From Candidatus Doudnabacteria bacterium RIFCSPHIGHO2_02_FULL_42_25 (lineage in GTDB: Bacteria > Patescibacteriota > Doudnabacteria > UBA920 > O2-02-FULL-48-8): DNA of 64,000 nucleotides. The notes beneath the pieces are model-generated. The model made no database searches. It was not told the DNA's origin and saw nothing but the letters and a program-made list of their open reading frames with translations. Positions 1 to 64,000 of the stretch are shown one piece after another. The stretch lies in assembly GCA_001777665.1 (NCBI GenBank), contig MFEQ01000006.1, forward strand, positions 213,442-277,441, read 5' to 3'. Within the stretch, counting starts at the first letter, position 1; each line of letters opens with the position of its first letter. Both the position numbers and the translations under genes were made by a program.

Positions 1-43
1 TAATTTAGCCGATCGTCAAATTTAGTAAGTATTAACAAATAAA

Positions 44-2008
44 TTAATGGCGCATATTATCTATAATCCTACGGTTGGCAATATACGTGTCTGCTAAAGT
101 TTGCAACTCTTGACGGTTTAATTGGTACTCCACCCCATTGATCCAAACATAAGCTCCATAAGTAGATTCCCTACGACCTTGTGTTCCTCGGTCAGGACCT
201 GCGGTTCTTATGTTTCGCCCATTTGATCGAAACTCAAACCTGACTCTTCCGTGTTCAGGAATATTCGGTGGAGGCATATTGGCTGGTCGTCCACTCATGT
301 CGATATCAGTTCTAGCCACTCTGTTTAAAAGTGTTTGCAAAGCATCTCTATCACGATAAATGTTCATCAGATCGTAATCTCTGGTTCGTGACCTACCTAA
401 CATATTCCTCTCACTCATTAAAGTAGGGGTCATACGCATATAGCGATCAACGACAAAAGCCAAACCATCAACTCGTGCAGCTAACGGCATACTGGGATCA
501 AAATCGAGCTGAACTCTCTGACTTTCTTCGCGTTTGCGCCAATGTCTTGCTCCTCTGACAACTTGTTCGCTGTATTGCGCTTGTGTTTCATCAGTCCCTG
601 AATAGCCTTTGACTACATCGCGACTTGGACGAACCGGATCAAAATGATCTCGTCGAATATTTCTGCCGACACTTCGGGCTTGACCTCGAGTATCACGATC
701 TAAATCTCCTGTACTTGGCACAGGGCCAGGTGTAAATTCAGCATAGACCCCATGAGTATCTCTGTCGGGCAAAGGGATGCGGCCAAGCAAAAGCAACAGA
801 GCTGGCAAAGGTAGAATCAAAACATAACTGCGCTCGTCAGTGGTGATCGTTACAGCAACTTTACGTTTTTCGCCTATGATTTGGTCTAGATCTTTTTTGA
901 TTTCTTCTTGACTGATCGAACCTGCATTGTAGCGTTTAACTAATTCCAATAATCTTGGGTCTTCTGGGCCGTTAGGGCCAATTTTAATTTCAAAGGCATC
1001 ATTGAGAAGTTTATCACGTTCTTCTTTAGATAAATGTTCCTCACCTTTGCCTTGATATTTAATTTCAGATACATCAATCCCTTTATCTTTAAATACTTGC
1101 TGTAAAACATATGCAGCGTTTTCTGCTCGCATTTCTGATAAAGTTTGATTCCGGGGATCATTCGTATCAATGCCCTGGTCTGATTCCGGAGAAGCGAACC
1201 CATCAATTTTTACTTCACTAACTTCCACTGATCCTTGACGACCGATGTTTTTAACTTCATCTTTATGGAAAGATAAACCAATAACTCTGGGTAAAATCTT
1301 TTCTATTAAGGCTTTAGCTTTAATCTCCATATCCTCTTCCATTTTCTTCTGATCAACTGGGCTGGCTTTACTAAAGTCATGTGCGTATTCATAAGGAATA
1401 TCAGCCGCAAAGACAAAAGGTTCGTCTTCGGATCCACCTGTGACTATTCGAGTTGGCAGAGCATGCTCTTTGCCTAATCGAAACTTAATCCCAAATGAAA
1501 GGGGTTCAACAAACATTTTGCCAACATCAGCTAAAGATTCCGGTCGCTTTAGATTATGTTTGAGAAAAAAACCTAATTCGTCATCTTCCACAATGACATG
1601 ATCACCTTCAAACCGAAGAGTCATTGGCGCTGGAATATCTCCTTTTTCTCGAATCACCTTGTATTCTTTTTCCTGCGATTGAAATGCAGATTGAGCTGCC
1701 CCCGCTTCAGCGGTTAAAACCAAGGCTGCCAAACTACCCCTAATAGTAGCCGGCAGTTCTCGAATTCTATGCAATATTGAAGATTTGCTGGCACTAGTTT
1801 CAGCTACTAGTGCAACTTGATCAACTTCTTTAACAATATCCTCTGGCCGTTGCAAATCGGACGCAATTTCTGACTTCAACCCTAAGGACTGTTTTACTGC
1901 CCCAAGCAATTTCGGTACCCGATGCCTTTTACTGCTTTGATTTTCGATCAATGTTTCTGTCTCTTCTCGTGGAACAAACTCACCTTCTGGTATCTTTCGT
2001 CTTTCCAT
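44..2008 (-). CDS. hypothetical protein (654 aa) with an internal hydrophobic segment; bracketed by 32-bp direct repeats
   Basis: Long ORF with no competing frame. I recognise no domain. Nearly identical 32-mers lie at 1..32 and 2031..2062. Confidence 0.5.
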   Translation of the reverse strand: MERRKIPEGEFVPREETETLIENQSSKRHRVPKLLGAVKQSLGLKSEIASDLQRPEDIVKEVDQVALVAETSASKSSILHRIRELPATIRGSLAALVLTAEAGAAQSAFQSQEKEYKVIREKGDIPAPMTLRFEGDHVIVEDDELGFFLKHNLKRPESLADVGKMFVEPLSFGIKFRLGKEHALPTRIVTGGSEDEPFVFAADIPYEYAHDFSKASPVDQKKMEEDMEIKAKALIEKILPRVIGLSFHKDEVKNIGRQGSVEVSEVKIDGFASPESDQGIDTNDPRNQTLSEMRAENAAYVLQQVFKDKGIDVSEIKYQGKGEEHLSKEERDKLLNDAFEIKIGPNGPEDPRLLELVKRYNAGSISQEEIKKDLDQIIGEKRKVAVTITTDERSYVLILPLPALLLLLGRIPLPDRDTHGVYAEFTPGPVPSTGDLDRDTRGQARSVGRNIRRDHFDPVRPSRDVVKGYSGTDETQAQYSEQVVRGARHWRKREESQRVQLDFDPSMPLAARVDGLAFVVDRYMRMTPTLMSERNMLGRSRTRDYDLMNIYRDRDALQTLLNRVARTDIDMSGRPANMPPPNIPEHGRVRFEFRSNGRNIRTAGPDRGTQGRRESTYGAYVWINGVEYQLNRQELQTLADTYIANRRIIDNMRH

Positions 2009-2064
2009 ATACTATTTTGATTAATATTACTAATTTAGCCGATCGTCAAATTTAGCAAGTATGA

Positions 2065-3735
2065 CTATTTAACTATTTCTTGCTTTTCTACTTTTTGATC
2101 TTTAGTCAGATCAAAGACGGAACTTGATAATTTCGAGTTTAGTGGGATGGTGAAGATAAAACTGGAACCCTTTCCTTCACCTTTTGATTCGACCCAAATT
2201 TTACCTTTATGTTGTGCGATAATAACTTTCGCGACATAAAGACCCAGGCCCAACCCTGTGGAATTTTTCGGTGCTCTGTTTCCTCGGTCATATTTCTCAA
2301 ACACATGACTCATCTGATCCTTGGAGACTCCCCGACCAGTATCAGTGACTTTCAGGGTAATTTCCTTATCGTTTTTCGATATCGAAACCGTGACCTTGCC
2401 AGCTGGGGTATATTTAATGGCATTATCAACTAAATTATTTATAACCTGCCGTAATTTTTCTTTATCAGCAGTGAGTTCAGGCATAGCTTCTTTAGGTTTT
2501 TCGTAGACTAATTCGATTTTCTTCATTTCAGCCTGGGGTAATAACTGATCCACAGTGATCTGGGTAATTTCAGCTAAGTTCGTAGGTTGAAATATAAATT
2601 CCAATTTTCCTCGTTCGATACGAGAGGCATTAAGTAAATCATCTATAAGGGCCACCATGGAATTATTCGTCATCATGGTTTTCCGTAACTGTTCATGAAC
2701 AGATGGATCCATCTTTCCATAATCACCATCGAGAATAGACGCCAGATACCACTTGATGGTTGCGGGTGGAGTTCGAAGTTGATGTGAAGCAATCGTAATA
2801 AAGTCCGCCCTCGCTTTATCCAAAATCTTCAACTTCTCATTCGCCGCCTCTAATTGTTTGTCCAAAATCTCAAGCTGTTGGCGCTGCTTAACTTCTCTAT
2901 TGACACCACGTACCAGAAGAATTCCGACTATCGAAGTTCCTATCAACACAAGAAAATTTGTTACATATTGCCCGACGGAAGTAGTGTTAACTAGTTGAAT
3001 AACGAGAATCAAATTCAACAAAATAACAGCCAGCTCAGCCAAGAGAGCTTTGATGTTTAATAATTTATGTCTAATCATTGCGTAAACTGTAAAAAGTACA
3101 AAAGGTAATGTATAAATATGGCCGAAATTAACATATTTGGTCTGATCGGTCACTACAGCAAGAATAAAATTAAAAGTTAATACAAGGACAAAGGTTAAAA
3201 ACAAACCTATTCCGATGAGCCTCCACTGAATTCGCTCTATCCCCTTTGCAAAATGCCAAGATTTAACTATATGAACAAAAGCTAAAATTATAAAAGTAAA
3301 TGCATAGATCCCGAACAGAGCCATTCCAATTCCTGCGATGGGTGTGATTATGCCATTTTTAACTTCCGTATGAGTAAATAAAAACGGCGATCTTGCTAGC
3401 AAAACAAAAATACCTACTAAAATAACTAAACTCCAAGAATAACTTCTACTGATTATATCTTTTTTATTCAAGAAAGAATGAATAAAAAGAAAAAATAGTA
3501 TTGGATGCGGTACCGCAGCGGCAATTGTCCATCGTGCCATACTTAGAATAGTATCCGGGTTACTACGTGCCGCAAAATAGTTAACCATTATCCAAATCGT
3601 CTGTGATAGTCCAAACAAAATAAATAATAACCTGCTTCGATCTTTCGGTGCATAACGGAACACAATCAATACCAAAGTAACATTGGCAATCAATGCTGTT
3701 ACAAATACAGGAAATTCTAATTCTACTAGATTCAT
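2065..3735 (-). CDS. sensor histidine kinase with N-terminal 7TM domain
   Basis: About seven N-terminal TM helices. HisKA H-box IASHQLRTPPATIKW. HATPase_c motifs NLVDNAIKYT, DTGRGV and GLGLGLYVAK. A 4-bp overlap with the upstream gene indicates an operon. Confidence 0.85.
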   Translation of the reverse strand: MNLVELEFPVFVTALIANVTLVLIVFRYAPKDRSRLLFILFGLSQTIWIMVNYFAARSNPDTILSMARWTIAAAVPHPILFFLFIHSFLNKKDIISRSYSWSLVILVGIFVLLARSPFLFTHTEVKNGIITPIAGIGMALFGIYAFTFIILAFVHIVKSWHFAKGIERIQWRLIGIGLFLTFVLVLTFNFILAVVTDQTKYVNFGHIYTLPFVLFTVYAMIRHKLLNIKALLAELAVILLNLILVIQLVNTTSVGQYVTNFLVLIGTSIVGILLVRGVNREVKQRQQLEILDKQLEAANEKLKILDKARADFITIASHQLRTPPATIKWYLASILDGDYGKMDPSVHEQLRKTMMTNNSMVALIDDLLNASRIERGKLEFIFQPTNLAEITQITVDQLLPQAEMKKIELVYEKPKEAMPELTADKEKLRQVINNLVDNAIKYTPAGKVTVSISKNDKEITLKVTDTGRGVSKDQMSHVFEKYDRGNRAPKNSTGLGLGLYVAKVIIAQHKGKIWVESKGEGKGSSFIFTIPLNSKLSSSVFDLTKDQKVEKQEIVK

Positions 3736-4793
3736 ATATTGCCGATTATTACTGGTGATCTTTTAATTGACCCGGCTGATGGTGGGTCAGCATAGCCAAG
3801 TCGAAAAATCATTATAGGGATCTCATCCGAAGACAGAGAAAAAATTTGACGAATCTTATTTTCGGCGTTTTTGATTAAATCCATCTGTTTGGGCAAAAAT
3901 TCGCTCGTATCTCCACCGTTTATTCGCTGGGCTAAAAATAAAATTGCCGCCACTGGCTGCATACTTAAACCAAGTCCAGTGCCAGTCAACCAAACTCTTT
4001 GAAAAAACCTACCAGCTAATATAAGCTGATCTTCACTAAGCCCAGCTGTTGCGATAATTCCGTAAGCCGGGGTAGATGCATAGAGCTTTGCAGAATCTTT
4101 GGAAACCATTTTTGACACGCCGAAATGATTCAAAAAATTAATTATTTGCCAATTTCTAAAAAGTTTAAAAGCCTTTTCTTGAAGTGGAGCTAATTCTAGA
4201 GTCTTAATATACATTCCATTTTTGGTTTTATCTTCATCTGTTTTTGACCATCGGATATATTTAAATAATCCATCATGAATTTTTTTATTTTCAAGTATAA
4301 GTCTCTCATTTAGATTTAGTGTACTACTTAACGCTTTTATTGCTACCGGGTCTTCCAAAATAAAATATTTTTTTATATTGTTTTCTCTCGGTACATTCAA
4401 TAAAATATTTAAATCCTCAGGCGGAATGGACTTACTTAGATATGGCTTCCGGTTGGTCACCCGTAGTGGAATTTGCTTTGCTTGGTTACTATCTCTTTTA
4501 TCACTAGGCAAGAACGTTACCTCGGCAATCAGTCCCGAAATGTTTTCTTCGGGGAATAATTTTATGGCAGTTTCAAAACCTGTAACGCCTGCTAAAATTT
4601 TAATATTTTCTATTAGTGCACCAATCCCTATATAAGAGCCTCTTTCTTCAAAGTTATAAAAGCTATCGTCAGCACCAAAAACGATATAGACAAAAACTCC
4701 ATTATCTTTCAATTTGAACTTCCATGGTTGAGAATTATCACCGGAAGGGGCCAACACAGCTTGATTTAATATTTGTTTTATAATTTCTCTCAT
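3732..4793 (-). CDS. nitroreductase-superfamily protein with duplicated domain (SagB/Acg-like)
   Basis: N-terminal APSGDNSQPW motif typical of nitroreductase/SagB-type FMN enzymes. The approx 350-aa length is consistent with a tandem nitroreductase fold. Confidence 0.65.
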   Translation of the reverse strand: MREIIKQILNQAVLAPSGDNSQPWKFKLKDNGVFVYIVFGADDSFYNFEERGSYIGIGALIENIKILAGVTGFETAIKLFPEENISGLIAEVTFLPSDKRDSNQAKQIPLRVTNRKPYLSKSIPPEDLNILLNVPRENNIKKYFILEDPVAIKALSSTLNLNERLILENKKIHDGLFKYIRWSKTDEDKTKNGMYIKTLELAPLQEKAFKLFRNWQIINFLNHFGVSKMVSKDSAKLYASTPAYGIIATAGLSEDQLILAGRFFQRVWLTGTGLGLSMQPVAAILFLAQRINGGDTSEFLPKQMDLIKNAENKIRQIFSLSSDEIPIMIFRLGYADPPSAGSIKRSPVIIGNI

Positions 4794-4794
4794 T

Positions 4795-6231
4795 TTATGT
4801 AAGAACCATCCTGGCTTTTTTGCCCTTCGTATTTAATAATCCAGCAATTTTTCCTGTTTCAGCTAATCTACCATATGGTTCTAGTTTTACTTGGGGTTGC
4901 GCCTTGGTACCGATTGCAGAATATAGTTTCCGATATTCGATACTTAATTCACTCAATTTTGAAGAAATAGTATCGACAATTAAATTTAACATTCTTGGAT
5001 TCGCTTTAGTTTTCTCTGCCAACTCCAGTTTTAGGTGGAGCTTTTGATTTTTTTGATTTTTTGAATTTTGATTATAAGCCAAATAATTACCAGTTAAATA
5101 TTTCGAAATCTTTCTATCTTCAAGACTTGTTTGTAAATTTTCAGGATAAACGTTTATTGCATAAAAAGTCACAGCGACATCAGTACGACCTTTTTTTACA
5201 AAAAAAGGCATCTTCCAAAATTGGAGGCCGTGTTCCTTGGCCTTATTAAGCAAACCTAGCTTTTTAAGTTTGTCTTGCATTTCATTATAAGGAATAATAG
5301 CCCCTTGATCATGAATATTGTATCTAATTAATGGGATGCTGGTTTTTGTTGTAATCAACAACTCATCATTCACTACTTCGAAATATGTAAGATATGGATC
5401 GTATTGCATCAAAGCCGGCTCGACTACTTCTTGCTCAAAAACTTGTTTATACAAAGCTGGGTTCTTCAGAGCTTCTTCACGGATATAAATACTGATTGGG
5501 GTTTCATGTCCTAACGCCCCGGTGTCCGCAGAACCATAGATACTTATAATATTTTTTTTAGAATTGATTCCGAGTAAATCAAGTAGACTCCGACGCCATT
5601 CTTCCGTAAATTTATCCCCCGCCGTAATGACAAAAGTATTTTTAGAAAACTTTATTTTTGCCTTCCTTGCATCATTGACTATGTCCATAACAAATGGAGG
5701 ATAACCTGCAATTACTATGTTTTTGAAATGAGGTCCGAGTATTCGCAAAGAATTAATTATATCGATTTTTTCAATTCCTGGTGTAATTGTGGATAAATTA
5801 AATCCTTTTCTAGAAAGATTTCTGCAACAAGCCAGAGTATAATTGCCTGCCACCCAAAGTCCCATAGCAAAACAAATAACTACCAAGGTCGAATCGTCTT
5901 TTTTTATCCTAAAAATATCAGTAAAAATCTTTTCATGAAATTTTCCCCCAATCTTCTCTTGATCATCACCACGGAACCAGAAAGTCGGCTTGCCGGATGA
6001 ACCTGAACTAGCGTAAATCATTGGAGCAATTTTATCTTTAGAAAAAAAACGATTAAAAGGATATTGATAAAGATAATTTTTCTTTTCCATTATCGGAACC
6101 TGCTCAAATTCTCTATGACTTTTCACCTTTGAGGGATTGAAATGATGGCGAGAAATAAAATCTTTGTAAGACGGTACCTCTTTGGCAGCATCTCTAAAAA
6201 TTCTTATTGCATTTTTTAATCCTTGTCTCAT
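4795..6231 (-). CDS. adenylate-forming enzyme, phenylacetate-CoA ligase (PaaK/CapK/F390 synthetase) family
   Basis: AMP-binding P-loop-like SSGSSGKPT. Length and overall architecture fit the PaaK family. Packed tightly between neighbours. Confidence 0.7.
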   Translation of the reverse strand: MRQGLKNAIRIFRDAAKEVPSYKDFISRHHFNPSKVKSHREFEQVPIMEKKNYLYQYPFNRFFSKDKIAPMIYASSGSSGKPTFWFRGDDQEKIGGKFHEKIFTDIFRIKKDDSTLVVICFAMGLWVAGNYTLACCRNLSRKGFNLSTITPGIEKIDIINSLRILGPHFKNIVIAGYPPFVMDIVNDARKAKIKFSKNTFVITAGDKFTEEWRRSLLDLLGINSKKNIISIYGSADTGALGHETPISIYIREEALKNPALYKQVFEQEVVEPALMQYDPYLTYFEVVNDELLITTKTSIPLIRYNIHDQGAIIPYNEMQDKLKKLGLLNKAKEHGLQFWKMPFFVKKGRTDVAVTFYAINVYPENLQTSLEDRKISKYLTGNYLAYNQNSKNQKNQKLHLKLELAEKTKANPRMLNLIVDTISSKLSELSIEYRKLYSAIGTKAQPQVKLEPYGRLAETGKIAGLLNTKGKKARMVLT

Positions 6232-6234
6232 TTG

Positions 6235-7323
6235 TTATTTAAATTGAGATCTGAATAGTTCTGTTTTTTGTTTCCTAACTTCTCGATTCTTTTCATTATT
6301 ATAATCTGGTATTAATTTCTCCTCGAGACTTATTTGATATCGCCCAGATGGCATGATTTGATGATTGGCAATCTTTCGTACGACGTATCCTACAGCAGCA
6401 CCTGCGACATTTGCGGTTGAACCAAGTTGCGGCACGGCCGAAATACTCTTACCTATTTCAGAAACAGATTCCTGCATACTCTCACTTAAAAATTCAGGAC
6501 CAACAATTTTAGTTGCTAGTTTCAACCATGAGTGAAAATCAAGTTTTGTTACCTGTTCTAGGGTAATATCCACCAAACCATGGAAGATCGGACGCTCGGG
6601 CTCCAAATCGAATCTTTCCACATCGAGTATAACACCGTCACCGTTATCCGTAGCCATAAGTACAGGAATTTTTCTATTTTTGCAATAAAACCGTGCCAAT
6701 ATCTTTAAATCGATGCTATCCATCTCATCAATAAAAACTTCAATTTTCGGATTACCTAGAAATTCTAGTAGGTTATCTTTGGTTAAACCCTTACTGTAAA
6801 CATTTAATTCTGCGAAAGGATCAAGTTCCCAAATCCAGTCTGCTGCGATTTCTGTTTTATTGCGCCCCAAATCAAGCAAATTTGAATTTATTCTGTTTAA
6901 ATTCGTAAATTCTAAATTATCATAATCAGCAATGCTCATGGTCTTTGGACCACCAGTCCTAACCAAGGCATTTATAATCGATGAGCCGACCGAAAGACCT
7001 GCAACACCAACTTTAATATTTCGAAAATTTGTCTGTTCCTCAGAAGTAATAACTAATTTATTTCGAGCAGTTCTTAACTGAAAATAATAGTCTTCAGGTA
7101 AAATGTGTATAGCTTTTTTATGATCGGAATAATACACCCAAATTCCCTGTATTTTATTCTCCGTTAAAAAATTATCTAAAGCGTCTTGGTATCCTGAATA
7201 GCTTTTTTTGTATTGAGGATTTTGAACAAAAAATAATTCTTCCAATCCAGATGAAAAAACATCGATTATTTCTGCATCTTTTGGAACTTCTGATCTACTA
7301 TTGTAAAATTTCGGTTGCCCCAT
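6235..7323 (-). CDS. ThiF/MoeB/HesA-family E1-like protein
   Basis: Rossmann motif VGVAGLSVGSSIINAL after an approx 100-aa N-terminal domain. E1-like size. Confidence 0.65.
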   Translation of the reverse strand: MGQPKFYNSRSEVPKDAEIIDVFSSGLEELFFVQNPQYKKSYSGYQDALDNFLTENKIQGIWVYYSDHKKAIHILPEDYYFQLRTARNKLVITSEEQTNFRNIKVGVAGLSVGSSIINALVRTGGPKTMSIADYDNLEFTNLNRINSNLLDLGRNKTEIAADWIWELDPFAELNVYSKGLTKDNLLEFLGNPKIEVFIDEMDSIDLKILARFYCKNRKIPVLMATDNGDGVILDVERFDLEPERPIFHGLVDITLEQVTKLDFHSWLKLATKIVGPEFLSESMQESVSEIGKSISAVPQLGSTANVAGAAVGYVVRKIANHQIMPSGRYQISLEEKLIPDYNNEKNREVRKQKTELFRSQFK

Positions 7324-7337
7324 CGGCCTTTTAGAAT

Positions 7338-8885
7338 TTATCCATTAGCGAAGCTTTTAAAATATTCAACCAACGCAGAAAGTTCTTTTGTTAGTGAACG
7401 GTCTTCGATAACTGTCGCTACTTTCTCGCGAACTTTATTGTACATTTCGTGCGTCGATTTCGCTAGCTTTTCTTGAAATTGCAAAAAATCAACTGCTTGA
7501 GCTAAAGTTACAGCTTCAATAGTAGTAACTATATAAGTGTTTTCCACTACTTTATCCAATATCAACGAGGCATCGGTACCCATGCTCACAACATCTTGAT
7601 TATCGGCGTTTGTCGGAATAGAATGAATGCTATGGGGAAAAGCATAGGACTGATTTTGGGCGGTAGTTGAAGTAGCGACAAATTGTAATCCTTGAAGTGC
7701 TAAGGTTAACCCAGGCTTATTTAGGTTAAGAAACGGCGGGAAAAATTTGTTTATGCTTTGGTTCATAAAGAAATTTATCCGTCTTTCGGAAAGAATCGAA
7801 AGTTTAACCAGAGACATTTTTATCTGATCAACGGTAACAGCTATGTAGTCCCCATGAAAATTCCCTCCATGTAAAAATTCTTTGTGCTCCCTGTCTAGAA
7901 CCGGATTATCCGTCACCGAATTGATTTCAATTTCTATAACTTGAAGGCTATTTGTAACTGTCTCCAAAATCGGACCAAGTATTTGGGGAGTACAACGGAA
8001 AGAGTAAACTTCTTGTACGAAATCAGAAATCTGGTGAACAGTATCAGTAATCTTATTATTCCTATTCAAACTGTCTCGTTTTCGTAAAAGCTGACTTGTT
8101 TCAAGTAGTTCTCGTAAACTTTTGGCTATCTCTATTTGTCCAGGGTGAGGACGAAGGTTATGCAATTCTTTCGAGATTCCGTCATTGTAAGCTTGTATCA
8201 ATTCTAAAGATAGTGCGCTGTTTTTAATTTCTATGTTTAACAAATTTTTTGCGTGCATCCATAGTATCGATGCGATTCCAGACATCACAGAGGTTCCATT
8301 GATTAAGGCCAGACCTTCTTTCGGTTTTAATTTATACGGCTCTATTCCTAATTCCTTAATCACATCTATAGCTTGTCGACGTTTACCTTTATAATCAACT
8401 TCCCCTTCTCCGATTATGGCTAATGCAATATGCGCCAATTGCACTAAGTCACCACTGGTGCCCACCGCGCCGTGAGTTGGAATAACTGGTGCAATTCTCT
8501 CATTTAAGTAAAGTACTAGTCTTTCGATTAATTCGACTGAAACGCAGGAATATCCCTTTGATAGAGTATTAAGTCGCACTAACATAGCGGCAAATACAAA
8601 ATCTTGTCTTAAAGGTTCACCCATTCCAGTAGCGTGGCTACGAATCAAATTTGTCTGTAAATCTATGAGCTGTTCCTTGCCGATTAAATATGAAGCCATT
8701 GGACCCAATCCAGTATTGACGCCGTAAATTACTGTGTCCCTCAGTTTACTAGCCAAAAACTCATAAGAACTTTTAATTGAAGCGAATACAGACTTCGATA
8801 GCTTAACTTTTACAGTACTGTCTGTCACAAATCTAAATATATCCACAGCTCGTAATCCCTCGCCGTTTATTTCAAGACTATTCAT
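7338..8885 (-). CDS. aromatic amino acid ammonia-lyase/aminomutase (HAL/PAL family, MIO-dependent)
   Basis: GVNTGLG and GTSGDL(V)QLAHIA motifs, with TSG in the position of the MIO-forming ASG triad. 515 aa. Confidence 0.8.
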   Translation of the reverse strand: MNSLEINGEGLRAVDIFRFVTDSTVKVKLSKSVFASIKSSYEFLASKLRDTVIYGVNTGLGPMASYLIGKEQLIDLQTNLIRSHATGMGEPLRQDFVFAAMLVRLNTLSKGYSCVSVELIERLVLYLNERIAPVIPTHGAVGTSGDLVQLAHIALAIIGEGEVDYKGKRRQAIDVIKELGIEPYKLKPKEGLALINGTSVMSGIASILWMHAKNLLNIEIKNSALSLELIQAYNDGISKELHNLRPHPGQIEIAKSLRELLETSQLLRKRDSLNRNNKITDTVHQISDFVQEVYSFRCTPQILGPILETVTNSLQVIEIEINSVTDNPVLDREHKEFLHGGNFHGDYIAVTVDQIKMSLVKLSILSERRINFFMNQSINKFFPPFLNLNKPGLTLALQGLQFVATSTTAQNQSYAFPHSIHSIPTNADNQDVVSMGTDASLILDKVVENTYIVTTIEAVTLAQAVDFLQFQEKLAKSTHEMYNKVREKVATVIEDRSLTKELSALVEYFKSFANG

Positions 8886-8937
8886 ATTTTACTTATTTAT
8901 ATTGAATTTACCTTCTTATTATACTGATTATCAATAA

Positions 8938-8982
8938 ATAAATCAAATTAAAACACCCTCCGAAAAATGATAACTGGAGGGT
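8938..8982 (-). terminator. rho-independent terminator after the RHS-immunity unit
   Basis: Stem ACCCTCC/GGAGGGT with a U-rich tract on the minus strand. Confidence 0.5.
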
Positions 8983-9088
8983 AAAAAACAATTAGGACTA
9001 CTAAATTTCTTAGCTTATTTTGAAAAATAATCCATAATTAATGCAACTAACATCCACGAAAATAAAATTGTACCCGTTGCTTTTTTGT

Positions 9089-9448
9089 TCATTTAATTCG
9101 CCAATAATAAAGTTTTGTTAGGTCTTCTGGATAGGAATCTCCATAATCTAATCCTGGTTTCTTAACTTCGAAATTATCACGTTCTGTGAGCTGTCTCCAA
9201 GTTGAATCCATTTTATATTTTTTTGGACTAGCCTTAAAGAGCAATCTCATTAGAATATTGTAAGTACTATATCCAATTCTAGCAAAGTTCTTCTGAGCTT
9301 GAATCAAGCTAACATTATTAGCGCCCAATGTGCTAGGAAATCTAAGTTGCCCTTCGTCATCTTCCCATCCACAAACTGAACAAGTGTCGTACGACCCTGG
9401 GGGATTATTGAAAGTTAAATAACCACACGCTGGACAAGTATATTGCAT
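9089..9448 (-). CDS. CPCC-family cysteine-rich protein
   Basis: N-terminal CPACGY...CSVCGWEDD motif characteristic of the Cys_rich_CPCC family. Confidence 0.55.
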   Translation of the reverse strand: MQYTCPACGYLTFNNPPGSYDTCSVCGWEDDEGQLRFPSTLGANNVSLIQAQKNFARIGYSTYNILMRLLFKASPKKYKMDSTWRQLTERDNFEVKKPGLDYGDSYPEDLTKLYYWRIK

Positions 9449-9464
9449 GTTTATTTTTTATTCG

Positions 9465-9887
9465 CTAGTCCAGAGACAAAGCTCTTGTCTCTCTAGACTT
9501 CTCTACCAAATAAGATCTCGATAAATAGATGGCAAATATTGCCCACCAAACTAAAATAAACGGATTTGGTACTTGTGAAATTTGATAAGCTTTATCCAAG
9601 GTTATTATTACTAAAGCAATAATCATTGCTGCTTTTTTACCTTTGAAGATAAAATACGCTAAAGGTAAATAAATAACCAAAGCCAAACCAGCTGTCATAA
9701 CATCTATCGAACCTCTTAGAAATCCTATCAATGTAATAATTAATGAAAGTATTAACAAGATAACCGAAATTCCTCTATAGGACTGCCTAAACTTCAGGTC
9801 ATTATACTTATCGACTTGGATTCTAATCTCATCTTCACTTAGCCTAAGCAATCCCACCTTGTTTTTCTTTTCTGTAATGTTGCTCAT
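9465..9887 (-). CDS. small integral membrane protein, hypothetical
   Basis: 140 aa with 3-4 predicted TM helices. Lies in the RHS downstream unit. Confidence 0.45.
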   Translation of the reverse strand: MSNITEKKNKVGLLRLSEDEIRIQVDKYNDLKFRQSYRGISVILLILSLIITLIGFLRGSIDVMTAGLALVIYLPLAYFIFKGKKAAMIIALVIITLDKAYQISQVPNPFILVWWAIFAIYLSRSYLVEKSRETRALSLD

Positions 9888-9898
9888 ATTGTTCTACC

Positions 9899-10228
9899 TC
9901 AGTTGCTTTGAATAAATAAATTTCTTAATTCATCAAGAAGTTTTTTTACATCCTCTTTTGAGACTCCGTCGTATAAAGCTTCAAAGTCTCCATTTTCGTA
10001 ATAGAGAAGTTCTAACGCATTTATCACAACTTCCAATTTTTTTATTGGGATACTACTATTATTTTTCTCAAAATCATTCAGAGCAGATCCGAATTCTTTT
10101 TCAGTTGCAACAAATTTAATTTTATTGGGTTTATATGGGTAACCCCGGGCATCGATCAAACTCTTAGCAATTATGTATGATTCATCCTTAGCAAAACCAA
10201 GTACTATATTATTTTTTAATTCAATCAT
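9899..10228 (-). CDS. hypothetical protein, candidate cognate immunity protein of the RHS toxin
   Basis: 109-aa ORF starting 5 bp after the RHS stop. This is the canonical position for an immunity gene (inference). Confidence 0.4.
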   Translation of the reverse strand: MIELKNNIVLGFAKDESYIIAKSLIDARGYPYKPNKIKFVATEKEFGSALNDFEKNNSSIPIKKLEVVINALELLYYENGDFEALYDGVSKEDVKKLLDELRNLFIQSN

Positions 10229-10232
10229 ATTA

Positions 10233-13200
10233 TTATCTGTTAATATCTTTCTTTATGGTATCTTTTAAATACTCCAATCCATTTTTCGGCTGAAATAATG
10301 TTGGTTGTTTCGGATTATTTATAAACAAGTTATTGTTCTTAGAATCATAATAATACTTCTTAATACCCTTAATATTAACCTTAATATCAAAGCTTTCGAA
10401 CGTTTTTTTAGCGATATTAGATATTTCTTGTTTAGACAGTCCTGGGTAATGATTTTTAATTATGGCATGCTCTGCTGCTCTATCGAATGCACTGGTTTTT
10501 GTAGTTGAACGTAAAGGAACAATTACAGAACTCTTACTCTTGGTATCAAGAACTTTATCTAAAGTTCTTATAAGATTATTTATTTCTTTAGCACGACCGG
10601 TTGTGGCAACCTTTGTTGCAGCAACTCCAGCACCCATAGTGTAAATAGTGCCTGCCGTCATCCCAATTTCTAGAGAGGTTGCAATAACGTTTGCAGTTGT
10701 TAATGTTGTGTCCTTTACTCCTCTACCGACTCGTCCCCAATCGCCGTCGAAAAGTCCTTCGGCTATATCATCAAATGATTCGCCGTACAAATAATGAACG
10801 GGATTATACTTATCCAGGAAATTAACGGCGTTAACCAAACTCCTCGGTAAATGACCGTCAGGATCTATGTAAGCAAGCGGGTTATTCCTCGCATAACTGT
10901 AGCTATTCAGTAGTTGTGGGTCACTCAAAACTTCAATCTGACCTGAACCTAGCCCTATAAATACTGGATCCTGGCTGATGAACCTACCAATACTACTATT
11001 GTAATACCTGGCGTTCATATATGACAACCCCGTATCCACGTCATACTCATGCCCAGCAAATTTTCGCTGCTCACTAAAGGTTCCCTGTTTCTGATCCAAT
11101 CTAATTCCACCGAATGGAAAATAATCCATTAACTCTTCTTGCAGACCGGTATTATTGGTCACAACATTTGATCCAGTTAAATGATCAGTATGTACAGAAT
11201 ATACTGAAGCACTGGCGCCAACTCCTTTGACGGTTGCAACTGTTTGAGTAGTCGGAGACACTATGTGTTTAGTAGGTACTGTGCCATCTGTGTTGTAAAA
11301 ACCGGTGGGATAATCAGTACTGATGCTACCATTCGATGATCTTACTCTTTGCCCCTCGTGGTCATAAGCATAATTTATGGTTGTTTGATTTGCATATGTA
11401 ACTTCAAGAACAGGATCGAAAGCAGTGCCGCTGTATTCAGAAGATCTTAGAGTCAACTGGTTGCCGCCTTTTCCACCAGTATAAGAACTGTTAATTACAT
11501 CGTGTCCTTCTCTTAGAGCTAGTAATGTATTACCAGTTTTCGAAATCCATCCCTTTCCCGTATTGTTCAAATTAAGCGTCAAGTAGGCGTTCGTACTGAC
11601 ATTAGTTATATCTTTGCGTTCTGAAGTATCTATGCCTTCAGTTGGATTAGTTATGGCTCCCGCGTTATCATAGTCATTTAAAACTAGACTAGTTGGGCTG
11701 GCTTGAGAGCCTTGCACTACCGTTACCCAATCATCACCATCGTTATCAGGATTGGTTTTACCATGCACATATACTTTCAATTTTGCATCGACTATGGAGG
11801 TGTTATCTGGTAAAGCAGAAGTATTGAAAGCCAGAAAGGCTCTTTCAATTCGATAAGTACTGTTATTTGTTTTTCCAGCCTGAACAGGCATGGTGGTGGA
11901 AGTATAACTTTGGCCTGAACCACTAGTAGCGTCATGAACACCACTCCAAGTGGAATAATTTTTATAAACATTACCATCACCCGATTGAACAGAAAATGTA
12001 GTCGTAGTGTTCGAACCGCCAGCTAACGATGCTTGGATCAAGCGGTTGTTATAATCGTAGACATAATTCTTATTACCTTCAGTTATCATATTCCCGTTGC
12101 TGTCATAACTAAAAGTTGTTGTGTTTGTTCCGTCACTAATACTTGTCACTGCATGGGGATTGGCATATCTGGAACCAGAGCTGCCATCATATGCATACGT
12201 ATAAATAGTTGTAGGATTAATTCCGATTGTTTCGGCACGAGTTAAAATATTACCAATGGCATCATAGGAGTACGTTTGACCATAAGTCGATTGGCCGGCC
12301 GCGACATTCGTTGCTGCGGTTGACATCAGTCGATTTAGATCATCATAAGTATAATCAACTGTCTTACTGGAGTTAGTATCAGAACCATCAACAATTCGGG
12401 TTATATTTCCATTAGGGTCATATGTATAACTAAGATTTTGCAACTTCAAACCATTAGCAGCTGTCGTGTTTTTATTAGTTAAACGATACAGTTTTGTAGA
12501 ATCATAAATGTTTGATGTAACTGGACCATTTGCGTAAGCTTGATAAGTAACTTGACCGTGTGGACCATAGTCCAGATCGCTCACTACATTTACAAACGAA
12601 CCGTCTGTAGCTTCTTTCCTTTTGATGGTTTCTAATTGGCCGCCTTGATTGTATGCATATTTTATTTTAGAATTATCTGGATTGGTAACTTCCAACAAAT
12701 TTCCTTGACGGTCATAGTTATAATCAGTTTGATAACTTGTTGAACTGATAGTTTTTGCTTCTTGTTTCAGTCCGCCCAAAGGATTATATAGATAATCAGT
12801 ATTTGCTCCCGAGGACTGCACTGAAGTTAGTCTACCAATTCCATCAATACCAGAATCGTAATTATACGTAACTTCTGTTCCTGCTTGGCCAATATAGTTT
12901 TCAGTTAGTCTTCGGTTGATATCGTCATATGTGTACTCGACTTGCTGATTGTTTGGGTTTGTACTTGAGATAAGATTGCTCGAATCATCGTAAATATAGC
13001 TCCATAGACCGAAGGTTGTGTCAGTAGGATTATGTAAATCTTCTGATCCTATGCGACGGCCTAACCCATCATAGCTAAAATTGCGAATGTTACCCGAAGC
13101 ATCAGTTATCTTGGTGAGGTTACCTAAATAATTATAATCATAATGAGTGGTATAAGTATTTCCGGAATTAAATTCTTCAACCTTTACCAAATTCCCGTAT

Positions 13201-16200
13201 GCATCTTTATACAGATTTTTGATCTTGCCTTTTGGATCAATTACGGTAAATTTCTGATCATTGTAAATATTACTTGAAGTACCTACCGCATTCGTAACAC
13301 TAACCACTCTTTGCATCGGATCATAGGTGTGCAGAGTTAAAAGGTTAGGGTTTGTATTAACTGATGTTTTACTAAACCCATTTGAAAAGTATGGCAAAGA
13401 TTGTTTATAAACCTGTCCGAGGTTGTTATAAACCGTATCAGCGACGGAGTAAACATTGTTATCTTCTGTCTCTTTCCTGATTTGCACAGGTCTATTCAAA
13501 CCATCATAGTAGGTATAAGTATCGACAGCGTTAGAATTGTCTAAATAATCAGTTTTCTTCGAACTCACGGCACCCGGAGTATCAGTATATACATACTCTG
13601 TTTTCACTACTATGGTTTGCGGATCAGTTAAATCCGGCTGTTTCTCGGCAATGACGCGATCCAGGCCATCATAAACAGATTGAAACACTCGAGAATTAAT
13701 ATCAGTAATCTGCTTGGGTTTGCCTAATGAGTAATCGTAGACATACGAGGTGCTTTGGTTTAAAGCATTCGTAACTGTTGCTGGATAAAGATTATTTGTA
13801 TCGTAAACATAACTGGTGGCTTTACCTCGCGGATCAATATCAGTAGTTATTAATCCAAATGTTGGATCATAATTTTTTTGAATACTTACATAACTCGAAC
13901 CTGCTTTCCAATTTTCCTGTTGAGTGAGATTCCCCCTAGAATCATAGCTGTACTTAGTTTCCTTGACCTTATTCGAACTTTGGTCAACTGTGGTTTCTTG
14001 ACTTGGGTACGCATAAATGTAGTACGTTGCATTAGCGACATAAGAAAAGTCCGTTGTAAATTTATCAGTTCCTGTATCGGTATATGCTCCATCATCGCTG
14101 CCAGTAACTTCTCCCCATTCTATCTTTTGACTCAGATTGCCAGTGGTGTTGCTGTAAGTATATTCTTCTGTCTTGTCTTTGTGATCCGCATCACCATCGT
14201 AAGTAAGTTCTGTGGTTCTTACAAGTTTAACAAAATTCCTACTATTACCAAGATCATATTTATCCCATTTGTTGACTGTTTTAAGATAAATATTACTGCT
14301 TCCGTCTTTCATTTCTGATCTGTATAGTTTACCAACTTTGGAGATGTGATCACTATATTCACCATTACTACTATCAGTAGTGTTACCTTGATGGTAATAC
14401 GTTTTAGTGACTTGACCAGCCGCATTAGTTTTATTGATTATATTAAATCCGGCAAATTGTCTATCAAATGAAGTGTTAAAGTAATAACTGCCGCTCTCAT
14501 AACTATATGAAGTTGTGTAAGTGGAATTTACTTTGTCGTCGTTAGTAAGTTGATAGACAGTGTCTAAATTAATTCTTGCACTCGGATTTAATAGAGTTGA
14601 GCCACTAACATACCTAGCACTGGCTTTGTAAATAACAGCTGTCGTTCCAGCACTTGGATATGTAATTTTATTTGTAAGGTCAGCTTTGTTTCTATTATTA
14701 AATCTCGTGCTGCTCACAACACCATTACTACTATAAGCGCGGATGAGATCAACCATCCCATCAGCGTTTATATCCACTGCTTGAGTGCCGGTCTCTCCGT
14801 TACTACTGGTGACAAATTCCTCAACAGCGCCCCAATTAGTTCCTGTTTGCGTCCATCCATAACCGTTGTTATAGTAGCTTACTGGCGTCCCACCGCCAAT
14901 AAATTTTGATAAATCTATCAATCCATCACCATTGAAATCAAATGGACGTACTCCTTCATCAACATTGCTTCTAAATACCATTGGTGGAGCCCAAGAAGTA
15001 TTATTTGAAGTCCAACCTGCACCATTACCCAGATACGCTTCTTTGTACTGAGTTTGTCCATTTTGCCATCCACGCAACAAATCGGCTAATCCATCATTAT
15101 TGATATCTATAATAAATACACCTAATTTCAAATCAACTGGCACTATCCAATTTACCGAAGTCCAACCTGCACCATTATTAAGATATACATCGTCAACAAT
15201 AGTGCCATTATTATCATAACCTCTAATTACATCCACTAGTCCGTCACCATTTAAATCAGCCAATTGTGACGTGTATGAATCACCCGAGGATGAAGGACCA
15301 AAGGGTATCGGTGAATACCAAGTGGAATTATCTGCTGACCAGCCACTTCCAGTATTTAAATATGCTTTATTGACACCAACTGTGGCCTGCAGAATATCAT
15401 TAAGTCCGTCTCCGTTCACGTCAGCTATTCGAACACCCTGGTCTACTCCTGAACTATCAAAAAACTGAATTGGAGGTTGATAACTAGCACTTGTTGTCCA
15501 AGTACCATCTTGGTCGTTTAGATAGGCTGTTTTTGTGCTCCCATATGAATGGAGAATATCAGGGTAGGCATCACCATTAACATCAGCAATATATACTTCA
15601 CTGAAAGGGACTGGATACGTCCAATTAGTATCGTTAGAGTTATAGTTAGAGCTCCCATTATTGTTTGTTATTTGGTAATCAAAATCTGTTACAGGGAGTG
15701 AAACCGTGTTTGAACTTTCGTCTTGACCAGTTTCTGTAATAGTATTTAAGACATATCTTCGTCCATTATCTGCTGCTGTATATGCTAAAGCCCATTTCCT
15801 GGCCCAAGTATCACTAATTTTTGCTTGAATCTCATAAATTCTGTAGCTAGTAGTCACACTAAACCCAGGCTTATAACTAATTGTTGAATCTGATCTAGAT
15901 TCTTTTAAAAATTCGATGACAAAGATACCATCAGTTGAACCATTTCCTGTATATGTAATCTTGTATGGATAAATCTGGCCAGCATCCTTTGTATATTCGT
16001 ATTTGATATAGTTTTCATTTCTATCTCTAACTTCTTGAAGCATCCATTTGTAGATATTACTTCCGCTATCTTGTCTTTCCGCAGCATTTGTTCCAAATTT
16101 ATATGCAGTTCCTTTCTTATCTTTTACTGTCCAAACATTGTCAGTTAAATCATAGGTTAAAAATTCACCATTATCGACTTTGGAACCCCAAGATGAACCA

Positions 16201-16802
16201 CTAATTAAATAAAGTTCTCCCGTAAATGATGAATTGAAATAATTATCTGTATATAGCTTATCAGCTCCTTTGCGATTAATTCGTTCGATATACGGAATAT
16301 TTACAGACCAACCATAAGAAAATACACTTCCTTCATCGTTAGACTGACTGCTGTATACCAATGCAACATCTGGTTGAAGCCCGTTTCGGCCAGGAGGAAT
16401 AGTTAATGGGTATTGATAATTTAATGAACCATTCACTTCACTAACTTGTGGGAGTTTTTGGCCTGCAACAGTGTTCTTACCTGAGTCAGGACCAGGACTC
16501 GAGGCCAAAAGATTAGTTGCTTCAGGATCGGAATCTTTGCCTTTATCCTTATCTTTGATAGGTTTGGGATCTTTATTATTTTCTGAAAAATCTTTCTCAT
16601 CCTTAAGCTGCTTATCCTCATTAGTTTCTGATTTTTTATTTTGTTCGGGTTCTGGTTCCGAAGATATCTCAGATGCGGATTGATCTACTTCCTTAATGGG
16701 TTCAATCGGCAACTCGGATTCTGCAGCGAAAACGGGAGTAAAGGGCGTAATGAGAATAAAGAATGCCACCACTATCGCAACCAGACTTTTGGAGTTAGTC
16801 AT
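10233..16802 (-). CDS. RHS/YD-repeat polymorphic toxin (2189 aa) with signal peptide, FG-GAP-like DxNGDG repeats, YD repeats, RHS core and a variable C-terminal toxin domain
   Basis: Signal peptide MTNSKSLVAIVVAFFILITPF. Repeats DVNGDGLNDIL and DLNGDGLVDVI. Many YxYDxxGN(L/I) YD repeats. RHS core ...GRFISQDPVF...NPLAYIDPDGH, followed by an approx 205-aa tail. Confidence 0.85.
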   Translation of the reverse strand: MTNSKSLVAIVVAFFILITPFTPVFAAESELPIEPIKEVDQSASEISSEPEPEQNKKSETNEDKQLKDEKDFSENNKDPKPIKDKDKGKDSDPEATNLLASSPGPDSGKNTVAGQKLPQVSEVNGSLNYQYPLTIPPGRNGLQPDVALVYSSQSNDEGSVFSYGWSVNIPYIERINRKGADKLYTDNYFNSSFTGELYLISGSSWGSKVDNGEFLTYDLTDNVWTVKDKKGTAYKFGTNAAERQDSGSNIYKWMLQEVRDRNENYIKYEYTKDAGQIYPYKITYTGNGSTDGIFVIEFLKESRSDSTISYKPGFSVTTSYRIYEIQAKISDTWARKWALAYTAADNGRRYVLNTITETGQDESSNTVSLPVTDFDYQITNNNGSSNYNSNDTNWTYPVPFSEVYIADVNGDAYPDILHSYGSTKTAYLNDQDGTWTTSASYQPPIQFFDSSGVDQGVRIADVNGDGLNDILQATVGVNKAYLNTGSGWSADNSTWYSPIPFGPSSSGDSYTSQLADLNGDGLVDVIRGYDNNGTIVDDVYLNNGAGWTSVNWIVPVDLKLGVFIIDINNDGLADLLRGWQNGQTQYKEAYLGNGAGWTSNNTSWAPPMVFRSNVDEGVRPFDFNGDGLIDLSKFIGGGTPVSYYNNGYGWTQTGTNWGAVEEFVTSSNGETGTQAVDINADGMVDLIRAYSSNGVVSSTRFNNRNKADLTNKITYPSAGTTAVIYKASARYVSGSTLLNPSARINLDTVYQLTNDDKVNSTYTTSYSYESGSYYFNTSFDRQFAGFNIINKTNAAGQVTKTYYHQGNTTDSSNGEYSDHISKVGKLYRSEMKDGSSNIYLKTVNKWDKYDLGNSRNFVKLVRTTELTYDGDADHKDKTEEYTYSNTTGNLSQKIEWGEVTGSDDGAYTDTGTDKFTTDFSYVANATYYIYAYPSQETTVDQSSNKVKETKYSYDSRGNLTQQENWKAGSSYVSIQKNYDPTFGLITTDIDPRGKATSYVYDTNNLYPATVTNALNQSTSYVYDYSLGKPKQITDINSRVFQSVYDGLDRVIAEKQPDLTDPQTIVVKTEYVYTDTPGAVSSKKTDYLDNSNAVDTYTYYDGLNRPVQIRKETEDNNVYSVADTVYNNLGQVYKQSLPYFSNGFSKTSVNTNPNLLTLHTYDPMQRVVSVTNAVGTSSNIYNDQKFTVIDPKGKIKNLYKDAYGNLVKVEEFNSGNTYTTHYDYNYLGNLTKITDASGNIRNFSYDGLGRRIGSEDLHNPTDTTFGLWSYIYDDSSNLISSTNPNNQQVEYTYDDINRRLTENYIGQAGTEVTYNYDSGIDGIGRLTSVQSSGANTDYLYNPLGGLKQEAKTISSTSYQTDYNYDRQGNLLEVTNPDNSKIKYAYNQGGQLETIKRKEATDGSFVNVVSDLDYGPHGQVTYQAYANGPVTSNIYDSTKLYRLTNKNTTAANGLKLQNLSYTYDPNGNITRIVDGSDTNSSKTVDYTYDDLNRLMSTAATNVAAGQSTYGQTYSYDAIGNILTRAETIGINPTTIYTYAYDGSSGSRYANPHAVTSISDGTNTTTFSYDSNGNMITEGNKNYVYDYNNRLIQASLAGGSNTTTTFSVQSGDGNVYKNYSTWSGVHDATSGSGQSYTSTTMPVQAGKTNNSTYRIERAFLAFNTSALPDNTSIVDAKLKVYVHGKTNPDNDGDDWVTVVQGSQASPTSLVLNDYDNAGAITNPTEGIDTSERKDITNVSTNAYLTLNLNNTGKGWISKTGNTLLALREGHDVINSSYTGGKGGNQLTLRSSEYSGTAFDPVLEVTYANQTTINYAYDHEGQRVRSSNGSISTDYPTGFYNTDGTVPTKHIVSPTTQTVATVKGVGASASVYSVHTDHLTGSNVVTNNTGLQEELMDYFPFGGIRLDQKQGTFSEQRKFAGHEYDVDTGLSYMNARYYNSSIGRFISQDPVFIGLGSGQIEVLSDPQLLNSYSYARNNPLAYIDPDGHLPRSLVNAVNFLDKYNPVHYLYGESFDDIAEGLFDGDWGRVGRGVKDTTLTTANVIATSLEIGMTAGTIYTMGAGVAATKVATTGRAKEINNLIRTLDKVLDTKSKSSVIVPLRSTTKTSAFDRAAEHAIIKNHYPGLSKQEISNIAKKTFESFDIKVNIKGIKKYYYDSKNNNLFINNPKQPTLFQPKNGLEYLKDTIKKDINR
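10236..10852 (-). other. variable C-terminal toxin tip of the RHS protein (after the DPDGH motif), unknown family, glycine-zipper-like segment
   Basis: Sequence downstream of the PLAYIDPDGH cleavage/demarcation motif. Contains GMTAGTIYTMGAGVAATKVATTG. AT-richer than the body of the gene. Confidence 0.5.
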
Positions 16803-16822
16803 AAATAAAATATTAATTATGC

Positions 16823-16863
16823 ACTAACGCTAGCATTGATAGGATTGTTGTCAATATTTGACA
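16823..16863 (-). promoter_or_regulatory. conserved promoter-like element (TTGACA-N17-TAGCGT on minus strand) upstream of the RHS gene; second copy at 26988..27027
   Basis: A roughly 40-bp block with about 75% identity to 26988..27027. Both copies lie 20-45 bp upstream of the start codon of a giant secreted-protein gene. Confidence 0.5.
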
Positions 16864-16890
16864 GTAAAATCTATATAGTATAGATTGAAG

Positions 16891-16938
16891 AAATGCTAGC
16901 ATTTTTAATACTGTTGGAGGTCTCCAACACTAGCATTT
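16891..16938 (+). promoter_or_regulatory. palindromic operator-like region upstream of the trmB-family gene
   Basis: AATGCTAGCATT 12-bp palindrome, TGTTGGAG-GT-CTCCAACA inverted repeat and a second CTAGCATTT copy, all ending at the start codon. Confidence 0.4.
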
Positions 16939-17745
16939 ATGAATATGACTGATACTTTACTCAAACAACTAAAAGCCGGAGGGTTGTCTGAAAAAGAGGC
17001 CAAAATCTACCTAGCCCTACTGGAACTTGAGGTTGCTACCGTGTTCGAAGTAGCTAAAACTTCAGGAGTTAATCGCAGTTCAGCTTACGTCGTACTCGAA
17101 GGACTAAAAAAGAAGGGTCTGGTGGGGATTTCTGATGACCAAAAAGTGCGCAAGTATATTGCAGCATCCCCCGATACTCTTCTTCATTCAGCCAAATCAG
17201 CTGCAAAAAAACAAGAGGATATAAAGTCAGGGATCGAATCCATAATCCCAGAACTTCGAGCATTACACAAAGCAACAAAAAGAAGACCTATCGTCAAAGT
17301 CTTTGAAGGTGAAAATGGTGCAAAAGAAGTATATTGGCAACTGTTCTCATCAACTGACAAAATACTAAGAACTTATGCCAATCCAATTAACATTTTTAAA
17401 CGTATTCCGGACTTTGAAATTCATGATAAAGAAAGGGCAAAAAGAGGCATTAAAATGTTTGCTATAAATCCAGCATCAAACGAAACTCTTAAATTCCTCA
17501 AAGATATACGGCCTCATAAACCTTACGAGCAAGCACTGATTCCAGAAAACAAATTTAGATTTACATCAGATATGGGAATATTCGGAGATAAAATTGCTTT
17601 AGTCTCTCCTGTAGATAATTTTGGGATTATTATTGAAAGTAAGGAAATTGCGGACATGCTTAAAAATAGTTTCGATTTGGCTTGGGAGGAAGCCAAACGA
17701 TTAGATAAAATAATACGAAAAAAATACAAAATACCTAAAGACTAA
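16939..17745 (+). CDS. TrmB-family transcriptional regulator
   Basis: N-terminal wHTH LSEKEAKIYLALLELEVATVFEVAKTSGVNRSSAYVVLEGLKKKGLV typical of TrmB. Approx 270 aa with a C-terminal effector domain. Confidence 0.65.
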   Translation: MNMTDTLLKQLKAGGLSEKEAKIYLALLELEVATVFEVAKTSGVNRSSAYVVLEGLKKKGLVGISDDQKVRKYIAASPDTLLHSAKSAAKKQEDIKSGIESIIPELRALHKATKRRPIVKVFEGENGAKEVYWQLFSSTDKILRTYANPINIFKRIPDFEIHDKERAKRGIKMFAINPASNETLKFLKDIRPHKPYEQALIPENKFRFTSDMGIFGDKIALVSPVDNFGIIIESKEIADMLKNSFDLAWEEAKRLDKIIRKKYKIPKD

Positions 17746-17746
17746 A

Positions 17747-18430
17747 TTATTCTATTAATTTTTCGAGTCGGTCGATTTCAGCTTGGTACAAGCTTTTTCT
17801 CAAAGGAAAAAGTTCAATTGCTTTTTGCCAATACCCTATCGCGTCCTTTAAATTACGAGTCTCTTCTAAAAATTGGGCGTAGCGAGTAACGATATCAATC
17901 TCAGTTTTATCGGGTACCGCTGCTAATGCGTCTTGAAAAATTTTATCGAGTTGCTCACTGTTAGCATTGAAATATTCTTTCATCAGAGTAATATACTTGA
18001 TCCAAATATCAGGAGTGCCGGCTCCTAACTCTAGTGCTTTCAAAATATGTTCTTTCGCTGATTCATAATCCTGCATTTCCAATTCCACCTGATACAGCAG
18101 AGTGTAAACTCCAGCTTGGTTTTCGACATTATATCTTTCTGCTTTTAGATAGTCCTCTTTGGCTTTGCCTAACTGCCCTAAGCCATATTTCTGATTACCA
18201 ATAACAATATATGCTTCGTATTTCTCAAGATCTGTATTGGCTTCTGTTAATTTTCTCTCGCCTTCTGCGAGTCGATCCAGATAGATTTTACGTTGCTCAT
18301 CTGTAAGCGTCCGGTTAACTTCATTTACGAAATTGGGTTTGTCGGCACGATCTTGAATCATTGTATAGGCAAAAAATCCGACGAATAGTAGAACCACCGC
18401 GATGATTCCTATTTTTACATTTCTTTCCAT
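17747..18430 (-). CDS. TPR-repeat protein with N-terminal membrane anchor
   Basis: N-terminal TM IGIIAVVLLFVGFFAYTMI followed by TPR-like helical repeats (AxxxYxxA patterns). Confidence 0.55.
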   Translation of the reverse strand: MERNVKIGIIAVVLLFVGFFAYTMIQDRADKPNFVNEVNRTLTDEQRKIYLDRLAEGERKLTEANTDLEKYEAYIVIGNQKYGLGQLGKAKEDYLKAERYNVENQAGVYTLLYQVELEMQDYESAKEHILKALELGAGTPDIWIKYITLMKEYFNANSEQLDKIFQDALAAVPDKTEIDIVTRYAQFLEETRNLKDAIGYWQKAIELFPLRKSLYQAEIDRLEKLIE

Positions 18431-18457
18431 ATTTTATAAATTAATTGCCAAATTATT

Positions 18458-18506
18458 TTATCAAATCAAAATCGTCCCGACAAGAGTCGGGACGATTTTG
18501 CTAGAA
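18458..18506 (-). terminator. rho-independent (bidirectional-type) terminator after the 1190-aa gene
   Basis: ATCGTCCCGAC-aaga-GTCGGGACGAT hairpin flanked by A- and T-tracts. Adjacent perfect 18-bp palindrome TAGCTTTCTAGAAAGCTA at 18515..18532. Confidence 0.6.
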
Positions 18507-18536
18507 TTTATAGCTTTCTAGAAAGCTAACCCACGA

Positions 18537-21500
18537 TTAAGGCTTTACTAGAGTCCAACTGTTAAGCGAGAGATTCTTAACTAAGAAGTCTCCTTGCCAG
18601 TCGGTCGTACCTGTATCGTGAGATAAGGCTGAAGCATCGCTCCAGACGAAGCTATGACCATCGCCTAATGTAGCATCTCCTGAGTTATCATTAGTCAGGA
18701 AAGCGGCAGAAGCTGCGTGAGTAGTGGTGTTCCTCTGAAGGTCAGCTAGGATGTTATCATTGGAAGCCAAAGTCCCACCGACAGTTGCTTTTACTTCATA
18801 GGTCCTAGCACCGCTTATTAGCTCTTCTACATCATCATCGGCTTTAGTTCCGATAGTGATCAATAAGTCACAAGCTGTATCTAGTTCCTCGCAGTTTGTA
18901 GCAGTATCTGTACCAGCACCGTCACCGTCAGCAGAGATAAATGTCTCAACTGCTGTGACCACTGCGCCAGTGTCAGCATTATGGATAGCAACGCTAGCCA
19001 AGGTCGGATCAGTACCAGCGCCATCAGCAGCGCCACCGGTCTTAGCTATCTCTATTAAGACTTCCTTCCAAGCTACTGCGCCGGTACCATTTGAAGATAC
19101 CGTAAACTTGGCAAGGGTCTGCGTGCCTCCGGTCAAAGTTCCAGTCGGCAATTCTACACGAGAGATCAACGGAACAGACTTGTAGGCATACATGGTATTT
19201 CCAGGTCTATCTGTACCATTAGTCGTTACTGCACCTGACGATACCGAAGTGTACTTAACACTATCCAAGGTAGCTGTGATATCGGAATCAGTTGTGCCAG
19301 CGTTTGGACCGATAGTAGCCATGACCAATTCGACGCCTAGGACGATACTACCGTTTGCCGGGACGTTCACTGAAAATCCAGTGAAGAGCATGGAAGTGGC
19401 AGCTGGCATCGTGGCCAATGTCGCTCCAGTTGACGCATTCTTCAAGACGACTTGAGAAACTGCTGTTGCGGTTGCAAGATTGACATCAACTTCGGTCAGG
19501 TTGACTGAATCATAAGTTGAAGCAACTTTGAACCTGGCAACTTCCACGGTCCCTGAATCATCAACCAACATAGAAGCTGCAGATGCAGCATCCAAGGAAG
19601 TGGCAAATGTACCAGCAACCTCGATAATTGTCTGACCATCTTTATCGGCTTCAGAATCAGCTATCCCTGACTGTACAGTTGTCCCTGTCGAAGTCAAGTC
19701 GGTTTTTACTGAATCGTTATCGGTAATGTTTGCAGCAGCACCAATGTCACCGTAAAGCTCAATAGTCAGAGAGCTATTCATCATCAAGGTGTAATTGACT
19801 GACCAATCATTATCAGCGGCGGTTGGAGTAGACTTGATAGAAGTCGTATTCGAACCGTACTTGAGATATAGGTTAGATAGATCAGATTCATTGAAGGTTG
19901 CACCAGTAACTTCATCAATGTCCAATGAGAAGGTGGTGATATTGATGTCTTCGGTTGCAGAGCCGGTTAAGGTCCAAGCACCGAGTTTGTAGTTGGTTTG
20001 AGGAGCGACTGTGGACTGGTTTGGATATGAGGCCAAAGAAGCCAAAGTCGAAGCACCCTCAGCAACTGTCAGTTGGTTTGCAGCAATGTCAGAACCTGTT
20101 GGGACATCGAATGAGCCCAATGATACTTGTCTGGTTGCGTTACTTCCATCGTTATCGATTACGTAAGCCTGAATGGTGTCAGTAGCAACCAATTCAGCGC
20201 CACCTGTCTCTTCATCATAGATATCAGAGTACAGTTCGACTGTTGCCGGTGTACCTGGATTGACGATGAAGTTGGTGGTGAAGTTGGCGGCAGTAGCAGC
20301 AGCGCCAGCGGCAACCAAGCCTTTGGTTGAGCCGACTTGTCCACCATTGACGAAGAGCTTACCGTTGCGGAGCGTATATTCGCTATCAGTACCCGAGGTG
20401 TCGATGGCGACATCGAGGTTTTCAACCTTAATTGGTTCACCATACGCGGTAAAGGTCCATTTGCCAAGTTTTACGGACGAGGCATTGTTGGTCACATTTC
20501 CTGCTGGTGAATCAGTGGTCTTGGTTACAGTCATAGTACCGTTGTTGATAGCAACACCGTCTGAATCAGCTGGGAAGGTTCCGGTTGCACCAACGTTGAC
20601 GAGGTATTGTGAATCCACGACATCAACATCGGCTTTGTTGCGGAGCGACATCTCGAGTGTTCGAGAGGAACCGCCAATAACATCAGCAATCACTTTGATA
20701 ACCGGCGAACCAGTCTTTAGTAATTTGCTGAAACCAGAGAAGGTCACATAACCGTTAGCATCAATGTTTTGAGTTGATGCAACTTGGACACCATCAACTA
20801 ACACTCGGAAGTTCTTTACGTCGCTGTTCACGATGTTGTTGATTTGGCGCAAAGCCAATCTGGACATTGTTACATCGCGGACTCCAACTGTGAAGGTTGA
20901 TTGCCAGACAGTAATGTCAGTGCCTGGATCAGAAGCACCAGCATCAGTAGGAGCGCCTACTGCTACTGTAGCTAATTCAGCAGCTGCAGAATTGTGGAGA
21001 TTACCAACGACTGGGAGTCCACCTACGGTACCCGATGAAAGGGCAACTGCAGTTAGATTAACTCCAAGTGTTTGACCTGAGTAAGATCCATCGTCAAGAT
21101 CAGCTCGAGCAGTAATGGTTCGAGAACCTGAGACTGTGAAGAGTCCAGATGGGTTAGCAAAGGTTAAATTGTTGGAAGAGAAGGTACCAGCATCAGTCAA
21201 TCGAGTCGCACCGTCAAAGAGATAGAGGTTTGAGACCATAGCATCAGTCGAAACACCAGTTCTCATCAAGGTGAGAGACGTAACTGTGCCTGAACCTGTA
21301 AACACGAAGTTAGCTAATGGAGCAATAGATTGTGAGTAATTACCCGCACCACCATCAGTTGAATCAATAATTAATGTTGATGAAGCAGGACCAGCTAAGG
21401 AAACATTAAGAGAACCTGAAACTGGAGGAGGAGTTGTTCCACCGCCGGTGCAGGCTGCGCGCATGGAAACTGCACCTTGATCGGCCATAGCCAAATCATA

Positions 21501-22109
21501 GGAGTTAGCTCCCACGACTTTTTCAAAACCAATACCGTAAGAAGTGAATACTGCGCCTGATGGGTAACCCATTCGGCCAGTAGCGGTCATGAGCCAAACG
21601 GCTCCGCCGGTGATAACTCGAGTTCCAGCTGGGTGAGCGATAGCGCTCGAATCAATGTTGGAACCGGTTGGAAGATCAGAGAAGGTGTTTACTGGAGCGA
21701 CTTGGATGTTTGAGAAACTGTATCCGAGTCCGGTAAAGACACTACCAGTTGTAAATCCTCTCTTTTGTCCGTTGGCTACGAGGTAGACCAAAGGATCGTT
21801 TGGACCCATTACGAGGGTGCCATCAGCGTAGGTCATAATTGGTCCTACTGGCAAAGCTACGTCTTCAGCTGTGGCTGCAACAACTTGTCCGAAGTTGTAA
21901 CCATGGCTCATAAAGACTTCAGCTGACGTGAATCCACGTCGTGTACCGCCGGTGATCATCCAGACGATACCGCCAGAGAGTACCAAACAACCATCGCTAT
22001 GAACAGCAGCGGAAGCGAGTTGTGGCAAGGCACCAGAGGCAGCCCAGAGTAAACTGGAAGCAGCCAAACCGGAAGCCACGGCTTTCCGTGCTTTTAAAGA
22101 TAATTGCAT
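18537..22109 (-). CDS. large secreted surface protein (1190 aa), Thr/Ser/Gly/Ala-rich with probable Ig-like/beta-rich repeats; triplicated approx 50-aa N-terminal repeat
   Basis: Signal peptide MQLSLKARKAVASGLAASSLLWAASGALPQLASA. Three repeats of the G..W..T.G.RRGF..S..VF...GY.F type. Low-complexity T/S/G/A-rich body. Confidence 0.6.
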   Translation of the reverse strand: MQLSLKARKAVASGLAASSLLWAASGALPQLASAAVHSDGCLVLSGGIVWMITGGTRRGFTSAEVFMSHGYNFGQVVAATAEDVALPVGPIMTYADGTLVMGPNDPLVYLVANGQKRGFTTGSVFTGLGYSFSNIQVAPVNTFSDLPTGSNIDSSAIAHPAGTRVITGGAVWLMTATGRMGYPSGAVFTSYGIGFEKVVGANSYDLAMADQGAVSMRAACTGGGTTPPPVSGSLNVSLAGPASSTLIIDSTDGGAGNYSQSIAPLANFVFTGSGTVTSLTLMRTGVSTDAMVSNLYLFDGATRLTDAGTFSSNNLTFANPSGLFTVSGSRTITARADLDDGSYSGQTLGVNLTAVALSSGTVGGLPVVGNLHNSAAAELATVAVGAPTDAGASDPGTDITVWQSTFTVGVRDVTMSRLALRQINNIVNSDVKNFRVLVDGVQVASTQNIDANGYVTFSGFSKLLKTGSPVIKVIADVIGGSSRTLEMSLRNKADVDVVDSQYLVNVGATGTFPADSDGVAINNGTMTVTKTTDSPAGNVTNNASSVKLGKWTFTAYGEPIKVENLDVAIDTSGTDSEYTLRNGKLFVNGGQVGSTKGLVAAGAAATAANFTTNFIVNPGTPATVELYSDIYDEETGGAELVATDTIQAYVIDNDGSNATRQVSLGSFDVPTGSDIAANQLTVAEGASTLASLASYPNQSTVAPQTNYKLGAWTLTGSATEDINITTFSLDIDEVTGATFNESDLSNLYLKYGSNTTSIKSTPTAADNDWSVNYTLMMNSSLTIELYGDIGAAANITDNDSVKTDLTSTGTTVQSGIADSEADKDGQTIIEVAGTFATSLDAASAASMLVDDSGTVEVARFKVASTYDSVNLTEVDVNLATATAVSQVVLKNASTGATLATMPAATSMLFTGFSVNVPANGSIVLGVELVMATIGPNAGTTDSDITATLDSVKYTSVSSGAVTTNGTDRPGNTMYAYKSVPLISRVELPTGTLTGGTQTLAKFTVSSNGTGAVAWKEVLIEIAKTGGAADGAGTDPTLASVAIHNADTGAVVTAVETFISADGDGAGTDTATNCEELDTACDLLITIGTKADDDVEELISGARTYEVKATVGGTLASNDNILADLQRNTTTHAASAAFLTNDNSGDATLGDGHSFVWSDASALSHDTGTTDWQGDFLVKNLSLNSWTLVKP

Positions 22110-22558
22110 TGTATTCTCCTGTTTATAGCAAAGCTTCGCGGAAAGGATTAATTATTCATATGAGACAATCAATCTTATTCCGGAACAATCCTATAAACAT
22201 TGTTTAATTTTTGGAACTAAGCATTAACAGACAAAAAAACTAAGATCGACCAGCAAAAAGCTCAAAGCTATTTGCCAAGACTTAATTCCAATTTATAAGA
22301 CGACCGCCTAATGGGTATGTTACAACCCATTAAACCCTCATTAAAATACTGTGGACGAATCAATAACAACCCCAAATTAAAACTCCCACAACTTAAGTTT
22401 TGTGGAGGTCACTAAGGATTAATAATTTCTTTGTTCACGAAGGATTTCATTGAGTAACAGCATTATGGAGTAACTTTATGTTTTTGTCAAGCTAAAAAAT
22501 AACTAATTTTATTGTATATAAACTTGAACCTGCTTATATAGTATGATATGATAGTTAT

Positions 22559-23323
22559 ATGACCAACAGCAATTTAAAACTTAAAGCAATAAATTTGAGG
22601 CAGGAAGGTTGGTCCTATAATATGATTTCTGAAAAAATAGGAGTAGCTAAAAGTACCCTTAGTAATTGGCTAGCGGAAATACCCTATAACCCCAGCGCAG
22701 AAGCAATCAAAAGAATTAAACAAGGACCTGCCAAATCTGCTGTTTTGAGACACAATATAAAGCTCCAAAACATAAAAGATATAAAAGCTCAGGCAGCTGC
22801 AGAATTAAAAAAAATTACTAAACGCGATCTTTGGATGATGGGGATTGGGTTATATATCGGTGAAGGATCTAAGGTTCATGAATATACAAGAATCGTGAAT
22901 TCTGATCCGAACATTGTTAAGCTTGCAATTAGATGGTTCCGGGAAATTTGTAAAGTACCATTAAAAAATTTTTTACTAACTGTCCATATTTATCCCAATA
23001 TTTCCGTATTGGAAGCAGTTGACTACTGGTCAACAACAACAGGTGTTCCTAAACACCAATTCGGGCAAACGCAAATCGACAAAAGGTTAAATAAAACAGC
23101 AAAAAAACAGAATCTGTTGCCTTTTGGCACAATTCATATTAGTATTAGAAGCTGTGGAGACCCTAATTTCGGTGTTGCTCTCCACAGAAAGATTATGGGC
23201 TGGATTGAAGCAGCTTATCAAGTGCGCGGGCATCGTATAGTGGCAATACCTCAGGTTTCCAACCTGATGCCGGGAGTTCGATTCTCCCTGCCCGCTCCAG
23301 AAAAGCAAAGAAGATTATTTTAA
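22559..23323 (+). CDS. HTH-domain protein with LAGLIDADG-like motif (putative homing-endonuclease-like); 3' end reads through tRNA-Gly
   Basis: N-terminal HTH GWSYNMISEKIGVAKSTLSNWL. The motif LWMMGIGLYIGEGSK resembles LAGLIDADG. The last approx 30 codons are the tRNA-Gly sequence. Confidence 0.4.
   Translation: MTNSNLKLKAINLRQEGWSYNMISEKIGVAKSTLSNWLAEIPYNPSAEAIKRIKQGPAKSAVLRHNIKLQNIKDIKAQAAAELKKITKRDLWMMGIGLYIGEGSKVHEYTRIVNSDPNIVKLAIRWFREICKVPLKNFLLTVHIYPNISVLEAVDYWSTTTGVPKHQFGQTQIDKRLNKTAKKQNLLPFGTIHISIRSCGDPNFGVALHRKIMGWIEAAYQVRGHRIVAIPQVSNLMPGVRFSLPAPEKQRRLF
23226..23299 (+). tRNA. tRNA-Gly (anticodon UCC)
   Basis: Manual fold: acceptor GCGGGCA/TGCCCGC, D-arm GTAT-AGTGGCA-ATAC, anticodon stem TCAGG/CCTGA with loop TTTCCAA, T-arm GGGAG-TTCGATT-CTCCC, discriminator U, CCA encoded. 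Confidence 0.85.
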
Positions 23324-23339
23324 AGCCCCTGAGGGCTTT

Positions 23340-23930
23340 TTAGTTACCCACAAGTTTTCCAGAGGCAAAAACTTCGATCAAAGCGGCGATGAAAAGTACT
23401 AATGCTATCGCCGGAAGACAAACGATCGCGCGAATTAAATTATTTTTCAGGACCTCTCCCCTATGGCCTTTTGATTCTTGCCGTAACCATTCGGTTCCGA
23501 ACCGAAGACCGAGGGCGGCGGCAATCAAAACCGCTGGCAACTCAAAAATTCCATGCGGAACTAACCCAGTGACGATAATCAGCACTCCGGAAAGAACATT
23601 TGTCAGGGAAAACATGGAAACAATCACAAAGCCAATCAAAAAACCATTCACAACCACTACCACGAATGGCCCCAAGCCCAAAATCAACCCCCCAAACAAA
23701 GCGATTAAAGACGCGATAATGTTTTGGGAAAATATTTGGAGAGCAAAAGCAAAATTCAAATCTGGATTCTCACCAAACCTATCAGCGAACTCCTTTAGTA
23801 TCACCTGCAATAAGTCGGGTTTGATAAAAAAAGTGATACCACCAAAAATCGCCGCTAATAAAAACCAGTTAGTAACTAGTTTCAACCAGTGGCGATTTTC
23901 GGAAAACAAATTGCGATAAAATTGTATCAT
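23340..23930 (-). CDS. SpoIIM/DUF95-family membrane protein
   Basis: Motif IFSQNIIASLIALFGGLILGLGPFVVVVVNGFLIG typical of the stage II sporulation protein M family. Multi-TM. Confidence 0.55.
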   Translation of the reverse strand: MIQFYRNLFSENRHWLKLVTNWFLLAAIFGGITFFIKPDLLQVILKEFADRFGENPDLNFAFALQIFSQNIIASLIALFGGLILGLGPFVVVVVNGFLIGFVIVSMFSLTNVLSGVLIIVTGLVPHGIFELPAVLIAAALGLRFGTEWLRQESKGHRGEVLKNNLIRAIVCLPAIALVLFIAALIEVFASGKLVGN

Positions 23931-23940
23931 TTATATTGCT

Positions 23941-24066
23941 AGCGAGGATTAAATTTTTGGACGCTTTGCGTATTTCTTCAGAAATCGCAACGCGAGTAAA
24001 AATCTACTTTCAAGTACATAACAAACTGCAGATTTTTAAGTTCACAAAAATTTCAATCCGAGCGTT
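23941..24066. repeat. approx 126-bp direct repeat copy A (about 90% identical to 32206..32331), immediately 3' of tRNA-Pro; contains imperfect palindrome TTGCGTATTTC-N3-GAAATCGCAA
   Basis: Long near-identical block, with a 60-bp core ggacgctttgcgtatttc...caaactgcagattttta that is identical in both copies. Confidence 0.8.
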
Positions 24067-24069
24067 TCC

Positions 24070-24143
24070 TGGTCGGGGTGCTGGGAATTGAACCCAGTCT
24101 ATCTGCTCCCAAAGCAGACGTACTACCGGTATACTACACCCCG
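24070..24143 (-). tRNA. tRNA-Pro (anticodon UGG)
   Basis: Manual fold of the reverse complement: acceptor CGGGGTG/CACCCCG, anticodon stem TCTGC/GCAGA with loop TTTGGGA (G37), T-arm CTGGG-TTCAATT-CCCAG, discriminator A, CCA encoded. Confidence 0.85.
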
Positions 24144-24225
24144 TCGTATAAATTCACTTTGGCATTATATTCGAATTTCACTTAGAACTCAAGTATCCAG
24201 TTCTGTCCATACTAAAAAATTAGTA

Positions 24226-24256
24226 AAAAATGTGTAATTACACATTTTTTACGACT
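24226..24256. repeat. palindrome AAAAATGTGTAATTACACATTTTT plus TACGACT; downstream copy of the 24-bp direct repeat flanking the PaaX_C-like gene (other copy 24948..24971)
   Basis: Perfect 24-bp palindrome. The 24-mer tgtaattacacattttttacgact is identical at both gene ends. Confidence 0.8.
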
Positions 24257-24932
24257 AGATAATACTCTTATCTTTGAAGAATTGGTTGAGCTTTTCTTCA
24301 TCATCAGCATCTAATTTGGCAGCTTCGGCTACTGTCACAAAGTTTTCGATTTCATAATACACTGCGACGAACTCAATCTGATCAGTTGGTTTATAGGGAT
24401 AAACCCAAACTGTCCTTTGCAGCGGATAAAAATTCATTAACTTAAGCTTTTCTCGAAATAAATCTGCCCGTCTCCGATAAGGATTTGAAGGAATATCAGC
24501 CAGTACAAACCACCAATGCTTGCGCAAACGCGAGGTTTGCGGGATAGTTAGATTTTCAAAATTTAATCGTCTTACTTTATCCTCTCCTTTTTTCGTAATC
24601 TTCATAACATAGTCCTCCCCTTCTCTCATCAATTGAATATAACCATATCTTTTCAAATAATAAAAAGACTTAACAATATCCTTTTGACGTTTTTCAAATC
24701 GCTGTTTCCTGTCATAGCCGCTATAACCATAACGTTGGATTTTTCCTAACGCACTTAGTAGATTAGGGGCGATGACTGCTATAGCTACTGTTCCGGCGAG
24801 AATACCTGTCGCGAGCACAACCTCTGCCGCAGTTTTCAACATCGCTACTTGCTGATCGCTAAGCTTGGGTTTCTTGGAGGCAGTGCTCTTTCGTATCAAC
24901 TGCGATATATTTATATCCTGCTTAATTCGCAT
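24255..24932 (-). CDS. membrane-anchored PaaX_C/Cas2-fold domain protein (paralog 1 of 3), putative regulator
   Basis: N-terminal TM helix, basic wHTH-like middle region, C-terminal RKHWWFVLADIPS...FREKL...FYPLQRTVWVYPY matching the PaaX C-terminal/Cas2-like signature. 60% identical to 56669..57346. Confidence 0.5.
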   Translation of the reverse strand: MRIKQDINISQLIRKSTASKKPKLSDQQVAMLKTAAEVVLATGILAGTVAIAVIAPNLLSALGKIQRYGYSGYDRKQRFEKRQKDIVKSFYYLKRYGYIQLMREGEDYVMKITKKGEDKVRRLNFENLTIPQTSRLRKHWWFVLADIPSNPYRRRADLFREKLKLMNFYPLQRTVWVYPYKPTDQIEFVAVYYEIENFVTVAEAAKLDADDEEKLNQFFKDKSII

Positions 24933-24947
24933 TATTCGTATCTTGGA

Positions 24948-24971
24948 TGTAATTACACATTTTTTACGACT
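24948..24971. repeat. upstream copy of the 24-bp repeat (TGTAATTACA core) flanking the PaaX_C-like gene
   Basis: Identical 24-mer to 24233..24256. Confidence 0.8.
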
Positions 24972-25001
24972 AAAAAGTTATTACTTGATAATTTATTTGA
25001 A

Positions 25002-25289
25002 CTACTTGTTCGTTCGGACTGCGTCTTTCAGGTTTTTGCCGGCGCGGAATTTTGGGACTCGAGTGGCAGGGATTTGGATTTTTTCTCCCGGATTTTGGGG
25101 ATTGACTCCCATGCGTGATGATCGATCCATCACGACGAAAGATCCAAACCCCGAAATATTGACCTCCTGGCCATTTTTCAATGATTCTGTGATGACATCA
25201 ACGAAACCATGCAGAATTTTTTCTGCTTCTTGTTTATTCGTTAAATTTAACTTTGCCGCCAGCGCATCTATTAGTTCTTGCTTGTTCAT
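25002..25289 (-). CDS. HU/IHF-family DNA-binding protein
   Basis: MNKQELIDALA...GFGSFVVMDRSSRMGVNPQNPGEKIQIPATRVPKFRAGKNLKD is the HU signature. RBS AAGGAG. The start codon overlaps the upstream stop as ATGA. Confidence 0.8.
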   Translation of the reverse strand: MNKQELIDALAAKLNLTNKQEAEKILHGFVDVITESLKNGQEVNISGFGSFVVMDRSSRMGVNPQNPGEKIQIPATRVPKFRAGKNLKDAVRTNK

Positions 25290-26983
25290 TTTAGCAACTC
25301 CTTTCGGTTCATTAATCTGATTAAAATATAGCAAATTATTGCACCTAAGACAAAACCCACGGCAAACCATGGCCAGATGGGATTTTGTTTGGTAATAACC
25401 AGAGGTGTTGGATTTGATTCCTGCACTGCTGCCACTATCCCACTACTGATCTCTGGTTGAGATTCTGTAATTTCTTCTTCTATTGCTGGAATATCCAAAT
25501 ACTCTTCTTCAGCAGCTTCTTCTTCCACCTCCACGATCTCGACTTTTTCAGCAATTTGATTGTCCTGACCTGGTGTCGCCATGATAGACCATTCAAACTC
25601 ATCATCTGTTCTGCTATATGATTGCGCTTTTGGCGCATCTTCGTATTTGACCAGATCCACTATTTCCCCGTTGGGATTGATCAGAGATACTTTCTCCTCG
25701 CCATAATTGTTGAGCGCGATTTTACTTTCAGACTTCAAGATAAAAATATATCCGTGCGGTAAAATTAAAAGTTCAGGCAATTTATATTTCCGGCTACTAT
25801 CCGCTATCACCCAATCTTTAAGAACGACTTCGGCATCGGAATCATTATGCAATTCGATAAACTCCTCTTCTCCCTTCGCAGGAGAAGGATATATTTCGCT
25901 GATTCGGATGTCTTCGCTATAAGTTTCTACAGGTTCTTCCTCGAGATTTAAACCCACGACTTGACCCTCACTAGCATCTGTATAATTAAACGAGTCAATC
26001 ATGATTCGATTAGAGTCAAACAATCGGATGGTTTCTTCACCACTGTTATTCAGAGCAAATTTGCCAGTCGGAATCAAAATCTGGACTGAAACTTGTGCGG
26101 CTAAAATTTGTGCTGGCAGTTTATAATGATTTTTCCCAATCTCGGTATCTATCTCACCATCATCCAAAATCGAATTCATCAGGTCAATCGTCTGGTTGGT
26201 GGTATTGGTTAACTCGACCCACTCGTATCCAGAATCAGATCCTTTTGGGTTTGGTAATGCCTGGGTAATTTTGATAGCACCTGGAACGATAATCACAGGC
26301 GATGCTACCGGTCCTCCTCCGCTCTGAGTCGGAGTTGGCGGAGGAGGTGAAGGTAGAGGTGTCGGCTCTGGATCAGGTTCTTCCACTGGCGGTGGTAGAG
26401 GTTGGGGTGGCGGAGTCGTACTCGGAACAGTTAGAGTATTGCGAGGATTAGGGGTACTAATTATAAAATCCGCAGCATTGTTATCAGTGTCTTCGTTGCG
26501 AATCAGAACTTCGCCCATAGCTGGATTGATCGGAAATACGGAACCTTCAACGAATGCATTCGAAGCCGATCCCCAACCCACACTATCAACAATTGTCCCG
26601 GTATCGTTGCTTCCCAGACGAAGCGCTATGCCATTATTATCCGCAATCGAGGCCGAAGTTGTCGCATCAGGAACTATTCCAATATCTACAAAATCTGCAT
26701 TCGCCCAAAGATAGTAGCCACCCGCGGGCACAATCGCAGATTCAGTCCAGGATTTGATAGATGTGTCCGAAGTTCCCGTCTCTGTGCGTTTGACCAGCCT
26801 CATACCCATCAAATCAATATCGCTCCCGGTGGGATTATGAATTTCGATAAAATCGTTAGTTGTTTTCCCCGCCCCACCTGTTGTTTGGACCTGACTGATC
26901 ACCAAATGGTCGACAGTGACAGCAGAAGCAGTTCTCGGAAACAAAAAAGTAAAAGCCCCGATCAATAAAATTATTTTTTTCAT
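25286..26983 (-). CDS. lamin-tail-domain (LTD) surface protein with signal peptide and C-terminal TM anchor
   Basis: Three LTD-like modules (NDFIEIHNPTGSDIDLMGMRL, YEWVELTNTTNQTIDL, EEFIELHNDSDAEVVLKDW). Pro-rich linker. C-terminal helix IWPWFAVGFVLGAIICYILI. Confidence 0.6.
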   Translation of the reverse strand: MKKIILLIGAFTFLFPRTASAVTVDHLVISQVQTTGGAGKTTNDFIEIHNPTGSDIDLMGMRLVKRTETGTSDTSIKSWTESAIVPAGGYYLWANADFVDIGIVPDATTSASIADNNGIALRLGSNDTGTIVDSVGWGSASNAFVEGSVFPINPAMGEVLIRNEDTDNNAADFIISTPNPRNTLTVPSTTPPPQPLPPPVEEPDPEPTPLPSPPPPTPTQSGGGPVASPVIIVPGAIKITQALPNPKGSDSGYEWVELTNTTNQTIDLMNSILDDGEIDTEIGKNHYKLPAQILAAQVSVQILIPTGKFALNNSGEETIRLFDSNRIMIDSFNYTDASEGQVVGLNLEEEPVETYSEDIRISEIYPSPAKGEEEFIELHNDSDAEVVLKDWVIADSSRKYKLPELLILPHGYIFILKSESKIALNNYGEEKVSLINPNGEIVDLVKYEDAPKAQSYSRTDDEFEWSIMATPGQDNQIAEKVEIVEVEEEAAEEEYLDIPAIEEEITESQPEISSGIVAAVQESNPTPLVITKQNPIWPWFAVGFVLGAIICYILIRLMNRKELLK

Positions 26984-26987
26984 GCCC

Positions 26988-27027
26988 TAACGCTAGCATT
27001 GGACAACTTGTTGTCAACATTAAACGC
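26988..27027 (-). promoter_or_regulatory. second copy of the conserved promoter-like element (TTGACA-N16/17-TAGCGT) upstream of the LTD protein gene
   Basis: ctaacgctagcattg...ttgttgtcaa block shared with 16823..16863. Confidence 0.5.
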
Positions 27028-27086
27028 ATAAAGACAAATTAAAAACAGCCGAAAATTTAAGGCTGTTATATCTAGCTGACAAAATT

Positions 27087-27578
27087 TTACTCTTTAGCCG
27101 CTGCTGGCTCTGTGGATTCTTTTTTTTCTTTTTCTTTCGCTTCACCGGCCAATTTTTCTTCTTCTGGAAGTTGTTTGTATAGGGTTCCTAAGACCCCGTT
27201 TACGAATTTACCACTACTCTCTCCCCCGAATGCCTTGCCTAACTCTACAGCCTCGTTGATTGCGACTTTGGGCGGCACTTCTTTGGCAAAAATTAGTTCA
27301 TAAATTCCGAGACGCAAAATATTTCGGTCTATGATCGTAATTTGATCCAGTGGCCACTCTGGCGCGTTTTTGACTATGATGTCATCAATCTCGGTAATAT
27401 TTTTCTCAACACCTTTGATCAGTTCAAAAATAAAAGCAGGATCATCTAATCCTGGCGCGAACTGCTGAACATTTCTTTCCGTAATAGTCAGTAGATTTCC
27501 GCGTTTGTCCGCGTCCTGGAAATCCCACTCGTAGAGGGACTGCATTGCGATGGTTCTGGAGAGATGCCTATTGGCCAT
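27087..27578 (-). CDS. nusB: transcription antitermination factor NusB
   Basis: [21 protein letters not shown]-terminus and overall NusB pattern. The ORF track's N-terminal extension was ignored, since the internal Met is the likely start. Confidence 0.75.
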
Positions 27579-27661
27579 GTAAAGAACGTTAATCGTTATT
27601 CGGCAGCGCATCGCGTATCGGTTAACGTCTGACGATACGCGCGGCGCCGACGTAAACCGCT

Positions 27662-27859
27662 TTACGCTTTCGCTTTAGTCTTAGCTTTTATCTTAAGAAC
27701 CTGGCGGCCTTTGTAGAATCCACAGTTGCTGCAGGCTTCGTGCGGAAGTGCTGGAAAACTGCAATTCTTACATACTGAAAGATTGCTTTGGGAGAGGAAA
27801 TCGTGAGCCCGTCTTTGATTTCGTCCTGATCTAGTTTTATGCTTTTTAGGTACTGCCAC
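27662..27859 (-). CDS. rpmF: 50S ribosomal protein L32
   Basis: [19 protein letters not shown]...[25 protein letters not shown] is the classic L32 zinc-ribbon. Confidence 0.85.
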
Positions 27860-27907
27860 GGCTTAGTATTCCTTAAATAATTAGTGCTACAAAACTTTAA
27901 CATAAAT

Positions 27908-27953
27908 TTTATAAAAAAACAAGAGGGTGGATGCGACTGCGTCGCACCCACCC
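27908..27953 (-). terminator. strong GC hairpin terminator at the left edge of the GC-rich block
   Basis: GGGTGGATGCGAC-tgc-GTCGCACCCACCC followed on the minus strand by a TCTTGTTTTTTTAT tract. Confidence 0.6.
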
Positions 27954-27970
27954 GGCAGATTTGTCTGTGA

Positions 27971-28318
27971 CTAGGTGTTCCCCAGCCCAAGACGATTCCC
28001 CCAAGATGTCACCGCTTTCCATGCGATGTACTCCCCGGCGATGATGATCAGAAACCCCAGCGCGTACCACTCCGAGGACCCACGCCAGTCACTCCCATAA
28101 GCGTAGGCGACTGTGCCGGAAGTGACCAGAGACTGTACCATCCAGGTACCGATCGCCCACCATCCGTTGCCGTTGGCATGAAGCCTCACGACAACGAGAA
28201 CCATGCCGAGCACCATGACCGCACCGAGCCAAACCATGACTCCTCCCTTCTTCACCTCATACCAGTTTCCGCAATTCCTTCCACAGTATCTGTTGGCGAA
28301 CAGGAGATCCATTATCAC
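27971..28318 (-). CDS. hypothetical membrane protein (GC-rich block)
   Basis: 115-aa ORF with hydrophobic helices. Codon usage matches the GC-rich block. Confidence 0.4.
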   Translation of the reverse strand: MIMDLLFANRYCGRNCGNWYEVKKGGVMVWLGAVMVLGMVLVVVRLHANGNGWWAIGTWMVQSLVTSGTVAYAYGSDWRGSSEWYALGFLIIIAGEYIAWKAVTSWGNRLGLGNT

Positions 28319-28509
28319 AGTAAAGCAATAATAGATTCGCCAACAGATAACGAGAAACGAATTTTCGGAACAAGGGCGAGAGTGGTTGTCGTAGACGGGC
28401 GTCTACTCACAAACCACTCATGCTTCTCTTGTCTGCATCAACCCTCCTAAGAGTTGTTGCTAGCGGGCCTGGGAGCTCGCCGAGGTGGGAACGTGAGTGA
28501 GGTGAGACT

Positions 28510-28704
28510 TTATTTAACGATCCGTTCGATGATCTGCTCTCCATAGAGAGCTACCGCGATTGCAGCCGCGACGCCGAGGGTCAGAACGACCCACTGGATG
28601 ATCTCTGAGACCGGGATACCGCGGATCTTACTCCTCGAGATCGGGATATGTCCGTCTTTCCCGGTGAAGACCATGGGCTGGCCGTACCATCTCACACGGA
28701 ACAT
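28510..28704 (-). CDS. small hypothetical membrane protein (GC-rich block)
   Basis: 64 aa with one TM helix, tightly followed by the next ORF. Confidence 0.3.
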   Translation of the reverse strand: MFRVRWYGQPMVFTGKDGHIPISRSKIRGIPVSEIIQWVVLTLGVAAAIAVALYGEQIIERIVK

Positions 28705-28706
28705 AA

Positions 28707-28889
28707 CTATCCTTTCGCTGCCGAGTTACGCCTGAGATATCTTACAGGATTTCCCCTGTAGATATCAACCCTGGTACCCTGCTGCCTTTTCCACGCATCG
28801 TATTGACGCGTGTGTCTGTGGCCGACCATGAACACCAGGAAAGCCACGGCGTTTACGATGACGAGCACAATCACGCCCCAAACGATCAT
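28707..28889 (-). CDS. small hypothetical membrane protein (GC-rich block)
   Basis: 60 aa with a TM helix, in a 3-bp spaced tandem with 28510..28704. Confidence 0.3.
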   Translation of the reverse strand: MIVWGVIVLVIVNAVAFLVFMVGHRHTRQYDAWKRQQGTRVDIYRGNPVRYLRRNSAAKG

Positions 28890-29013
28890 ATACCGCCTCT
28901 TTTCAAAAAACTTGCACCCCGCTACTAAATTCTAACTGTTAACTTACAACTGTCAACTTAAAACTCAGAAGCGGGGAGGAGAGGCAAGCGTTAGCATCAC
29001 CTCTCCGTTATCA

Positions 29014-29274
29014 CTACCTCTGCGCTGAGACCGAAAAATCTTCGTCGTAGGTCCCGGCAACAGCATTACGACAGAGGAAGCACTCCGACTCTGCCTCGTC
29101 ATGAACACAGGCCAGCTCGTACTTCACCGTGTCGTTGATGGCGCCAAGCATAGGCGCATCTTCGAAACGGAAATATAGACCGTCGAGTATGACATCACCG
29201 ACGACGCCGACTCGGCTGCCTAGTTCCTGGCGGAACTCTGTTTTCGCGATGACCCGATCCTTCGGATTCATCAC
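29014..29274 (-). CDS. hypothetical protein (GC-rich block)
   Basis: 86-aa ORF. Its 4-bp overlap with the upstream ORF suggests coupling. Confidence 0.35.
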   Translation of the reverse strand: MMNPKDRVIAKTEFRQELGSRVGVVGDVILDGLYFRFEDAPMLGAINDTVKYELACVHDEAESECFLCRNAVAGTYDEDFSVSAQR

Positions 29275-29606
29275 TCGCTCCTTGTGCTAAGGAGCAGTCC
29301 TGTGTCCTCGCCCTGATAGTGCTTCTTCACGCTCTTCCATACGGCACGCGTGTAGCGCTCGACGAGGAGCCGCAGAACAGGCCCGGATAGAAGATCCTTG
29401 TGGAGCGAGACGAATATTTCCTGGTCGGTCGGTTTGAAGTATGTCACCAGGTACATGTCGATGCGCTTTTCAAGATTATCGGCGATGCGCCGAGCCTCTT
29501 CGTTTCGAAAAAACGCAGCTTCCGCGGGTCCAATTGCCATTTCACTCCTCCTACCCTTCGGTGCCGATCGACTGATCGACTCCCTTCTGCTGAACTTTAT
29601 TCGCAA
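29271..29606 (-). CDS. hypothetical protein (GC-rich block); start possibly at the internal Met (MAIGPAEAAFF)
   Basis: 111-aa ORF. The competing plus-strand ORFs look like GC-frame artefacts. Confidence 0.35.
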   Translation of the reverse strand: MRIKFSRRESISRSAPKGRRSEMAIGPAEAAFFRNEEARRIADNLEKRIDMYLVTYFKPTDQEIFVSLHKDLLSGPVLRLLVERYTRAVWKSVKKHYQGEDTGLLLSTRSE

Positions 29607-29753
29607 TCCTGATGAAAATCAGGATCTCTATCTTGAGACCCTGAATCAATCCTGAATCGAGTTCAGGACAAGGTTCAGGGTTGCGATACTGTCCAAGAGA
29701 AGAGAGATGAGAGGTCGCACGTGGGCAACCTCTCTTCTCCAACGAACGTCCTC

Positions 29754-30116
29754 CTACTTCTGCGGGTACGTCTTGCTCGAATCCCAGTGGATATCCTCGG
29801 GCTCGAGCGGGACCGACTCCTCGATTGGCGGCTCGATCAGGTATTCATCATCGAAGCCCGTGATCGATTCGCGGTTGAGAACCAGTGACGGGTTGCTGAT
29901 GAATTCGCCGAGACGCTGTGCGCCGCACGAGAAATCGCAAGCCCCGCGATCCTCTTCACCCACCGGTTCCGCCCAGACGACTTGTCCGTCCTCGCAGACA
30001 ATCCTGGCCAGCGAATCCATATGGGCGACACCATCACACCCCCGTGAACGAAGGATTTGAGAACCGTCAGGCTCGGTCCGATCGACGGTTTCCGAGTAAA
30101 TCCGAAACCTTCTCAT
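29754..30116 (-). CDS. hypothetical protein (GC-rich block), acidic
   Basis: 120-aa ORF with plausible composition. Confidence 0.35.
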   Translation of the reverse strand: MRRFRIYSETVDRTEPDGSQILRSRGCDGVAHMDSLARIVCEDGQVVWAEPVGEEDRGACDFSCGAQRLGEFISNPSLVLNRESITGFDDEYLIEPPIEESVPLEPEDIHWDSSKTYPQK

Positions 30117-30503
30117 ATACTCACCTCACATGCGCCATACAGACGCAAAACGAAACCTAGCAACACTTTCGCTTCCATTCCAGGACGAGCCCAAAACAGA
30201 TGGTTCCACCGATGATCAAGCTCAATCCGGCGGCTGGCGAATAGAAAAAATTTGTAGCGGGTATCCCGGTCGAAAGACGAAGAACTACAAACCTCGGGAG
30301 ACACTCTCCCTTCTGAAACTTTCGAATTTTTTTCAAAAACTTTAGAAGAGAAGGATGTATTTGCCTGGGCACATCCTTCGAAGCCTGACGCAGTCTGTGT
30401 GAGGGCGCTGCGTGACCCTTTTGAGATTAACTCTCTAGTCCTCCTTGGACTCAACGGATTTCCGCCGCCGTCGGTTTTATTTGTTTGTGGGACTAATTTC
30501 GGC

Positions 30504-31118
30504 TTAATTTGCCTGGTCCGTCCCTTGACCACTAGCCTCTTTCGGCTCGGTTACCGGCATGCGGAAGATCTCACCGGGCTTGAGTCGGACCACCACAAGC
30601 TGGGTCCTGACCTTGCGCAACTGACTCGGTTCCAAAATCATGTCTCCTAGCAGGAGATGAAACCGCTCGTCCTCCGGATAAACGTCTGGCGCCAACTCCC
30701 GCAGTGAATGCAGATACTCGAGGCTGGTGATGACCGGCGCGAACCACTGCTGCTTGAGGAAATCCTGTTGCGAGACTGTAGCGATCATGTCGATCTTCTC
30801 GTCACAGTACAGATCGATCGCCTTGGAGAACACATCACCCCAAGAGGTCGATTCTCCTAGATCAGTCATTTCGGGGTTCGGATCTTCTCGACCTCGATAG
30901 ACGTCCATGCAGTAGTTGGCGCAGTCTCGATTGCCATCCCAACTGCCACCGCAGTTCGAACACGTATCGAGGCCGATGATTCGCCAGTTTTGCGGGTACT
31001 TCTGCTTCTTGATTTCCGCCTCTGCGGCCTTGTGTCCACTAACGTGGATCTGACGCTTCGTCACGCAATTCCAAGCGTAGACTGACTCGTCATTCCACCA
31101 ATCATTACTATAACGCAT
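30504..31118 (-). CDS. hypothetical Cys-rich protein (GC-rich block)
   Basis: 204 aa with Cys clusters (CSNCGGSWDGNRDCANYC). Preceded by an AT-rich promoter-like segment at 31140..31262. Confidence 0.4.
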   Translation of the reverse strand: MRYSNDWWNDESVYAWNCVTKRQIHVSGHKAAEAEIKKQKYPQNWRIIGLDTCSNCGGSWDGNRDCANYCMDVYRGREDPNPEMTDLGESTSWGDVFSKAIDLYCDEKIDMIATVSQQDFLKQQWFAPVITSLEYLHSLRELAPDVYPEDERFHLLLGDMILEPSQLRKVRTQLVVVRLKPGEIFRMPVTEPKEASGQGTDQAN

Positions 31119-31139
31119 CTCACACCTCCGCGCTTTGCG

Positions 31140-31262
31140 CTAGAGACCGAAGAACTTGATTGTTCCCGGAACTCTGAATACTTAGTGAACTTTACGGTCG
31201 TATAAATCAATCCGTGTTACAACAATTAAATATTCAGAATCCTGAAAACAATTTGGGAAAGG
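31140..31262. repeat. AT-rich promoter-like segment, paralogous to 32085..32197 (shared taaatattcagaatcctg[a/g]a[a/t]acaat and ctgaa[t/c]acttag blocks)
   Basis: Direct sequence similarity. Each segment sits upstream of a minus-strand ORF run inside the GC-rich block. Confidence 0.5.
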
Positions 31263-31447
31263 GCGCGAGGGATGAAGATATTCTATCACCCCTCGGCTTG
31301 TCGTTAGAAGCGGACGATGAATCGGATTCGCTTCTTGCGAAGATCCCGCTTACGCGGTTTCTTCTTCGCGGGTTTCAACTGGATGATCATGACTCCGAAG
31401 CGATCCTTGGCTTCGAGGTCCGCGGGCGTCTCGCGTCGCGTCGACAT

Positions 31448-31648
31448 CTAGTTCCGGCCGTACTTGTTGTCGAAGTTCATCGGCGACGAACCGTTGAGCT
31501 GTGTCGCGCTCGCCGGCAACACCATCGCGTTGATCATCGCATGAGTGCGCACGGCGGCCTGATGTTCGTTGGTCCGATCGATCAGGATTACCTCGCCGTT
31601 GAACTTGCCAATTGCGACGTGCTTCGAGTCTACTAATACCTGAACCAC
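31448..31648 (-). CDS. small hypothetical protein (GC-rich block)
   Basis: 66 aa. Its composition is more protein-like than the overlapping Arg-rich alternative frames. Confidence 0.25.
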   Translation of the reverse strand: MVQVLVDSKHVAIGKFNGEVILIDRTNEHQAAVRTHAMINAMVLPASATQLNGSSPMNFDNKYGRN

Positions 31649-31856
31649 TCTCGTACCCTCCTGTAAAGTAGGTGCGTGGCTGTTGATGTTGAGTTGGAAA
31701 GCGGCCTTGGGGTGACCGCAGGGTGGAAACTTTGGCAGGGGTGTATGTTTGTCTTTCCTCTGGATCCATTTTCACACGAGGTGTAATAGATCCAAGGGAG
31801 AGAGGGCAATCGCAGAGCGATCGCCCGGGGAAAGGAAGTTGTCGCGAACAGAACGT

Positions 31857-32042
31857 TCAGCGAGCGAGGACGTAGACGATGTGGTCCGGATCCTGGGGAT
31901 CCGTGTAGTTGCCGAGCACCGTCTGACGCTCTTCGTCGGTGAGGTTGTCACCGAAGCACCAGTCTCCAATAGCACGGAGCGCCGAAGCGATACGAGCAAT
32001 CAAGTTCCTCATCATACTCCTCCTGAGAAGTTGTGGAAACAA
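31857..32042 (-). CDS. small hypothetical protein (GC-rich block)
   Basis: 61 aa, downstream of the second AT-rich promoter-like segment at 32085..32197. Confidence 0.25.
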   Translation of the reverse strand: MFPQLLRRSMMRNLIARIASALRAIGDWCFGDNLTDEERQTVLGNYTDPQDPDHIVYVLAR

Positions 32043-32205
32043 CAGCGGTCGTCTTGCACCATGCGTTGAGGACTCTTATTTCCGCTGCAACAACGGTAGG
32101 ACCATTGCCTCCACAATTCTGAACACTTAGGTAAACTCTAGAGCAACTAAATTTCTCTGTATTACGGTCTAAATATTCAGAATCCTGGATACAATATTAT
32201 CTTTG

Positions 32206-32331
32206 AGCGAGGAACAAATTTTAGGACGCTTTGCGTATTTCATAAGAAATCGCAACGCGAGTAAAAATCTACTTTCAAGTACATAACAAACTGCAGATTT
32301 TTACGTTCACTAAAATTTCGTTCCGAGCGTT
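32206..32331. repeat. approx 126-bp direct repeat copy B (pair of 23941..24066)
   Basis: About 90% identity over approx 126 bp with copy A. Confidence 0.8.
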
Positions 32332-32345
32332 ACTTCCACAATTCT

Positions 32346-32434
32346 GGGTTTTATCTGATTGCTTTGAGGGCAAATGTTGATTTCCCTGCTTAATCAAGAT
32401 AAACCCGTCTCGACTCGGTCGAGCCGAGGCGGAC
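32346..32434. ncRNA. highly structured element: long nested hairpin (GGGTTTTATC...GATAAACCC) plus a second GC hairpin; candidate small RNA or structured DNA site
   Basis: Nested complementary arms seen directly. Flanked by the inverted repeats CCACAATTCTGGG and CCCAGAATTCTGG. Confidence 0.25.
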
Positions 32435-32647
32435 CCCCAGAATTCTGGAAACAAAAATAGCTCCGTTCTGGAGCTAGCTTAAAATTGGTACGTGTTACAT
32501 GTTACGTGCTACGTGACCATTTTTTGCCTCGTCTCCTGAACTTGGCACAAACATAGATTTTTAATGAACCGGTAAGTATACACCCAAACGCCTATTTTGT
32601 CAATAGCTAACGCCTGATTATTGGCTAATATAAGCCAAAAAGACATG

Positions 32648-32689
32648 AAAAAATCGAGCAAAAAACCACCCCGGACATTGATCCGGGGT
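32648..32689 (-). terminator. rho-independent terminator of the groESL operon
   Basis: ACCCCGGA-cattga-TCCGGGGT hairpin followed on the minus strand by TGGTTTTTTGCTCGATTTTTT. Confidence 0.7.
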
Positions 32690-32776
32690 CCATTTCCGTG
32701 GATCCCGGATCGCCCTTCGTGGCGTCCGGGATGGTTGCTTGTTCTTTGTTACCTGCCTGCCGGCAGGCAGGCGTGA

Positions 32777-34529
<1,753 letters not shown>

Positions 34530-34805
34530 CTACTCCACTATGCCGAGGACATCCTCGTCTTTAAGAAATTTATAATCGACTTTATCTATCTCGACTTCGT
34601 CACCTGAGTATTTACCGAACAAAACTTTATCGCCGACTTTCAGATTCAGCTTCTTGATTTTCTCGCCATCACCGATAGCCACAACTTCGCCTTGTTCTTT
34701 TTTCTCTTTCTCAGCGGTATCTGGTAAAACAATCCCGGATTTCGTGACCTCTTCCGAGGTTAAGGGTTTGACCAAAATCCGGTCACCCAATGGTTTGATT
34801 TGCAT
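34530..34805 (-). CDS. groES: co-chaperonin GroES
   Basis: MQIKPLGDRILVKP...VVAIGDGE...GDKVLFGKYSG. Confidence 0.95.
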   Translation of the reverse strand: MQIKPLGDRILVKPLTSEEVTKSGIVLPDTAEKEKKEQGEVVAIGDGEKIKKLNLKVGDKVLFGKYSGDEVEIDKVDYKFLKDEDVLGIVE

Positions 34806-34827
34806 ATGTTTCCTTTCTTCTTAGAAC

Positions 34828-34923
34828 TCCCCTCTCCTAGAGAGGAGAGGGGTTGGGGGTGAGGTTGATCTCTTCTTTCGAGGAATCTACCCCACCCTTA
34901 GTCCCTCCCCTTTCAAGGGGAGG
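34828..34923. repeat. pair of polypyrimidine/polypurine hairpins (CCCCTCTCCT-agag-AGGAGAGGGG and CCCTCCCCT-ttca-AGGGGAGGG); family member A
   Basis: Perfect 10-bp and 9-bp stems. Lies between a 3' gene end and the groES upstream region. Confidence 0.6.
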
Positions 34924-35011
34924 GAGACTCTAATTTGTTAAATCAATTGCTTTCTGCTTAAAAAAATCCCGGTTGGGATTTTTGTTTTTTTCCAGTGTTT
35001 ATTATAGCGAT

Positions 35012-35965
35012 CTATCTGAAGCTTTGCAAGAGGTCTTTGTGGGCATTGGCCACCTGGGCCCGGACGTCGTGAGCGTGGAGTTTGAGCATGGTGGCATTGG
35101 CCACGGTAGTCGAGGTTACCGCGTGGTTTTCCGCGAGTTTGAAGGTATGAGTAATATGAATGCGCCGTAACCAGGGTTCAGCTAGTTCAGCTGGGATATA
35201 GAGCAATATTTCCAAAATTAAACTTATGGTTCGTAAAAAAATATTGGTTTTCTTTAATGTAGCGTGCCGATTGATCGGCTCAAAGTTTGGGAACTTCGCG
35301 CGCAGCCATGAATTTTGCTGCATCAATTCCCAGTATTGTTGGCCGCCCACCACAGGACGCATGCTCGCCAACCAAAAATCCAGATAGGGATCGGCGGGCT
35401 TGATTTGCAAACTTTCCAAATTCAAATTATTTTGAGTGACAAAAAATCCAAAACAAAATTTGTCTTTGATTCGCTCTCGTGTTTTATAGACCCCGAGCAA
35501 GCGAAACAAAACAATGATCACCGATCGGACAAAGTATAGCCGACGGTTTTTGGTAACGACGAAAAAATCAATATCCGAATCTGCATCGGCTGTGCCCAAA
35601 CTCAAACTATTGATCACTGAAACTAGACGGACGAATGGCAAAACCGCCAACCATTTGTAATAGCTGTCAATTTTTTGCCATTTTTTCGAAATTTCAATTT
35701 GGCGGTCACGATAATCCGATGCTTGCCAGGGCTTCAGAGAATACAAATTTCCTGCTTGAAAAATTTTATTGTCCTCGACTAATTTACTTAAAATGTGCTG
35801 AACTTCTTCCAGTGTCGCTGATTGGTTCAGTAACTCGCGGATGCGTTGTAAATGTAGCGGCGAGTCATACAACGCAAAAAACGCCAGAGCCGAAAGCACT
35901 GATTCTTTCAGAGTTAATTTAGTTGAAGTTGGCTGCATCAATTTCTTCCCATTCTTCATCGTCAT
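35012..35965 (-). CDS. hypothetical protein with nucleotidyltransferase-like motif
   Basis: GTADADSDIDFFVV resembles the GS...D.D motif of Pol-beta-type nucleotidyltransferases. 317 aa. Confidence 0.4.
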   Translation of the reverse strand: MTMKNGKKLMQPTSTKLTLKESVLSALAFFALYDSPLHLQRIRELLNQSATLEEVQHILSKLVEDNKIFQAGNLYSLKPWQASDYRDRQIEISKKWQKIDSYYKWLAVLPFVRLVSVINSLSLGTADADSDIDFFVVTKNRRLYFVRSVIIVLFRLLGVYKTRERIKDKFCFGFFVTQNNLNLESLQIKPADPYLDFWLASMRPVVGGQQYWELMQQNSWLRAKFPNFEPINRHATLKKTNIFLRTISLILEILLYIPAELAEPWLRRIHITHTFKLAENHAVTSTTVANATMLKLHAHDVRAQVANAHKDLLQSFR

Positions 35966-36260
35966 TTAATTTGTATGCCTTGATTTTATAAGTCATTTCT
36001 GTATCTGAAAATTGATACTCGGTCCGGGCGGCTTGGCCGGCACGATGCGAATAAATAAATTTCTTGTCAGTAACCACTGGACGTGATTCGAAAGCGAGTT
36101 TGATTTTGCCCATCGGGGTTTCAGCCACCAAAAACTGGGCAGTGCCACTTTTGATGTCGCCATCAGCTGTGCCCACAGTCAAATCTTCCGATCCTTCTTC
36201 GAGAACCTGAAAGTTGTTTTTGATATTCTCTTTTACTTGTTCCCAGCGATCTAGGTCCAT
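35919..36260 (-). CDS. hypothetical protein
   Basis: 113-aa acidic ORF overlapping the 3' end of the upstream gene. Confidence 0.4.
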   Translation of the reverse strand: MDLDRWEQVKENIKNNFQVLEEGSEDLTVGTADGDIKSGTAQFLVAETPMGKIKLAFESRPVVTDKKFIYSHRAGQAARTEYQFSDTEMTYKIKAYKLNDDEEWEEIDAANFN

Positions 36261-36273
36261 ATGGTTTAGGATT

Positions 36274-36385
36274 CCTCCCCTTAATATAAGGGGAGGTTAG
36301 GAGGGGTTATATCCTTTAAGGATTAAGCTGCTGTTTAACGCTTGAGATCTAACTCCCCCTAACCCCCTCTTATTCTAAGAGGGGG
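36274..36385. repeat. pair of polypyrimidine/polypurine hairpins (CCTCCCCTTA-ata-TAAGGGGAGG and CCCCCTCTTA-ttc-TAAGAGGGGG); family member B
   Basis: Perfect 10-bp stems immediately after the fpg stop. Confidence 0.6.
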
Positions 36386-36394
36386 AACGAACTG

Positions 36395-37312
36395 CTACTT
36401 TTGTTCTCGGGGGCAAAAAGATCCAGTTCTACCATTAAATTTCAGGCTTTTAATTATACTACCACATTTTTTACATTTCTCCCCGGCACGGCCGTAAACT
36501 TTATGAAGTAGCCCGTATGTCCCCCAATCCCCTGATGGCCGGACGAAATCACCCACCGAAGAACCATAGTGATCCACAGCATTCTGCAAAATCTTTTTAA
36601 TGCCCTTAAATAGTAACTTCCGCTCTTCGATCTTCAAACTTCCGACTCTACGAGTGGGCTTAACTTTGGCACAATACAAAATTTCATCAGAATAAATATT
36701 GCCAATCCCGGCAATAATCGTCGGGTCCATAAGCCACGGTTTGATTTGAGCACTGCTTCGTCTTTTCAAAAGTTTTTCAAATTCTGAAAAAGTAAAATGC
36801 TTCTCAAGTGGCTCTGGCCCATACCCTTGGAGTTCTGGAACTTGCAGTAATTCTTTGTCTGTGACTAATTTCAAATATCCAAATTGGCGAAAATCATTGT
36901 AGAAAAGTTTCGAGCCATCGGTGAATTCAAAAATAACATGCGTAGACTTCGTCGGCAGATGTACTGGCTTGGAATTTTCAATGTTCAAAAGTCGGATCTG
37001 CTTATCTAATTCTTTTTTCCCGAAAAAAATCAGTTGGCCAGTCATTTTGAGATGAACTAAAATAGCATACTTGCCCGCGAGATCTATAATGATCATTTTG
37101 GCTCTTCTTTGAACATCACTAATTGTTAGGCCTTTCAAAGTTTTAGTAAATTCATCTGCAACTTTTTCACCAGGTTTTCGGAGGTTGCTCAAAGTCGCTG
37201 GTCCCATGGCGACCATTTTTGGTAACAAAATTCGGACTGCTTTGATTTTATTATTCTTTAGTTTCGGCCGCAGTTCATTGACCACAGTCTCAACCTCTGG
37301 TAACTCTGGCAT
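36395..37312 (-). CDS. mutM: formamidopyrimidine-DNA glycosylase
   Basis: MPELPEVETV N-terminus with catalytic Pro2. C-terminal zinc finger CKKCGSIIKSLKFNGRTGSFCPREQK. Confidence 0.85.
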   Translation of the reverse strand: MPELPEVETVVNELRPKLKNNKIKAVRILLPKMVAMGPATLSNLRKPGEKVADEFTKTLKGLTISDVQRRAKMIIIDLAGKYAILVHLKMTGQLIFFGKKELDKQIRLLNIENSKPVHLPTKSTHVIFEFTDGSKLFYNDFRQFGYLKLVTDKELLQVPELQGYGPEPLEKHFTFSEFEKLLKRRSSAQIKPWLMDPTIIAGIGNIYSDEILYCAKVKPTRRVGSLKIEERKLLFKGIKKILQNAVDHYGSSVGDFVRPSGDWGTYGLLHKVYGRAGEKCKKCGSIIKSLKFNGRTGSFCPREQK

Positions 37313-37461
37313 CTCTTATTTATCGTACTTCTCGACTCCGCTATCGCTCCGCTCGAAGAATATTTGATATTATTGTTCGAGCTTGTCGAGAACCACCTTA
37401 ATTAATTCCATTATAGCAAATTGGACAAAAAGAAAAGGACAGTAAACTGCCCTACGTGTCC

Positions 37462-37752
37462 CTACCTGGGAACTGAGTCTCTTGCCCTCGTCCGGACATC
37501 GGCGACGATGCCGTCCACGATTTTTTTCGCCATCTCATGAAAATCTTCGTGATCCGCCGTGATCATGGTGACCTCATGGACGCCTTCGTCCACTTTGTTG
37601 TCGAAGTTGGCTGCTCCCGCTATCAGTAGCTTATCCGGAAACCATTCATGGAATAGTTCCGCTTCTAGCGACGTCGAGAAACCGAACGCGCGGGTGTGAA
37701 AAATCCCTACGCCGGCAGCTGGAATCGTAAAGCTCAGCAAAACTACGTGCAT
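37462..37752 (-). CDS. hypothetical protein (small GC-rich insert)
   Basis: 96-aa ORF within a GC-rich 0.65-kb segment. Confidence 0.35.
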   Translation of the reverse strand: MHVVLLSFTIPAAGVGIFHTRAFGFSTSLEAELFHEWFPDKLLIAGAANFDNKVDEGVHEVTMITADHEDFHEMAKKIVDGIVADVRTRARDSVPR

Positions 37753-37767
37753 CTGCTCCTCCTTCGG

Positions 37768-38097
37768 TTAGCGACGATCTCTTAATAGTTCGTCGAGACT
37801 GCGTTCTTCCACGACACTATCTCCATTCGTCACCCGGATTTTTTCCCAACCGCCCTGCATGGCGTGTTCGAGTTTATCCAGAAACGCCATGGCTTTCCTG
37901 ATCACAGTCGCACCGCTTTGCGTGCCTGCCTTCTTCTTGAGTGCTTCGAATGCTGTTTCCGCTTCAGGTGTGAATTCCAACGCCAACTGAGGTCTTCGAG
38001 TAGACATAGCCACCTCCTGCATTATCGGTAGTTTATATAACGACCAGGCATAAGTCAAAAACAAAAACCGCCTTTCGGCGGCTGTGTGATTACTCAT
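37768..38097 (-). CDS. hypothetical protein, possible RHH/antitoxin-like (small GC-rich insert); likely start at internal Met MSTRRPQ
   Basis: GATVIRKAMAFLDKLEHA resembles ribbon-helix-helix regulators. Speculative. Confidence 0.3.
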   Translation of the reverse strand: MSNHTAAERRFLFLTYAWSLYKLPIMQEVAMSTRRPQLALEFTPEAETAFEALKKKAGTQSGATVIRKAMAFLDKLEHAMQGGWEKIRVTNGDSVVEERSLDELLRDRR

Positions 38098-38674
38098 CCA
38101 TTCTCTTATACTTGTGGATTTTCTTTTTCATATCCCAATGTTCGATTTCATGAGCGGCTTCTTCTGGGGTTTCAGAAGCGTGCGCTAAATTGTATATTGC
38201 TCGCTTATCTTTATTCGCAGCAGCAGCTGAATCAGCAGAGAAATCTCCAGTGATCGTTCCCATCTCTGACAGGACTGGTTGAGTGTTGCCCCGGATCTTG
38301 CGAACCATGTCTACTGCGTGGACTCCCTGGACAACAATTTTGACAATTGGACCAGAACTCATATAATCGATCAACCATCGCCGGACGTGAGGACCAATTT
38401 CTTCAGCTTTCGCTGTTCCCATTTCTTCTATAGGATCATAGCCGTATTTTTCATAAGTAGCTAAGCTTTTGTGTCCTAATCGAGTAATCCAAGCTTCTTC
38501 TTTCGGATAGTGTTTATCCATTTCTTCTTTCGTCGCTTGATACATTTCTATGGCCACAACTTTCAACCCAGCTCTTTCTACTCGGGTAATGATCTCGCCG
38601 ATTAATCCACGCTGAACACCGTCTGGTTTAATCATCAAAAATGTCATTTCTTCTTTTGGATGCGCTTTTCCCAT
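38090..38674 (-). CDS. ndk: nucleoside diphosphate kinase (long form)
   Basis: [33 protein letters not shown] and NLAHASE (catalytic His region). Confidence 0.8.
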   Translation of the reverse strand: [194 protein letters not shown]

Positions 38675-38675
38675 G

Positions 38676-39308
38676 TTATTCCTTTATAGTAATTTTATTA
38701 ATAGTAACTTTGGTCACTGGAACGTCCATGGCTCCTGTTTCAACAGCTCCAATTTTTTCAACGATATCCATGCCTTTGGTGACGTATCCGAATACCGTGT
38801 AGTTACCATCGAGAAATGGAATATCTTCTTCAACGATGTAAAATTGGCTACCAGATGATTCTTTGTTTGGATTGACTGCATCTGCTAACCGAGCTGTAGC
38901 AATAGCGCCTTTGGTATGCTTCAATCCAATTTCAGCAGGGATTGTATACCCAGGCCCACCGGTGCCATCACCTTTTGGGTCCCCTCCCTGGATCAAATGA
39001 AATCCAGTTTGTTTGACTATCCGATGAAAAGTTAACCCGTTATAAAATCCGTCTTTGGAAAGTTTAACAAAATTTGCGACGGTCTTTGGGGCCGCTTCGT
39101 TTTCCAATGTAACTTCAAATGCCCCTAAACTAGTTTCTATTGTTGCAACTGGTTTTACTTTCTCTTCCACCTTTGGCTGTTCTTCTGTATTTTGATTCAT
39201 AGATTGATTATTTTCATTGGTCGGGGCCTCGGTTTTATTTGAAGTAAAATAAAAGAAAGCTCCGGCACCCAAAATGATTATTACAACTGCTGCTAAATAT
39301 TTATTCAT
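38676..39308 (-). CDS. peptidyl-prolyl cis-trans isomerase, cyclophilin type, with N-terminal anchor/signal
   Basis: GFYNGLTFHRIV...IQGGDPKGDGTGGPGY...SQFYI cyclophilin motifs. N-terminal TM. Confidence 0.85.
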   Translation of the reverse strand: MNKYLAAVVIIILGAGAFFYFTSNKTEAPTNENNQSMNQNTEEQPKVEEKVKPVATIETSLGAFEVTLENEAAPKTVANFVKLSKDGFYNGLTFHRIVKQTGFHLIQGGDPKGDGTGGPGYTIPAEIGLKHTKGAIATARLADAVNPNKESSGSQFYIVEEDIPFLDGNYTVFGYVTKGMDIVEKIGAVETGAMDVPVTKVTINKITIKE

Positions 39309-39455
39309 CCCGTTAGAAATAATGATTAGTTAATTGTACTTGTCTAATTATAATTGTCCCGCCGAGTATAAAAGTTACAAACATAAACTCTGTAAAATTT
39401 CTAACGGGATTCATATCTCGTATAGTTTATCAAAAACTTCACTTTTTGTAAATAG

Positions 39456-39488
39456 TGACCTATTTAGTCCGATCGTACAAATAGGTAA
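39456..39488. repeat. 33-bp palindromic repeat TGACCTATTTAGTCCGATCGTACAAATAGGTAA (copy 1; copy 2 at 40049..40081) flanking PaaX_C-like gene paralog 2
   Basis: The two copies differ at one base. Internal inverted arms CCTATTT/AAATAGG surround a CGATCG core. Confidence 0.8.
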
Positions 39489-39490
39489 GA

Positions 39491-40042
39491 TCAGCCCAGA
39501 TTGAATTTTTTAACCAGGTCAGAAAAAATATCAATTTTTCCAGCTGTTATTACTCTAACGAACGGTCTGATCTCATAAATCTCTTTTAGAAAGTCAATTT
39601 CATCCTCGCAAGGATAAGGACAAACCCAGACGCTTTTTTGAATCATTTTAAAGCCAAGCTCAATTAATTTTTCTCTAAATACTTTTCTGTTTAGTTTAAA
39701 TTCTTCTGGAATATCAAAAACGACTATTCGCCATTGTTTATCCCAACGCTTGGGTTTTTGAATTTTCATTTCTTCTAAATTAAAACTAACTAACTTTTCT
39801 TTTCCTTCTTTTGTTAAAGTAAATTCAGTTTTGCCGTTTTTGTAGGCTACTCCGATATAACCTCTCTTCTTTAAATTACTAAATGATCTTTTTATTTGCT
39901 GGCGATTATAGGACTTTAATCGTTTATACTGACCAAGGGCGACAAAAAGACCCGGTGCTGTCGCTGCCACTACAAATATTCCCGCTACTCCTATAAAGGC
40001 TAAAATACTTTTCGCAATTATTGATTTGTTGCTCTTTTTCAT
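39491..40042 (-). CDS. membrane-anchored PaaX_C/Cas2-fold domain protein (paralog 2 of 3)
   Basis: N-terminal TM. C-terminal KQWRIVVFDIPEEFKLNRKVFREKLIELGFKMIQKSVWVCPY. Confidence 0.5.
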   Translation of the reverse strand: MKKSNKSIIAKSILAFIGVAGIFVVAATAPGLFVALGQYKRLKSYNRQQIKRSFSNLKKRGYIGVAYKNGKTEFTLTKEGKEKLVSFNLEEMKIQKPKRWDKQWRIVVFDIPEEFKLNRKVFREKLIELGFKMIQKSVWVCPYPCEDEIDFLKEIYEIRPFVRVITAGKIDIFSDLVKKFNLG

Positions 40043-40048
40043 AAATTT

Positions 40049-40081
40049 TGACCTATTTGGTCCGATCGTACAAATAGGTAA
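40049..40081. repeat. 33-bp palindromic repeat copy 2
   Basis: See 39456..39488. Confidence 0.8.
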
Positions 40082-40091
40082 ATGGTGTTAA

Positions 40092-41030
40092 TTATCTAAT
40101 AAGGCTTAAATTATAACCATCAGAAACAAATTCTACCGTGCCATCGAGATCAGTCCGCAAAACTTCGACGTGTGATGCGGCTAAGTTCCCGAGTGCTTCT
40201 TCTGTCGGATGGCCATAAGTATTGTCCTTCCCGACCTCGATGACTCCTATTTTGGGTGATACGGCTTCGATAAACTCTTTCGATGAAGAATATTTGGAGC
40301 CATGATGCCCGACTTTGAGAATATCCGCATCGAGATCAAACTGCCCTCGAATCGTATCTTCCACAATTCTGTCAATATCAGCAGTAAATAATATTTTTGT
40401 CTGGCCGAATGTTAATTTGCCGACTATTCCTGTGTTATTTGTAGACAGGCCTTGGTCCTCGACTCCAGCTGGGGGATAATAAACATCAAACACAGTGGAA
40501 TTATCCAACCAAACCCGCTGACCCGTTTGTGCATAAATTTTTTCTGATCCTTCTTCATCCAAAAGCTTTAGAAATTCTTGGTAGGTTGCTGTCGGGGCTG
40601 TAACTTTGGTTAGCATCATTGTCTTAACTTTATAGCGCTTCAAAATGTCTATAAATCCACTGGAGTGGTCAGCATCTGGATGAGTCAAAATCAGTAAATC
40701 AATTGACCTATCCCAAAAAGGCATTTGTTTCCCGAGTTCTGATAACACAGCGTCAGATGGTCCGCCATCGATAACGATTTGAGTACCTTGATAAGTTTGG
40801 ATAAAAATTGAATCACCCTGGCCAACATCCAGAAAATCGACCTCAAGCAAATGCTCTGACGAAGCTTTCACATTGGCCACAAAAACCACAGCGACTAAAA
40901 TAGACAGAGGTAAAATTACAAAGGTTGCGAGTTGTTTTGTTTTTGATTCCATAACCAAATTAATCCGATTAAAAGAATATAATAAACAGCACCCACATAC
41001 CAATTCGTCGAAAATGAAAACGAGGCCCAC
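40092..41030 (-). CDS. ComEC-type metallo-beta-lactamase domain protein (C-terminal part of ComEC; likely start at internal Met MESKTKQ)
   Basis: DFLDVGQGDSIFIQ, LILTHPDADHSSG and VGHHGSKYSSS MBL motifs, preceded by a TM helix. Confidence 0.7.
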   Translation of the reverse strand: MGLVFIFDELVCGCCLLYSFNRINLVMESKTKQLATFVILPLSILVAVVFVANVKASSEHLLEVDFLDVGQGDSIFIQTYQGTQIVIDGGPSDAVLSELGKQMPFWDRSIDLLILTHPDADHSSGFIDILKRYKVKTMMLTKVTAPTATYQEFLKLLDEEGSEKIYAQTGQRVWLDNSTVFDVYYPPAGVEDQGLSTNNTGIVGKLTFGQTKILFTADIDRIVEDTIRGQFDLDADILKVGHHGSKYSSSKEFIEAVSPKIGVIEVGKDNTYGHPTEEALGNLAASHVEVLRTDLDGTVEFVSDGYNLSLIR

Positions 41031-42340
41031 GGGATTTTACTCGCCCACTCCACCACAGTTAAAACGTAAGTTAAAACGCCCCAAGCCAGCCAAATAAATG
41101 GATACGGCAAGAATGCTGCTAGAAATCCAAACAACATGGCCAGTGGAATGAAATATAGAATCAAAACATTGACTGGGATCGCGACAGCTGATAATCGACT
41201 AAAGTAAATCAGGATAATGGGCAAAGTCGCGATGTAGGCTGCAGTCGATGGAACTAAATAAAAGTTGATAAATTTCGGAACTCGGCAAAAGTATTGTGTC
41301 AGGATAGGGCCAATAAAAACTAGTCCCATTAGGGCGGCAAAAGATAGTAAAAATCCCAAATCAAAATGCAAAATTTGCGGGTTGATCGCAACCATCACGG
41401 CGGCAGTTAGCGCGAGTGCATTGTTAATATTTTTTCTGCGTCCGATGTTCAGTGCGAGCATGCCCAAAATCCCCATAATACCCGCACGCACGGCCGAAGC
41501 AGACGCTCCGACCATGATCACAAACAGTACTATGGTAACTAACGCCAAAATAAAAGAAATGCGGCGGTTAAAAAAGAATATTAAGAACCAGTTGATGGCC
41601 GAAGCTATAATCGTGATGTTGAACCCAGAAATCGCGATGACATGGGTTGTCCCAGTTATGGACAAGCTGTCCAATAAATCTTGCGGGATGGTTTTACGCA
41701 TACCAACAAGAATCCCAGCCAAGAAGGAATTTTGCGGCTCCGGAAGCAAAATCTCTAACCGGTGCGTAAATTTTTTCTTTATTTGGATCAATAACGCTCG
41801 CACAGGATTACCAAAGCCCTCTTCGATTTCAAAAATCTTCGGATTATAAACCACAGCGTCGATGCCATACCGCGACAAATAATTTTTATACGAAAAATCC
41901 TCGAATTCTTTGGGTTCCAGAATTTTCCCCTCGAAATTTATCATTTGACCATACTCATATTCTGGAAATCGACTAACCCGCAGCAAAATTTTAGATTCTA
42001 ATTGCTGATTGTTAATAATTAGTTTCCCAACAGTCAAAAATGTTTTGTCTGAACGAACATCTGGTTCCTCGACTATCACTCCTTGCAATACCAGCTCTTG
42101 GTCATAAAACTGTTCTAAATCATTTTGTCGATAATCAGTCGCAAATCTTAAACTTCCAAGCAAGGCGATAATTCCGGCAATAGCCAAAATTAAAACTCTT
42201 TGATTGCGAAACGCAATTGTGCCGGCAATTATAAAAATCATGGCCAGAATAGCCATGATTTGATAATTTATGAATCGCCCGAAAAAGACACCGACAATGA
42301 ATGCTATACAGAAAATCAAAAAGATTTTCGATTTGGGCAT
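40916..42340 (-). CDS. ComEC/Rec2 competence membrane domain protein (N-terminal part)
   Basis: Multi-TM DUF4131 plus Competence-domain layout. Ends within the first codons of the MBL ORF in another frame. Confidence 0.7.
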   Translation of the reverse strand: MPKSKIFLIFCIAFIVGVFFGRFINYQIMAILAMIFIIAGTIAFRNQRVLILAIAGIIALLGSLRFATDYRQNDLEQFYDQELVLQGVIVEEPDVRSDKTFLTVGKLIINNQQLESKILLRVSRFPEYEYGQMINFEGKILEPKEFEDFSYKNYLSRYGIDAVVYNPKIFEIEEGFGNPVRALLIQIKKKFTHRLEILLPEPQNSFLAGILVGMRKTIPQDLLDSLSITGTTHVIAISGFNITIIASAINWFLIFFFNRRISFILALVTIVLFVIMVGASASAVRAGIMGILGMLALNIGRRKNINNALALTAAVMVAINPQILHFDLGFLLSFAALMGLVFIGPILTQYFCRVPKFINFYLVPSTAAYIATLPIILIYFSRLSAVAIPVNVLILYFIPLAMLFGFLAAFLPYPFIWLAWGVLTYVLTVVEWASKIPWASFSFSTNWYVGAVYYILLIGLIWLWNQKQNNSQPL

Positions 42341-43560
42341 TATTTCATCATTGATTTCACTTTGTTTATTAATTCACTTATGCTTACTGTAATTTGTTCT
42401 TTAGTTTGCAAATCTTTCAGATTGACTCGGTCAGATTTAGATTCTTCCAGGCCCATGATCACCGCAACCTTCACATTTTTACGTTCTGCGTATTTAAACT
42501 GTTTATCCAACTTCGCAGTATCGTAGTAAATTTCAGTATTGATTCCAGCGCTTCGGAGTTCTGAAGCAATTTTTAAATATTCTGGAATCAATTTTTCGTC
42601 GAGATTAAAAATTATAACTTCAGAGCTCGTTACTGAAGGTAATTTACCACTTTCTTCCAAAGCTGCAAATAGTCGATCAAGTCCGATTGAACCACCAACT
42701 GCTGATTCTTCTTTCCCAGAAATTTTTCCAATCAAATTATCATACCGACCACCAGCGGCAATACTGCCAAATTTGGGATTATCTTTCAGGACGAATTCAA
42801 AGATTGTCCCGGTATAATAATCTAAACCCCTCGCCAAGGTTGGTTCGAATACATAATTCTTCACACCAAAATTTTTTAAATAATTTTCGAATTCTGAAAT
42901 AAAGACTTGTCCTTTATCCTTCATTTGGGATCGATATTCATCCAAAGAAATTTTAATCCCTTGTTCTTTCAATAACTCAACCACATCGTCTTCACCCATT
43001 TTGTCCATCTTGTCAATCGTTCGTAAAAAAATTGTTTTATCTTCATCGCCCAAAACTTCGTCGATAATTTGACGGTTGTTGTATTTGACCACGACCTCAC
43101 CAATATCGAGCGTTTCAAAAGCCGAGGCAATGGTGGCCACGACTTCGGCATCAGCAACTAATGCTTTACTGCCGATAATATCAACATCACATTGCATAAA
43201 TTCTCGAAATCGGCCGCGTTGAGTATTTTCTGCCCGCCAGACATTTGCAATCTGATATCGTTTGAATGGTTTGATTAAATTTGGGTCAGACCCCACTACT
43301 CTAGTAAGTGATAGCGTTAAGTCATACCGTAGTGCTATTTCCCTATCACCTAAATCTTTAAATTTATAAATCAACTTCTCATCTTCGCCAATTTTGCCTT
43401 TCAGTAATTCGTATGGCTCGAGCGCTGGGGTGTCCATCGGGGCAAACCCAAAACGCTCAAAGACTGATTCAATCTTTGAGATAATATTTTTTCGCGCTAT
43501 CTGCGTGTCAGGCAAATAGTCCCGAAACCCTTTTAATACTTGCGGTATTTCTTTGGCCAT
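42340..43560 (-). CDS. hisS: histidine--tRNA ligase
   Basis: MAKEIPQVLKGFRDYLPD N-terminus and class II aaRS motifs. Confidence 0.9.
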   Translation of the reverse strand: MAKEIPQVLKGFRDYLPDTQIARKNIISKIESVFERFGFAPMDTPALEPYELLKGKIGEDEKLIYKFKDLGDREIALRYDLTLSLTRVVGSDPNLIKPFKRYQIANVWRAENTQRGRFREFMQCDVDIIGSKALVADAEVVATIASAFETLDIGEVVVKYNNRQIIDEVLGDEDKTIFLRTIDKMDKMGEDDVVELLKEQGIKISLDEYRSQMKDKGQVFISEFENYLKNFGVKNYVFEPTLARGLDYYTGTIFEFVLKDNPKFGSIAAGGRYDNLIGKISGKEESAVGGSIGLDRLFAALEESGKLPSVTSSEVIIFNLDEKLIPEYLKIASELRSAGINTEIYYDTAKLDKQFKYAERKNVKVAVIMGLEESKSDRVNLKDLQTKEQITVSISELINKVKSMMK

Positions 43561-43585
43561 ATGATAATTTTAGCAGTTTTTAAGC

Positions 43586-43628
43586 TTAAAAAAAAGGAGC
43601 CACGGACCTGGGGTGTGGTCGAGGCTCT
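43586..43628 (-). terminator. GC-rich hairpin plus U-tract terminator
   Basis: AAAAAAAA followed by GGAGCC...GGCTC hairpin on plus = hairpin plus T8 on minus. Imperfect stem. Confidence 0.4.
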
Positions 43629-44197
43629 CATTGAAGGAAACTAGATCGAACTGATCTGTTCACGGTCACGCCGCGTGCTTCCAAACGTTTCGCCGCTCGT
43701 TTGCTTCCGGTTCGAATCCACAGATCATAGAGTCGTAAAACACTTTGATCTGTTCGATCCGAAGAAAGATCCCGGACCTCACTGATTACGTCAACGAACG
43801 ACACGAACCTCTCGGCCAACTCTTGAAAGACGTCGCCGAGGGTGGGGTCAGCAGACCCTGCCAGTTGGCCGTAGGCTGTTTCGCCGAGCTGAACGTAATA
43901 TTCGGGGCTGACGAGAGATCGCTCTAACGATTCGGAAAAAAATCCCGTAACGAAGAGCGACATGTCGCCGACAAAACGCAGCTCGTGTCTGTGATGAGCG
44001 CCCTCCCCATGGAGAGAGTAGTAAAGTCTCGGCCCCAGGGCATCATCTTGAGTCTCTCTCATCCGGACAAAACCAGTGAGCAGATTGACCACGTAGAACG
44101 ACGTTAGCTCACTTGCCGCGACCTTCTGCTTCGCCATCGCAGATTCCACGAGTTCGCGGAAGTACTCTGTAGGCGACTGAGGACTGAAAGTAGGCAT
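43628..44197 (-). CDS. hypothetical protein (single-gene GC-rich insert)
   Basis: Start placed at the internal Met MPTFSPQ, which has a GGAGGAA RBS. GC-rich codon usage unlike its neighbours. Confidence 0.4.
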   Translation of the reverse strand: MPTFSPQSPTEYFRELVESAMAKQKVAASELTSFYVVNLLTGFVRMRETQDDALGPRLYYSLHGEGAHHRHELRFVGDMSLFVTGFFSESLERSLVSPEYYVQLGETAYGQLAGSADPTLGDVFQELAERFVSFVDVISEVRDLSSDRTDQSVLRLYDLWIRTGSKRAAKRLEARGVTVNRSVRSSFLQ

Positions 44198-44246
44198 CTC
44201 TTCCTCCGCGAAAATGTTATCCCAATTATATGCTAAAAATATGCAC

Positions 44247-44465
44247 TTACAAAATCTCAATCAGCTTATGTGTACTTTTGTGTCCGGAACGGATGCGGAT
44301 TCGCGACGGGGAAGTATTGAAATAATCAGCCAAAATCTCAATCACGGCATCATTGGCTTGATTGTCAGCAGGTATTGCTGTCGTCCAAATCTTGTACTCT
44401 TCTAATCCAGTTTCTTCGATGCGATCGCTGGACGCATGGGTTTGTACTTTGACTCGTATAACCAT
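44247..44465 (-). CDS. DUF167/YggU-family protein
   Basis: IPADNQANDAVIEILADYF...IRSGHKSTHKLIEI matches the YggU pattern. Confidence 0.5.
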   Translation of the reverse strand: MVIRVKVQTHASSDRIEETGLEEYKIWTTAIPADNQANDAVIEILADYFNTSPSRIRIRSGHKSTHKLIEIL

Positions 44466-44932
44466 ATTAGTTCATAAAGACCAAAGAATAATCCTACATA
44501 AAAAAGGTCGCCTAATAAAGTATATTTAAAAAATGGCAAGGCGTTGATGTAAGAAGTGATCTGGCCATCCAAAGTATGTGGGTACATTTTCGGCGGATAA
44601 ATCCAAACCAAATTTGTAATCAAATAAAACAAAGTTGAACCGATGAGAGTACCCCCTACAACCGTAAACACATTTTTATGATTGCGGATCCAAAGCCCAA
44701 TTAATCCAACTAGGAAAAAAGTCCCATAAACTGATAATCTGGATTGCCAGTTATCAAATCCCAAGAAAACATCGGAAACGATCATGGCAGACAGAGGTAA
44801 AATCAAAGCTAGACGCTTGTCTTTTACATACACAGCGCCAAATAATGCCAGTGCTGCAATCGGAGCAAAATTAGCAGGATGAGGAAGGATGCGTAGCACT
44901 GCACCCATAAGAATTAAGAAATATATTAGCAT
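44402..44932 (-). CDS. integral membrane protein, possible vitamin/ECF-type substrate-capture component
   Basis: 5-6 TM helices. LPHPANFAPIAALALFG motif. Sits beside DUF4430 and a B12 adenosyltransferase gene. Confidence 0.4.
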   Translation of the reverse strand: MLIYFLILMGAVLRILPHPANFAPIAALALFGAVYVKDKRLALILPLSAMIVSDVFLGFDNWQSRLSVYGTFFLVGLIGLWIRNHKNVFTVVGGTLIGSTLFYLITNLVWIYPPKMYPHTLDGQITSYINALPFFKYTLLGDLFYVGLFFGLYELIWLYESKYKPMRPAIASKKLD

Positions 44933-44964
44933 TGTTCTATTTACTGCTTACTGTTTACTAATTA

Positions 44965-45339
44965 CTAAAATTTTATTTCATCGATCTGCCATTTGATGTG
45001 GTCAGAATTTTTAGTGATGTATTGATCTGCACCGACTTGAGAAAAAGCACCGTTTACATACATTGCCCAAAAATGTTTATCGTCCGGCTTCACTCCATCG
45101 ATGGCTTCCACCATTTCGCCAAATGAAAAACTTTTTACTTCTACCTGATGCGTAGATTTCAAAATTTCCATAGCGTTCTTACCATCCAAACCTTGATATT
45201 CGACAGTGCTGACTGTTTGCTTCTGTTGGGTAGATTCAGTGATAGGTGATTTGACTGGCTGCTGTGTAAACGCATAGATAATCCCGACTATGGCGATGAT
45301 TACTACTATAATAAAAGTTTCGAAACGCTTAAAAGTCAT
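44965..45339 (-). CDS. DUF4430-like membrane-anchored protein
   Basis: N-terminal TM with a C-terminal approx 80-aa domain (HFWAMYVNGAFSQVGADQY) resembling DUF4430 (transcobalamin-like fold). Confidence 0.4.
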   Translation of the reverse strand: MTFKRFETFIIVVIIAIVGIIYAFTQQPVKSPITESTQQKQTVSTVEYQGLDGKNAMEILKSTHQVEVKSFSFGEMVEAIDGVKPDDKHFWAMYVNGAFSQVGADQYITKNSDHIKWQIDEIKF

Positions 45340-45438
45340 ATTATTCAGAATTAATTAGCTTGGGTTATATTACCAACTTCACTCTTGGTTGTAAATATGT
45401 TATTTTATATCGGTTCAACCCAAACGGAGGGTATACAA

Positions 45439-46398
45439 ATGTCGAGTCTGGAAAGCTTGGTGGTTCATAGGTATGTGGATCGAAATGGGGTTGAGCACGT
45501 ACTCGAGTACGAACCGTTCTCACGCCCACCGGATCCTTTACCGCCACCTCCTATTGTCTTCCGCAAGCTGGAAACGATCGAGATCCCGAAGCCACCAGAG
45601 AAGCAACACCTGTGGCAATGGCCAGATGGGAGTTTCACCTACCAGCACAACGGAGCAGACCGTTACCACTATTACGAGACACTGAAGATTCCCACACCTC
45701 AACCACCTGCTCCACTACCGCAGCAGCAATACGAGTATCTCGAAATCCCTGCACCCAAACCCCCATCCGAAATCGTGCCGCAGAAGCCTGTGTACCTGGA
45801 TGTCGATGTCGGGCCAACGCCAGTGCCTGGGCCACTGCCGGTTCAGCACTACGAATACCTCGAACCACATAAGCTGAAGGCTCCGTTTTTCGACTGGTCG
45901 GTGCTCAGTTCGAGACGGTTGGCACTGGACTACATCCATGAAATACCTAGTAGTTGGATGCCGGAGCGGTGGATTCAACCTCAGCTGTCAGTTGTGGTGG
46001 AGAACAAAACAGTCCATCTCTATGGACACCACGTTACAGTGCAGGCACAGGTAAGTAATCCCGGCGGGCCGATCTTGATTGGAAAAATCAAAATCCATGA
46101 CAGCTCCGCCCGAGCCAAAGAAAAGGTGTCACTTCGGCCCCTGAAGTTCTCCAAATTAGTGTGGGTCAACCCAACCAAGCATGATTACTACCTCGAGGTG
46201 GATGACATGCTGGTTCACATCTATTTGGTTCAGGAACCATACAAGTGCCTGGTGAAGGTCTACGACGCGGACGAAGTGCAAGTACACGAACGTAGTCGGA
46301 CACATTATTTTCCAAGCAAAATCGATCCTCGACCTTTCTCACGCGGCTTGCTGCGCGCCATCCGCAAGATGCGCGAATCTAAGCAGATCCGGCGTTGA
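45439..46398 (+). CDS. proline-rich repeat protein, hypothetical (single-gene GC-rich insert)
   Basis: Strong RBS GGAGGG 8 nt before the ATG. Repeated YEYLEIPAPKPP / YEYLEPHKLKAP units. Plus strand, unlike its neighbours. Confidence 0.45.
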   Translation: MSSLESLVVHRYVDRNGVEHVLEYEPFSRPPDPLPPPPIVFRKLETIEIPKPPEKQHLWQWPDGSFTYQHNGADRYHYYETLKIPTPQPPAPLPQQQYEYLEIPAPKPPSEIVPQKPVYLDVDVGPTPVPGPLPVQHYEYLEPHKLKAPFFDWSVLSSRRLALDYIHEIPSSWMPERWIQPQLSVVVENKTVHLYGHHVTVQAQVSNPGGPILIGKIKIHDSSARAKEKVSLRPLKFSKLVWVNPTKHDYYLEVDDMLVHIYLVQEPYKCLVKVYDADEVQVHERSRTHYFPSKIDPRPFSRGLLRAIRKMRESKQIRR

Positions 46399-46399
46399 C

Positions 46400-46432
46400 G
46401 ATCTTGGGACACAAGTCCCAAGATCTTTTTTT
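46400..46432 (+). terminator. rho-independent terminator
   Basis: GATCTTGGGAC-acaa-GTCCCAAGATC followed by TTTTTTT. Confidence 0.75.
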
Positions 46433-46441
46433 ATCAAAGAA

Positions 46442-46969
46442 CTAGTAATCTATTCCTCTTTGCGCTAGAATTCCTGAATAATACGGGTGCTTGATCATTT
46501 TCATTTCAGTCACCAGATCTGCTTTCTCTATAATTTTTTTAAATCTTTTGTGTCCGGTCATGCAGAGATGCACTTTCTCTGGCTTCGCCTCCATAATTTC
46601 CAAAACGTCTTCTTCAGTTAACAATTTCGATTCAATAGCTGACAAAGCTTCATCTAAAACCACTAAATTATATTCTTGGGACTGTAAATATTTAATCGCT
46701 TCGGCTTTTGCAACTTGCGCAGCTTTGATGTGCTCCTCAAGTGGTTTACGGTCCCCGAGTATTCCCACAAAACCCCTGCCCATCAATTTTACTTCTACGC
46801 CAAGTTTACCAAGTGATTCTCTTTCTCCCGATGGCCAATCTCCTTTGACAAATTGTAAATACAAAACCTTGAAGCCCGTACCCGCAGCTCTAGTTGCCAA
46901 CCCAGCTGCAGCCGAAGTCTTTCCCTTCCCATCGCCGATATAAACAATTATCAGTCCTTTTTTAGCCAT
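46442..46969 (-). CDS. cobO: cob(I)yrinic acid a,c-diamide (corrinoid) adenosyltransferase
   Basis: MAKKGLIIVYIGDGKGKTSAAAGLA...YLQFVKG matches the BtuR/CobO P-loop family. Confidence 0.8.
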   Translation of the reverse strand: MAKKGLIIVYIGDGKGKTSAAAGLATRAAGTGFKVLYLQFVKGDWPSGERESLGKLGVEVKLMGRGFVGILGDRKPLEEHIKAAQVAKAEAIKYLQSQEYNLVVLDEALSAIESKLLTEEDVLEIMEAKPEKVHLCMTGHKRFKKIIEKADLVTEMKMIKHPYYSGILAQRGIDY

Positions 46970-46971
46970 AC

Positions 46972-47508
46972 TTAAGCTGCTATAGAAGCGACAATTAAAA
47001 TCCCAATAAAATTAAAAATCAATGAGATCGGAATGACTAAATTTGTTTTCGAATTCGAAAATCCAAGAATCGCTATTCCCAATTCATCTGGAAATGGTGA
47101 GGCGATGATGATCCCGGCAATTGCGTATGCTAGCCAACGAAATCGCGGGATTCGAAAATAGCGCTGGTTCATGTCGATATGAAAAAGCGCATAAAAATCT
47201 TTGGCCAATCGATCCCGTAGAAGTTTGAACATCAGCAGGTCGCCGAGCAATGCTCCAAAGGATCCGACTACTGCCACGAGTATCGGGGATGAATCTTGAG
47301 CGATCTCACTTAAAATTACTATTGCTGGGGCCGTGGTGAAAATCGAAGTGAAAAATAACCCGGCCACGAAACTGCCGATAATTTCAAAATTTTTGAGTGC
47401 TGATAAAAATCTTTCAAACTCCGCAGACTCACCCAGCCAAATGGCGATGATGATGCTGAGCAATATGAACCCAAAATCAATCAGTAAATTCCTACTCGCT
47501 CTTTTCAC
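46972..47508 (-). CDS. hypothetical integral membrane protein
   Basis: 178 aa with 5 TM helices. Forms an operon with nrdJ upstream. Confidence 0.4.
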   Translation of the reverse strand: MKRASRNLLIDFGFILLSIIIAIWLGESAEFERFLSALKNFEIIGSFVAGLFFTSIFTTAPAIVILSEIAQDSSPILVAVVGSFGALLGDLLMFKLLRDRLAKDFYALFHIDMNQRYFRIPRFRWLAYAIAGIIIASPFPDELGIAILGFSNSKTNLVIPISLIFNFIGILIVASIAA

Positions 47509-50271
47509 TTAACATTTGCTCCAACCGCATGATTCGCATTTCTGGCAGCCTTCGGCCATGCGGAGCATGTTGCCGCACATCATACAGACTGGAGCGTGTC
47601 CCAAATCAGCCACTGAAGTTTTAGATTTAACAAACTCCAGCTTACCTGTATTCATTTCTTGGGTCACAGCTTGGAATATTGGTTCCTGAACTAACTTCGG
47701 AGTTTCTACTGGTTGTGGAATTTCCAGCTGCAGGGTTTGTTGGCCGCGCTTGAGGTGATTTTCCAAAACATTGGCGACGGCATCAGGTAAGCTCAAAATT
47801 CTTTCCCCATTGTGGAATACCGGATCTGGTCCTCGGATACCTTTGAGTTGGTCGATGACGTTTTGCAGACTAATTCCAGATCGCAAGGAAAGGGAGATCA
47901 TGCGACAAATGGCTTCAGTTTGAGCCCCGAAAAATCCACCGGCTTTACCGAGTTGTGAAAAGACTTCAAACGGCCCGTATTCGTCTTCATTAACCGTAAC
48001 GTAGAGGTTGCCATAAGCAGTCGCGACTTTGTAAGTCGAGCCTTGCATCACATCTGGGCGTTTGCGTGGAGAGACCTGGGCCAGCCCGCCAACGGCCTGA
48101 GCCGTAGGCGATGGCTGGCGGGTCATTTGTGGTGCTGCTGGAGTTTGTGGATGAGGTGCTGGCGCTGGCATCGGGGCAGGTGTTGGTTCGGGAGTTGGCA
48201 TCGGCGCTGGAGTTGGCTCTGGTGCTGGTTGTGGAATGGTTTGTGCCGAAGGCACTCCGACCGAAGCGTCGGAACGTTTCCCATTCTCCACCTGGTCTGA
48301 CGCATCTTTACCTAATTTCTTATGATCTATCGCAAGAATCTGTTCATCGCGTGATCCATCGCGGTAAATCGTCCCGCCTTTGCAGCCCAGATCATACATC
48401 ATCTCGTATAATTTTTTGGTTTGTTCGACTGTGTAATCTTCTGGGGCGTTGACGGTTTTCGAAATCGCCGAATCAGTCCAACGCTGCACCGCAGCTTGGA
48501 CTTTTACATGTTCTTCCGGAGCGAGCTCCATCGCGGTGACGAAATGTTCTGGTAATTCAGAGCCTGGGTGAGCAGCCAACCAATCTTGAGCGAGTTGGAT
48601 ATGTTCTTGATGGACTCCCAACCTTGATTTGCGGAAATAAGTCCAGGAAAAGAATGGTTCAATTCCAGTCGAAGTCCCGACCATGGTCCCAACAGTACCG
48701 GTTGGGGCTTGGGTCAAAATCGTAACATTGCGAATGCCGTACGATCGGACGAGGTGACGGATATATTCGGGCATGCGTTGCATAAATCCAGATTGAAGAA
48801 ATTTCTCAGCATCAAATTTACTAAACGCACCTTTTTCGCGAGCCAGATCAACGGAAGTTTCGTAAGCGGTGATCGAAATGAAGCGATAGAGTTTGTCGAT
48901 AAATTCCACAGCTGATTCGGAACCATAACGCAATTCCAATTTGATCAACATTTCAGCCAACCCGATCGTTCCCATCCCAACTCGTCGTTCACTCATTTGT
49001 TGCTGATAATTCTCATCAAAGAAATATGGAGTCGAATCGATAACATTGTCCTGGAACCGCACGGCATCCTGGACAGTTCGCTTTAATTTATTCCAATCCA
49101 CGTCTTTTCCGGCAGCTGGCGAATTATCATCCACGTGTTTGGCCAAATTGATGTGACCTAGGTTACAAACTCCCCATGCCGGAAGCGGCTGTTCGCCACA
49201 AGGATTGGTACAAGGCAAGTCCGCGTAATAGTAAGAATTAGAATAATAGTTGGCTCGATCAATGAAATACATGCCAGGTTCAGCGCTACCCCAGGCCGAA
49301 GTAATAATATTGTCCCAAATATCCTGGGCCCGAACTGTTTTGTGCTTGATAACTTTGCCGCCTATTTCTTTCCAGCGGTTGATATTTCCATCCCAAGCTT
49401 CTTTATAAAGCGGATCGGAAGTGTCTGGAAAAACCAAATCCCAACTCTTGTCTTCTTTTACCGCTTGCATGAAGTCATCCGTGATGCCCACTGAAATATT
49501 GGCATTGGTAATTTTACCCGCTTCTTTTTTTGAATTAATAAAATCGATGACATCTGGATGCCAGACATTGAGAATCAACATCAAAGCTCCGCGTCTGGAT
49601 CCGCCCTGTTCGATCAGGCCGGTGACAAATGAATAAAGGGAAGCCCAAGATACAGCACCAGATGACCGGCCATTAACGCCTTTGACATAAGCATAGCGAG
49701 GACGAAGCGTGGAAACGTTAATCCCAACTCCGCCACCGCGAGACATGATCTCGGCCATTTGACCCAAAGTTTCAAAAATTCCACCTCGCGAATCTTTCGG
49801 AGAAGGAATAACGTAGCAGTTATAGTAAGTTAAATGTTGCCCGGTACCAGCACCGGTAAAAATACGGCCAGCTGGAACGTATTTCCAATCATCCATCAAT
49901 TCTCGAAATCTTCCCTGCCATTCCGCTTGCAACTCTGGAGTCGCTTCGACAGAGGCAATATGCTGGGCGATGCGTTCGAACATCTGTTCTGGAACAGTTT
50001 CGAGTGGTTTGTCGATGTGTTCGATAGCGCGGGTTTCGATCGAGCCATCACGAAGCTTGACCGCAACTTGTTTCTCTTCTCGATCAATCCGTTCGACAGT
50101 GCCGATTTCGCGCTGCCCGGTTTTGAGGTTAACGCAAACAACGACTGTGTCGCCTACAGCCAATGTTTCTTTCTTCGCATCTTTAATCGCATATCGATCC
50201 AAAAATATTTTTTCGCCTAGCTCGGCTAGAGAGTTGACCTTTCGTTGTTGGAGATTTTCTTTCTGTTGCAT
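47509..50271 (-). CDS. nrdJ: adenosylcobalamin-dependent (class II) ribonucleotide reductase
   Basis: Active-site region TNPCGEQPLPAWGVCNLGHINL. 920 aa. C-terminal zinc ribbon CMMCGN...CQKCESCGWSKC. Pro/Ala/Thr-rich insertion. Confidence 0.85.
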   Translation of the reverse strand: MQQKENLQQRKVNSLAELGEKIFLDRYAIKDAKKETLAVGDTVVVCVNLKTGQREIGTVERIDREEKQVAVKLRDGSIETRAIEHIDKPLETVPEQMFERIAQHIASVEATPELQAEWQGRFRELMDDWKYVPAGRIFTGAGTGQHLTYYNCYVIPSPKDSRGGIFETLGQMAEIMSRGGGVGINVSTLRPRYAYVKGVNGRSSGAVSWASLYSFVTGLIEQGGSRRGALMLILNVWHPDVIDFINSKKEAGKITNANISVGITDDFMQAVKEDKSWDLVFPDTSDPLYKEAWDGNINRWKEIGGKVIKHKTVRAQDIWDNIITSAWGSAEPGMYFIDRANYYSNSYYYADLPCTNPCGEQPLPAWGVCNLGHINLAKHVDDNSPAAGKDVDWNKLKRTVQDAVRFQDNVIDSTPYFFDENYQQQMSERRVGMGTIGLAEMLIKLELRYGSESAVEFIDKLYRFISITAYETSVDLAREKGAFSKFDAEKFLQSGFMQRMPEYIRHLVRSYGIRNVTILTQAPTGTVGTMVGTSTGIEPFFSWTYFRKSRLGVHQEHIQLAQDWLAAHPGSELPEHFVTAMELAPEEHVKVQAAVQRWTDSAISKTVNAPEDYTVEQTKKLYEMMYDLGCKGGTIYRDGSRDEQILAIDHKKLGKDASDQVENGKRSDASVGVPSAQTIPQPAPEPTPAPMPTPEPTPAPMPAPAPHPQTPAAPQMTRQPSPTAQAVGGLAQVSPRKRPDVMQGSTYKVATAYGNLYVTVNEDEYGPFEVFSQLGKAGGFFGAQTEAICRMISLSLRSGISLQNVIDQLKGIRGPDPVFHNGERILSLPDAVANVLENHLKRGQQTLQLEIPQPVETPKLVQEPIFQAVTQEMNTGKLEFVKSKTSVADLGHAPVCMMCGNMLRMAEGCQKCESCGWSKC

Positions 50272-50329
50272 AAGTTGTTATAGGTCATATAAGTCTTATC
50301 AGACCTATCAGACCTATTAATTATTTTTA

Positions 50330-50773
50330 TTAAAGTTTTTTCGCCTCGCGCACGAATTCTTCGACATCGGCAAATTTTCTGTAAACGGAGGCAAATCGGA
50401 TGTAGGCGACTTGATCTTTGCCTTTGATTCGCTTCATGACGATGTTGCCAATATCTTTCGACATGATTTGGTCTTTACCACTCTTCTGAATATCTTGCTC
50501 GATACCGGTAACTAGGGAGTGGAAGTCGTCACGGGAGAGCGGGCGCTTCTCAAATGCCTTGCGAATCCCAGATTCTATTTTTTCACGCATATAGGGTTGC
50601 GTTCGGCCATCGCGTTTCATCACTGTCAGGTCCAAAATTTCCATTTCTTCGTGGGTGGAGAACCTCGCCCCGCATTTCACACACTCTCGACGCCTTCGAA
50701 TAGCCATCCCGTCGGATATCGGACGCGAGTCGAGAACTTTAGTATCTTCATTAGAGCAATTGGGGCAACGCAT
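50330..50773 (-). CDS. nrdR: transcriptional repressor NrdR
   Basis: MRCPNCSNEDTKVLDSRP...ECVKCGARFSTHE zinc ribbon plus ATP-cone. Confidence 0.9.
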   Translation of the reverse strand: MRCPNCSNEDTKVLDSRPISDGMAIRRRRECVKCGARFSTHEEMEILDLTVMKRDGRTQPYMREKIESGIRKAFEKRPLSRDDFHSLVTGIEQDIQKSGKDQIMSKDIGNIVMKRIKGKDQVAYIRFASVYRKFADVEEFVREAKKL

Positions 50774-50793
50774 ATGATTTTTACTATTTATTC

Positions 50794-50893
50794 TTCTCCC
50801 CTTGCGGGAGAAGATGTCCGACGAAGTTTTACGTAGTCGGACAGATGAGGGGTCACCCTCACCCCTGACCCCTCTCCCGTCAAGGGAGAGGGG
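50794..50893. repeat. pair of polypyrimidine/polypurine hairpins (TTCTCCC-cttgc-GGGAGAA and CCCCTCTCCC-gtcaa-GGGAGAGGGG); family member C
   Basis: Same style as 34828..34923 and 36274..36385. Also GTCCGAC...GTCGGAC between them. Confidence 0.6.
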
Positions 50894-51160
50894 AATTCTA
50901 ATTAGAATTAATAACTTTTACCCCACAAAAAATAAAAGAGAATTTCTCTCAAAAATTGTTAACAATGAACAATTTAGCTACTTTTTGTTTGCTTTTTGTC
51001 TCTGGCTAAGCCCTTAGCCTTGAGGAAACACAATATCTTGTGTTAACCATCCTTAATATATCGCTATATGTAGAAACCTGTCAAAACTCGATTTTAGCCA
51101 ATTTATTTCAATATTTTCTATATTTAGAAAAACTTATCAACAAAGAATACGTTTGAGAAT

Positions 51161-52690
51161 CTAATTTGTCAAATTCGGCTCTGTCACGTCTTTGGCGTCT
51201 TTTGGTTCTTCGATGTTTACTGTCTTATTGAAATCAGAAAGATTTATTTGCACACGAATACTCGCAGTAAACGGAATCCCTGCAAATTCATCGACTGGCC
51301 CGGTATTGCTTGGTGTAATAGTCTTGATTCCACTGGGTGAAGCCTCCATAACTCCGGCTTTGAATCCACCAGCGTCATTTCCCAGACAAAAAGTTAATTT
51401 ATATGAGTCATTTCCCACTTGCTGATAATTGTATTTGTTATTCTCAACCGTGCATGTACCATCTAGTGGTTCAGGAGATTGTGGATAGTTAGCTATATAA
51501 GAAGAGAATTTATACTTCCCACCATCAGTCGGGGTTGGTTGACCATTGGTGGCAGTGGGATAACGACCATTGTCGTTGAAGTGGAGTTCTAATGCTGTCT
51601 GAATTTGTCGGACATCAGCCAGTCGTCTCGCATCACGAGCTTTATTTCGTGCTTCATCCAATGATCCAGTGATACTATTTATAAAAGACGGGGCGTTGGA
51701 TTCAATCAAAGCTTGGTGCACCAAATGATCGGATTTCCCGACCCAGACCTCTAATTTCCTAAATTCCATTTTATCTAATAACGATTCAGCACTTTTCATC
51801 TCTTCATCCGAATATTCCAAAATTTTCGTTACTTCATTCAAATAATTCTTAAGCTCTTGTTTATCCAAGCTGGCTTCATAGTGCCAAGTGTTGACTCCGT
51901 CTACTTTCTCGCTATTTATTAACTTCGTAGGGGCCATAAACTTGCTTTTCTTAAATGCGTCCAAAAGTTGCGTTCTTTGGGAATCGATAAGAACTAGATC
52001 TTTATTTTGCCCTTCCTTAATATTCATTTTTATCCAATCAGATTTTCCTTCCTCTTCTTCGCCAAGTCCACCAAGTAAGCTAAGTAGGAAATTTCCATCT
52101 TTTTTGTAATATACGAAATCGCTGATTTTTTTACTCTGAAAATCAAAACTAATAGTAAACCCACTCAACTTTGTCTCCAGTTTAGACGTCATATCATAAT
52201 CAAAATCAGTCTCTTCTTTATTCAGAGACAACGCTCCGTTTGCGGTAATAGAAAAAGTAACCCCATCTCCAAAATAGTCTACTAACTCCTGCTCCTCTTC
52301 TTTCAATCCTTCAGGGACCGTATCTGTATACGAAGCTTCGAGACTGAATTTGGCGGTTTTGACATCCATCATATTTCCCTGGGTATCCGCCCAAATTTTC
52401 TCGGGATTGCTCATGAAATATGAATATGCCTTCCATCCGCCCAAACCTAAAAGCACCAGCACTAGTACAGCTGCTACTGGTTTCCGGTATTTCTTAAATT
52501 GGTTATGCGAATTACTTGCCGGGGTTAGTTCTACAGGTGAATTAGTAGGAACTATAGATGGGGCCAAGGCGTCCTCGATCGAAGGCAGATCCCACCCGGC
52601 TTGGATTAAATCAACCTTAATACTTTCATCTGTTTGGCCAGCTGCACGCGACGACTGGATAAACTCATCGAGTTGGGGATTATTGCTCAT
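51161..52690 (-). CDS. hypothetical membrane-anchored protein with C-terminal pilin-like globular domain
   Basis: TM at approx aa 70-90. C-terminal RDARRLADVRQIQTALELHFNDNGRYP resembles the type IV pilin/pseudopilin body. Confidence 0.4.
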   Translation of the reverse strand: MSNNPQLDEFIQSSRAAGQTDESIKVDLIQAGWDLPSIEDALAPSIVPTNSPVELTPASNSHNQFKKYRKPVAAVLVLVLLGLGGWKAYSYFMSNPEKIWADTQGNMMDVKTAKFSLEASYTDTVPEGLKEEEQELVDYFGDGVTFSITANGALSLNKEETDFDYDMTSKLETKLSGFTISFDFQSKKISDFVYYKKDGNFLLSLLGGLGEEEEGKSDWIKMNIKEGQNKDLVLIDSQRTQLLDAFKKSKFMAPTKLINSEKVDGVNTWHYEASLDKQELKNYLNEVTKILEYSDEEMKSAESLLDKMEFRKLEVWVGKSDHLVHQALIESNAPSFINSITGSLDEARNKARDARRLADVRQIQTALELHFNDNGRYPTATNGQPTPTDGGKYKFSSYIANYPQSPEPLDGTCTVENNKYNYQQVGNDSYKLTFCLGNDAGGFKAGVMEASPSGIKTITPSNTGPVDEFAGIPFTASIRVQINLSDFNKTVNIEEPKDAKDVTEPNLTN

Positions 52691-52736
52691 GCTTTAATTA
52701 TAGGATATTAAATTCAAAAACGCTATAATTTGATTT

Positions 52737-53891
52737 ATGAAGACTTGTCCTTATTGTGGGAACAACCCCATCCCCCATTTTACTCATAAATTGTATGAAT
52801 CATTCGATATTTTAGTCAGTCCGATTCGCAGATTTGTTTTTCAAACCCGATTCGGGAAACTGACCGACCATTTGGCGACATGGGTTGCGATAGGGTTTTT
52901 CTATCTGCTCAAACCGGTAGGTTTAGTTCAAATCAATCGCGACATCAATAAAATTATATACCCGCGAGCAAAAGTGCTCTGGGAAGAAGCGCAACGTCGA
53001 GGAATAGTTATCGAGGAGATTAAGCTTTTCAACCGCTCCATCGATTTATATCGTGCTTACCTACAGAATAAACCATTCTACTTCATGGGATTACCCAGGA
53101 TGGAAAAAGTTGCGAGTAGTAATTTGACTTGGGTCGATGATAAATATCTGCTCAAGAAAAAATTACTTAAGCATCATCTCCCTGTCGCTCCCGGTGGCTC
53201 GTTTACTTCGCTTAAAAATGCGTTAATGGCGCTTGAGACTCTGGAAAAACCAGTAATAGTCAAACCTCGAGCTGGTTCTAGAGGCCGCCACACCACCACT
53301 TTTGTTTATACGAAAGAAGATTTAATCCAAGCCTTTAAAATCGCGAAACAATTATGCTACTGGGTTATTGTCGAAGAACATTTATTCGGCGATGTCCAGC
53401 GAGGAACAGTGATTGGGGGTAAATTAGTCGGAGTCCTAGGTGGCTCACCTCCTAGAGTTACGGGTGACGGCAAAAGCACTATTGCTGAATTAATCAAAAT
53501 AAAAGATTTGAATCGACCAAGCGGTGTAAAAGAAACGGTAGTTAATCCATATTTCATGGAACGCTTGGGATTAGCCATGCAAACAATATTGCCAGAAGGA
53601 AAAACCGTAGATCTAAATGAGAAGGTGGGTGTGAACTACGGTGGGACTTCTTATGACTGCACTGATGAGACCCATCCTGATACGAAACAGATGTTGGAAG
53701 AAGCTGGAAAAGTTCTCGACTGTTCTATTCTCGGCTTTGATTTCATCGTGCCTGATATTACTAAATCATATAAAGAACAAAAAGCCGGGATTATCGAATG
53801 CAATGGCGCCCCGTTCATTCAACTCCACCACGATCCCCTGATCGGCAATTCCATAAACGCCGCAAAATACGTTTGGGATCTTGTGGAATAA
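52737..53891 (+). CDS. ATP-grasp domain protein (cyanophycin-synthetase N-terminal domain-like)
   Basis: VIVKPRAGSRGRHTT...VIVEEHLFGDVQRGTVIGGKLVGV...VTGDGKSTIAELI...ECNGAPFIQLHHDP pattern of the CphA-type ATP-grasp. Confidence 0.55.
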   Translation: MKTCPYCGNNPIPHFTHKLYESFDILVSPIRRFVFQTRFGKLTDHLATWVAIGFFYLLKPVGLVQINRDINKIIYPRAKVLWEEAQRRGIVIEEIKLFNRSIDLYRAYLQNKPFYFMGLPRMEKVASSNLTWVDDKYLLKKKLLKHHLPVAPGGSFTSLKNALMALETLEKPVIVKPRAGSRGRHTTTFVYTKEDLIQAFKIAKQLCYWVIVEEHLFGDVQRGTVIGGKLVGVLGGSPPRVTGDGKSTIAELIKIKDLNRPSGVKETVVNPYFMERLGLAMQTILPEGKTVDLNEKVGVNYGGTSYDCTDETHPDTKQMLEEAGKVLDCSILGFDFIVPDITKSYKEQKAGIIECNGAPFIQLHHDPLIGNSINAAKYVWDLVE

Positions 53892-53932
53892 AAAAGCGGC
53901 CGAACCCCTAACTCGGGGTCCAACCGCACAAG
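53891..53932. terminator. bidirectional terminator between convergent genes
   Basis: AAAAAA followed by GCGG..CCCC-taactc-GGGG..CCGC and then a T-tract on the opposite strand. Confidence 0.6.
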
Positions 53933-53939
53933 ACTTGTA

Positions 53940-54923
53940 TCAGCTAGCAGCGTAGGCCGGCTGTGTCAGTCGATGTTGAATTTTGCGACACCGACCGATG
54001 CAGTCCTGGAGAAGGTACTCCGGAACAACCCACGACGCCGCCAACTCACGATCTGCCTGTTTCTTTGGATCAAGTTTGCTGATGTCGACAATCTGCCGAC
54101 CAATAGAGGCCTTTTTGCCCGCATCGCGGACCGGCTGCTTGTCGTATCCCACCGGTGATTGCTTTTTCGCCTTCGCCAGTGCGTAGTCCGTCGTATCCCA
54201 GAACCGCGATGAGTCAGGAGTCAAAACTTCGTCGGCCAATACAGCACCGAATTCGAACTTGGTGTCGGCGATGATGATCCCCTGCGGCAAAGCGTACTCA
54301 TAAGCCATCCGATAATCCGCAAGAGACGCTTGCTGGATCCGCTTGAATTCAGTCTGGCCGATCATGGCGATGGCTTCGGCTTCCGAGATGTTTACGTCGT
54401 GACCGTCCTCGGATTTGGTTGACGGAGTAAAAATCGGCTCCGGCAATTTACTCCCATCGTGCAGACCCGCCGGCAACTCGATACCGCAAACGGCACCGGT
54501 TGCTTGATAGTCCTTCCACCCACTACCTGTAAGGTAGCCTCGTACGATCGCCTCGATTTTCCGCATTTCCTGTTTCTGTACCACGATCGCCCGTTGGTGA
54601 AGCTCGGCGTAGTTGCGGATGTGCTTCGGAAGAAACTCGTCGATGTCCTTACCGTGGGCGACCAGGTGGTTCGGCACATTCTTGAACAAGGTCGTGAGCC
54701 AGAAGACCACGAGCTTGGTCAAAACCTCTCCCTTGCCTTCGACTAACGCATCAAGGACGAAGTCGAAGATGCTGATCCGGTCGCTGGCAACAACCAGAAG
54801 ATGATCAGCGCTTCGCAGTTCGAATGTATCGCGCACTTTGCCCTGATGAGCACGGCGCACGCCAGCATGCAGCAGTTCGCGTGTGACTTCAGATTCGCGC
54901 ACGCGCTCTGGGATATACGGCAT
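53940..54923 (-). CDS. purC: phosphoribosylaminoimidazole-succinocarboxamide (SAICAR) synthase
   Basis: LLHAGKVRDTFEL...LVVASDRISIFDFVL pattern. Approx 320-aa long form. Confidence 0.75.
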   Translation of the reverse strand: MPYIPERVRESEVTRELLHAGVRRAHQGKVRDTFELRSADHLLVVASDRISIFDFVLDALVEGKGEVLTKLVVFWLTTLFKNVPNHLVAHGKDIDEFLPKHIRNYAELHQRAIVVQKQEMRKIEAIVRGYLTGSGWKDYQATGAVCGIELPAGLHDGSKLPEPIFTPSTKSEDGHDVNISEAEAIAMIGQTEFKRIQQASLADYRMAYEYALPQGIIIADTKFEFGAVLADEVLTPDSSRFWDTTDYALAKAKKQSPVGYDKQPVRDAGKKASIGRQIVDISKLDPKKQADRELAASWVVPEYLLQDCIGRCRKIQHRLTQPAYAAS

Positions 54924-55062
54924 CGCTAACTCCCCCTTGAAAGGGCCGGCAATGCCGGCGGAAATTTTTAAGTAACGTGTAACCTATATTACTCCTTTGC
55001 CCTTTTTTTGGCAATAAAAAAAGGTTAGCCGACCCGATGGGTCAACTAACCATAATCTCCCG

Positions 55063-56496
55063 CTAGACCGAAAGTTGGACTCGCTCTGAGTCTGCATCTT
55101 TCGGAAACTGTGCCAAGAGTTCCTCGGTAGCGCGGGCGAACTCTTCCGCCTGTTGTGGAGCAGCACCCACAAACTTCTGTGGATCGAGAATGTCATCGAG
55201 TTGATCGACTATCGGAGCGAAATACTTATCCGCCCGAATCCGACCAATCAAATCGATGCTCTCGCCTTCTCGTTGCCGAAGCAGCTCGGCGTGAGCATGC
55301 TGTCGCAGACGTTCATGAGCCTCTTGGCGGTCAGCGCCGGCCTGGAACATCCGCTCCATGATCAAAGCACTTGCCAAGAAAGGCAGCTCCGCCTTGAGGT
55401 TGCGCTCGATGACCTTGGGGTAGACCCGCAGATCCTGGAAGACATTGATCATGATTCGTGTGATCGAATCGGCCAGAAGGAACGACTCCGGGAGATATCG
55501 CCGCCGGCCTGCACTGTCGTCCAGAGTTCTTTCGAACAACTGCAAGGCCTGCGTGTTGAGGGCACTCGGAACCGCCCCCATGAGTTCACGAGCCAAACTA
55601 CATGCTCGTTCTGAACGCATCGGATTTCGCTTGTGAGGCATCCGGCTTGAGCCGACTTGCCCTTCCTCGAAGGGCTCTTCCATCTCGCCGAGTTCCTGGA
55701 GCTCTCGGATGTCAAACGCGATTTTGTGAATACTGGCGGCCATGCTGGCCAGAACGGACAAAACCTTCGTGTCGATCTTCCGCATGTAAGTCTGTCCAGT
55801 GATGGACAGAATGGTCTTGAAACCGAACTTTGCGGCGACATGATTTTCCATTCCCAAAACCGAGTCCCGATCTTTGACGAGTTCCAGAAGACTCGCCTGG
55901 GTGCCGGTCGCGTCTTTCAGACCGCGAAAAGGCAACCAGCTAATCAGATCTCGGACCTCCTCCAAGTCCATCATGATTTCCGTTGCCCACATCGCTGCCC
56001 GCTTACCCACTGTTGTCGGCTGTGCAGTCATCAAATGCGTCCGTCCGAGAGTTGCCAGGTTGGGATAGCGCTTGATGAACTCGTTGATCGCCGTCAGCAG
56101 GTTGGACAATCTGCGTCGAACAATCAGAAGCGAATCGCGGATTTGAATCAGTTCCGCGTTGTCCGTGATATCGCAGCTAGTACACCCGAGGTGAATAATC
56201 GGAGCGGCACTGGGAGCCACTAATCCGAAAGCCTTGTTGTGCGACACCACGTCATGCTTGAGTTTTCTCTCAAACTCAATGACCCTGTCGTAATTGATGT
56301 CGTCGACGTGGGCCTCCATCTCTGCGATCTGTTCACGACTGATGTTGGGTACTCGCCATCGGTATTGCGCTTTGGCAACCGCGACCCATATCCGTCGCCA
56401 CAGTCCGTACTTCGTGTCATCCGACCAGACTCTCTGCATCTCGACCGATGAGTAACGGCCACACAACGGCGACTCGTACAAATCGTGTTTTGCCAT
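55063..56496 (-). CDS. purB: adenylosuccinate lyase
   Basis: Fumarase/ASL signature GSSRMPHKRNPMRSE. 477 aa. Confidence 0.9.
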   Translation of the reverse strand: MAKHDLYESPLCGRYSSVEMQRVWSDDTKYGLWRRIWVAVAKAQYRWRVPNISREQIAEMEAHVDDINYDRVIEFERKLKHDVVSHNKAFGLVAPSAAPIIHLGCTSCDITDNAELIQIRDSLLIVRRRLSNLLTAINEFIKRYPNLATLGRTHLMTAQPTTVGKRAAMWATEIMMDLEEVRDLISWLPFRGLKDATGTQASLLELVKDRDSVLGMENHVAAKFGFKTILSITGQTYMRKIDTKVLSVLASMAASIHKIAFDIRELQELGEMEEPFEEGQVGSSRMPHKRNPMRSERACSLARELMGAVPSALNTQALQLFERTLDDSAGRRRYLPESFLLADSITRIMINVFQDLRVYPKVIERNLKAELPFLASALIMERMFQAGADRQEAHERLRQHAHAELLRQREGESIDLIGRIRADKYFAPIVDQLDDILDPQKFVGAAPQQAEEFARATEELLAQFPKDADSERVQLSV

Positions 56497-56611
56497 CTGT
56501 TTTCCTCCGATTTAAACTTTCGTGTACGTTGTCGATGTTGTATAAAAAAATCAAACTCGACACTATAGAATACCAAAGAATACAATTCTTGCAAAATAAC
56601 TAAAAAGCTGT

Positions 56612-56651
56612 TTGTCGCAAAAACAATGTAATTACATTAAAATTGCGACAA
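56612..56651. repeat. 40-bp nested palindrome TTGTCGCAAAAACAATGTAATTACATTAAAATTGCGACAA (downstream flank of PaaX_C-like paralog 3)
   Basis: Outer arms TTGTCGCAA/TTGCGACAA. Inner AATGTAATTACATT perfect palindrome. Shares the TGTAATTACA core with the 24.2-kb paralog flanks. Confidence 0.8.
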
Positions 56652-56668
56652 ACTTAAATTTAAACAAT

Positions 56669-57346
56669 TTAAATTAACTCTGCTGCTTTGAAAAATTTTG
56701 TTAATTTTTCTTCGTCGTCCGGATTTAATTTAGATATTTCCATCACGGTCACAAACTGCTCTATTCCATAATACACCGATATAAACTCAACTTGATCAAT
56801 TGGGTTATATGGATAAACCCAAACAGTTCTTTGCAGCGGATAAAAATTCATCGTTTGAAGTTTTTCCCGAAACAAATCCGCGTGATGCCGATACTCTTTC
56901 GATGGAATATCAGCCAAAACAACCCACCAATGCTTGCGCCACCGACTGTCGCGTGGGATTTCTAAATAATCAAAATTCATTCGCCAAATTTTTTCTTGCC
57001 CTTTTTTCGTTACAGTCATGACGTATTCATCTCCTTCTTTCATCAACTGAACGTAACCATAACGTTTAAGATAATAAAAAGATCTAACTAAAACCTTTTG
57101 ACGTTTCTGAAACCGTTCCTTTCGATCAATCCCATGGTAGGAATATTTTGCAATTTTACCTATGGCATTCAATAAATTTGGCGCGATAGCAGCTATGGTA
57201 ACAACTCCAGCAACTGCTGCCAAAGCCAAAATGGCTTCCCCTGCTGTTTTCAATACCGCAATTTGTTTGTCATTCAGAGTAGGTTTTTTGGATACAGTGC
57301 TATTTTTTATAACAGCCGCAAAAGCAATTTGGTCTTTTATCCTCAT
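56669..57346 (-). CDS. membrane-anchored PaaX_C/Cas2-fold domain protein (paralog 3 of 3)
   Basis: 60% identical to 24255..24932. AT-rich codon usage inside a GC-rich block. Confidence 0.5.
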   Translation of the reverse strand: MRIKDQIAFAAVIKNSTVSKKPTLNDKQIAVLKTAGEAILALAAVAGVVTIAAIAPNLLNAIGKIAKYSYHGIDRKERFQKRQKVLVRSFYYLKRYGYVQLMKEGDEYVMTVTKKGQEKIWRMNFDYLEIPRDSRWRKHWWVVLADIPSKEYRHHADLFREKLQTMNFYPLQRTVWVYPYNPIDQVEFISVYYGIEQFVTVMEISKLNPDDEEKLTKFFKAAELI

Positions 57347-57372
57347 AAATCAATCATATCAATTATTTACCT

Positions 57373-57411
57373 TTGTCGCAAAAATGATGTAATTACATTG
57401 TTTTTGCGACT
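57373..57411. repeat. approx 40-bp palindrome TTTGTCGCAAAAATGATGTAATTACATTGTTTTTGCGAC (upstream flank of paralog 3)
   Basis: Near-copy of 56612..56651 with the same orientation. Confidence 0.8.
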
Positions 57412-57420
57412 AATTTAAAA

Positions 57421-57462
57421 TAAAAAAAGACGGGGGCACGCACATGGTGCGCACCACCGTCG
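57421..57462 (-). terminator. GC-hairpin terminator after pyrC
   Basis: A7 run plus GACGGGGGCACGCACATGGTGCGCACCACCGTC on plus = hairpin plus T7 on minus. Confidence 0.6.
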
Positions 57463-57476
57463 TTGAAAATGTGAGG

Positions 57477-58511
57477 CTAAACAAAAGCCGCAGGCCACCA
57501 CTGGATCTTTTCACCAGCCATGTATGGCCGACAGCCGCCGATATCCATCGGTACGACCCATGGCTCTGTAACCAAAATGAGCTTTTCCGTATTGCGTGGC
57601 ACTTGGTAGAAGTCCGCCCCGTTCGCCCACATGAACCGCGAAAGTTCCTCAGTGCCCAGTCCGTTTTCCAGAAAGATCCGGGTCCATTCGGGCACCACGA
57701 CAGGAAGACTGAACACCCCTGAACGGATCTTGTTTGAACCCTTGAATTCGACCTCGTGAGGAGCAAAGTCGCTCCCGTGGATAACGTTCGGCAGTTGATC
57801 TACCAGGACCAGTTCCTGAATTGCTCGCTGATGCCGGAAGCCCTGGATTGGTGGCTTGCAAATCAGATGTGGGTCAGTCTCACCACCCATGACGTCGTTT
57901 CTGTTGTGCTTGAAATGGTGGAGTGTTACGGTCGCAGCAACACGCCGACGTTGGGTATGCATCTTTCGGATGAAGTCAACCGTTTCCGCGCGGCTGATGT
58001 GCTCGATGACGATACGTAGCCGCGGAAAATCCTTCACGGCTTGTTCGATCTCGAGGAGGCACACCACTTCGCGCATGTACATGTCGACGCTGAGGTCAGC
58101 AGATTCCATGTGGACGTCGAGCTGCATGTCCAGATCCTGCATAACCTCGAGGTGTGCGTACAGACGCTTCAACCCGATGATGCCGTCCTTCGAGCCAGTA
58201 GTGATCCCGAGATAAAGCTTCAAGACCCTATAACCCGCAAGGTGGAAAGCATGGATCATCCCCACCGGAGTATCTGGCGTCAGCTTCGGTGCAACGATTG
58301 TCGTGGTACCGAGCGGCTTCAGTGCTGCGTCACACTCGTCCTGGTACTCATCGGCTCTCTCGGGTGTCTCAATTGCTGGAACATTGCCCATAGCAACGAC
58401 GCGTTTGAATTGTCGAGCAACCCATTCGGCCATGGCTACCAAGATTGCTCCGAATCGTAAATGCCCGTGCCAATCATCCGGCGCTGGCATCTTAATCTCG
58501 CGACGCGACAT
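57477..58511 (-). CDS. pyrC: dihydroorotase (homodimeric class II type)
   Basis: PDDWHGHLR N-terminal motif and overall colinearity with E. coli PyrC (VMPNxxP, HxE..., FxGTDSAPH-like GSDFAPH). Confidence 0.85.
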   Translation of the reverse strand: MSRREIKMPAPDDWHGHLRFGAILVAMAEWVARQFKRVVAMGNVPAIETPERADEYQDECDAALKPLGTTTIVAPKLTPDTPVGMIHAFHLAGYRVLKLYLGITTGSKDGIIGLKRLYAHLEVMQDLDMQLDVHMESADLSVDMYMREVVCLLEIEQAVKDFPRLRIVIEHISRAETVDFIRKMHTQRRRVAATVTLHHFKHNRNDVMGGETDPHLICKPPIQGFRHQRAIQELVLVDQLPNVIHGSDFAPHEVEFKGSNKIRSGVFSLPVVVPEWTRIFLENGLGTEELSRFMWANGADFYQVPRNTEKLILVTEPWVVPMDIGGCRPYMAGEKIQWWPAAFV

Positions 58512-58598
58512 AATCTGCCTCTCTTCCTCTGTTATTCCTCTTTGCCCGAGTTAAAGAACTTCATAGCAGTATAAGCAAAAAAACTTTTATTGCCAAAT

Positions 58599-58636
58599 TA
58601 AAAAAAGCGGTGGAGCGTCGCAGGGACGCACCACCG
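58599..58636 (-). terminator. GC-hairpin terminator
   Basis: A7 plus CGGTGGAGCGTCGCAGGGACGCACCACCG. Confidence 0.6.
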
Positions 58637-58648
58637 TTTGGTTGTCGG

Positions 58649-60085
58649 CTAGAAGCCGCAGTATTCCAGCCGTGTCCCCAAGTACTCGGGAACAAGTTCG
58701 GCGGGAATGCCGAGTTCGAGAGAAAGCGTATCGAGCGCCAGACGCGGCATGATGCTTGATGTCTGGACGTACTCGCGTCGGCCACGGCGCACTTCTTCGC
58801 CGCGTTTGACCATGCCGACGACGAAGGTATCGGCAAGTTCCTCGATGTGCTCGCCGACCTGCCTGCTCAGGCTCAAGTGCGGATTCCAGAAGCAGCCGAT
58901 GTGTCCGCCCGGGTAAGACAGTTCGTCTTGCGGCAGGTTGTAGATATCCTTGTTCCTCGCGATCTGGACGTAGCGATAACCGCCGGGTCGCAGCGTGAAG
59001 TCCCACGCTCCAACGCCGCTCATGAACTGACAGAGACGGGTGGGGTTGTCTGGCCACCACTTCCGAAACGCTGCTTCGAGCATGTTGTAGTAGCTGATGC
59101 GACGATTGATTCCCGGTTTACCTTCCAGCGTACCAGTGATGAAGTGGAGAATGTGCTTGCGCAACGCCGGCAACGATTCCGGCGTCCAGCAGAGAGGGTC
59201 GGTACCGAACGACTGGGCTGGGAAAGCGTTAACGAGGCACCCAGGAACACACTCCTGAAGAGTGTCGAGGATGTCCTGTAGATGGTCGATGTTTCCCTTG
59301 TGCGTCACGACGTTGAAAAGATGCTTCACCGGCACCTTCATCTCTCGGAGGAGTTGGGATGCGTAGAGCGCTTCGTAGGCCTTTTGTCGCTGGCCATGAA
59401 GTTTGGGGATCTCTCTCCACCCCGCCTTGAGCTCGTCGAGGCTCATTCCAGAGAGACGCTTGATCTCGTCTGGATGCACATCGTCGAAGCTCATTGCCAG
59501 AATTTGCGGCGGGTCAGCCGCGATATCCTCGGCAAACTGTCGATCGATCATGAAGCGTCGACCCGGTGTCGTCAGATTGACGATGAGCCCGGCCGCCTTG
59601 GAGTCGCTGATGATGCCCGGACAATCGCGCAGCATCTCCGGCGATCCCCCGAAGCGGTTGCATTCGACCTTCATGTCCGGATGAGTGAGCTGGCTCTTGA
59701 TCGCCGCGGCCCACGCTGGAGGAACTTGGAACTCCTCGACGTACTTGTCGTAGTGGTCCACGAAAAACATGTCGCGCGCTACATACTGTGCCGCCGCGGC
59801 GTTCTTCGTCCACCCAACGATAGCTTCCCGCGGAGCAAACCCCTTCGCGCCTTTAGCGAAGATGAATGATGATTCACAGGTGTAGCCGCCGCCGGTCGAT
59901 TCGCCGTCAACCTCGGTCACGCAGGTATGATTACAGAGGCTATGATTGACATAACCTCCTCCCAGAACCGGCTGCCAGGTAACGCAATCATCCGGCTGGA
60001 GCCCCGCGAAGACGTTCGGGTTGATCATCCCAGTGCGAAGTAGGAATTCTCTTTCCGGGCCCGCCGAAACATTCGTAGAACTCAT
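58649..60085 (-). CDS. hypothetical protein (478 aa), Cys-containing, GC-rich block
   Basis: Long ORF with protein-like composition. I recognise no confident family. Confidence 0.4.
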   Translation of the reverse strand: MSSTNVSAGPEREFLLRTGMINPNVFAGLQPDDCVTWQPVLGGGYVNHSLCNHTCVTEVDGESTGGGYTCESSFIFAKGAKGFAPREAIVGWTKNAAAAQYVARDMFFVDHYDKYVEEFQVPPAWAAAIKSQLTHPDMKVECNRFGGSPEMLRDCPGIISDSKAAGLIVNLTTPGRRFMIDRQFAEDIAADPPQILAMSFDDVHPDEIKRLSGMSLDELKAGWREIPKLHGQRQKAYEALYASQLLREMKVPVKHLFNVVTHKGNIDHLQDILDTLQECVPGCLVNAFPAQSFGTDPLCWTPESLPALRKHILHFITGTLEGKPGINRRISYYNMLEAAFRKWWPDNPTRLCQFMSGVGAWDFTLRPGGYRYVQIARNKDIYNLPQDELSYPGGHIGCFWNPHLSLSRQVGEHIEELADTFVVGMVKRGEEVRRGRREYVQTSSIMPRLALDTLSLELGIPAELVPEYLGTRLEYCGF

Positions 60086-60171
60086 TGCCTCCGTCCTATT
60101 CTAAAGGTGCCATCAGCACCTTCTGTTTGGAATTCGTGGTAAGTGCTTTAGAGTACTATAGATGAATTCAA

Positions 60172-60203
60172 TAAATAAAAAAAGGGTGGTCCGAGGGGAC
60201 CAC
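60172..60203 (-). terminator. GC-hairpin terminator after upp
   Basis: A-run plus GGTGGTCC-gagg-GGACCACC. Confidence 0.6.
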
Positions 60204-60208
60204 CAGGT

Positions 60209-60871
60209 TTAGGCTGCAGCGCCGGTGCCGTTGAACCGATCGCCGTAATCGCCAAGTCCAGGAACGATGTACTTCTGATCGTTGAGCTCGGCATCGATCG
60301 CGAGGGTGACGATCTTGATCTGCGGCGTGTATTCGCAAACCTTGTTCAAACCCTCTTGTGAAGCGATGACGTTGGCAAAGAAAAAGTGCTCCGCTCCCGC
60401 CCCTTTGAGCTGATCGATCGCGTCGCAAACGCTCCCGCCAGTCGCCAGCATGGGATCCAGGAGGATTATAGTTTTCCCTCCGACAATCTGCGGCAGATCC
60501 TTCGGGTAGTACCGCTCGGGGAGCGCCGTCGATTCGTCGCGCCTGATACCGATGTGATAGATCTGAGCTCTCGGAAGCAGCAACCGAAACGGATCGAGCA
60601 GAGCCATCCCAGCGCGCAAAATCGGGACTAGAATGACTCGGTCGTCTAGAAGGATCCTGCCATCGGCAGTCCCCAGGGGGGTCACGACCTTGGTTGGTGA
60701 AGCTCTCACTTGAGACGTGACCTCGAGCGCGAGAATCAACGCCGCCAAGTTATTAGCTCTGACGAATTCGGTTCGCGATGAAGTAACGTCTCGAAGTATG
60801 GTCAGTGCAGCCTGGGCAACCGGATGAGTCAAAAGCTGGACGTTCTGTGAGACCTGCATCAAATCCTCCAT
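60209..60871 (-). CDS. upp: uracil phosphoribosyltransferase (start assigned to internal Met; ORF extends to 60967)
   Basis: VILVPILRAGMALLD, LLDPMLATGGS and YIVPGLGDYGDR motifs. Confidence 0.8.
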   Translation of the reverse strand: MEDLMQVSQNVQLLTHPVAQAALTILRDVTSSRTEFVRANNLAALILALEVTSQVRASPTKVVTPLGTADGRILLDDRVILVPILRAGMALLDPFRLLLPRAQIYHIGIRRDESTALPERYYPKDLPQIVGGKTIILLDPMLATGGSVCDAIDQLKGAGAEHFFFANVIASQEGLNKVCEYTPQIKIVTLAIDAELNDQKYIVPGLGDYGDRFNGTGAAA

Positions 60872-61038
60872 AAAGTCAGGCACGGCCCCTCCCAGGAATC
60901 GTGTGACCCTATAGTCTACCAAAGCAAGGCATTTTGAAGCAAATAAAAAAGACGCTTGCTTGCGCAAACGTCACGGTCGCTTGGCGTTGATCATTACGTC
61001 GGTCGCCTTACTGGACATACGGTCGACTCAATGCCGTG

Positions 61039-61527
61039 CTAGAAGCCAGTTTTGACCACACCTCTCACTTCGTCGACTGAAACGAGATAGGTGCCGGTAC
61101 TGTCAGCGAAGTGCAGGAACCAGTTGTCGCCCAAATCGGGATAGCCGAGATCCGTTCCCAGGCTGAATCCGTTGAGATAGGTACCGACGAGGCGTTCGGT
61201 TTCAAGCCTTCGCAGTCTCGTCGCGGCCTCGACCGAGCCTGACTTGTGAATCGCGATTGCCCTAGTGGTCTCGTCCTGTTCCATCACCCGTGGGTACCCA
61301 TAGTCGGACTCGTAGGCGCCCTTAGCAACAACGTGTGCTGAGAACCCATGCATGTCATCATCCGAAGCGTGCATCTGAGTGTTGGCGTCTTGAGCAATCG
61401 TTCGCTCTATCGTCAAATCACGACTTGTAGACCGCTGAAGGTCCAGAAGGTGCCGAAGTGTCGCCTTAAAAATGCGACCCTGTGGCCATTCTTGCGTTCG
61501 CCGTTGTACACGAGTTATCATCATCAT
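61039..61527 (-). CDS. hypothetical protein (GC-rich block)
   Basis: 162-aa ORF with no recognised domain. Confidence 0.35.
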   Translation of the reverse strand: MMMITRVQRRTQEWPQGRIFKATLRHLLDLQRSTSRDLTIERTIAQDANTQMHASDDDMHGFSAHVVAKGAYESDYGYPRVMEQDETTRAIAIHKSGSVEAATRLRRLETERLVGTYLNGFSLGTDLGYPDLGDNWFLHFADSTGTYLVSVDEVRGVVKTGF

Positions 61528-61569
61528 TCCTCCATGAGCGCCTTGCGGCTGTTGTAAGGAAAATTATAA

Positions 61570-61596
61570 CACAAAAAGACCCCGCTTTTGCGGGGC
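61570..61596 (-). terminator. rho-independent terminator downstream of ftsZ
   Basis: CCCCGC-tttt-GCGGGG followed on the minus strand by TCTTTTTGTGTT. Confidence 0.65.
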
Positions 61597-61629
61597 TTGT
61601 TCTTTGTTATGTGTTCTTTGTTACGTGAC

Positions 61630-62793
61630 CTATTTAATCTTCTTTCTTATAAATGCGGGAATTTCGAGTTCGTCTTGTTCTGGCGAAATTTCCAGTTCTT
61701 CTTCGATTGATGGTTTCGGGGAAAAAGTTGTTTTCTTCACTTCCACTGGCGCTGGTCCGCCAGCTGGCGGATGCGCTTGGACTGGTTTTGGTTCTTCTCG
61801 TTTCATCATGGGTTCAGGCCTGCGTAAGTTTTCATCAAACCCTGTAGCCACCACTGTAATTTTAACTTCTTCATCCATGTCTTCATCGATCACTGCCCCA
61901 AAAATAATTTTCGCATCTGGGTCTACAGATTTGGTGATAAGCTTAGCTGCTTCTTCGACTTCGTACATCCCGAGATCTTTGCTACCTGTGATGTTAAACA
62001 GCACGCCACGTGCTCCATCAATCGCCATATCGAGAAGTGGGGAATCGATAGCAGCTCTCGCAGCATCGACAGCTCGATTTTCACCAGTACCACGACCAAT
62101 ACCCATCAGAGCTGAGCCGGAATTTTGCATCACAGCTTTCACATCAGCAAAGTCGACATTGATCATGCCAGGTGTAGTAATTAAATCTGAAATTCCCGCG
62201 ACACCTTGGCGCAGGACATCATCCACTGTGCGGAAAGCATCGAGTAGTGAAGTTTTCTTATCTATAATTTGTAAAATTCGATCATTCGGGATCACTATAA
62301 TAGTGTCGACGTGTTGTTTGAGCAATTCCAAACCTTTGTCAGCCAGTTCTCGGCGCTTGGCACCTTCGAAGGCAAATGGCCTGGTCACGACGCCGACTGT
62401 CAGGATGCCGGTTTTCTTAGCAAGTTCAGCGACTACTGGAGCAGCCCCAGTTCCAGTTCCGCCTCCCATGCCGCAAGTAATAAAGACCATGTCAGCATTA
62501 TGGATGACATCTAGAATTTCTTGTTTGGATTCCTCTGCTGCGGCTCGTCCAATTTCCGGATTCATCCCAGCGCCAAGGCCTCGGGTCAAAGTTTTGCCGA
62601 TGTGGACTTTCTGATCAGCTTCGGAATTATGAAGAGCCTGAGCATCGGTATTGATGGCCACAAATTCTACACCTTTGATTCCAGTTTCCATCATCCGATG
62701 GATGGCATTGTGTCCGGAACCACCGACTCCGATAACTTTAATTCGAGCAAAAGTTTCTATTTTAGGCTTTACTTCATTTGATTTAAATCTCAT
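61630..62793 (-). CDS. ftsZ: cell division protein FtsZ
   Basis: [13 protein letters not shown] and [14 protein letters not shown] tubulin motifs. Confidence 0.95.
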
Positions 62794-62814
62794 AGGTTCT
62801 AAGGGCTAAAATTA

Positions 62815-62895
62815 TCTACGAACTACGAATTTTTACGAATATACGAAAAGGGTTAACCCAGTTCGTAATTTCGTATTGTTTCGTACTTTCGTAGA
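62815..62895. repeat. TACGAA/TTCGTA multi-stem palindromic element in the ftsA-ftsZ spacer (paralog of 34447..34529)
   Basis: tctacgaactacgaatttttacgaatatacgaaaag...ttcgtaatttcgtattgtttcgtactttcgtaga. Confidence 0.75.
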
Positions 62896-62915
62896 TAAAA
62901 AGTTTAATCATAAGC

Positions 62916-64000
62916 TTAAGGCAGGAAACTTTTAAACCATTTTCTTAATTTATCTACAGTATCATTTTCCAAAACTTTTTTCGCAAATTTATTGACAGTG
63001 CGGGTTTGTCCCAACAAAAATTCGTTCGCCCAGAGTACTAGTCCCACCGCAGTGGTAAATTGTGGATCATTGACCCGGTCTATAACCGTGGTCACCGTAC
63101 TAGGGATTCCGACGACTACTGGTAAACGCAGCTGCTTTTTCGCTAATTCTACCACTCCTGGTAATTTTGCGCCACCACCTGTCAAGACAATGCCTGCAGG
63201 CAACTGGCCATCCCGATTTATTTTCTTTAATTCTTTATTAATCAAATCAAATATCTCTTCCATCCGCGCTTCCACGATTTCCGCAATGTGTTTACTGGAT
63301 ACTCGGCCCTGCTCGGATTTATCAATCTTCGAGAGATCAACATCCACATCTTTTTTGACTTCGCGCATCTCGGCATGCCCATACTGGAGCTTGATTTTTT
63401 CCGCGGTATCCACAGAAGTCCGAAGACCAATCGCTAAATCATTGGTGATGTGCATCGCCCCGACTGGTAAAATAGTAGTCGAAACCAAATCGCCTTCTTC
63501 AAAAATAACCATGCCTGAAGTCCCACCACCGAGGTCGATCAAAGCCACACCCAACTCTTTCTGTTTTTTGGTAAGTGTGGCTTGAGCCGCTGCCAGTGGA
63601 GCCAAAACCAAATCGTCGATCTCGAGTCCGGCTTGCATGATGCACTTGGTAAGATTTTTTATAAAAGGAACTGAGGCTTGAATGATTTGACTATCAACTT
63701 CCAGCCGAATCCCAGACATACCCACTGGATCTTTGATCCCAGTCTGTCCGTCTACAGTAAAGTTTTTCGGGATGACGTGGAGAATTTCGCGATTAGCTGG
63801 AATAGAGATGGCTTGGGAAGCATCGACGACTCGGATCACATCAGATTCAGTAATTTCACCGTCAGCGCGAGCCACAGCCACCACTCCATGACTTTCTTGG
63901 GAACTAATTTGCGCGCCACCCACAGAAACTACGGCATGATCAATAGTTAGCCCAGTCATACGCTCGGCTTTTTCCAAAGCTTCAGAAATTGAAGACACAG
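62916..64000 (-). CDS. ftsA: cell division protein FtsA (partial; N-terminus beyond window end)
   Basis: Actin-like ATPase motifs (DLGGGT, GGGA) with a C-terminal amphipathic tail. The ORF runs off the window. Confidence 0.85.
   Translation of the reverse strand, partial: VSSISEALEKAERMTGLTIDHAVVSVGGAQISSQESHGVVAVARADGEITESDVIRVVDASQAISIPANREILHVIPKNFTVDGQTGIKDPVGMSGIRLEVDSQIIQASVPFIKNLTKCIMQAGLEIDDLVLAPLAAAQATLTKKQKELGVALIDLGGGTSGMVIFEEGDLVSTTILPVGAMHITNDLAIGLRTSVDTAEKIKLQYGHAEMREVKKDVDVDLSKIDKSEQGRVSSKHIAEIVEARMEEIFDLINKELKKINRDGQLPAGIVLTGGGAKLPGVVELAKKQLRLPVVVGIPSTVTTVIDRVNDPQFTTAVGLVLWANEFLLGQTRTVNKFAKKVLENDTVDKLRKWFKSFLP

Follow-up and report, generated by a model that had tools for sequence, protein, structure and literature searches.

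The 64,000-nucleotide stretch of Doudnabacteria DNA analysed here (the window), from a groundwater bacterium of small genome size, carries a 7.7-kb block of nucleotide genes that is compositionally foreign in both codon and amino-acid usage, and that is probably a laterally exchanged genomic island, held in a long-standing, lineage-variable nucleotide-metabolism slot of one Doudnabacteria clade. The block is bounded by two conserved host genes, encoding an ATP-grasp protein and FtsZ, and the neighbourhood is anchored by a conserved nucleotide-metabolism pair, the class II ribonucleotide reductase (RNR) and NrdR (47509..50773) (Table 1).

Table 1. Features of the nucleotide-gene block and its flanks, in window coordinates
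Feature	Position	Strand	GC	GC3	Evidence or remark
Class II ribonucleotide reductase	47509-50271	-			
NrdR	50330-50773	-			
ATP-grasp (cyanophycin-synthetase-like)	52737..53891	+		0.41	Conserved host flank
Bidirectional terminator, left island edge	53896..53927	.			Hairpin, T/A runs both sides; GC step ~53,850
purC, SAICAR synthase, 327 aa	53940..54923	-	0.553	0.643	NF010568 300.6 bits (cut-off 251), PF01259
Terminator-like hairpin after purB	55023..55051	-			13 pairs + T7
purB, adenylosuccinate lyase, eukaryote-type long subfamily, 477 aa	55063..56496	-	0.547	0.640	TIGR00928 372.5 bits (cut-off 326)
Palindromic repeat, cassette downstream end, upstream of purB	56611..56653	.			GTCGCAAAAAnnnTGTAATTACAnnnTTTTGCGAC
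PaaX_M-3, Cas2-like PaaX central domain, 225 aa	56669..57346	-	0.372	0.327	PF20803
Palindromic repeat, second copy, cassette upstream end	57372..57413	.			
Terminator-like hairpin after pyrC-like gene	57435..57455	-			
pyrC-like, divergent homodimeric (type II) dihydroorotase homologue, 344 aa	57477..58511	-	0.547	0.632	TIGR00856, PDB
Intrinsic terminator after radical-SAM gene	58599..58636	-			dG -27.7 kcal/mol, z = -3.5
Divergent radical-SAM enzyme, 478 aa	58649..60085	-	0.580	0.706	Invariant C51-x3-C55-x14-C70 and FGGSPE motif
Terminator-like hairpin after upp	60185..60204	-			
upp, uracil phosphoribosyltransferase	60209..60871	-	0.551	0.636	NF001097 201 bits (cut-off 114), PF14681
Terminator-like hairpin after hyp162	60951..60972	-			
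hyp162, ORFan, 162 aa	61039..61527	-	0.544	0.601	
ftsZ terminator, right island edge	61579..61596	-			GC step ~61,550
ftsZ	61630..62793	-		0.38	TIGR00065 448.7 bits; conserved host flank

A GC-rich block in AT-rich surroundings had been reported in a preliminary description of this DNA, and this was borne out. Calculated over 1 kb, GC content reached 0.54-0.58 at 54-56 kb and 58-61 kb, as against 0.34-0.47 in most of the window, and over 200 nt the transitions were sharp, falling at ~53,850, on either side of the PaaX_M gene (~56,500 and ~57,450), and at ~61,550. The six island genes (GC 54-58%) had GC3 values of 0.60-0.71 versus 0.28-0.58 in the remaining genes (ftsA, 0.42), and the two ranges were disjoint, with an island minimum of 0.601 against a maximum of 0.577 in the other 39 genes (Mann-Whitney p = 5e-5). 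Codon choice in the island ran opposite to that of host genes (AAG 0.71 vs 0.24, ATC 0.70 vs 0.28, TTC 0.72 vs 0.28), and amino-acid usage likewise resembled that of GC-rich DNA (R 7.2 vs 4.1%, K 4.4 vs 6.9%, N 2.5 vs 5.3%). The GC1/GC2/GC3 values of 61.1/40.5/65.1 are those expected of a genome of ~56% GC under the Lawrence-Ochman regressions, which gave no sign of amelioration. Strand effects, raised earlier as a possible cause of GC heterogeneity, do not account for the GC3 gap, since the island genes share a strand with ftsZ, ftsA and the PaaX_M gene. Furthermore, functionally unrelated ORFans of this and related islands were also GC-rich (GC3 of 0.60 for hyp162, 0.89 for h204 of contig L008 and 0.79 for h171 of L007), whilst the PaaX_M cassette was not, indicating that composition follows the DNA segment and neither gene function nor chromosome position.

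Assignments of purC, purB and upp made in the preliminary description were upheld by matches above the family cut-offs; that of pyrC must be relaxed to dihydroorotase (DHOase)-like, as the protein (337 aa if an alternative start is used) scored 205.6 bits against TIGR00856, under the cut-off of 293. Nonetheless, every one of its PDB matches was a dihydroorotase (E = 6.5e-47), and an HxH...K...H...H...D ligand pattern could be recognised by eye in its translation. Its nearest relatives among 1.84e9 representatives were 51%, 46% and then <=39% identical, and the relatives at 56% (L067) and 51% (L068) adjoin pyrD and pyrE, in L067 also pyrF. The upp product is ~216-224 aa in the gene calls of public assemblies, the mechanical open reading frame extending to 60967. 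No Pfam, NCBIfam or PADLOC match was obtained for hyp162, nor any relative at the related loci compared. What was formerly labelled a 478-aa hypothetical protein belongs to the radical-SAM enzymes as a divergent member, with a CX3CX14C motif, the nearest fold being that of the decarboxylase BlsE. A hairpin and T-run terminator for each gene, as previously described, was found for all six; that at the left edge serves the convergent ATP-grasp and purC genes, and each island gene would be an independent transcription unit.

The AT-rich cassette between purB and the pyrC-like gene is a secondary, later insertion into the island, consistent with what had been proposed earlier for 56612..57411, limits close to those of the palindromes in Table 1, although the domain matched by its protein is PaaX_M (Cas2-like, central) and not PaaX_C as first assigned. 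It is absent between the corresponding genes of L008, and is flanked by palindromes, a motif with seven matches (none expected), all beside PaaX_M-3 and PaaX_M-1 (24255-24932), the latter 65% identical in its product.

Comparison of the flanks in related genomes, which had been suggested as a check, revealed conserved borders around a slot that varies in content from one sister species to the next. Identities to relatives were 86-87.5% for FtsA, 81-87% for FtsZ (87% to L008, 81% to L013), 87-92.5% for NrdR, 81-88% for RNR and 68-78% for the ATP-grasp protein (L007, L008, L012 and L013). Those of the island proteins were 63-70% for the radical-SAM enzyme, 40-44% for Upp (L008 and L007), 39-54% for PurC (L008, L007 and L067), 27-56% for the pyrC-like protein and 24% for PurB. 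Between ftsZ and nrdR, L008 carries upp-rSAM-pyrC-purB-purC-ORFan, L007 upp-ORFan-rSAM-methyltransferase-ORFan-purC-ORFan, the P0124 contig upp-rSAM-PaaX_M-ORFans, L013 pyrE-like and pyrF, and L067 a purB fragment-purC-pyrF-pyrE-pyrC-pyrD; of the relatives examined, only L012, with zwf after the ATP-grasp gene, lacks nucleotide genes there. In support of the island reading, the island is GC-rich in L008 and L007 too (GC3 0.55-0.89 vs 0.33-0.53). Sister species thus fill the slot with different, partly non-orthologous gene versions, suggestive of lateral exchange, and the slot has been remodelled in each lineage, which is incompatible with a single insertion into a naive site. Of the horizontal acquisition originally proposed, the foreign composition, variable slot and purB xenology stand, whilst a nameable donor and a one-off event do not.

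The case of purB is the clearest. The window PurB best matched human ADSL amongst PDB entries (441-443 bits, as against 138-164 bits for the Bacillus/Thermotoga type), whereas the PurB that L008 encodes at the equivalent place, with its genes in the same order, is of the Bacillus/Thermotoga type and only 24% identical. The two belong to different ancient subfamilies, demonstrating xenologous displacement and not divergence of orthologues. The order upp, rSAM, pyrC, purB, purC is nevertheless common to the window and L008 at uneven identities, from 70% down to 24%; this counts against import unless genes were displaced one at a time or an old operon has been evolving in an unsampled pool. Under the island reading, the window version (upp, radical-SAM, DHOase-like, purB, purC and one ORFan) would have been imported, piecewise or as a cassette, from DNA of ~55-58% GC after the split from the sampled sisters, purB at least would have taken the place of a resident gene of another type, and the PaaX_M regulator-like cassette with its palindromes would have inserted subsequently.

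It is unlikely, though worth weighing, that the nucleotide cluster has instead occupied the slot since the clade ancestor, and stays GC-rich and fast-evolving through selection on its transcripts or because a recombination hot spot there promotes GC-biased gene conversion, with no foreign origin. The presence of nucleotide genes in the slot of every relative except L012 and the order common to the window and L008 would both accord with this, as would GC enrichment in the window, L007, L008, L013 and partly L067, over flank DNA saturated at 75-77% identity; ComEC is also encoded in the window, making DNA uptake and recombination plausible. That three diverged lineages retain GC-rich versions despite saturated synonymous sites in the flanks counts against import, and a local GC-maintaining force explains it equally well. 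Such a force does not, however, account for the two PurB subfamilies, for the AT-rich cassette inside the block, or for the equal GC richness of unrelated ORFans and the shift in amino-acid usage. Composition also moves with the genes elsewhere, GC-rich singletons being found in L010 (rSAM gene, GC3 0.72 vs 0.30-0.39 in its context) and L051 (purB, 0.74 vs 0.36-0.44), and L011 lying in the ribosomal-protein operon, whilst in L067 the same-slot pyrC-like and pyrD genes have a host-like GC3 of 0.46.

No donor was found in libraries of 5.8e9 and 1.84e9 proteins, where the best outside matches were 51-61% identical, a result that counts against import and favours a local force; hence no donor lineage can be named. 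By gene, these matches stood at 58-61% for purB, 50-54% for purC and 51% for the pyrC-like gene (56% in L067). Amongst the contigs concerned, L067 alone has a recognisable Doudnabacteria ftsA-ftsZ...nrdR-RNR context, and L051 (purB, 61%) and L068 (pyrC-like, 51%) are short and without taxon assignment. Viral or plasmid relatives of the island were likewise not found, and neither an integrase, a tRNA target, flanking direct repeats nor another mobility signature was present at its edges, both of which also count against import.

The native genes of L013, a GC-richer sister within the Doudnabacteria, have GC3 values of 0.59-0.71, equal to the island, and we infer that exchange within the CPR, from GC-richer relatives in the CPR/Doudnabacteria gene pool and not from a distant phylum, is the likeliest source. 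Genomic islands have been reported to make up as much as 13% of genome length in Patescibacteria, with most individual gene transfers, nucleotide-metabolism genes included, occurring between Patescibacteria (PMC12455944). A non-CPR donor, such as the GC-rich bacterium on which the presumed episymbiont lives (the "patching" proposed initially), is decidedly improbable. In its favour, many groundwater phyla typically show 55-58% GC, PurB is 47-51% identical to Planctomycetota, Gemmatimonadota and vertebrate enzymes, approximately equal to other CPR, and a 66% GC contig and Actinomycetota (Glycomyces) both carry distant (30%) homologues of the radical-SAM enzyme. Yet no non-CPR match exceeded ~52% (purB) or ~54% (purC), the pyrC-like protein is <=39% identical to all ordinary DHOases, and some of the closest relatives of island genes lie in Doudnabacteria-type synteny, namely those of purC (54%) and the pyrC-like gene (56%) in L067, and those of the radical-SAM gene in the P0124 contig, L007 and L008. 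The close radical-SAM subfamily (48-82%) has Doudnabacteria as its sole attached taxon name; on several of the longer contigs that carry it, the surroundings are the Doudnabacteria ftsA-ftsZ...nrdR arrangement or other housekeeping genes of a small genome, and hardly any members of the family lie outside contigs of the Doudnabacteria kind.

A chimeric MAG or contig, in which a Doudnabacteria scaffold was fused with DNA from a GC-rich organism, might be suspected from the abrupt GC steps at intergenic points and from the implausible taxon label of the related contig L012, but has a practically negligible probability. A 10-kb region was 99.9-100% identical and identically arranged in six independent assemblies (NCBI, ENA and JGI), with the same junctions on contigs of 17-355 kb, several >340 kb, which excludes assembly artefact; the protein was present in 34 blocks of the index, the block contains an AT-rich host-type cassette, and other species have comparable GC-rich islands bordered by these flanks.

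The radical-SAM enzyme and upp are the most widely shared parts of the island. The radical-SAM gene is its most GC-rich and best conserved member, the only one that aligns between related islands at the DNA level (flank DNA, 75-77% identical), and in most cases has upp as a partner, and often the DHOase gene as well. It is very improbable that this pair constitutes an anti-phage defence island, analogous to prokaryotic viperin and a nucleotide-supplying partner making a chain-terminating nucleotide, even though the locus varies, has a foreign composition and contains many ORFans. No PADLOC model, pVip included, matched the island proteins (only E = 0.002-0.006 to unrelated models), viperin was not the best structural match, and the partners (DHOase, PurC and PurB) are biosynthetic, with pyrD/E/F in the slot of relatives.

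A laterally exchanged island of this kind would supply nucleotide monophosphates to an organism otherwise reliant on salvage, the proteins being named by family only. Upp would convert uracil to UMP, whilst PurC and PurB would perform the two aspartate-dependent steps CAIR -> SAICAR -> AICAR, and PurB additionally adenylosuccinate -> AMP; PurC is not a salvage enzyme. The DHOase-like and radical-SAM enzymes would work upstream of Upp, on a pyrimidine precursor, and, judging from its position where relatives have pyrD/pyrE/pyrF, the radical-SAM enzyme may bypass those steps.

Compositional analysis of the window, a mosaic with a mean GC content of 43.2%, bore out the GC-rich block noted in the preliminary description. 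In windows of 200 nt, the GC content was 0.54-0.60 from approximately 53,850 to approximately 61,550, with sharp edges, and dropped abruptly to 0.27-0.41 inside this island between 56,500 and 57,450. The minus strand of the GC-rich part harbours six genes, whilst a seventh, encoding a PaaX_M-domain protein (PaaX_M-3), lies in the AT-rich dip. The third-position GC content (GC3) of the island genes (0.60-0.71) showed zero overlap with that of the remaining 39 window genes (0.28-0.58; p = 5e-5). Codon preferences of the island were inverted relative to host genes, its amino-acid usage was shifted to the GC-rich type, and its GC1/GC2/GC3 values of 61.1/40.5/65.1 matched the prediction of the Lawrence-Ochman regressions for a genome of approximately 56% GC. 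As previously described, each island gene, including that of the 478-amino acid protein (rSAM), ends in its own terminator comprising a hairpin and T-run, with intergenic gaps of 100-170 bp.

Coordinates and composition of features in the window (ORFan, gene without known relatives)
Feature	Position	Strand	Composition
ATP-grasp gene, flank	52737-53891	+	GC3 of flanks (ATP-grasp, ftsZ, ftsA) 0.38-0.42
purC	53940-54923	-	GC3 0.64
purB	55063-56496	-	GC3 0.64
PaaX_M-3, in the AT-rich dip	56669-57346	-	GC3 0.33
PaaX_M-3 with bracketing palindromes	56,611-57,413
pyrC-like, dihydroorotase homologue	57477-58511	-	GC3 0.63
rSAM, 478-aa protein	58649-60085	-	GC3 0.71
upp	60209-60871	-	GC3 0.64
hyp162, 162-aa ORFan	61039-61527	-	GC3 0.60
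PaaX_M-1, paralogue of PaaX_M-3	24255-24932
PaaX_M-1 with bracketing palindromes	24,220-24,970
Third PaaX_M gene	39491-40042
Second GC-rich patch	27,900-32,300	-	53-55% GC; ORF GC3 0.66-0.71
Histidine kinase to ammonia-lyase gene group	2,065-8,885	-
2189-aa ORF	10,233-16,802
1190-aa ORF	18,537-22,109		GC2 0.51
406-aa HisRS-like gene	42,340-43,560
Isolated GC-rich gene	43,628-44,260		GC3 0.55
Isolated GC-rich gene	45,385-46,398		GC3 0.58

Strand effects had been raised as an alternative source of the GC heterogeneity. A strand or expression effect was rejected, as ftsZ, ftsA, the embedded PaaX_M gene and the GroEL gene share the strand of the island, yet are AT-rich (GC3 0.33-0.42). Selection for 'nucleotide-sparing' transcripts, poor in A and U, in enzymes that make A and U was likewise set aside, given that GC content is just as high in the unrelated ORFans of the islands and in an ORFan patch at 28-32 kb. 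Six independent assemblies, from NCBI, ENA and JGI, were 99.9-100% identical over the 10 kb surrounding the island, which excludes a chimeric assembly; the loss of upp in GCA_001777775.1 was only apparent, with a run of Ns marking an assembly gap and no deletion. The gene set around the island, including those encoding ComEC, LTD, NusB, GroEL, a class II ribonucleotide reductase (RNR) with NrdR, FtsA/FtsZ and several PaaX_M proteins, is typical of a CPR bacterium.

Related contigs were retrieved via homologues of the 478-amino acid protein and of the ATP-grasp flank, and the interval between ftsZ and the ATP-grasp/nrdR-RNR genes (the slot) was compared among them. The examination of flanks in related genomes that the preliminary description had proposed revealed conserved flanking proteins (FtsA 86-87.5%, FtsZ 81-87%, NrdR 87-92.5% and RNR 81-88% identity, with ATP-grasp at 68-78%; flanking DNA 75-77%) around a slot of variable content, which differed among all six loci. 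Pairwise identities of the slot genes were 63-70% for rSAM, 40-44% for upp, 39-54% for purC, 27-56% for pyrC-like and 24% for purB, and the small ORFans of the different loci showed no mutual relationship.

Gene content of the slot in the window and in related contigs
Locus	Slot content
Window	hyp162-upp-rSAM-pyrC-like-(PaaX_M)-purB-purC
L008 (GCA_034680565.1)	upp-rSAM-pyrC-like-purB-purC-ORFan
L007 (Doudnabacteria GCA_019659005.1)	upp-ORFan-rSAM-methyltransferase-ORFan-purC-ORFan
Contig of rSAM-family protein P0124	upp-rSAM-PaaX_M-three ORFans
L013 (Doudnabacteria RIFCSPHIGHO2_12_FULL_48_16)	only pyrE-like PRTase and pyrF
L067	purB fragment-purC-two ORFans-pyrF-pyrE-pyrC-like-pyrD

The PurB of the window is a long, eukaryote-type adenylosuccinate lyase (441-443 bits to human ADSL), and that of L008 is of the Bacillus/Thermotoga type, though its position and gene order match those of the window. 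These incongruent subfamilies at one position unambiguously constitute xenologous displacement. Together with the differing slot content, this displacement indicates an old nucleotide-metabolism neighbourhood beside nrdR-RNR whose gene content changes over time, in part through displacement by non-orthologous versions; this conserved, repeatedly remodelled slot with demonstrable xenologous displacement goes beyond what had been described previously. In situ xenologous displacement of genes within conserved operons and neighbourhoods is a concept from comparative genomics, with which the slot shares the retention of position, gene order and flanks and the swap of purB for a distant subfamily. 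Unlike the typical case, the genes here are separate transcription units with their own terminators, several members are affected at once and the whole segment is compositionally foreign. On a further contig, L012 (DATJFX010000059.1), RNR, NrdR, ATP-grasp and HisRS were 58-87% identical to and syntenic with those of the window, and zwf, not the island, is the next gene after the ATP-grasp gene; this contig is labelled Candidatus Methylomirabilota and is probably mis-binned.

The islands of L008 and L007 were also GC-rich (GC3 0.55-0.89, versus 0.33-0.53 in their flanks), hence the GC-rich state recurs in diverged sister species, with no traceable donor. A local GC-raising process that keeps an ancestral cluster GC-rich was weighed against foreign origin. 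At unrelated loci, however, a lone rSAM gene in L010 (GC3 0.72, versus 0.30-0.39 around it) and a lone purB in L051 (0.74, versus 0.36-0.44) stood out equally, whilst the rSAM gene of L009 and the pyrC-like and pyrD genes of L067 were host-like in composition. Composition thus tracks the DNA segment, unrelated ORFans included, and neither gene function nor chromosomal position, the latter because the PaaX_M gene in mid-island is AT-rich. A foreign origin is therefore favoured over any force tied to the locus or to gene function, and we consider the local process unlikely.

Searches for a donor of this foreign segment identified no lineage, with best outside matches of 51-61%. Against 5.8 billion proteins, purB returned no outside relative closer than three matches at 58-61% on short contigs, followed by Andersenbacteria and Komeilibacteria at approximately 51%, then by many phyla and vertebrates at 47-50%. 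The best outside matches of purC were at 50-54%, and those of pyrC-like, among 1.84 billion representatives, at 51% and 46%, with all others at or below 39%. Of the contigs concerned, L067 (purC 54%, pyrC-like 56%) has the Doudnabacteria-type ftsA-ftsZ...nrdR-RNR synteny, which also surrounds the rSAM relatives of L007, L008 and the contig of P0124; by contrast, the contigs L051 (purB 61%) and L068 (pyrC-like 51%) are short. The native FtsZ, RNR and NrdR genes of L013 have a GC3 of 0.66-0.71, equal to that of the window island, making this genome an example of GC-richer Doudnabacteria. The likeliest source of the island would be a GC-richer, thinly sampled part of the CPR/Doudnabacteria gene pool.

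Signatures of mobility were sought in and around the island. Scanning IMG/VR with purB, purC and an alignment of rSAM detected no viral relatives, and no plasmid relatives were found in a tblastn search of the rSAM protein against PLSDB. No tRNA target lies within 29 kb of the island, an Rfam scan yielding two distant tRNAs and no other features, no repeats flank it at 53.9 or 61.55 kb, and no Pfam match to an integrase was found there. The horizontal acquisition proposed in the preliminary description was hence partly upheld, by the foreign composition, the variable slot and the purB subfamily swap, but without mobility signatures or a named donor. In groundwater Patescibacteria, most of the individual gene transfers detected were between Patescibacteria, and some supply nucleotide biosynthesis (PMC12455944). 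The island resembles the genomic islands of that study in being a compositionally deviant block with nucleotide genes in a reduced CPR genome, and differs in having no mobility genes, occupying a conserved nucleotide-gene slot, being GC-richer than its host and having no donor found. It is a real, laterally exchanged and compositionally foreign segment, of a kind known in CPR genomes.

The AT-rich cassette between purB and pyrC-like, previously described as PaaX_C-like, instead matched the central (Cas2-like) domain of PaaX. Its subsequent insertion was supported by L008, which lacks it and has a mere 100-bp spacer in its place. PaaX_M-3 is 65% identical to PaaX_M-1 and of equal length (225 amino acids), and each gene has, on its upstream and its downstream side, the TGTAATTACA palindrome GTCGYAAAAAnnnTGTAATTACAnnnTTTTTRCGAC, all seven matches of which lie at these two genes (0 expected). 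The PaaX_M gene and palindromes constitute either a small regulator cassette that is mobile or a unit that regulates itself through operators at its two ends; as purB begins shortly after the downstream palindrome, PaaX_M-3 may regulate purB-purC. A third, more distant PaaX_M gene of the window (34%) is without the palindrome, and PaaX_M genes also occur in or near the slot in the P0124 contig and L054.

Family thresholds were utilized to assign the enzymes. PurC (NF010568, 300.6 bits, cut-off 251) and PurB (TIGR00928, 372.5 bits, cut-off 326.2) passed equivalog cut-offs, as did Upp with NF001097 (201.1 bits, cut-off 114), its TIGR01091 score of 199.7 being just below 208. On this basis, PurC and PurB are predicted to convert CAIR to SAICAR and AICAR, with PurB also converting adenylosuccinate to AMP, and Upp to convert uracil and PRPP to UMP. 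PurC and PurB thus resemble de novo purine enzymes, yet the set is unlike the ordinary one in that no other pur gene (purF, D, N, L, M, E/K or H) was found within the 64-kb window and PurB is of the eukaryote-like long type. The gene described previously as pyrC does encode a DHOase family homologue, but one scoring below the cut-off of the type II (homodimeric) family (TIGR00856, 205.6 versus 292.95 bits; 166.6 and 338 for the L008 and L011 copies). It aligned over its full length to solved DHOases (E = 6.5e-47), and its translation contains the binuclear-metal ligands (HxH, carboxylated Lys, His, His and Asp, in WHGHLR, VLKLY, VHMES, IEHIS and GSDFAPH) of the E. coli DHOase pattern, consistent with a DHOase-family enzyme with its metal-ligand pattern intact. 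Its relatives in L067 (56%) and L068 (51%) sit beside pyrD and pyrE, plus pyrF in L067, whereas in the window, L008 and L011 its neighbours are rSAM and upp instead. The DHOase lineage of the window is thus co-located elsewhere with genes of the canonical pyrC-pyrD-pyrE-pyrF cluster, and the product of Upp is likewise UMP; unlike that cluster, the window slot has no pyrD, pyrE or pyrF. The island would supplement the nucleotide supply beside NrdR/RNR.

The 478-amino acid protein had no Pfam match and belongs to a family of approximately 26 proteins, of which only the distant homologues P0141 and P0142 carry PF04055. It does not contain the canonical CX3CX2C cluster-binding motif; instead, C51-x3-C55-x14-C70 was invariant among 24 aligned sequences, along with H53 and an FGGSPE motif. 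Its AlphaFold model is confident (pLDDT 91.9), and it has the partial TIM-barrel fold of radical-SAM enzymes. It is a predicted radical-SAM enzyme, for which a [4Fe-4S] cluster and SAM cleavage are also predicted. The nearest structural analogue is BlsE (PDB 7VOB), the radical-SAM cytosylglucuronate decarboxylase of blasticidin S biosynthesis, from which it differs in sequence (12-13% identity), motif (CX3CX14C versus CX3CX2C) and length (approximately 150 residues longer). A reading as prokaryotic viperin or another known anti-phage defence was rejected following a PADLOC scan, which returned no match for rSAM, pyrC-like, purB, purC or hyp162, and noise (E = 0.002-0.006) for upp and PaaX_M.

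Within the close subfamily, six contexts have rSAM next or nearly next to upp (the window, L007, L008, L011, L055 and the P0124 contig), and three have it next to a DHOase homologue (the window, L008 and L011). This uncharacterised gene and upp are the most widely shared gene pair of the island, a point beyond the preliminary description. In Glycomyces and on a contig of 66% GC, distant homologues lie in clusters resembling those for nucleoside natural products, with a DHOase-like amidohydrolase, an aaRS-like ligase, a NUDIX enzyme and adenosine deaminase. In view of these contexts, the most likely substrate of rSAM is a pyrimidine or a nucleoside-type compound. In L011 (JGI 3300082192; 7,590-11,455), a pyrC-ORF-upp / rSAM module has been inserted into the S10 ribosomal-protein operon, which is universally conserved elsewhere, at a point between rpsJ and rplC and a few kb from an AT-rich NgoPII-type restriction-modification system (GC3 approximately 0.2). 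The cluster of Glycomyces buryatensis (L049, STGY01000069.1; 2,238-12,648) encodes two rSAM-family paralogues, a DHOase-like amidohydrolase, an aaRS class II-like ligase, a DegT aminotransferase, an epimerase, a NUDIX enzyme, adenosine deaminase and a methyltransferase, and has the appearance of an as yet uncharacterised gene cluster for a nucleoside natural product; rSAM and the ligase are paired again on the AT-rich contigs L057, L059 and L060.

The gene pattern is complementary, in that upp-rSAM(-pyrC) occurs where L067 has pyrF-pyrE-pyrC-pyrD and L013 has the pyrE-like gene and pyrF, whilst the separate contig L068 has pyrD-pyrC-pyrE around the closest pyrC-like relative. Along with the chemistry and the BlsE-like fold, this pattern suggests a bypass in which rSAM and Upp would stand in for the non-orthologous PyrD, PyrE and PyrF, with no need of oxygen or quinones. 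The DHOase-like enzyme would supply dihydroorotate, from which (or from orotate) rSAM would abstract the hydrogen at C5 and expel the C6 carboxylate, in an oxidative decarboxylation like that of HemN or BlsE, and the resulting uracil would be converted to UMP by Upp. The pairing of rSAM with upp in the six contexts would fit such a route, as would, by analogy, a nearest structural analogue that is a radical decarboxylase acting on a pyrimidine carboxylate. We nonetheless regard the bypass as a long shot, because rSAM also occurs alone (L009, L010), or with upp but no DHOase (L007, L055 and the P0124 contig). Literature searches returned nothing relevant on radical-SAM conversion of dihydroorotate or orotate to uracil, nor on CPR adenylosuccinate lyase.

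Several other features of the window were observed. The second GC-rich patch, between rpmF/nusB and groEL, comprises approximately ten tightly packed ORFans (60-204 amino acids), identical in independent assemblies and with no matches in Pfam and PHROG scans, and may well be a further insertion of foreign DNA. Between hisS and the B12-dependent RNR, where the cobalamin-related genes (CobA/CobO-like, DUF4430) are AT-richer, two GC-rich genes with no Pfam match stand isolated. The genome encodes two HisRS-like proteins that are 22% identical: one of 406 amino acids, with 56-58% identical counterparts in L012 and L013, and one of 426 amino acids (L001, 228-1,508), located just past the right-hand end of the window, upstream of rpsU-yqeY-ftsA, and in the same place in L008. 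Near the left-hand end, genes for a histidine kinase, a nitroreductase-like protein, another 478-amino acid protein without matches, a ThiF/E1-like protein and an aromatic amino-acid ammonia-lyase (PF00221, E = 1e-156) are grouped, the nitroreductase, unmatched and ThiF trio resembling azoline-forming peptide-modification clusters. Of the two very large ORFs (2189 and 1190 amino acids), the smaller had no Pfam match and an unusually high GC2.

CPR bacteria are generally regarded as lacking de novo synthesis of nucleotides, and the source of their nucleotides is central to their host dependence. One clade of Doudnabacteria keeps a dedicated slot beside nrdR-RNR in which nucleotide genes have been swapped repeatedly, including for non-orthologous versions, indicating that the metabolic capacity of these reduced genomes is fluid and not simply lost. 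The rSAM family, with approximately 26 known members, a close subfamily without a Pfam model and an unusual CX3CX14C motif, is uncharacterised and linked to upp and DHOase; if rSAM is a true pyrimidine-forming enzyme, it would represent a new route to UMP and would alter the way in which pathways of uncultured bacteria are scored for completeness.
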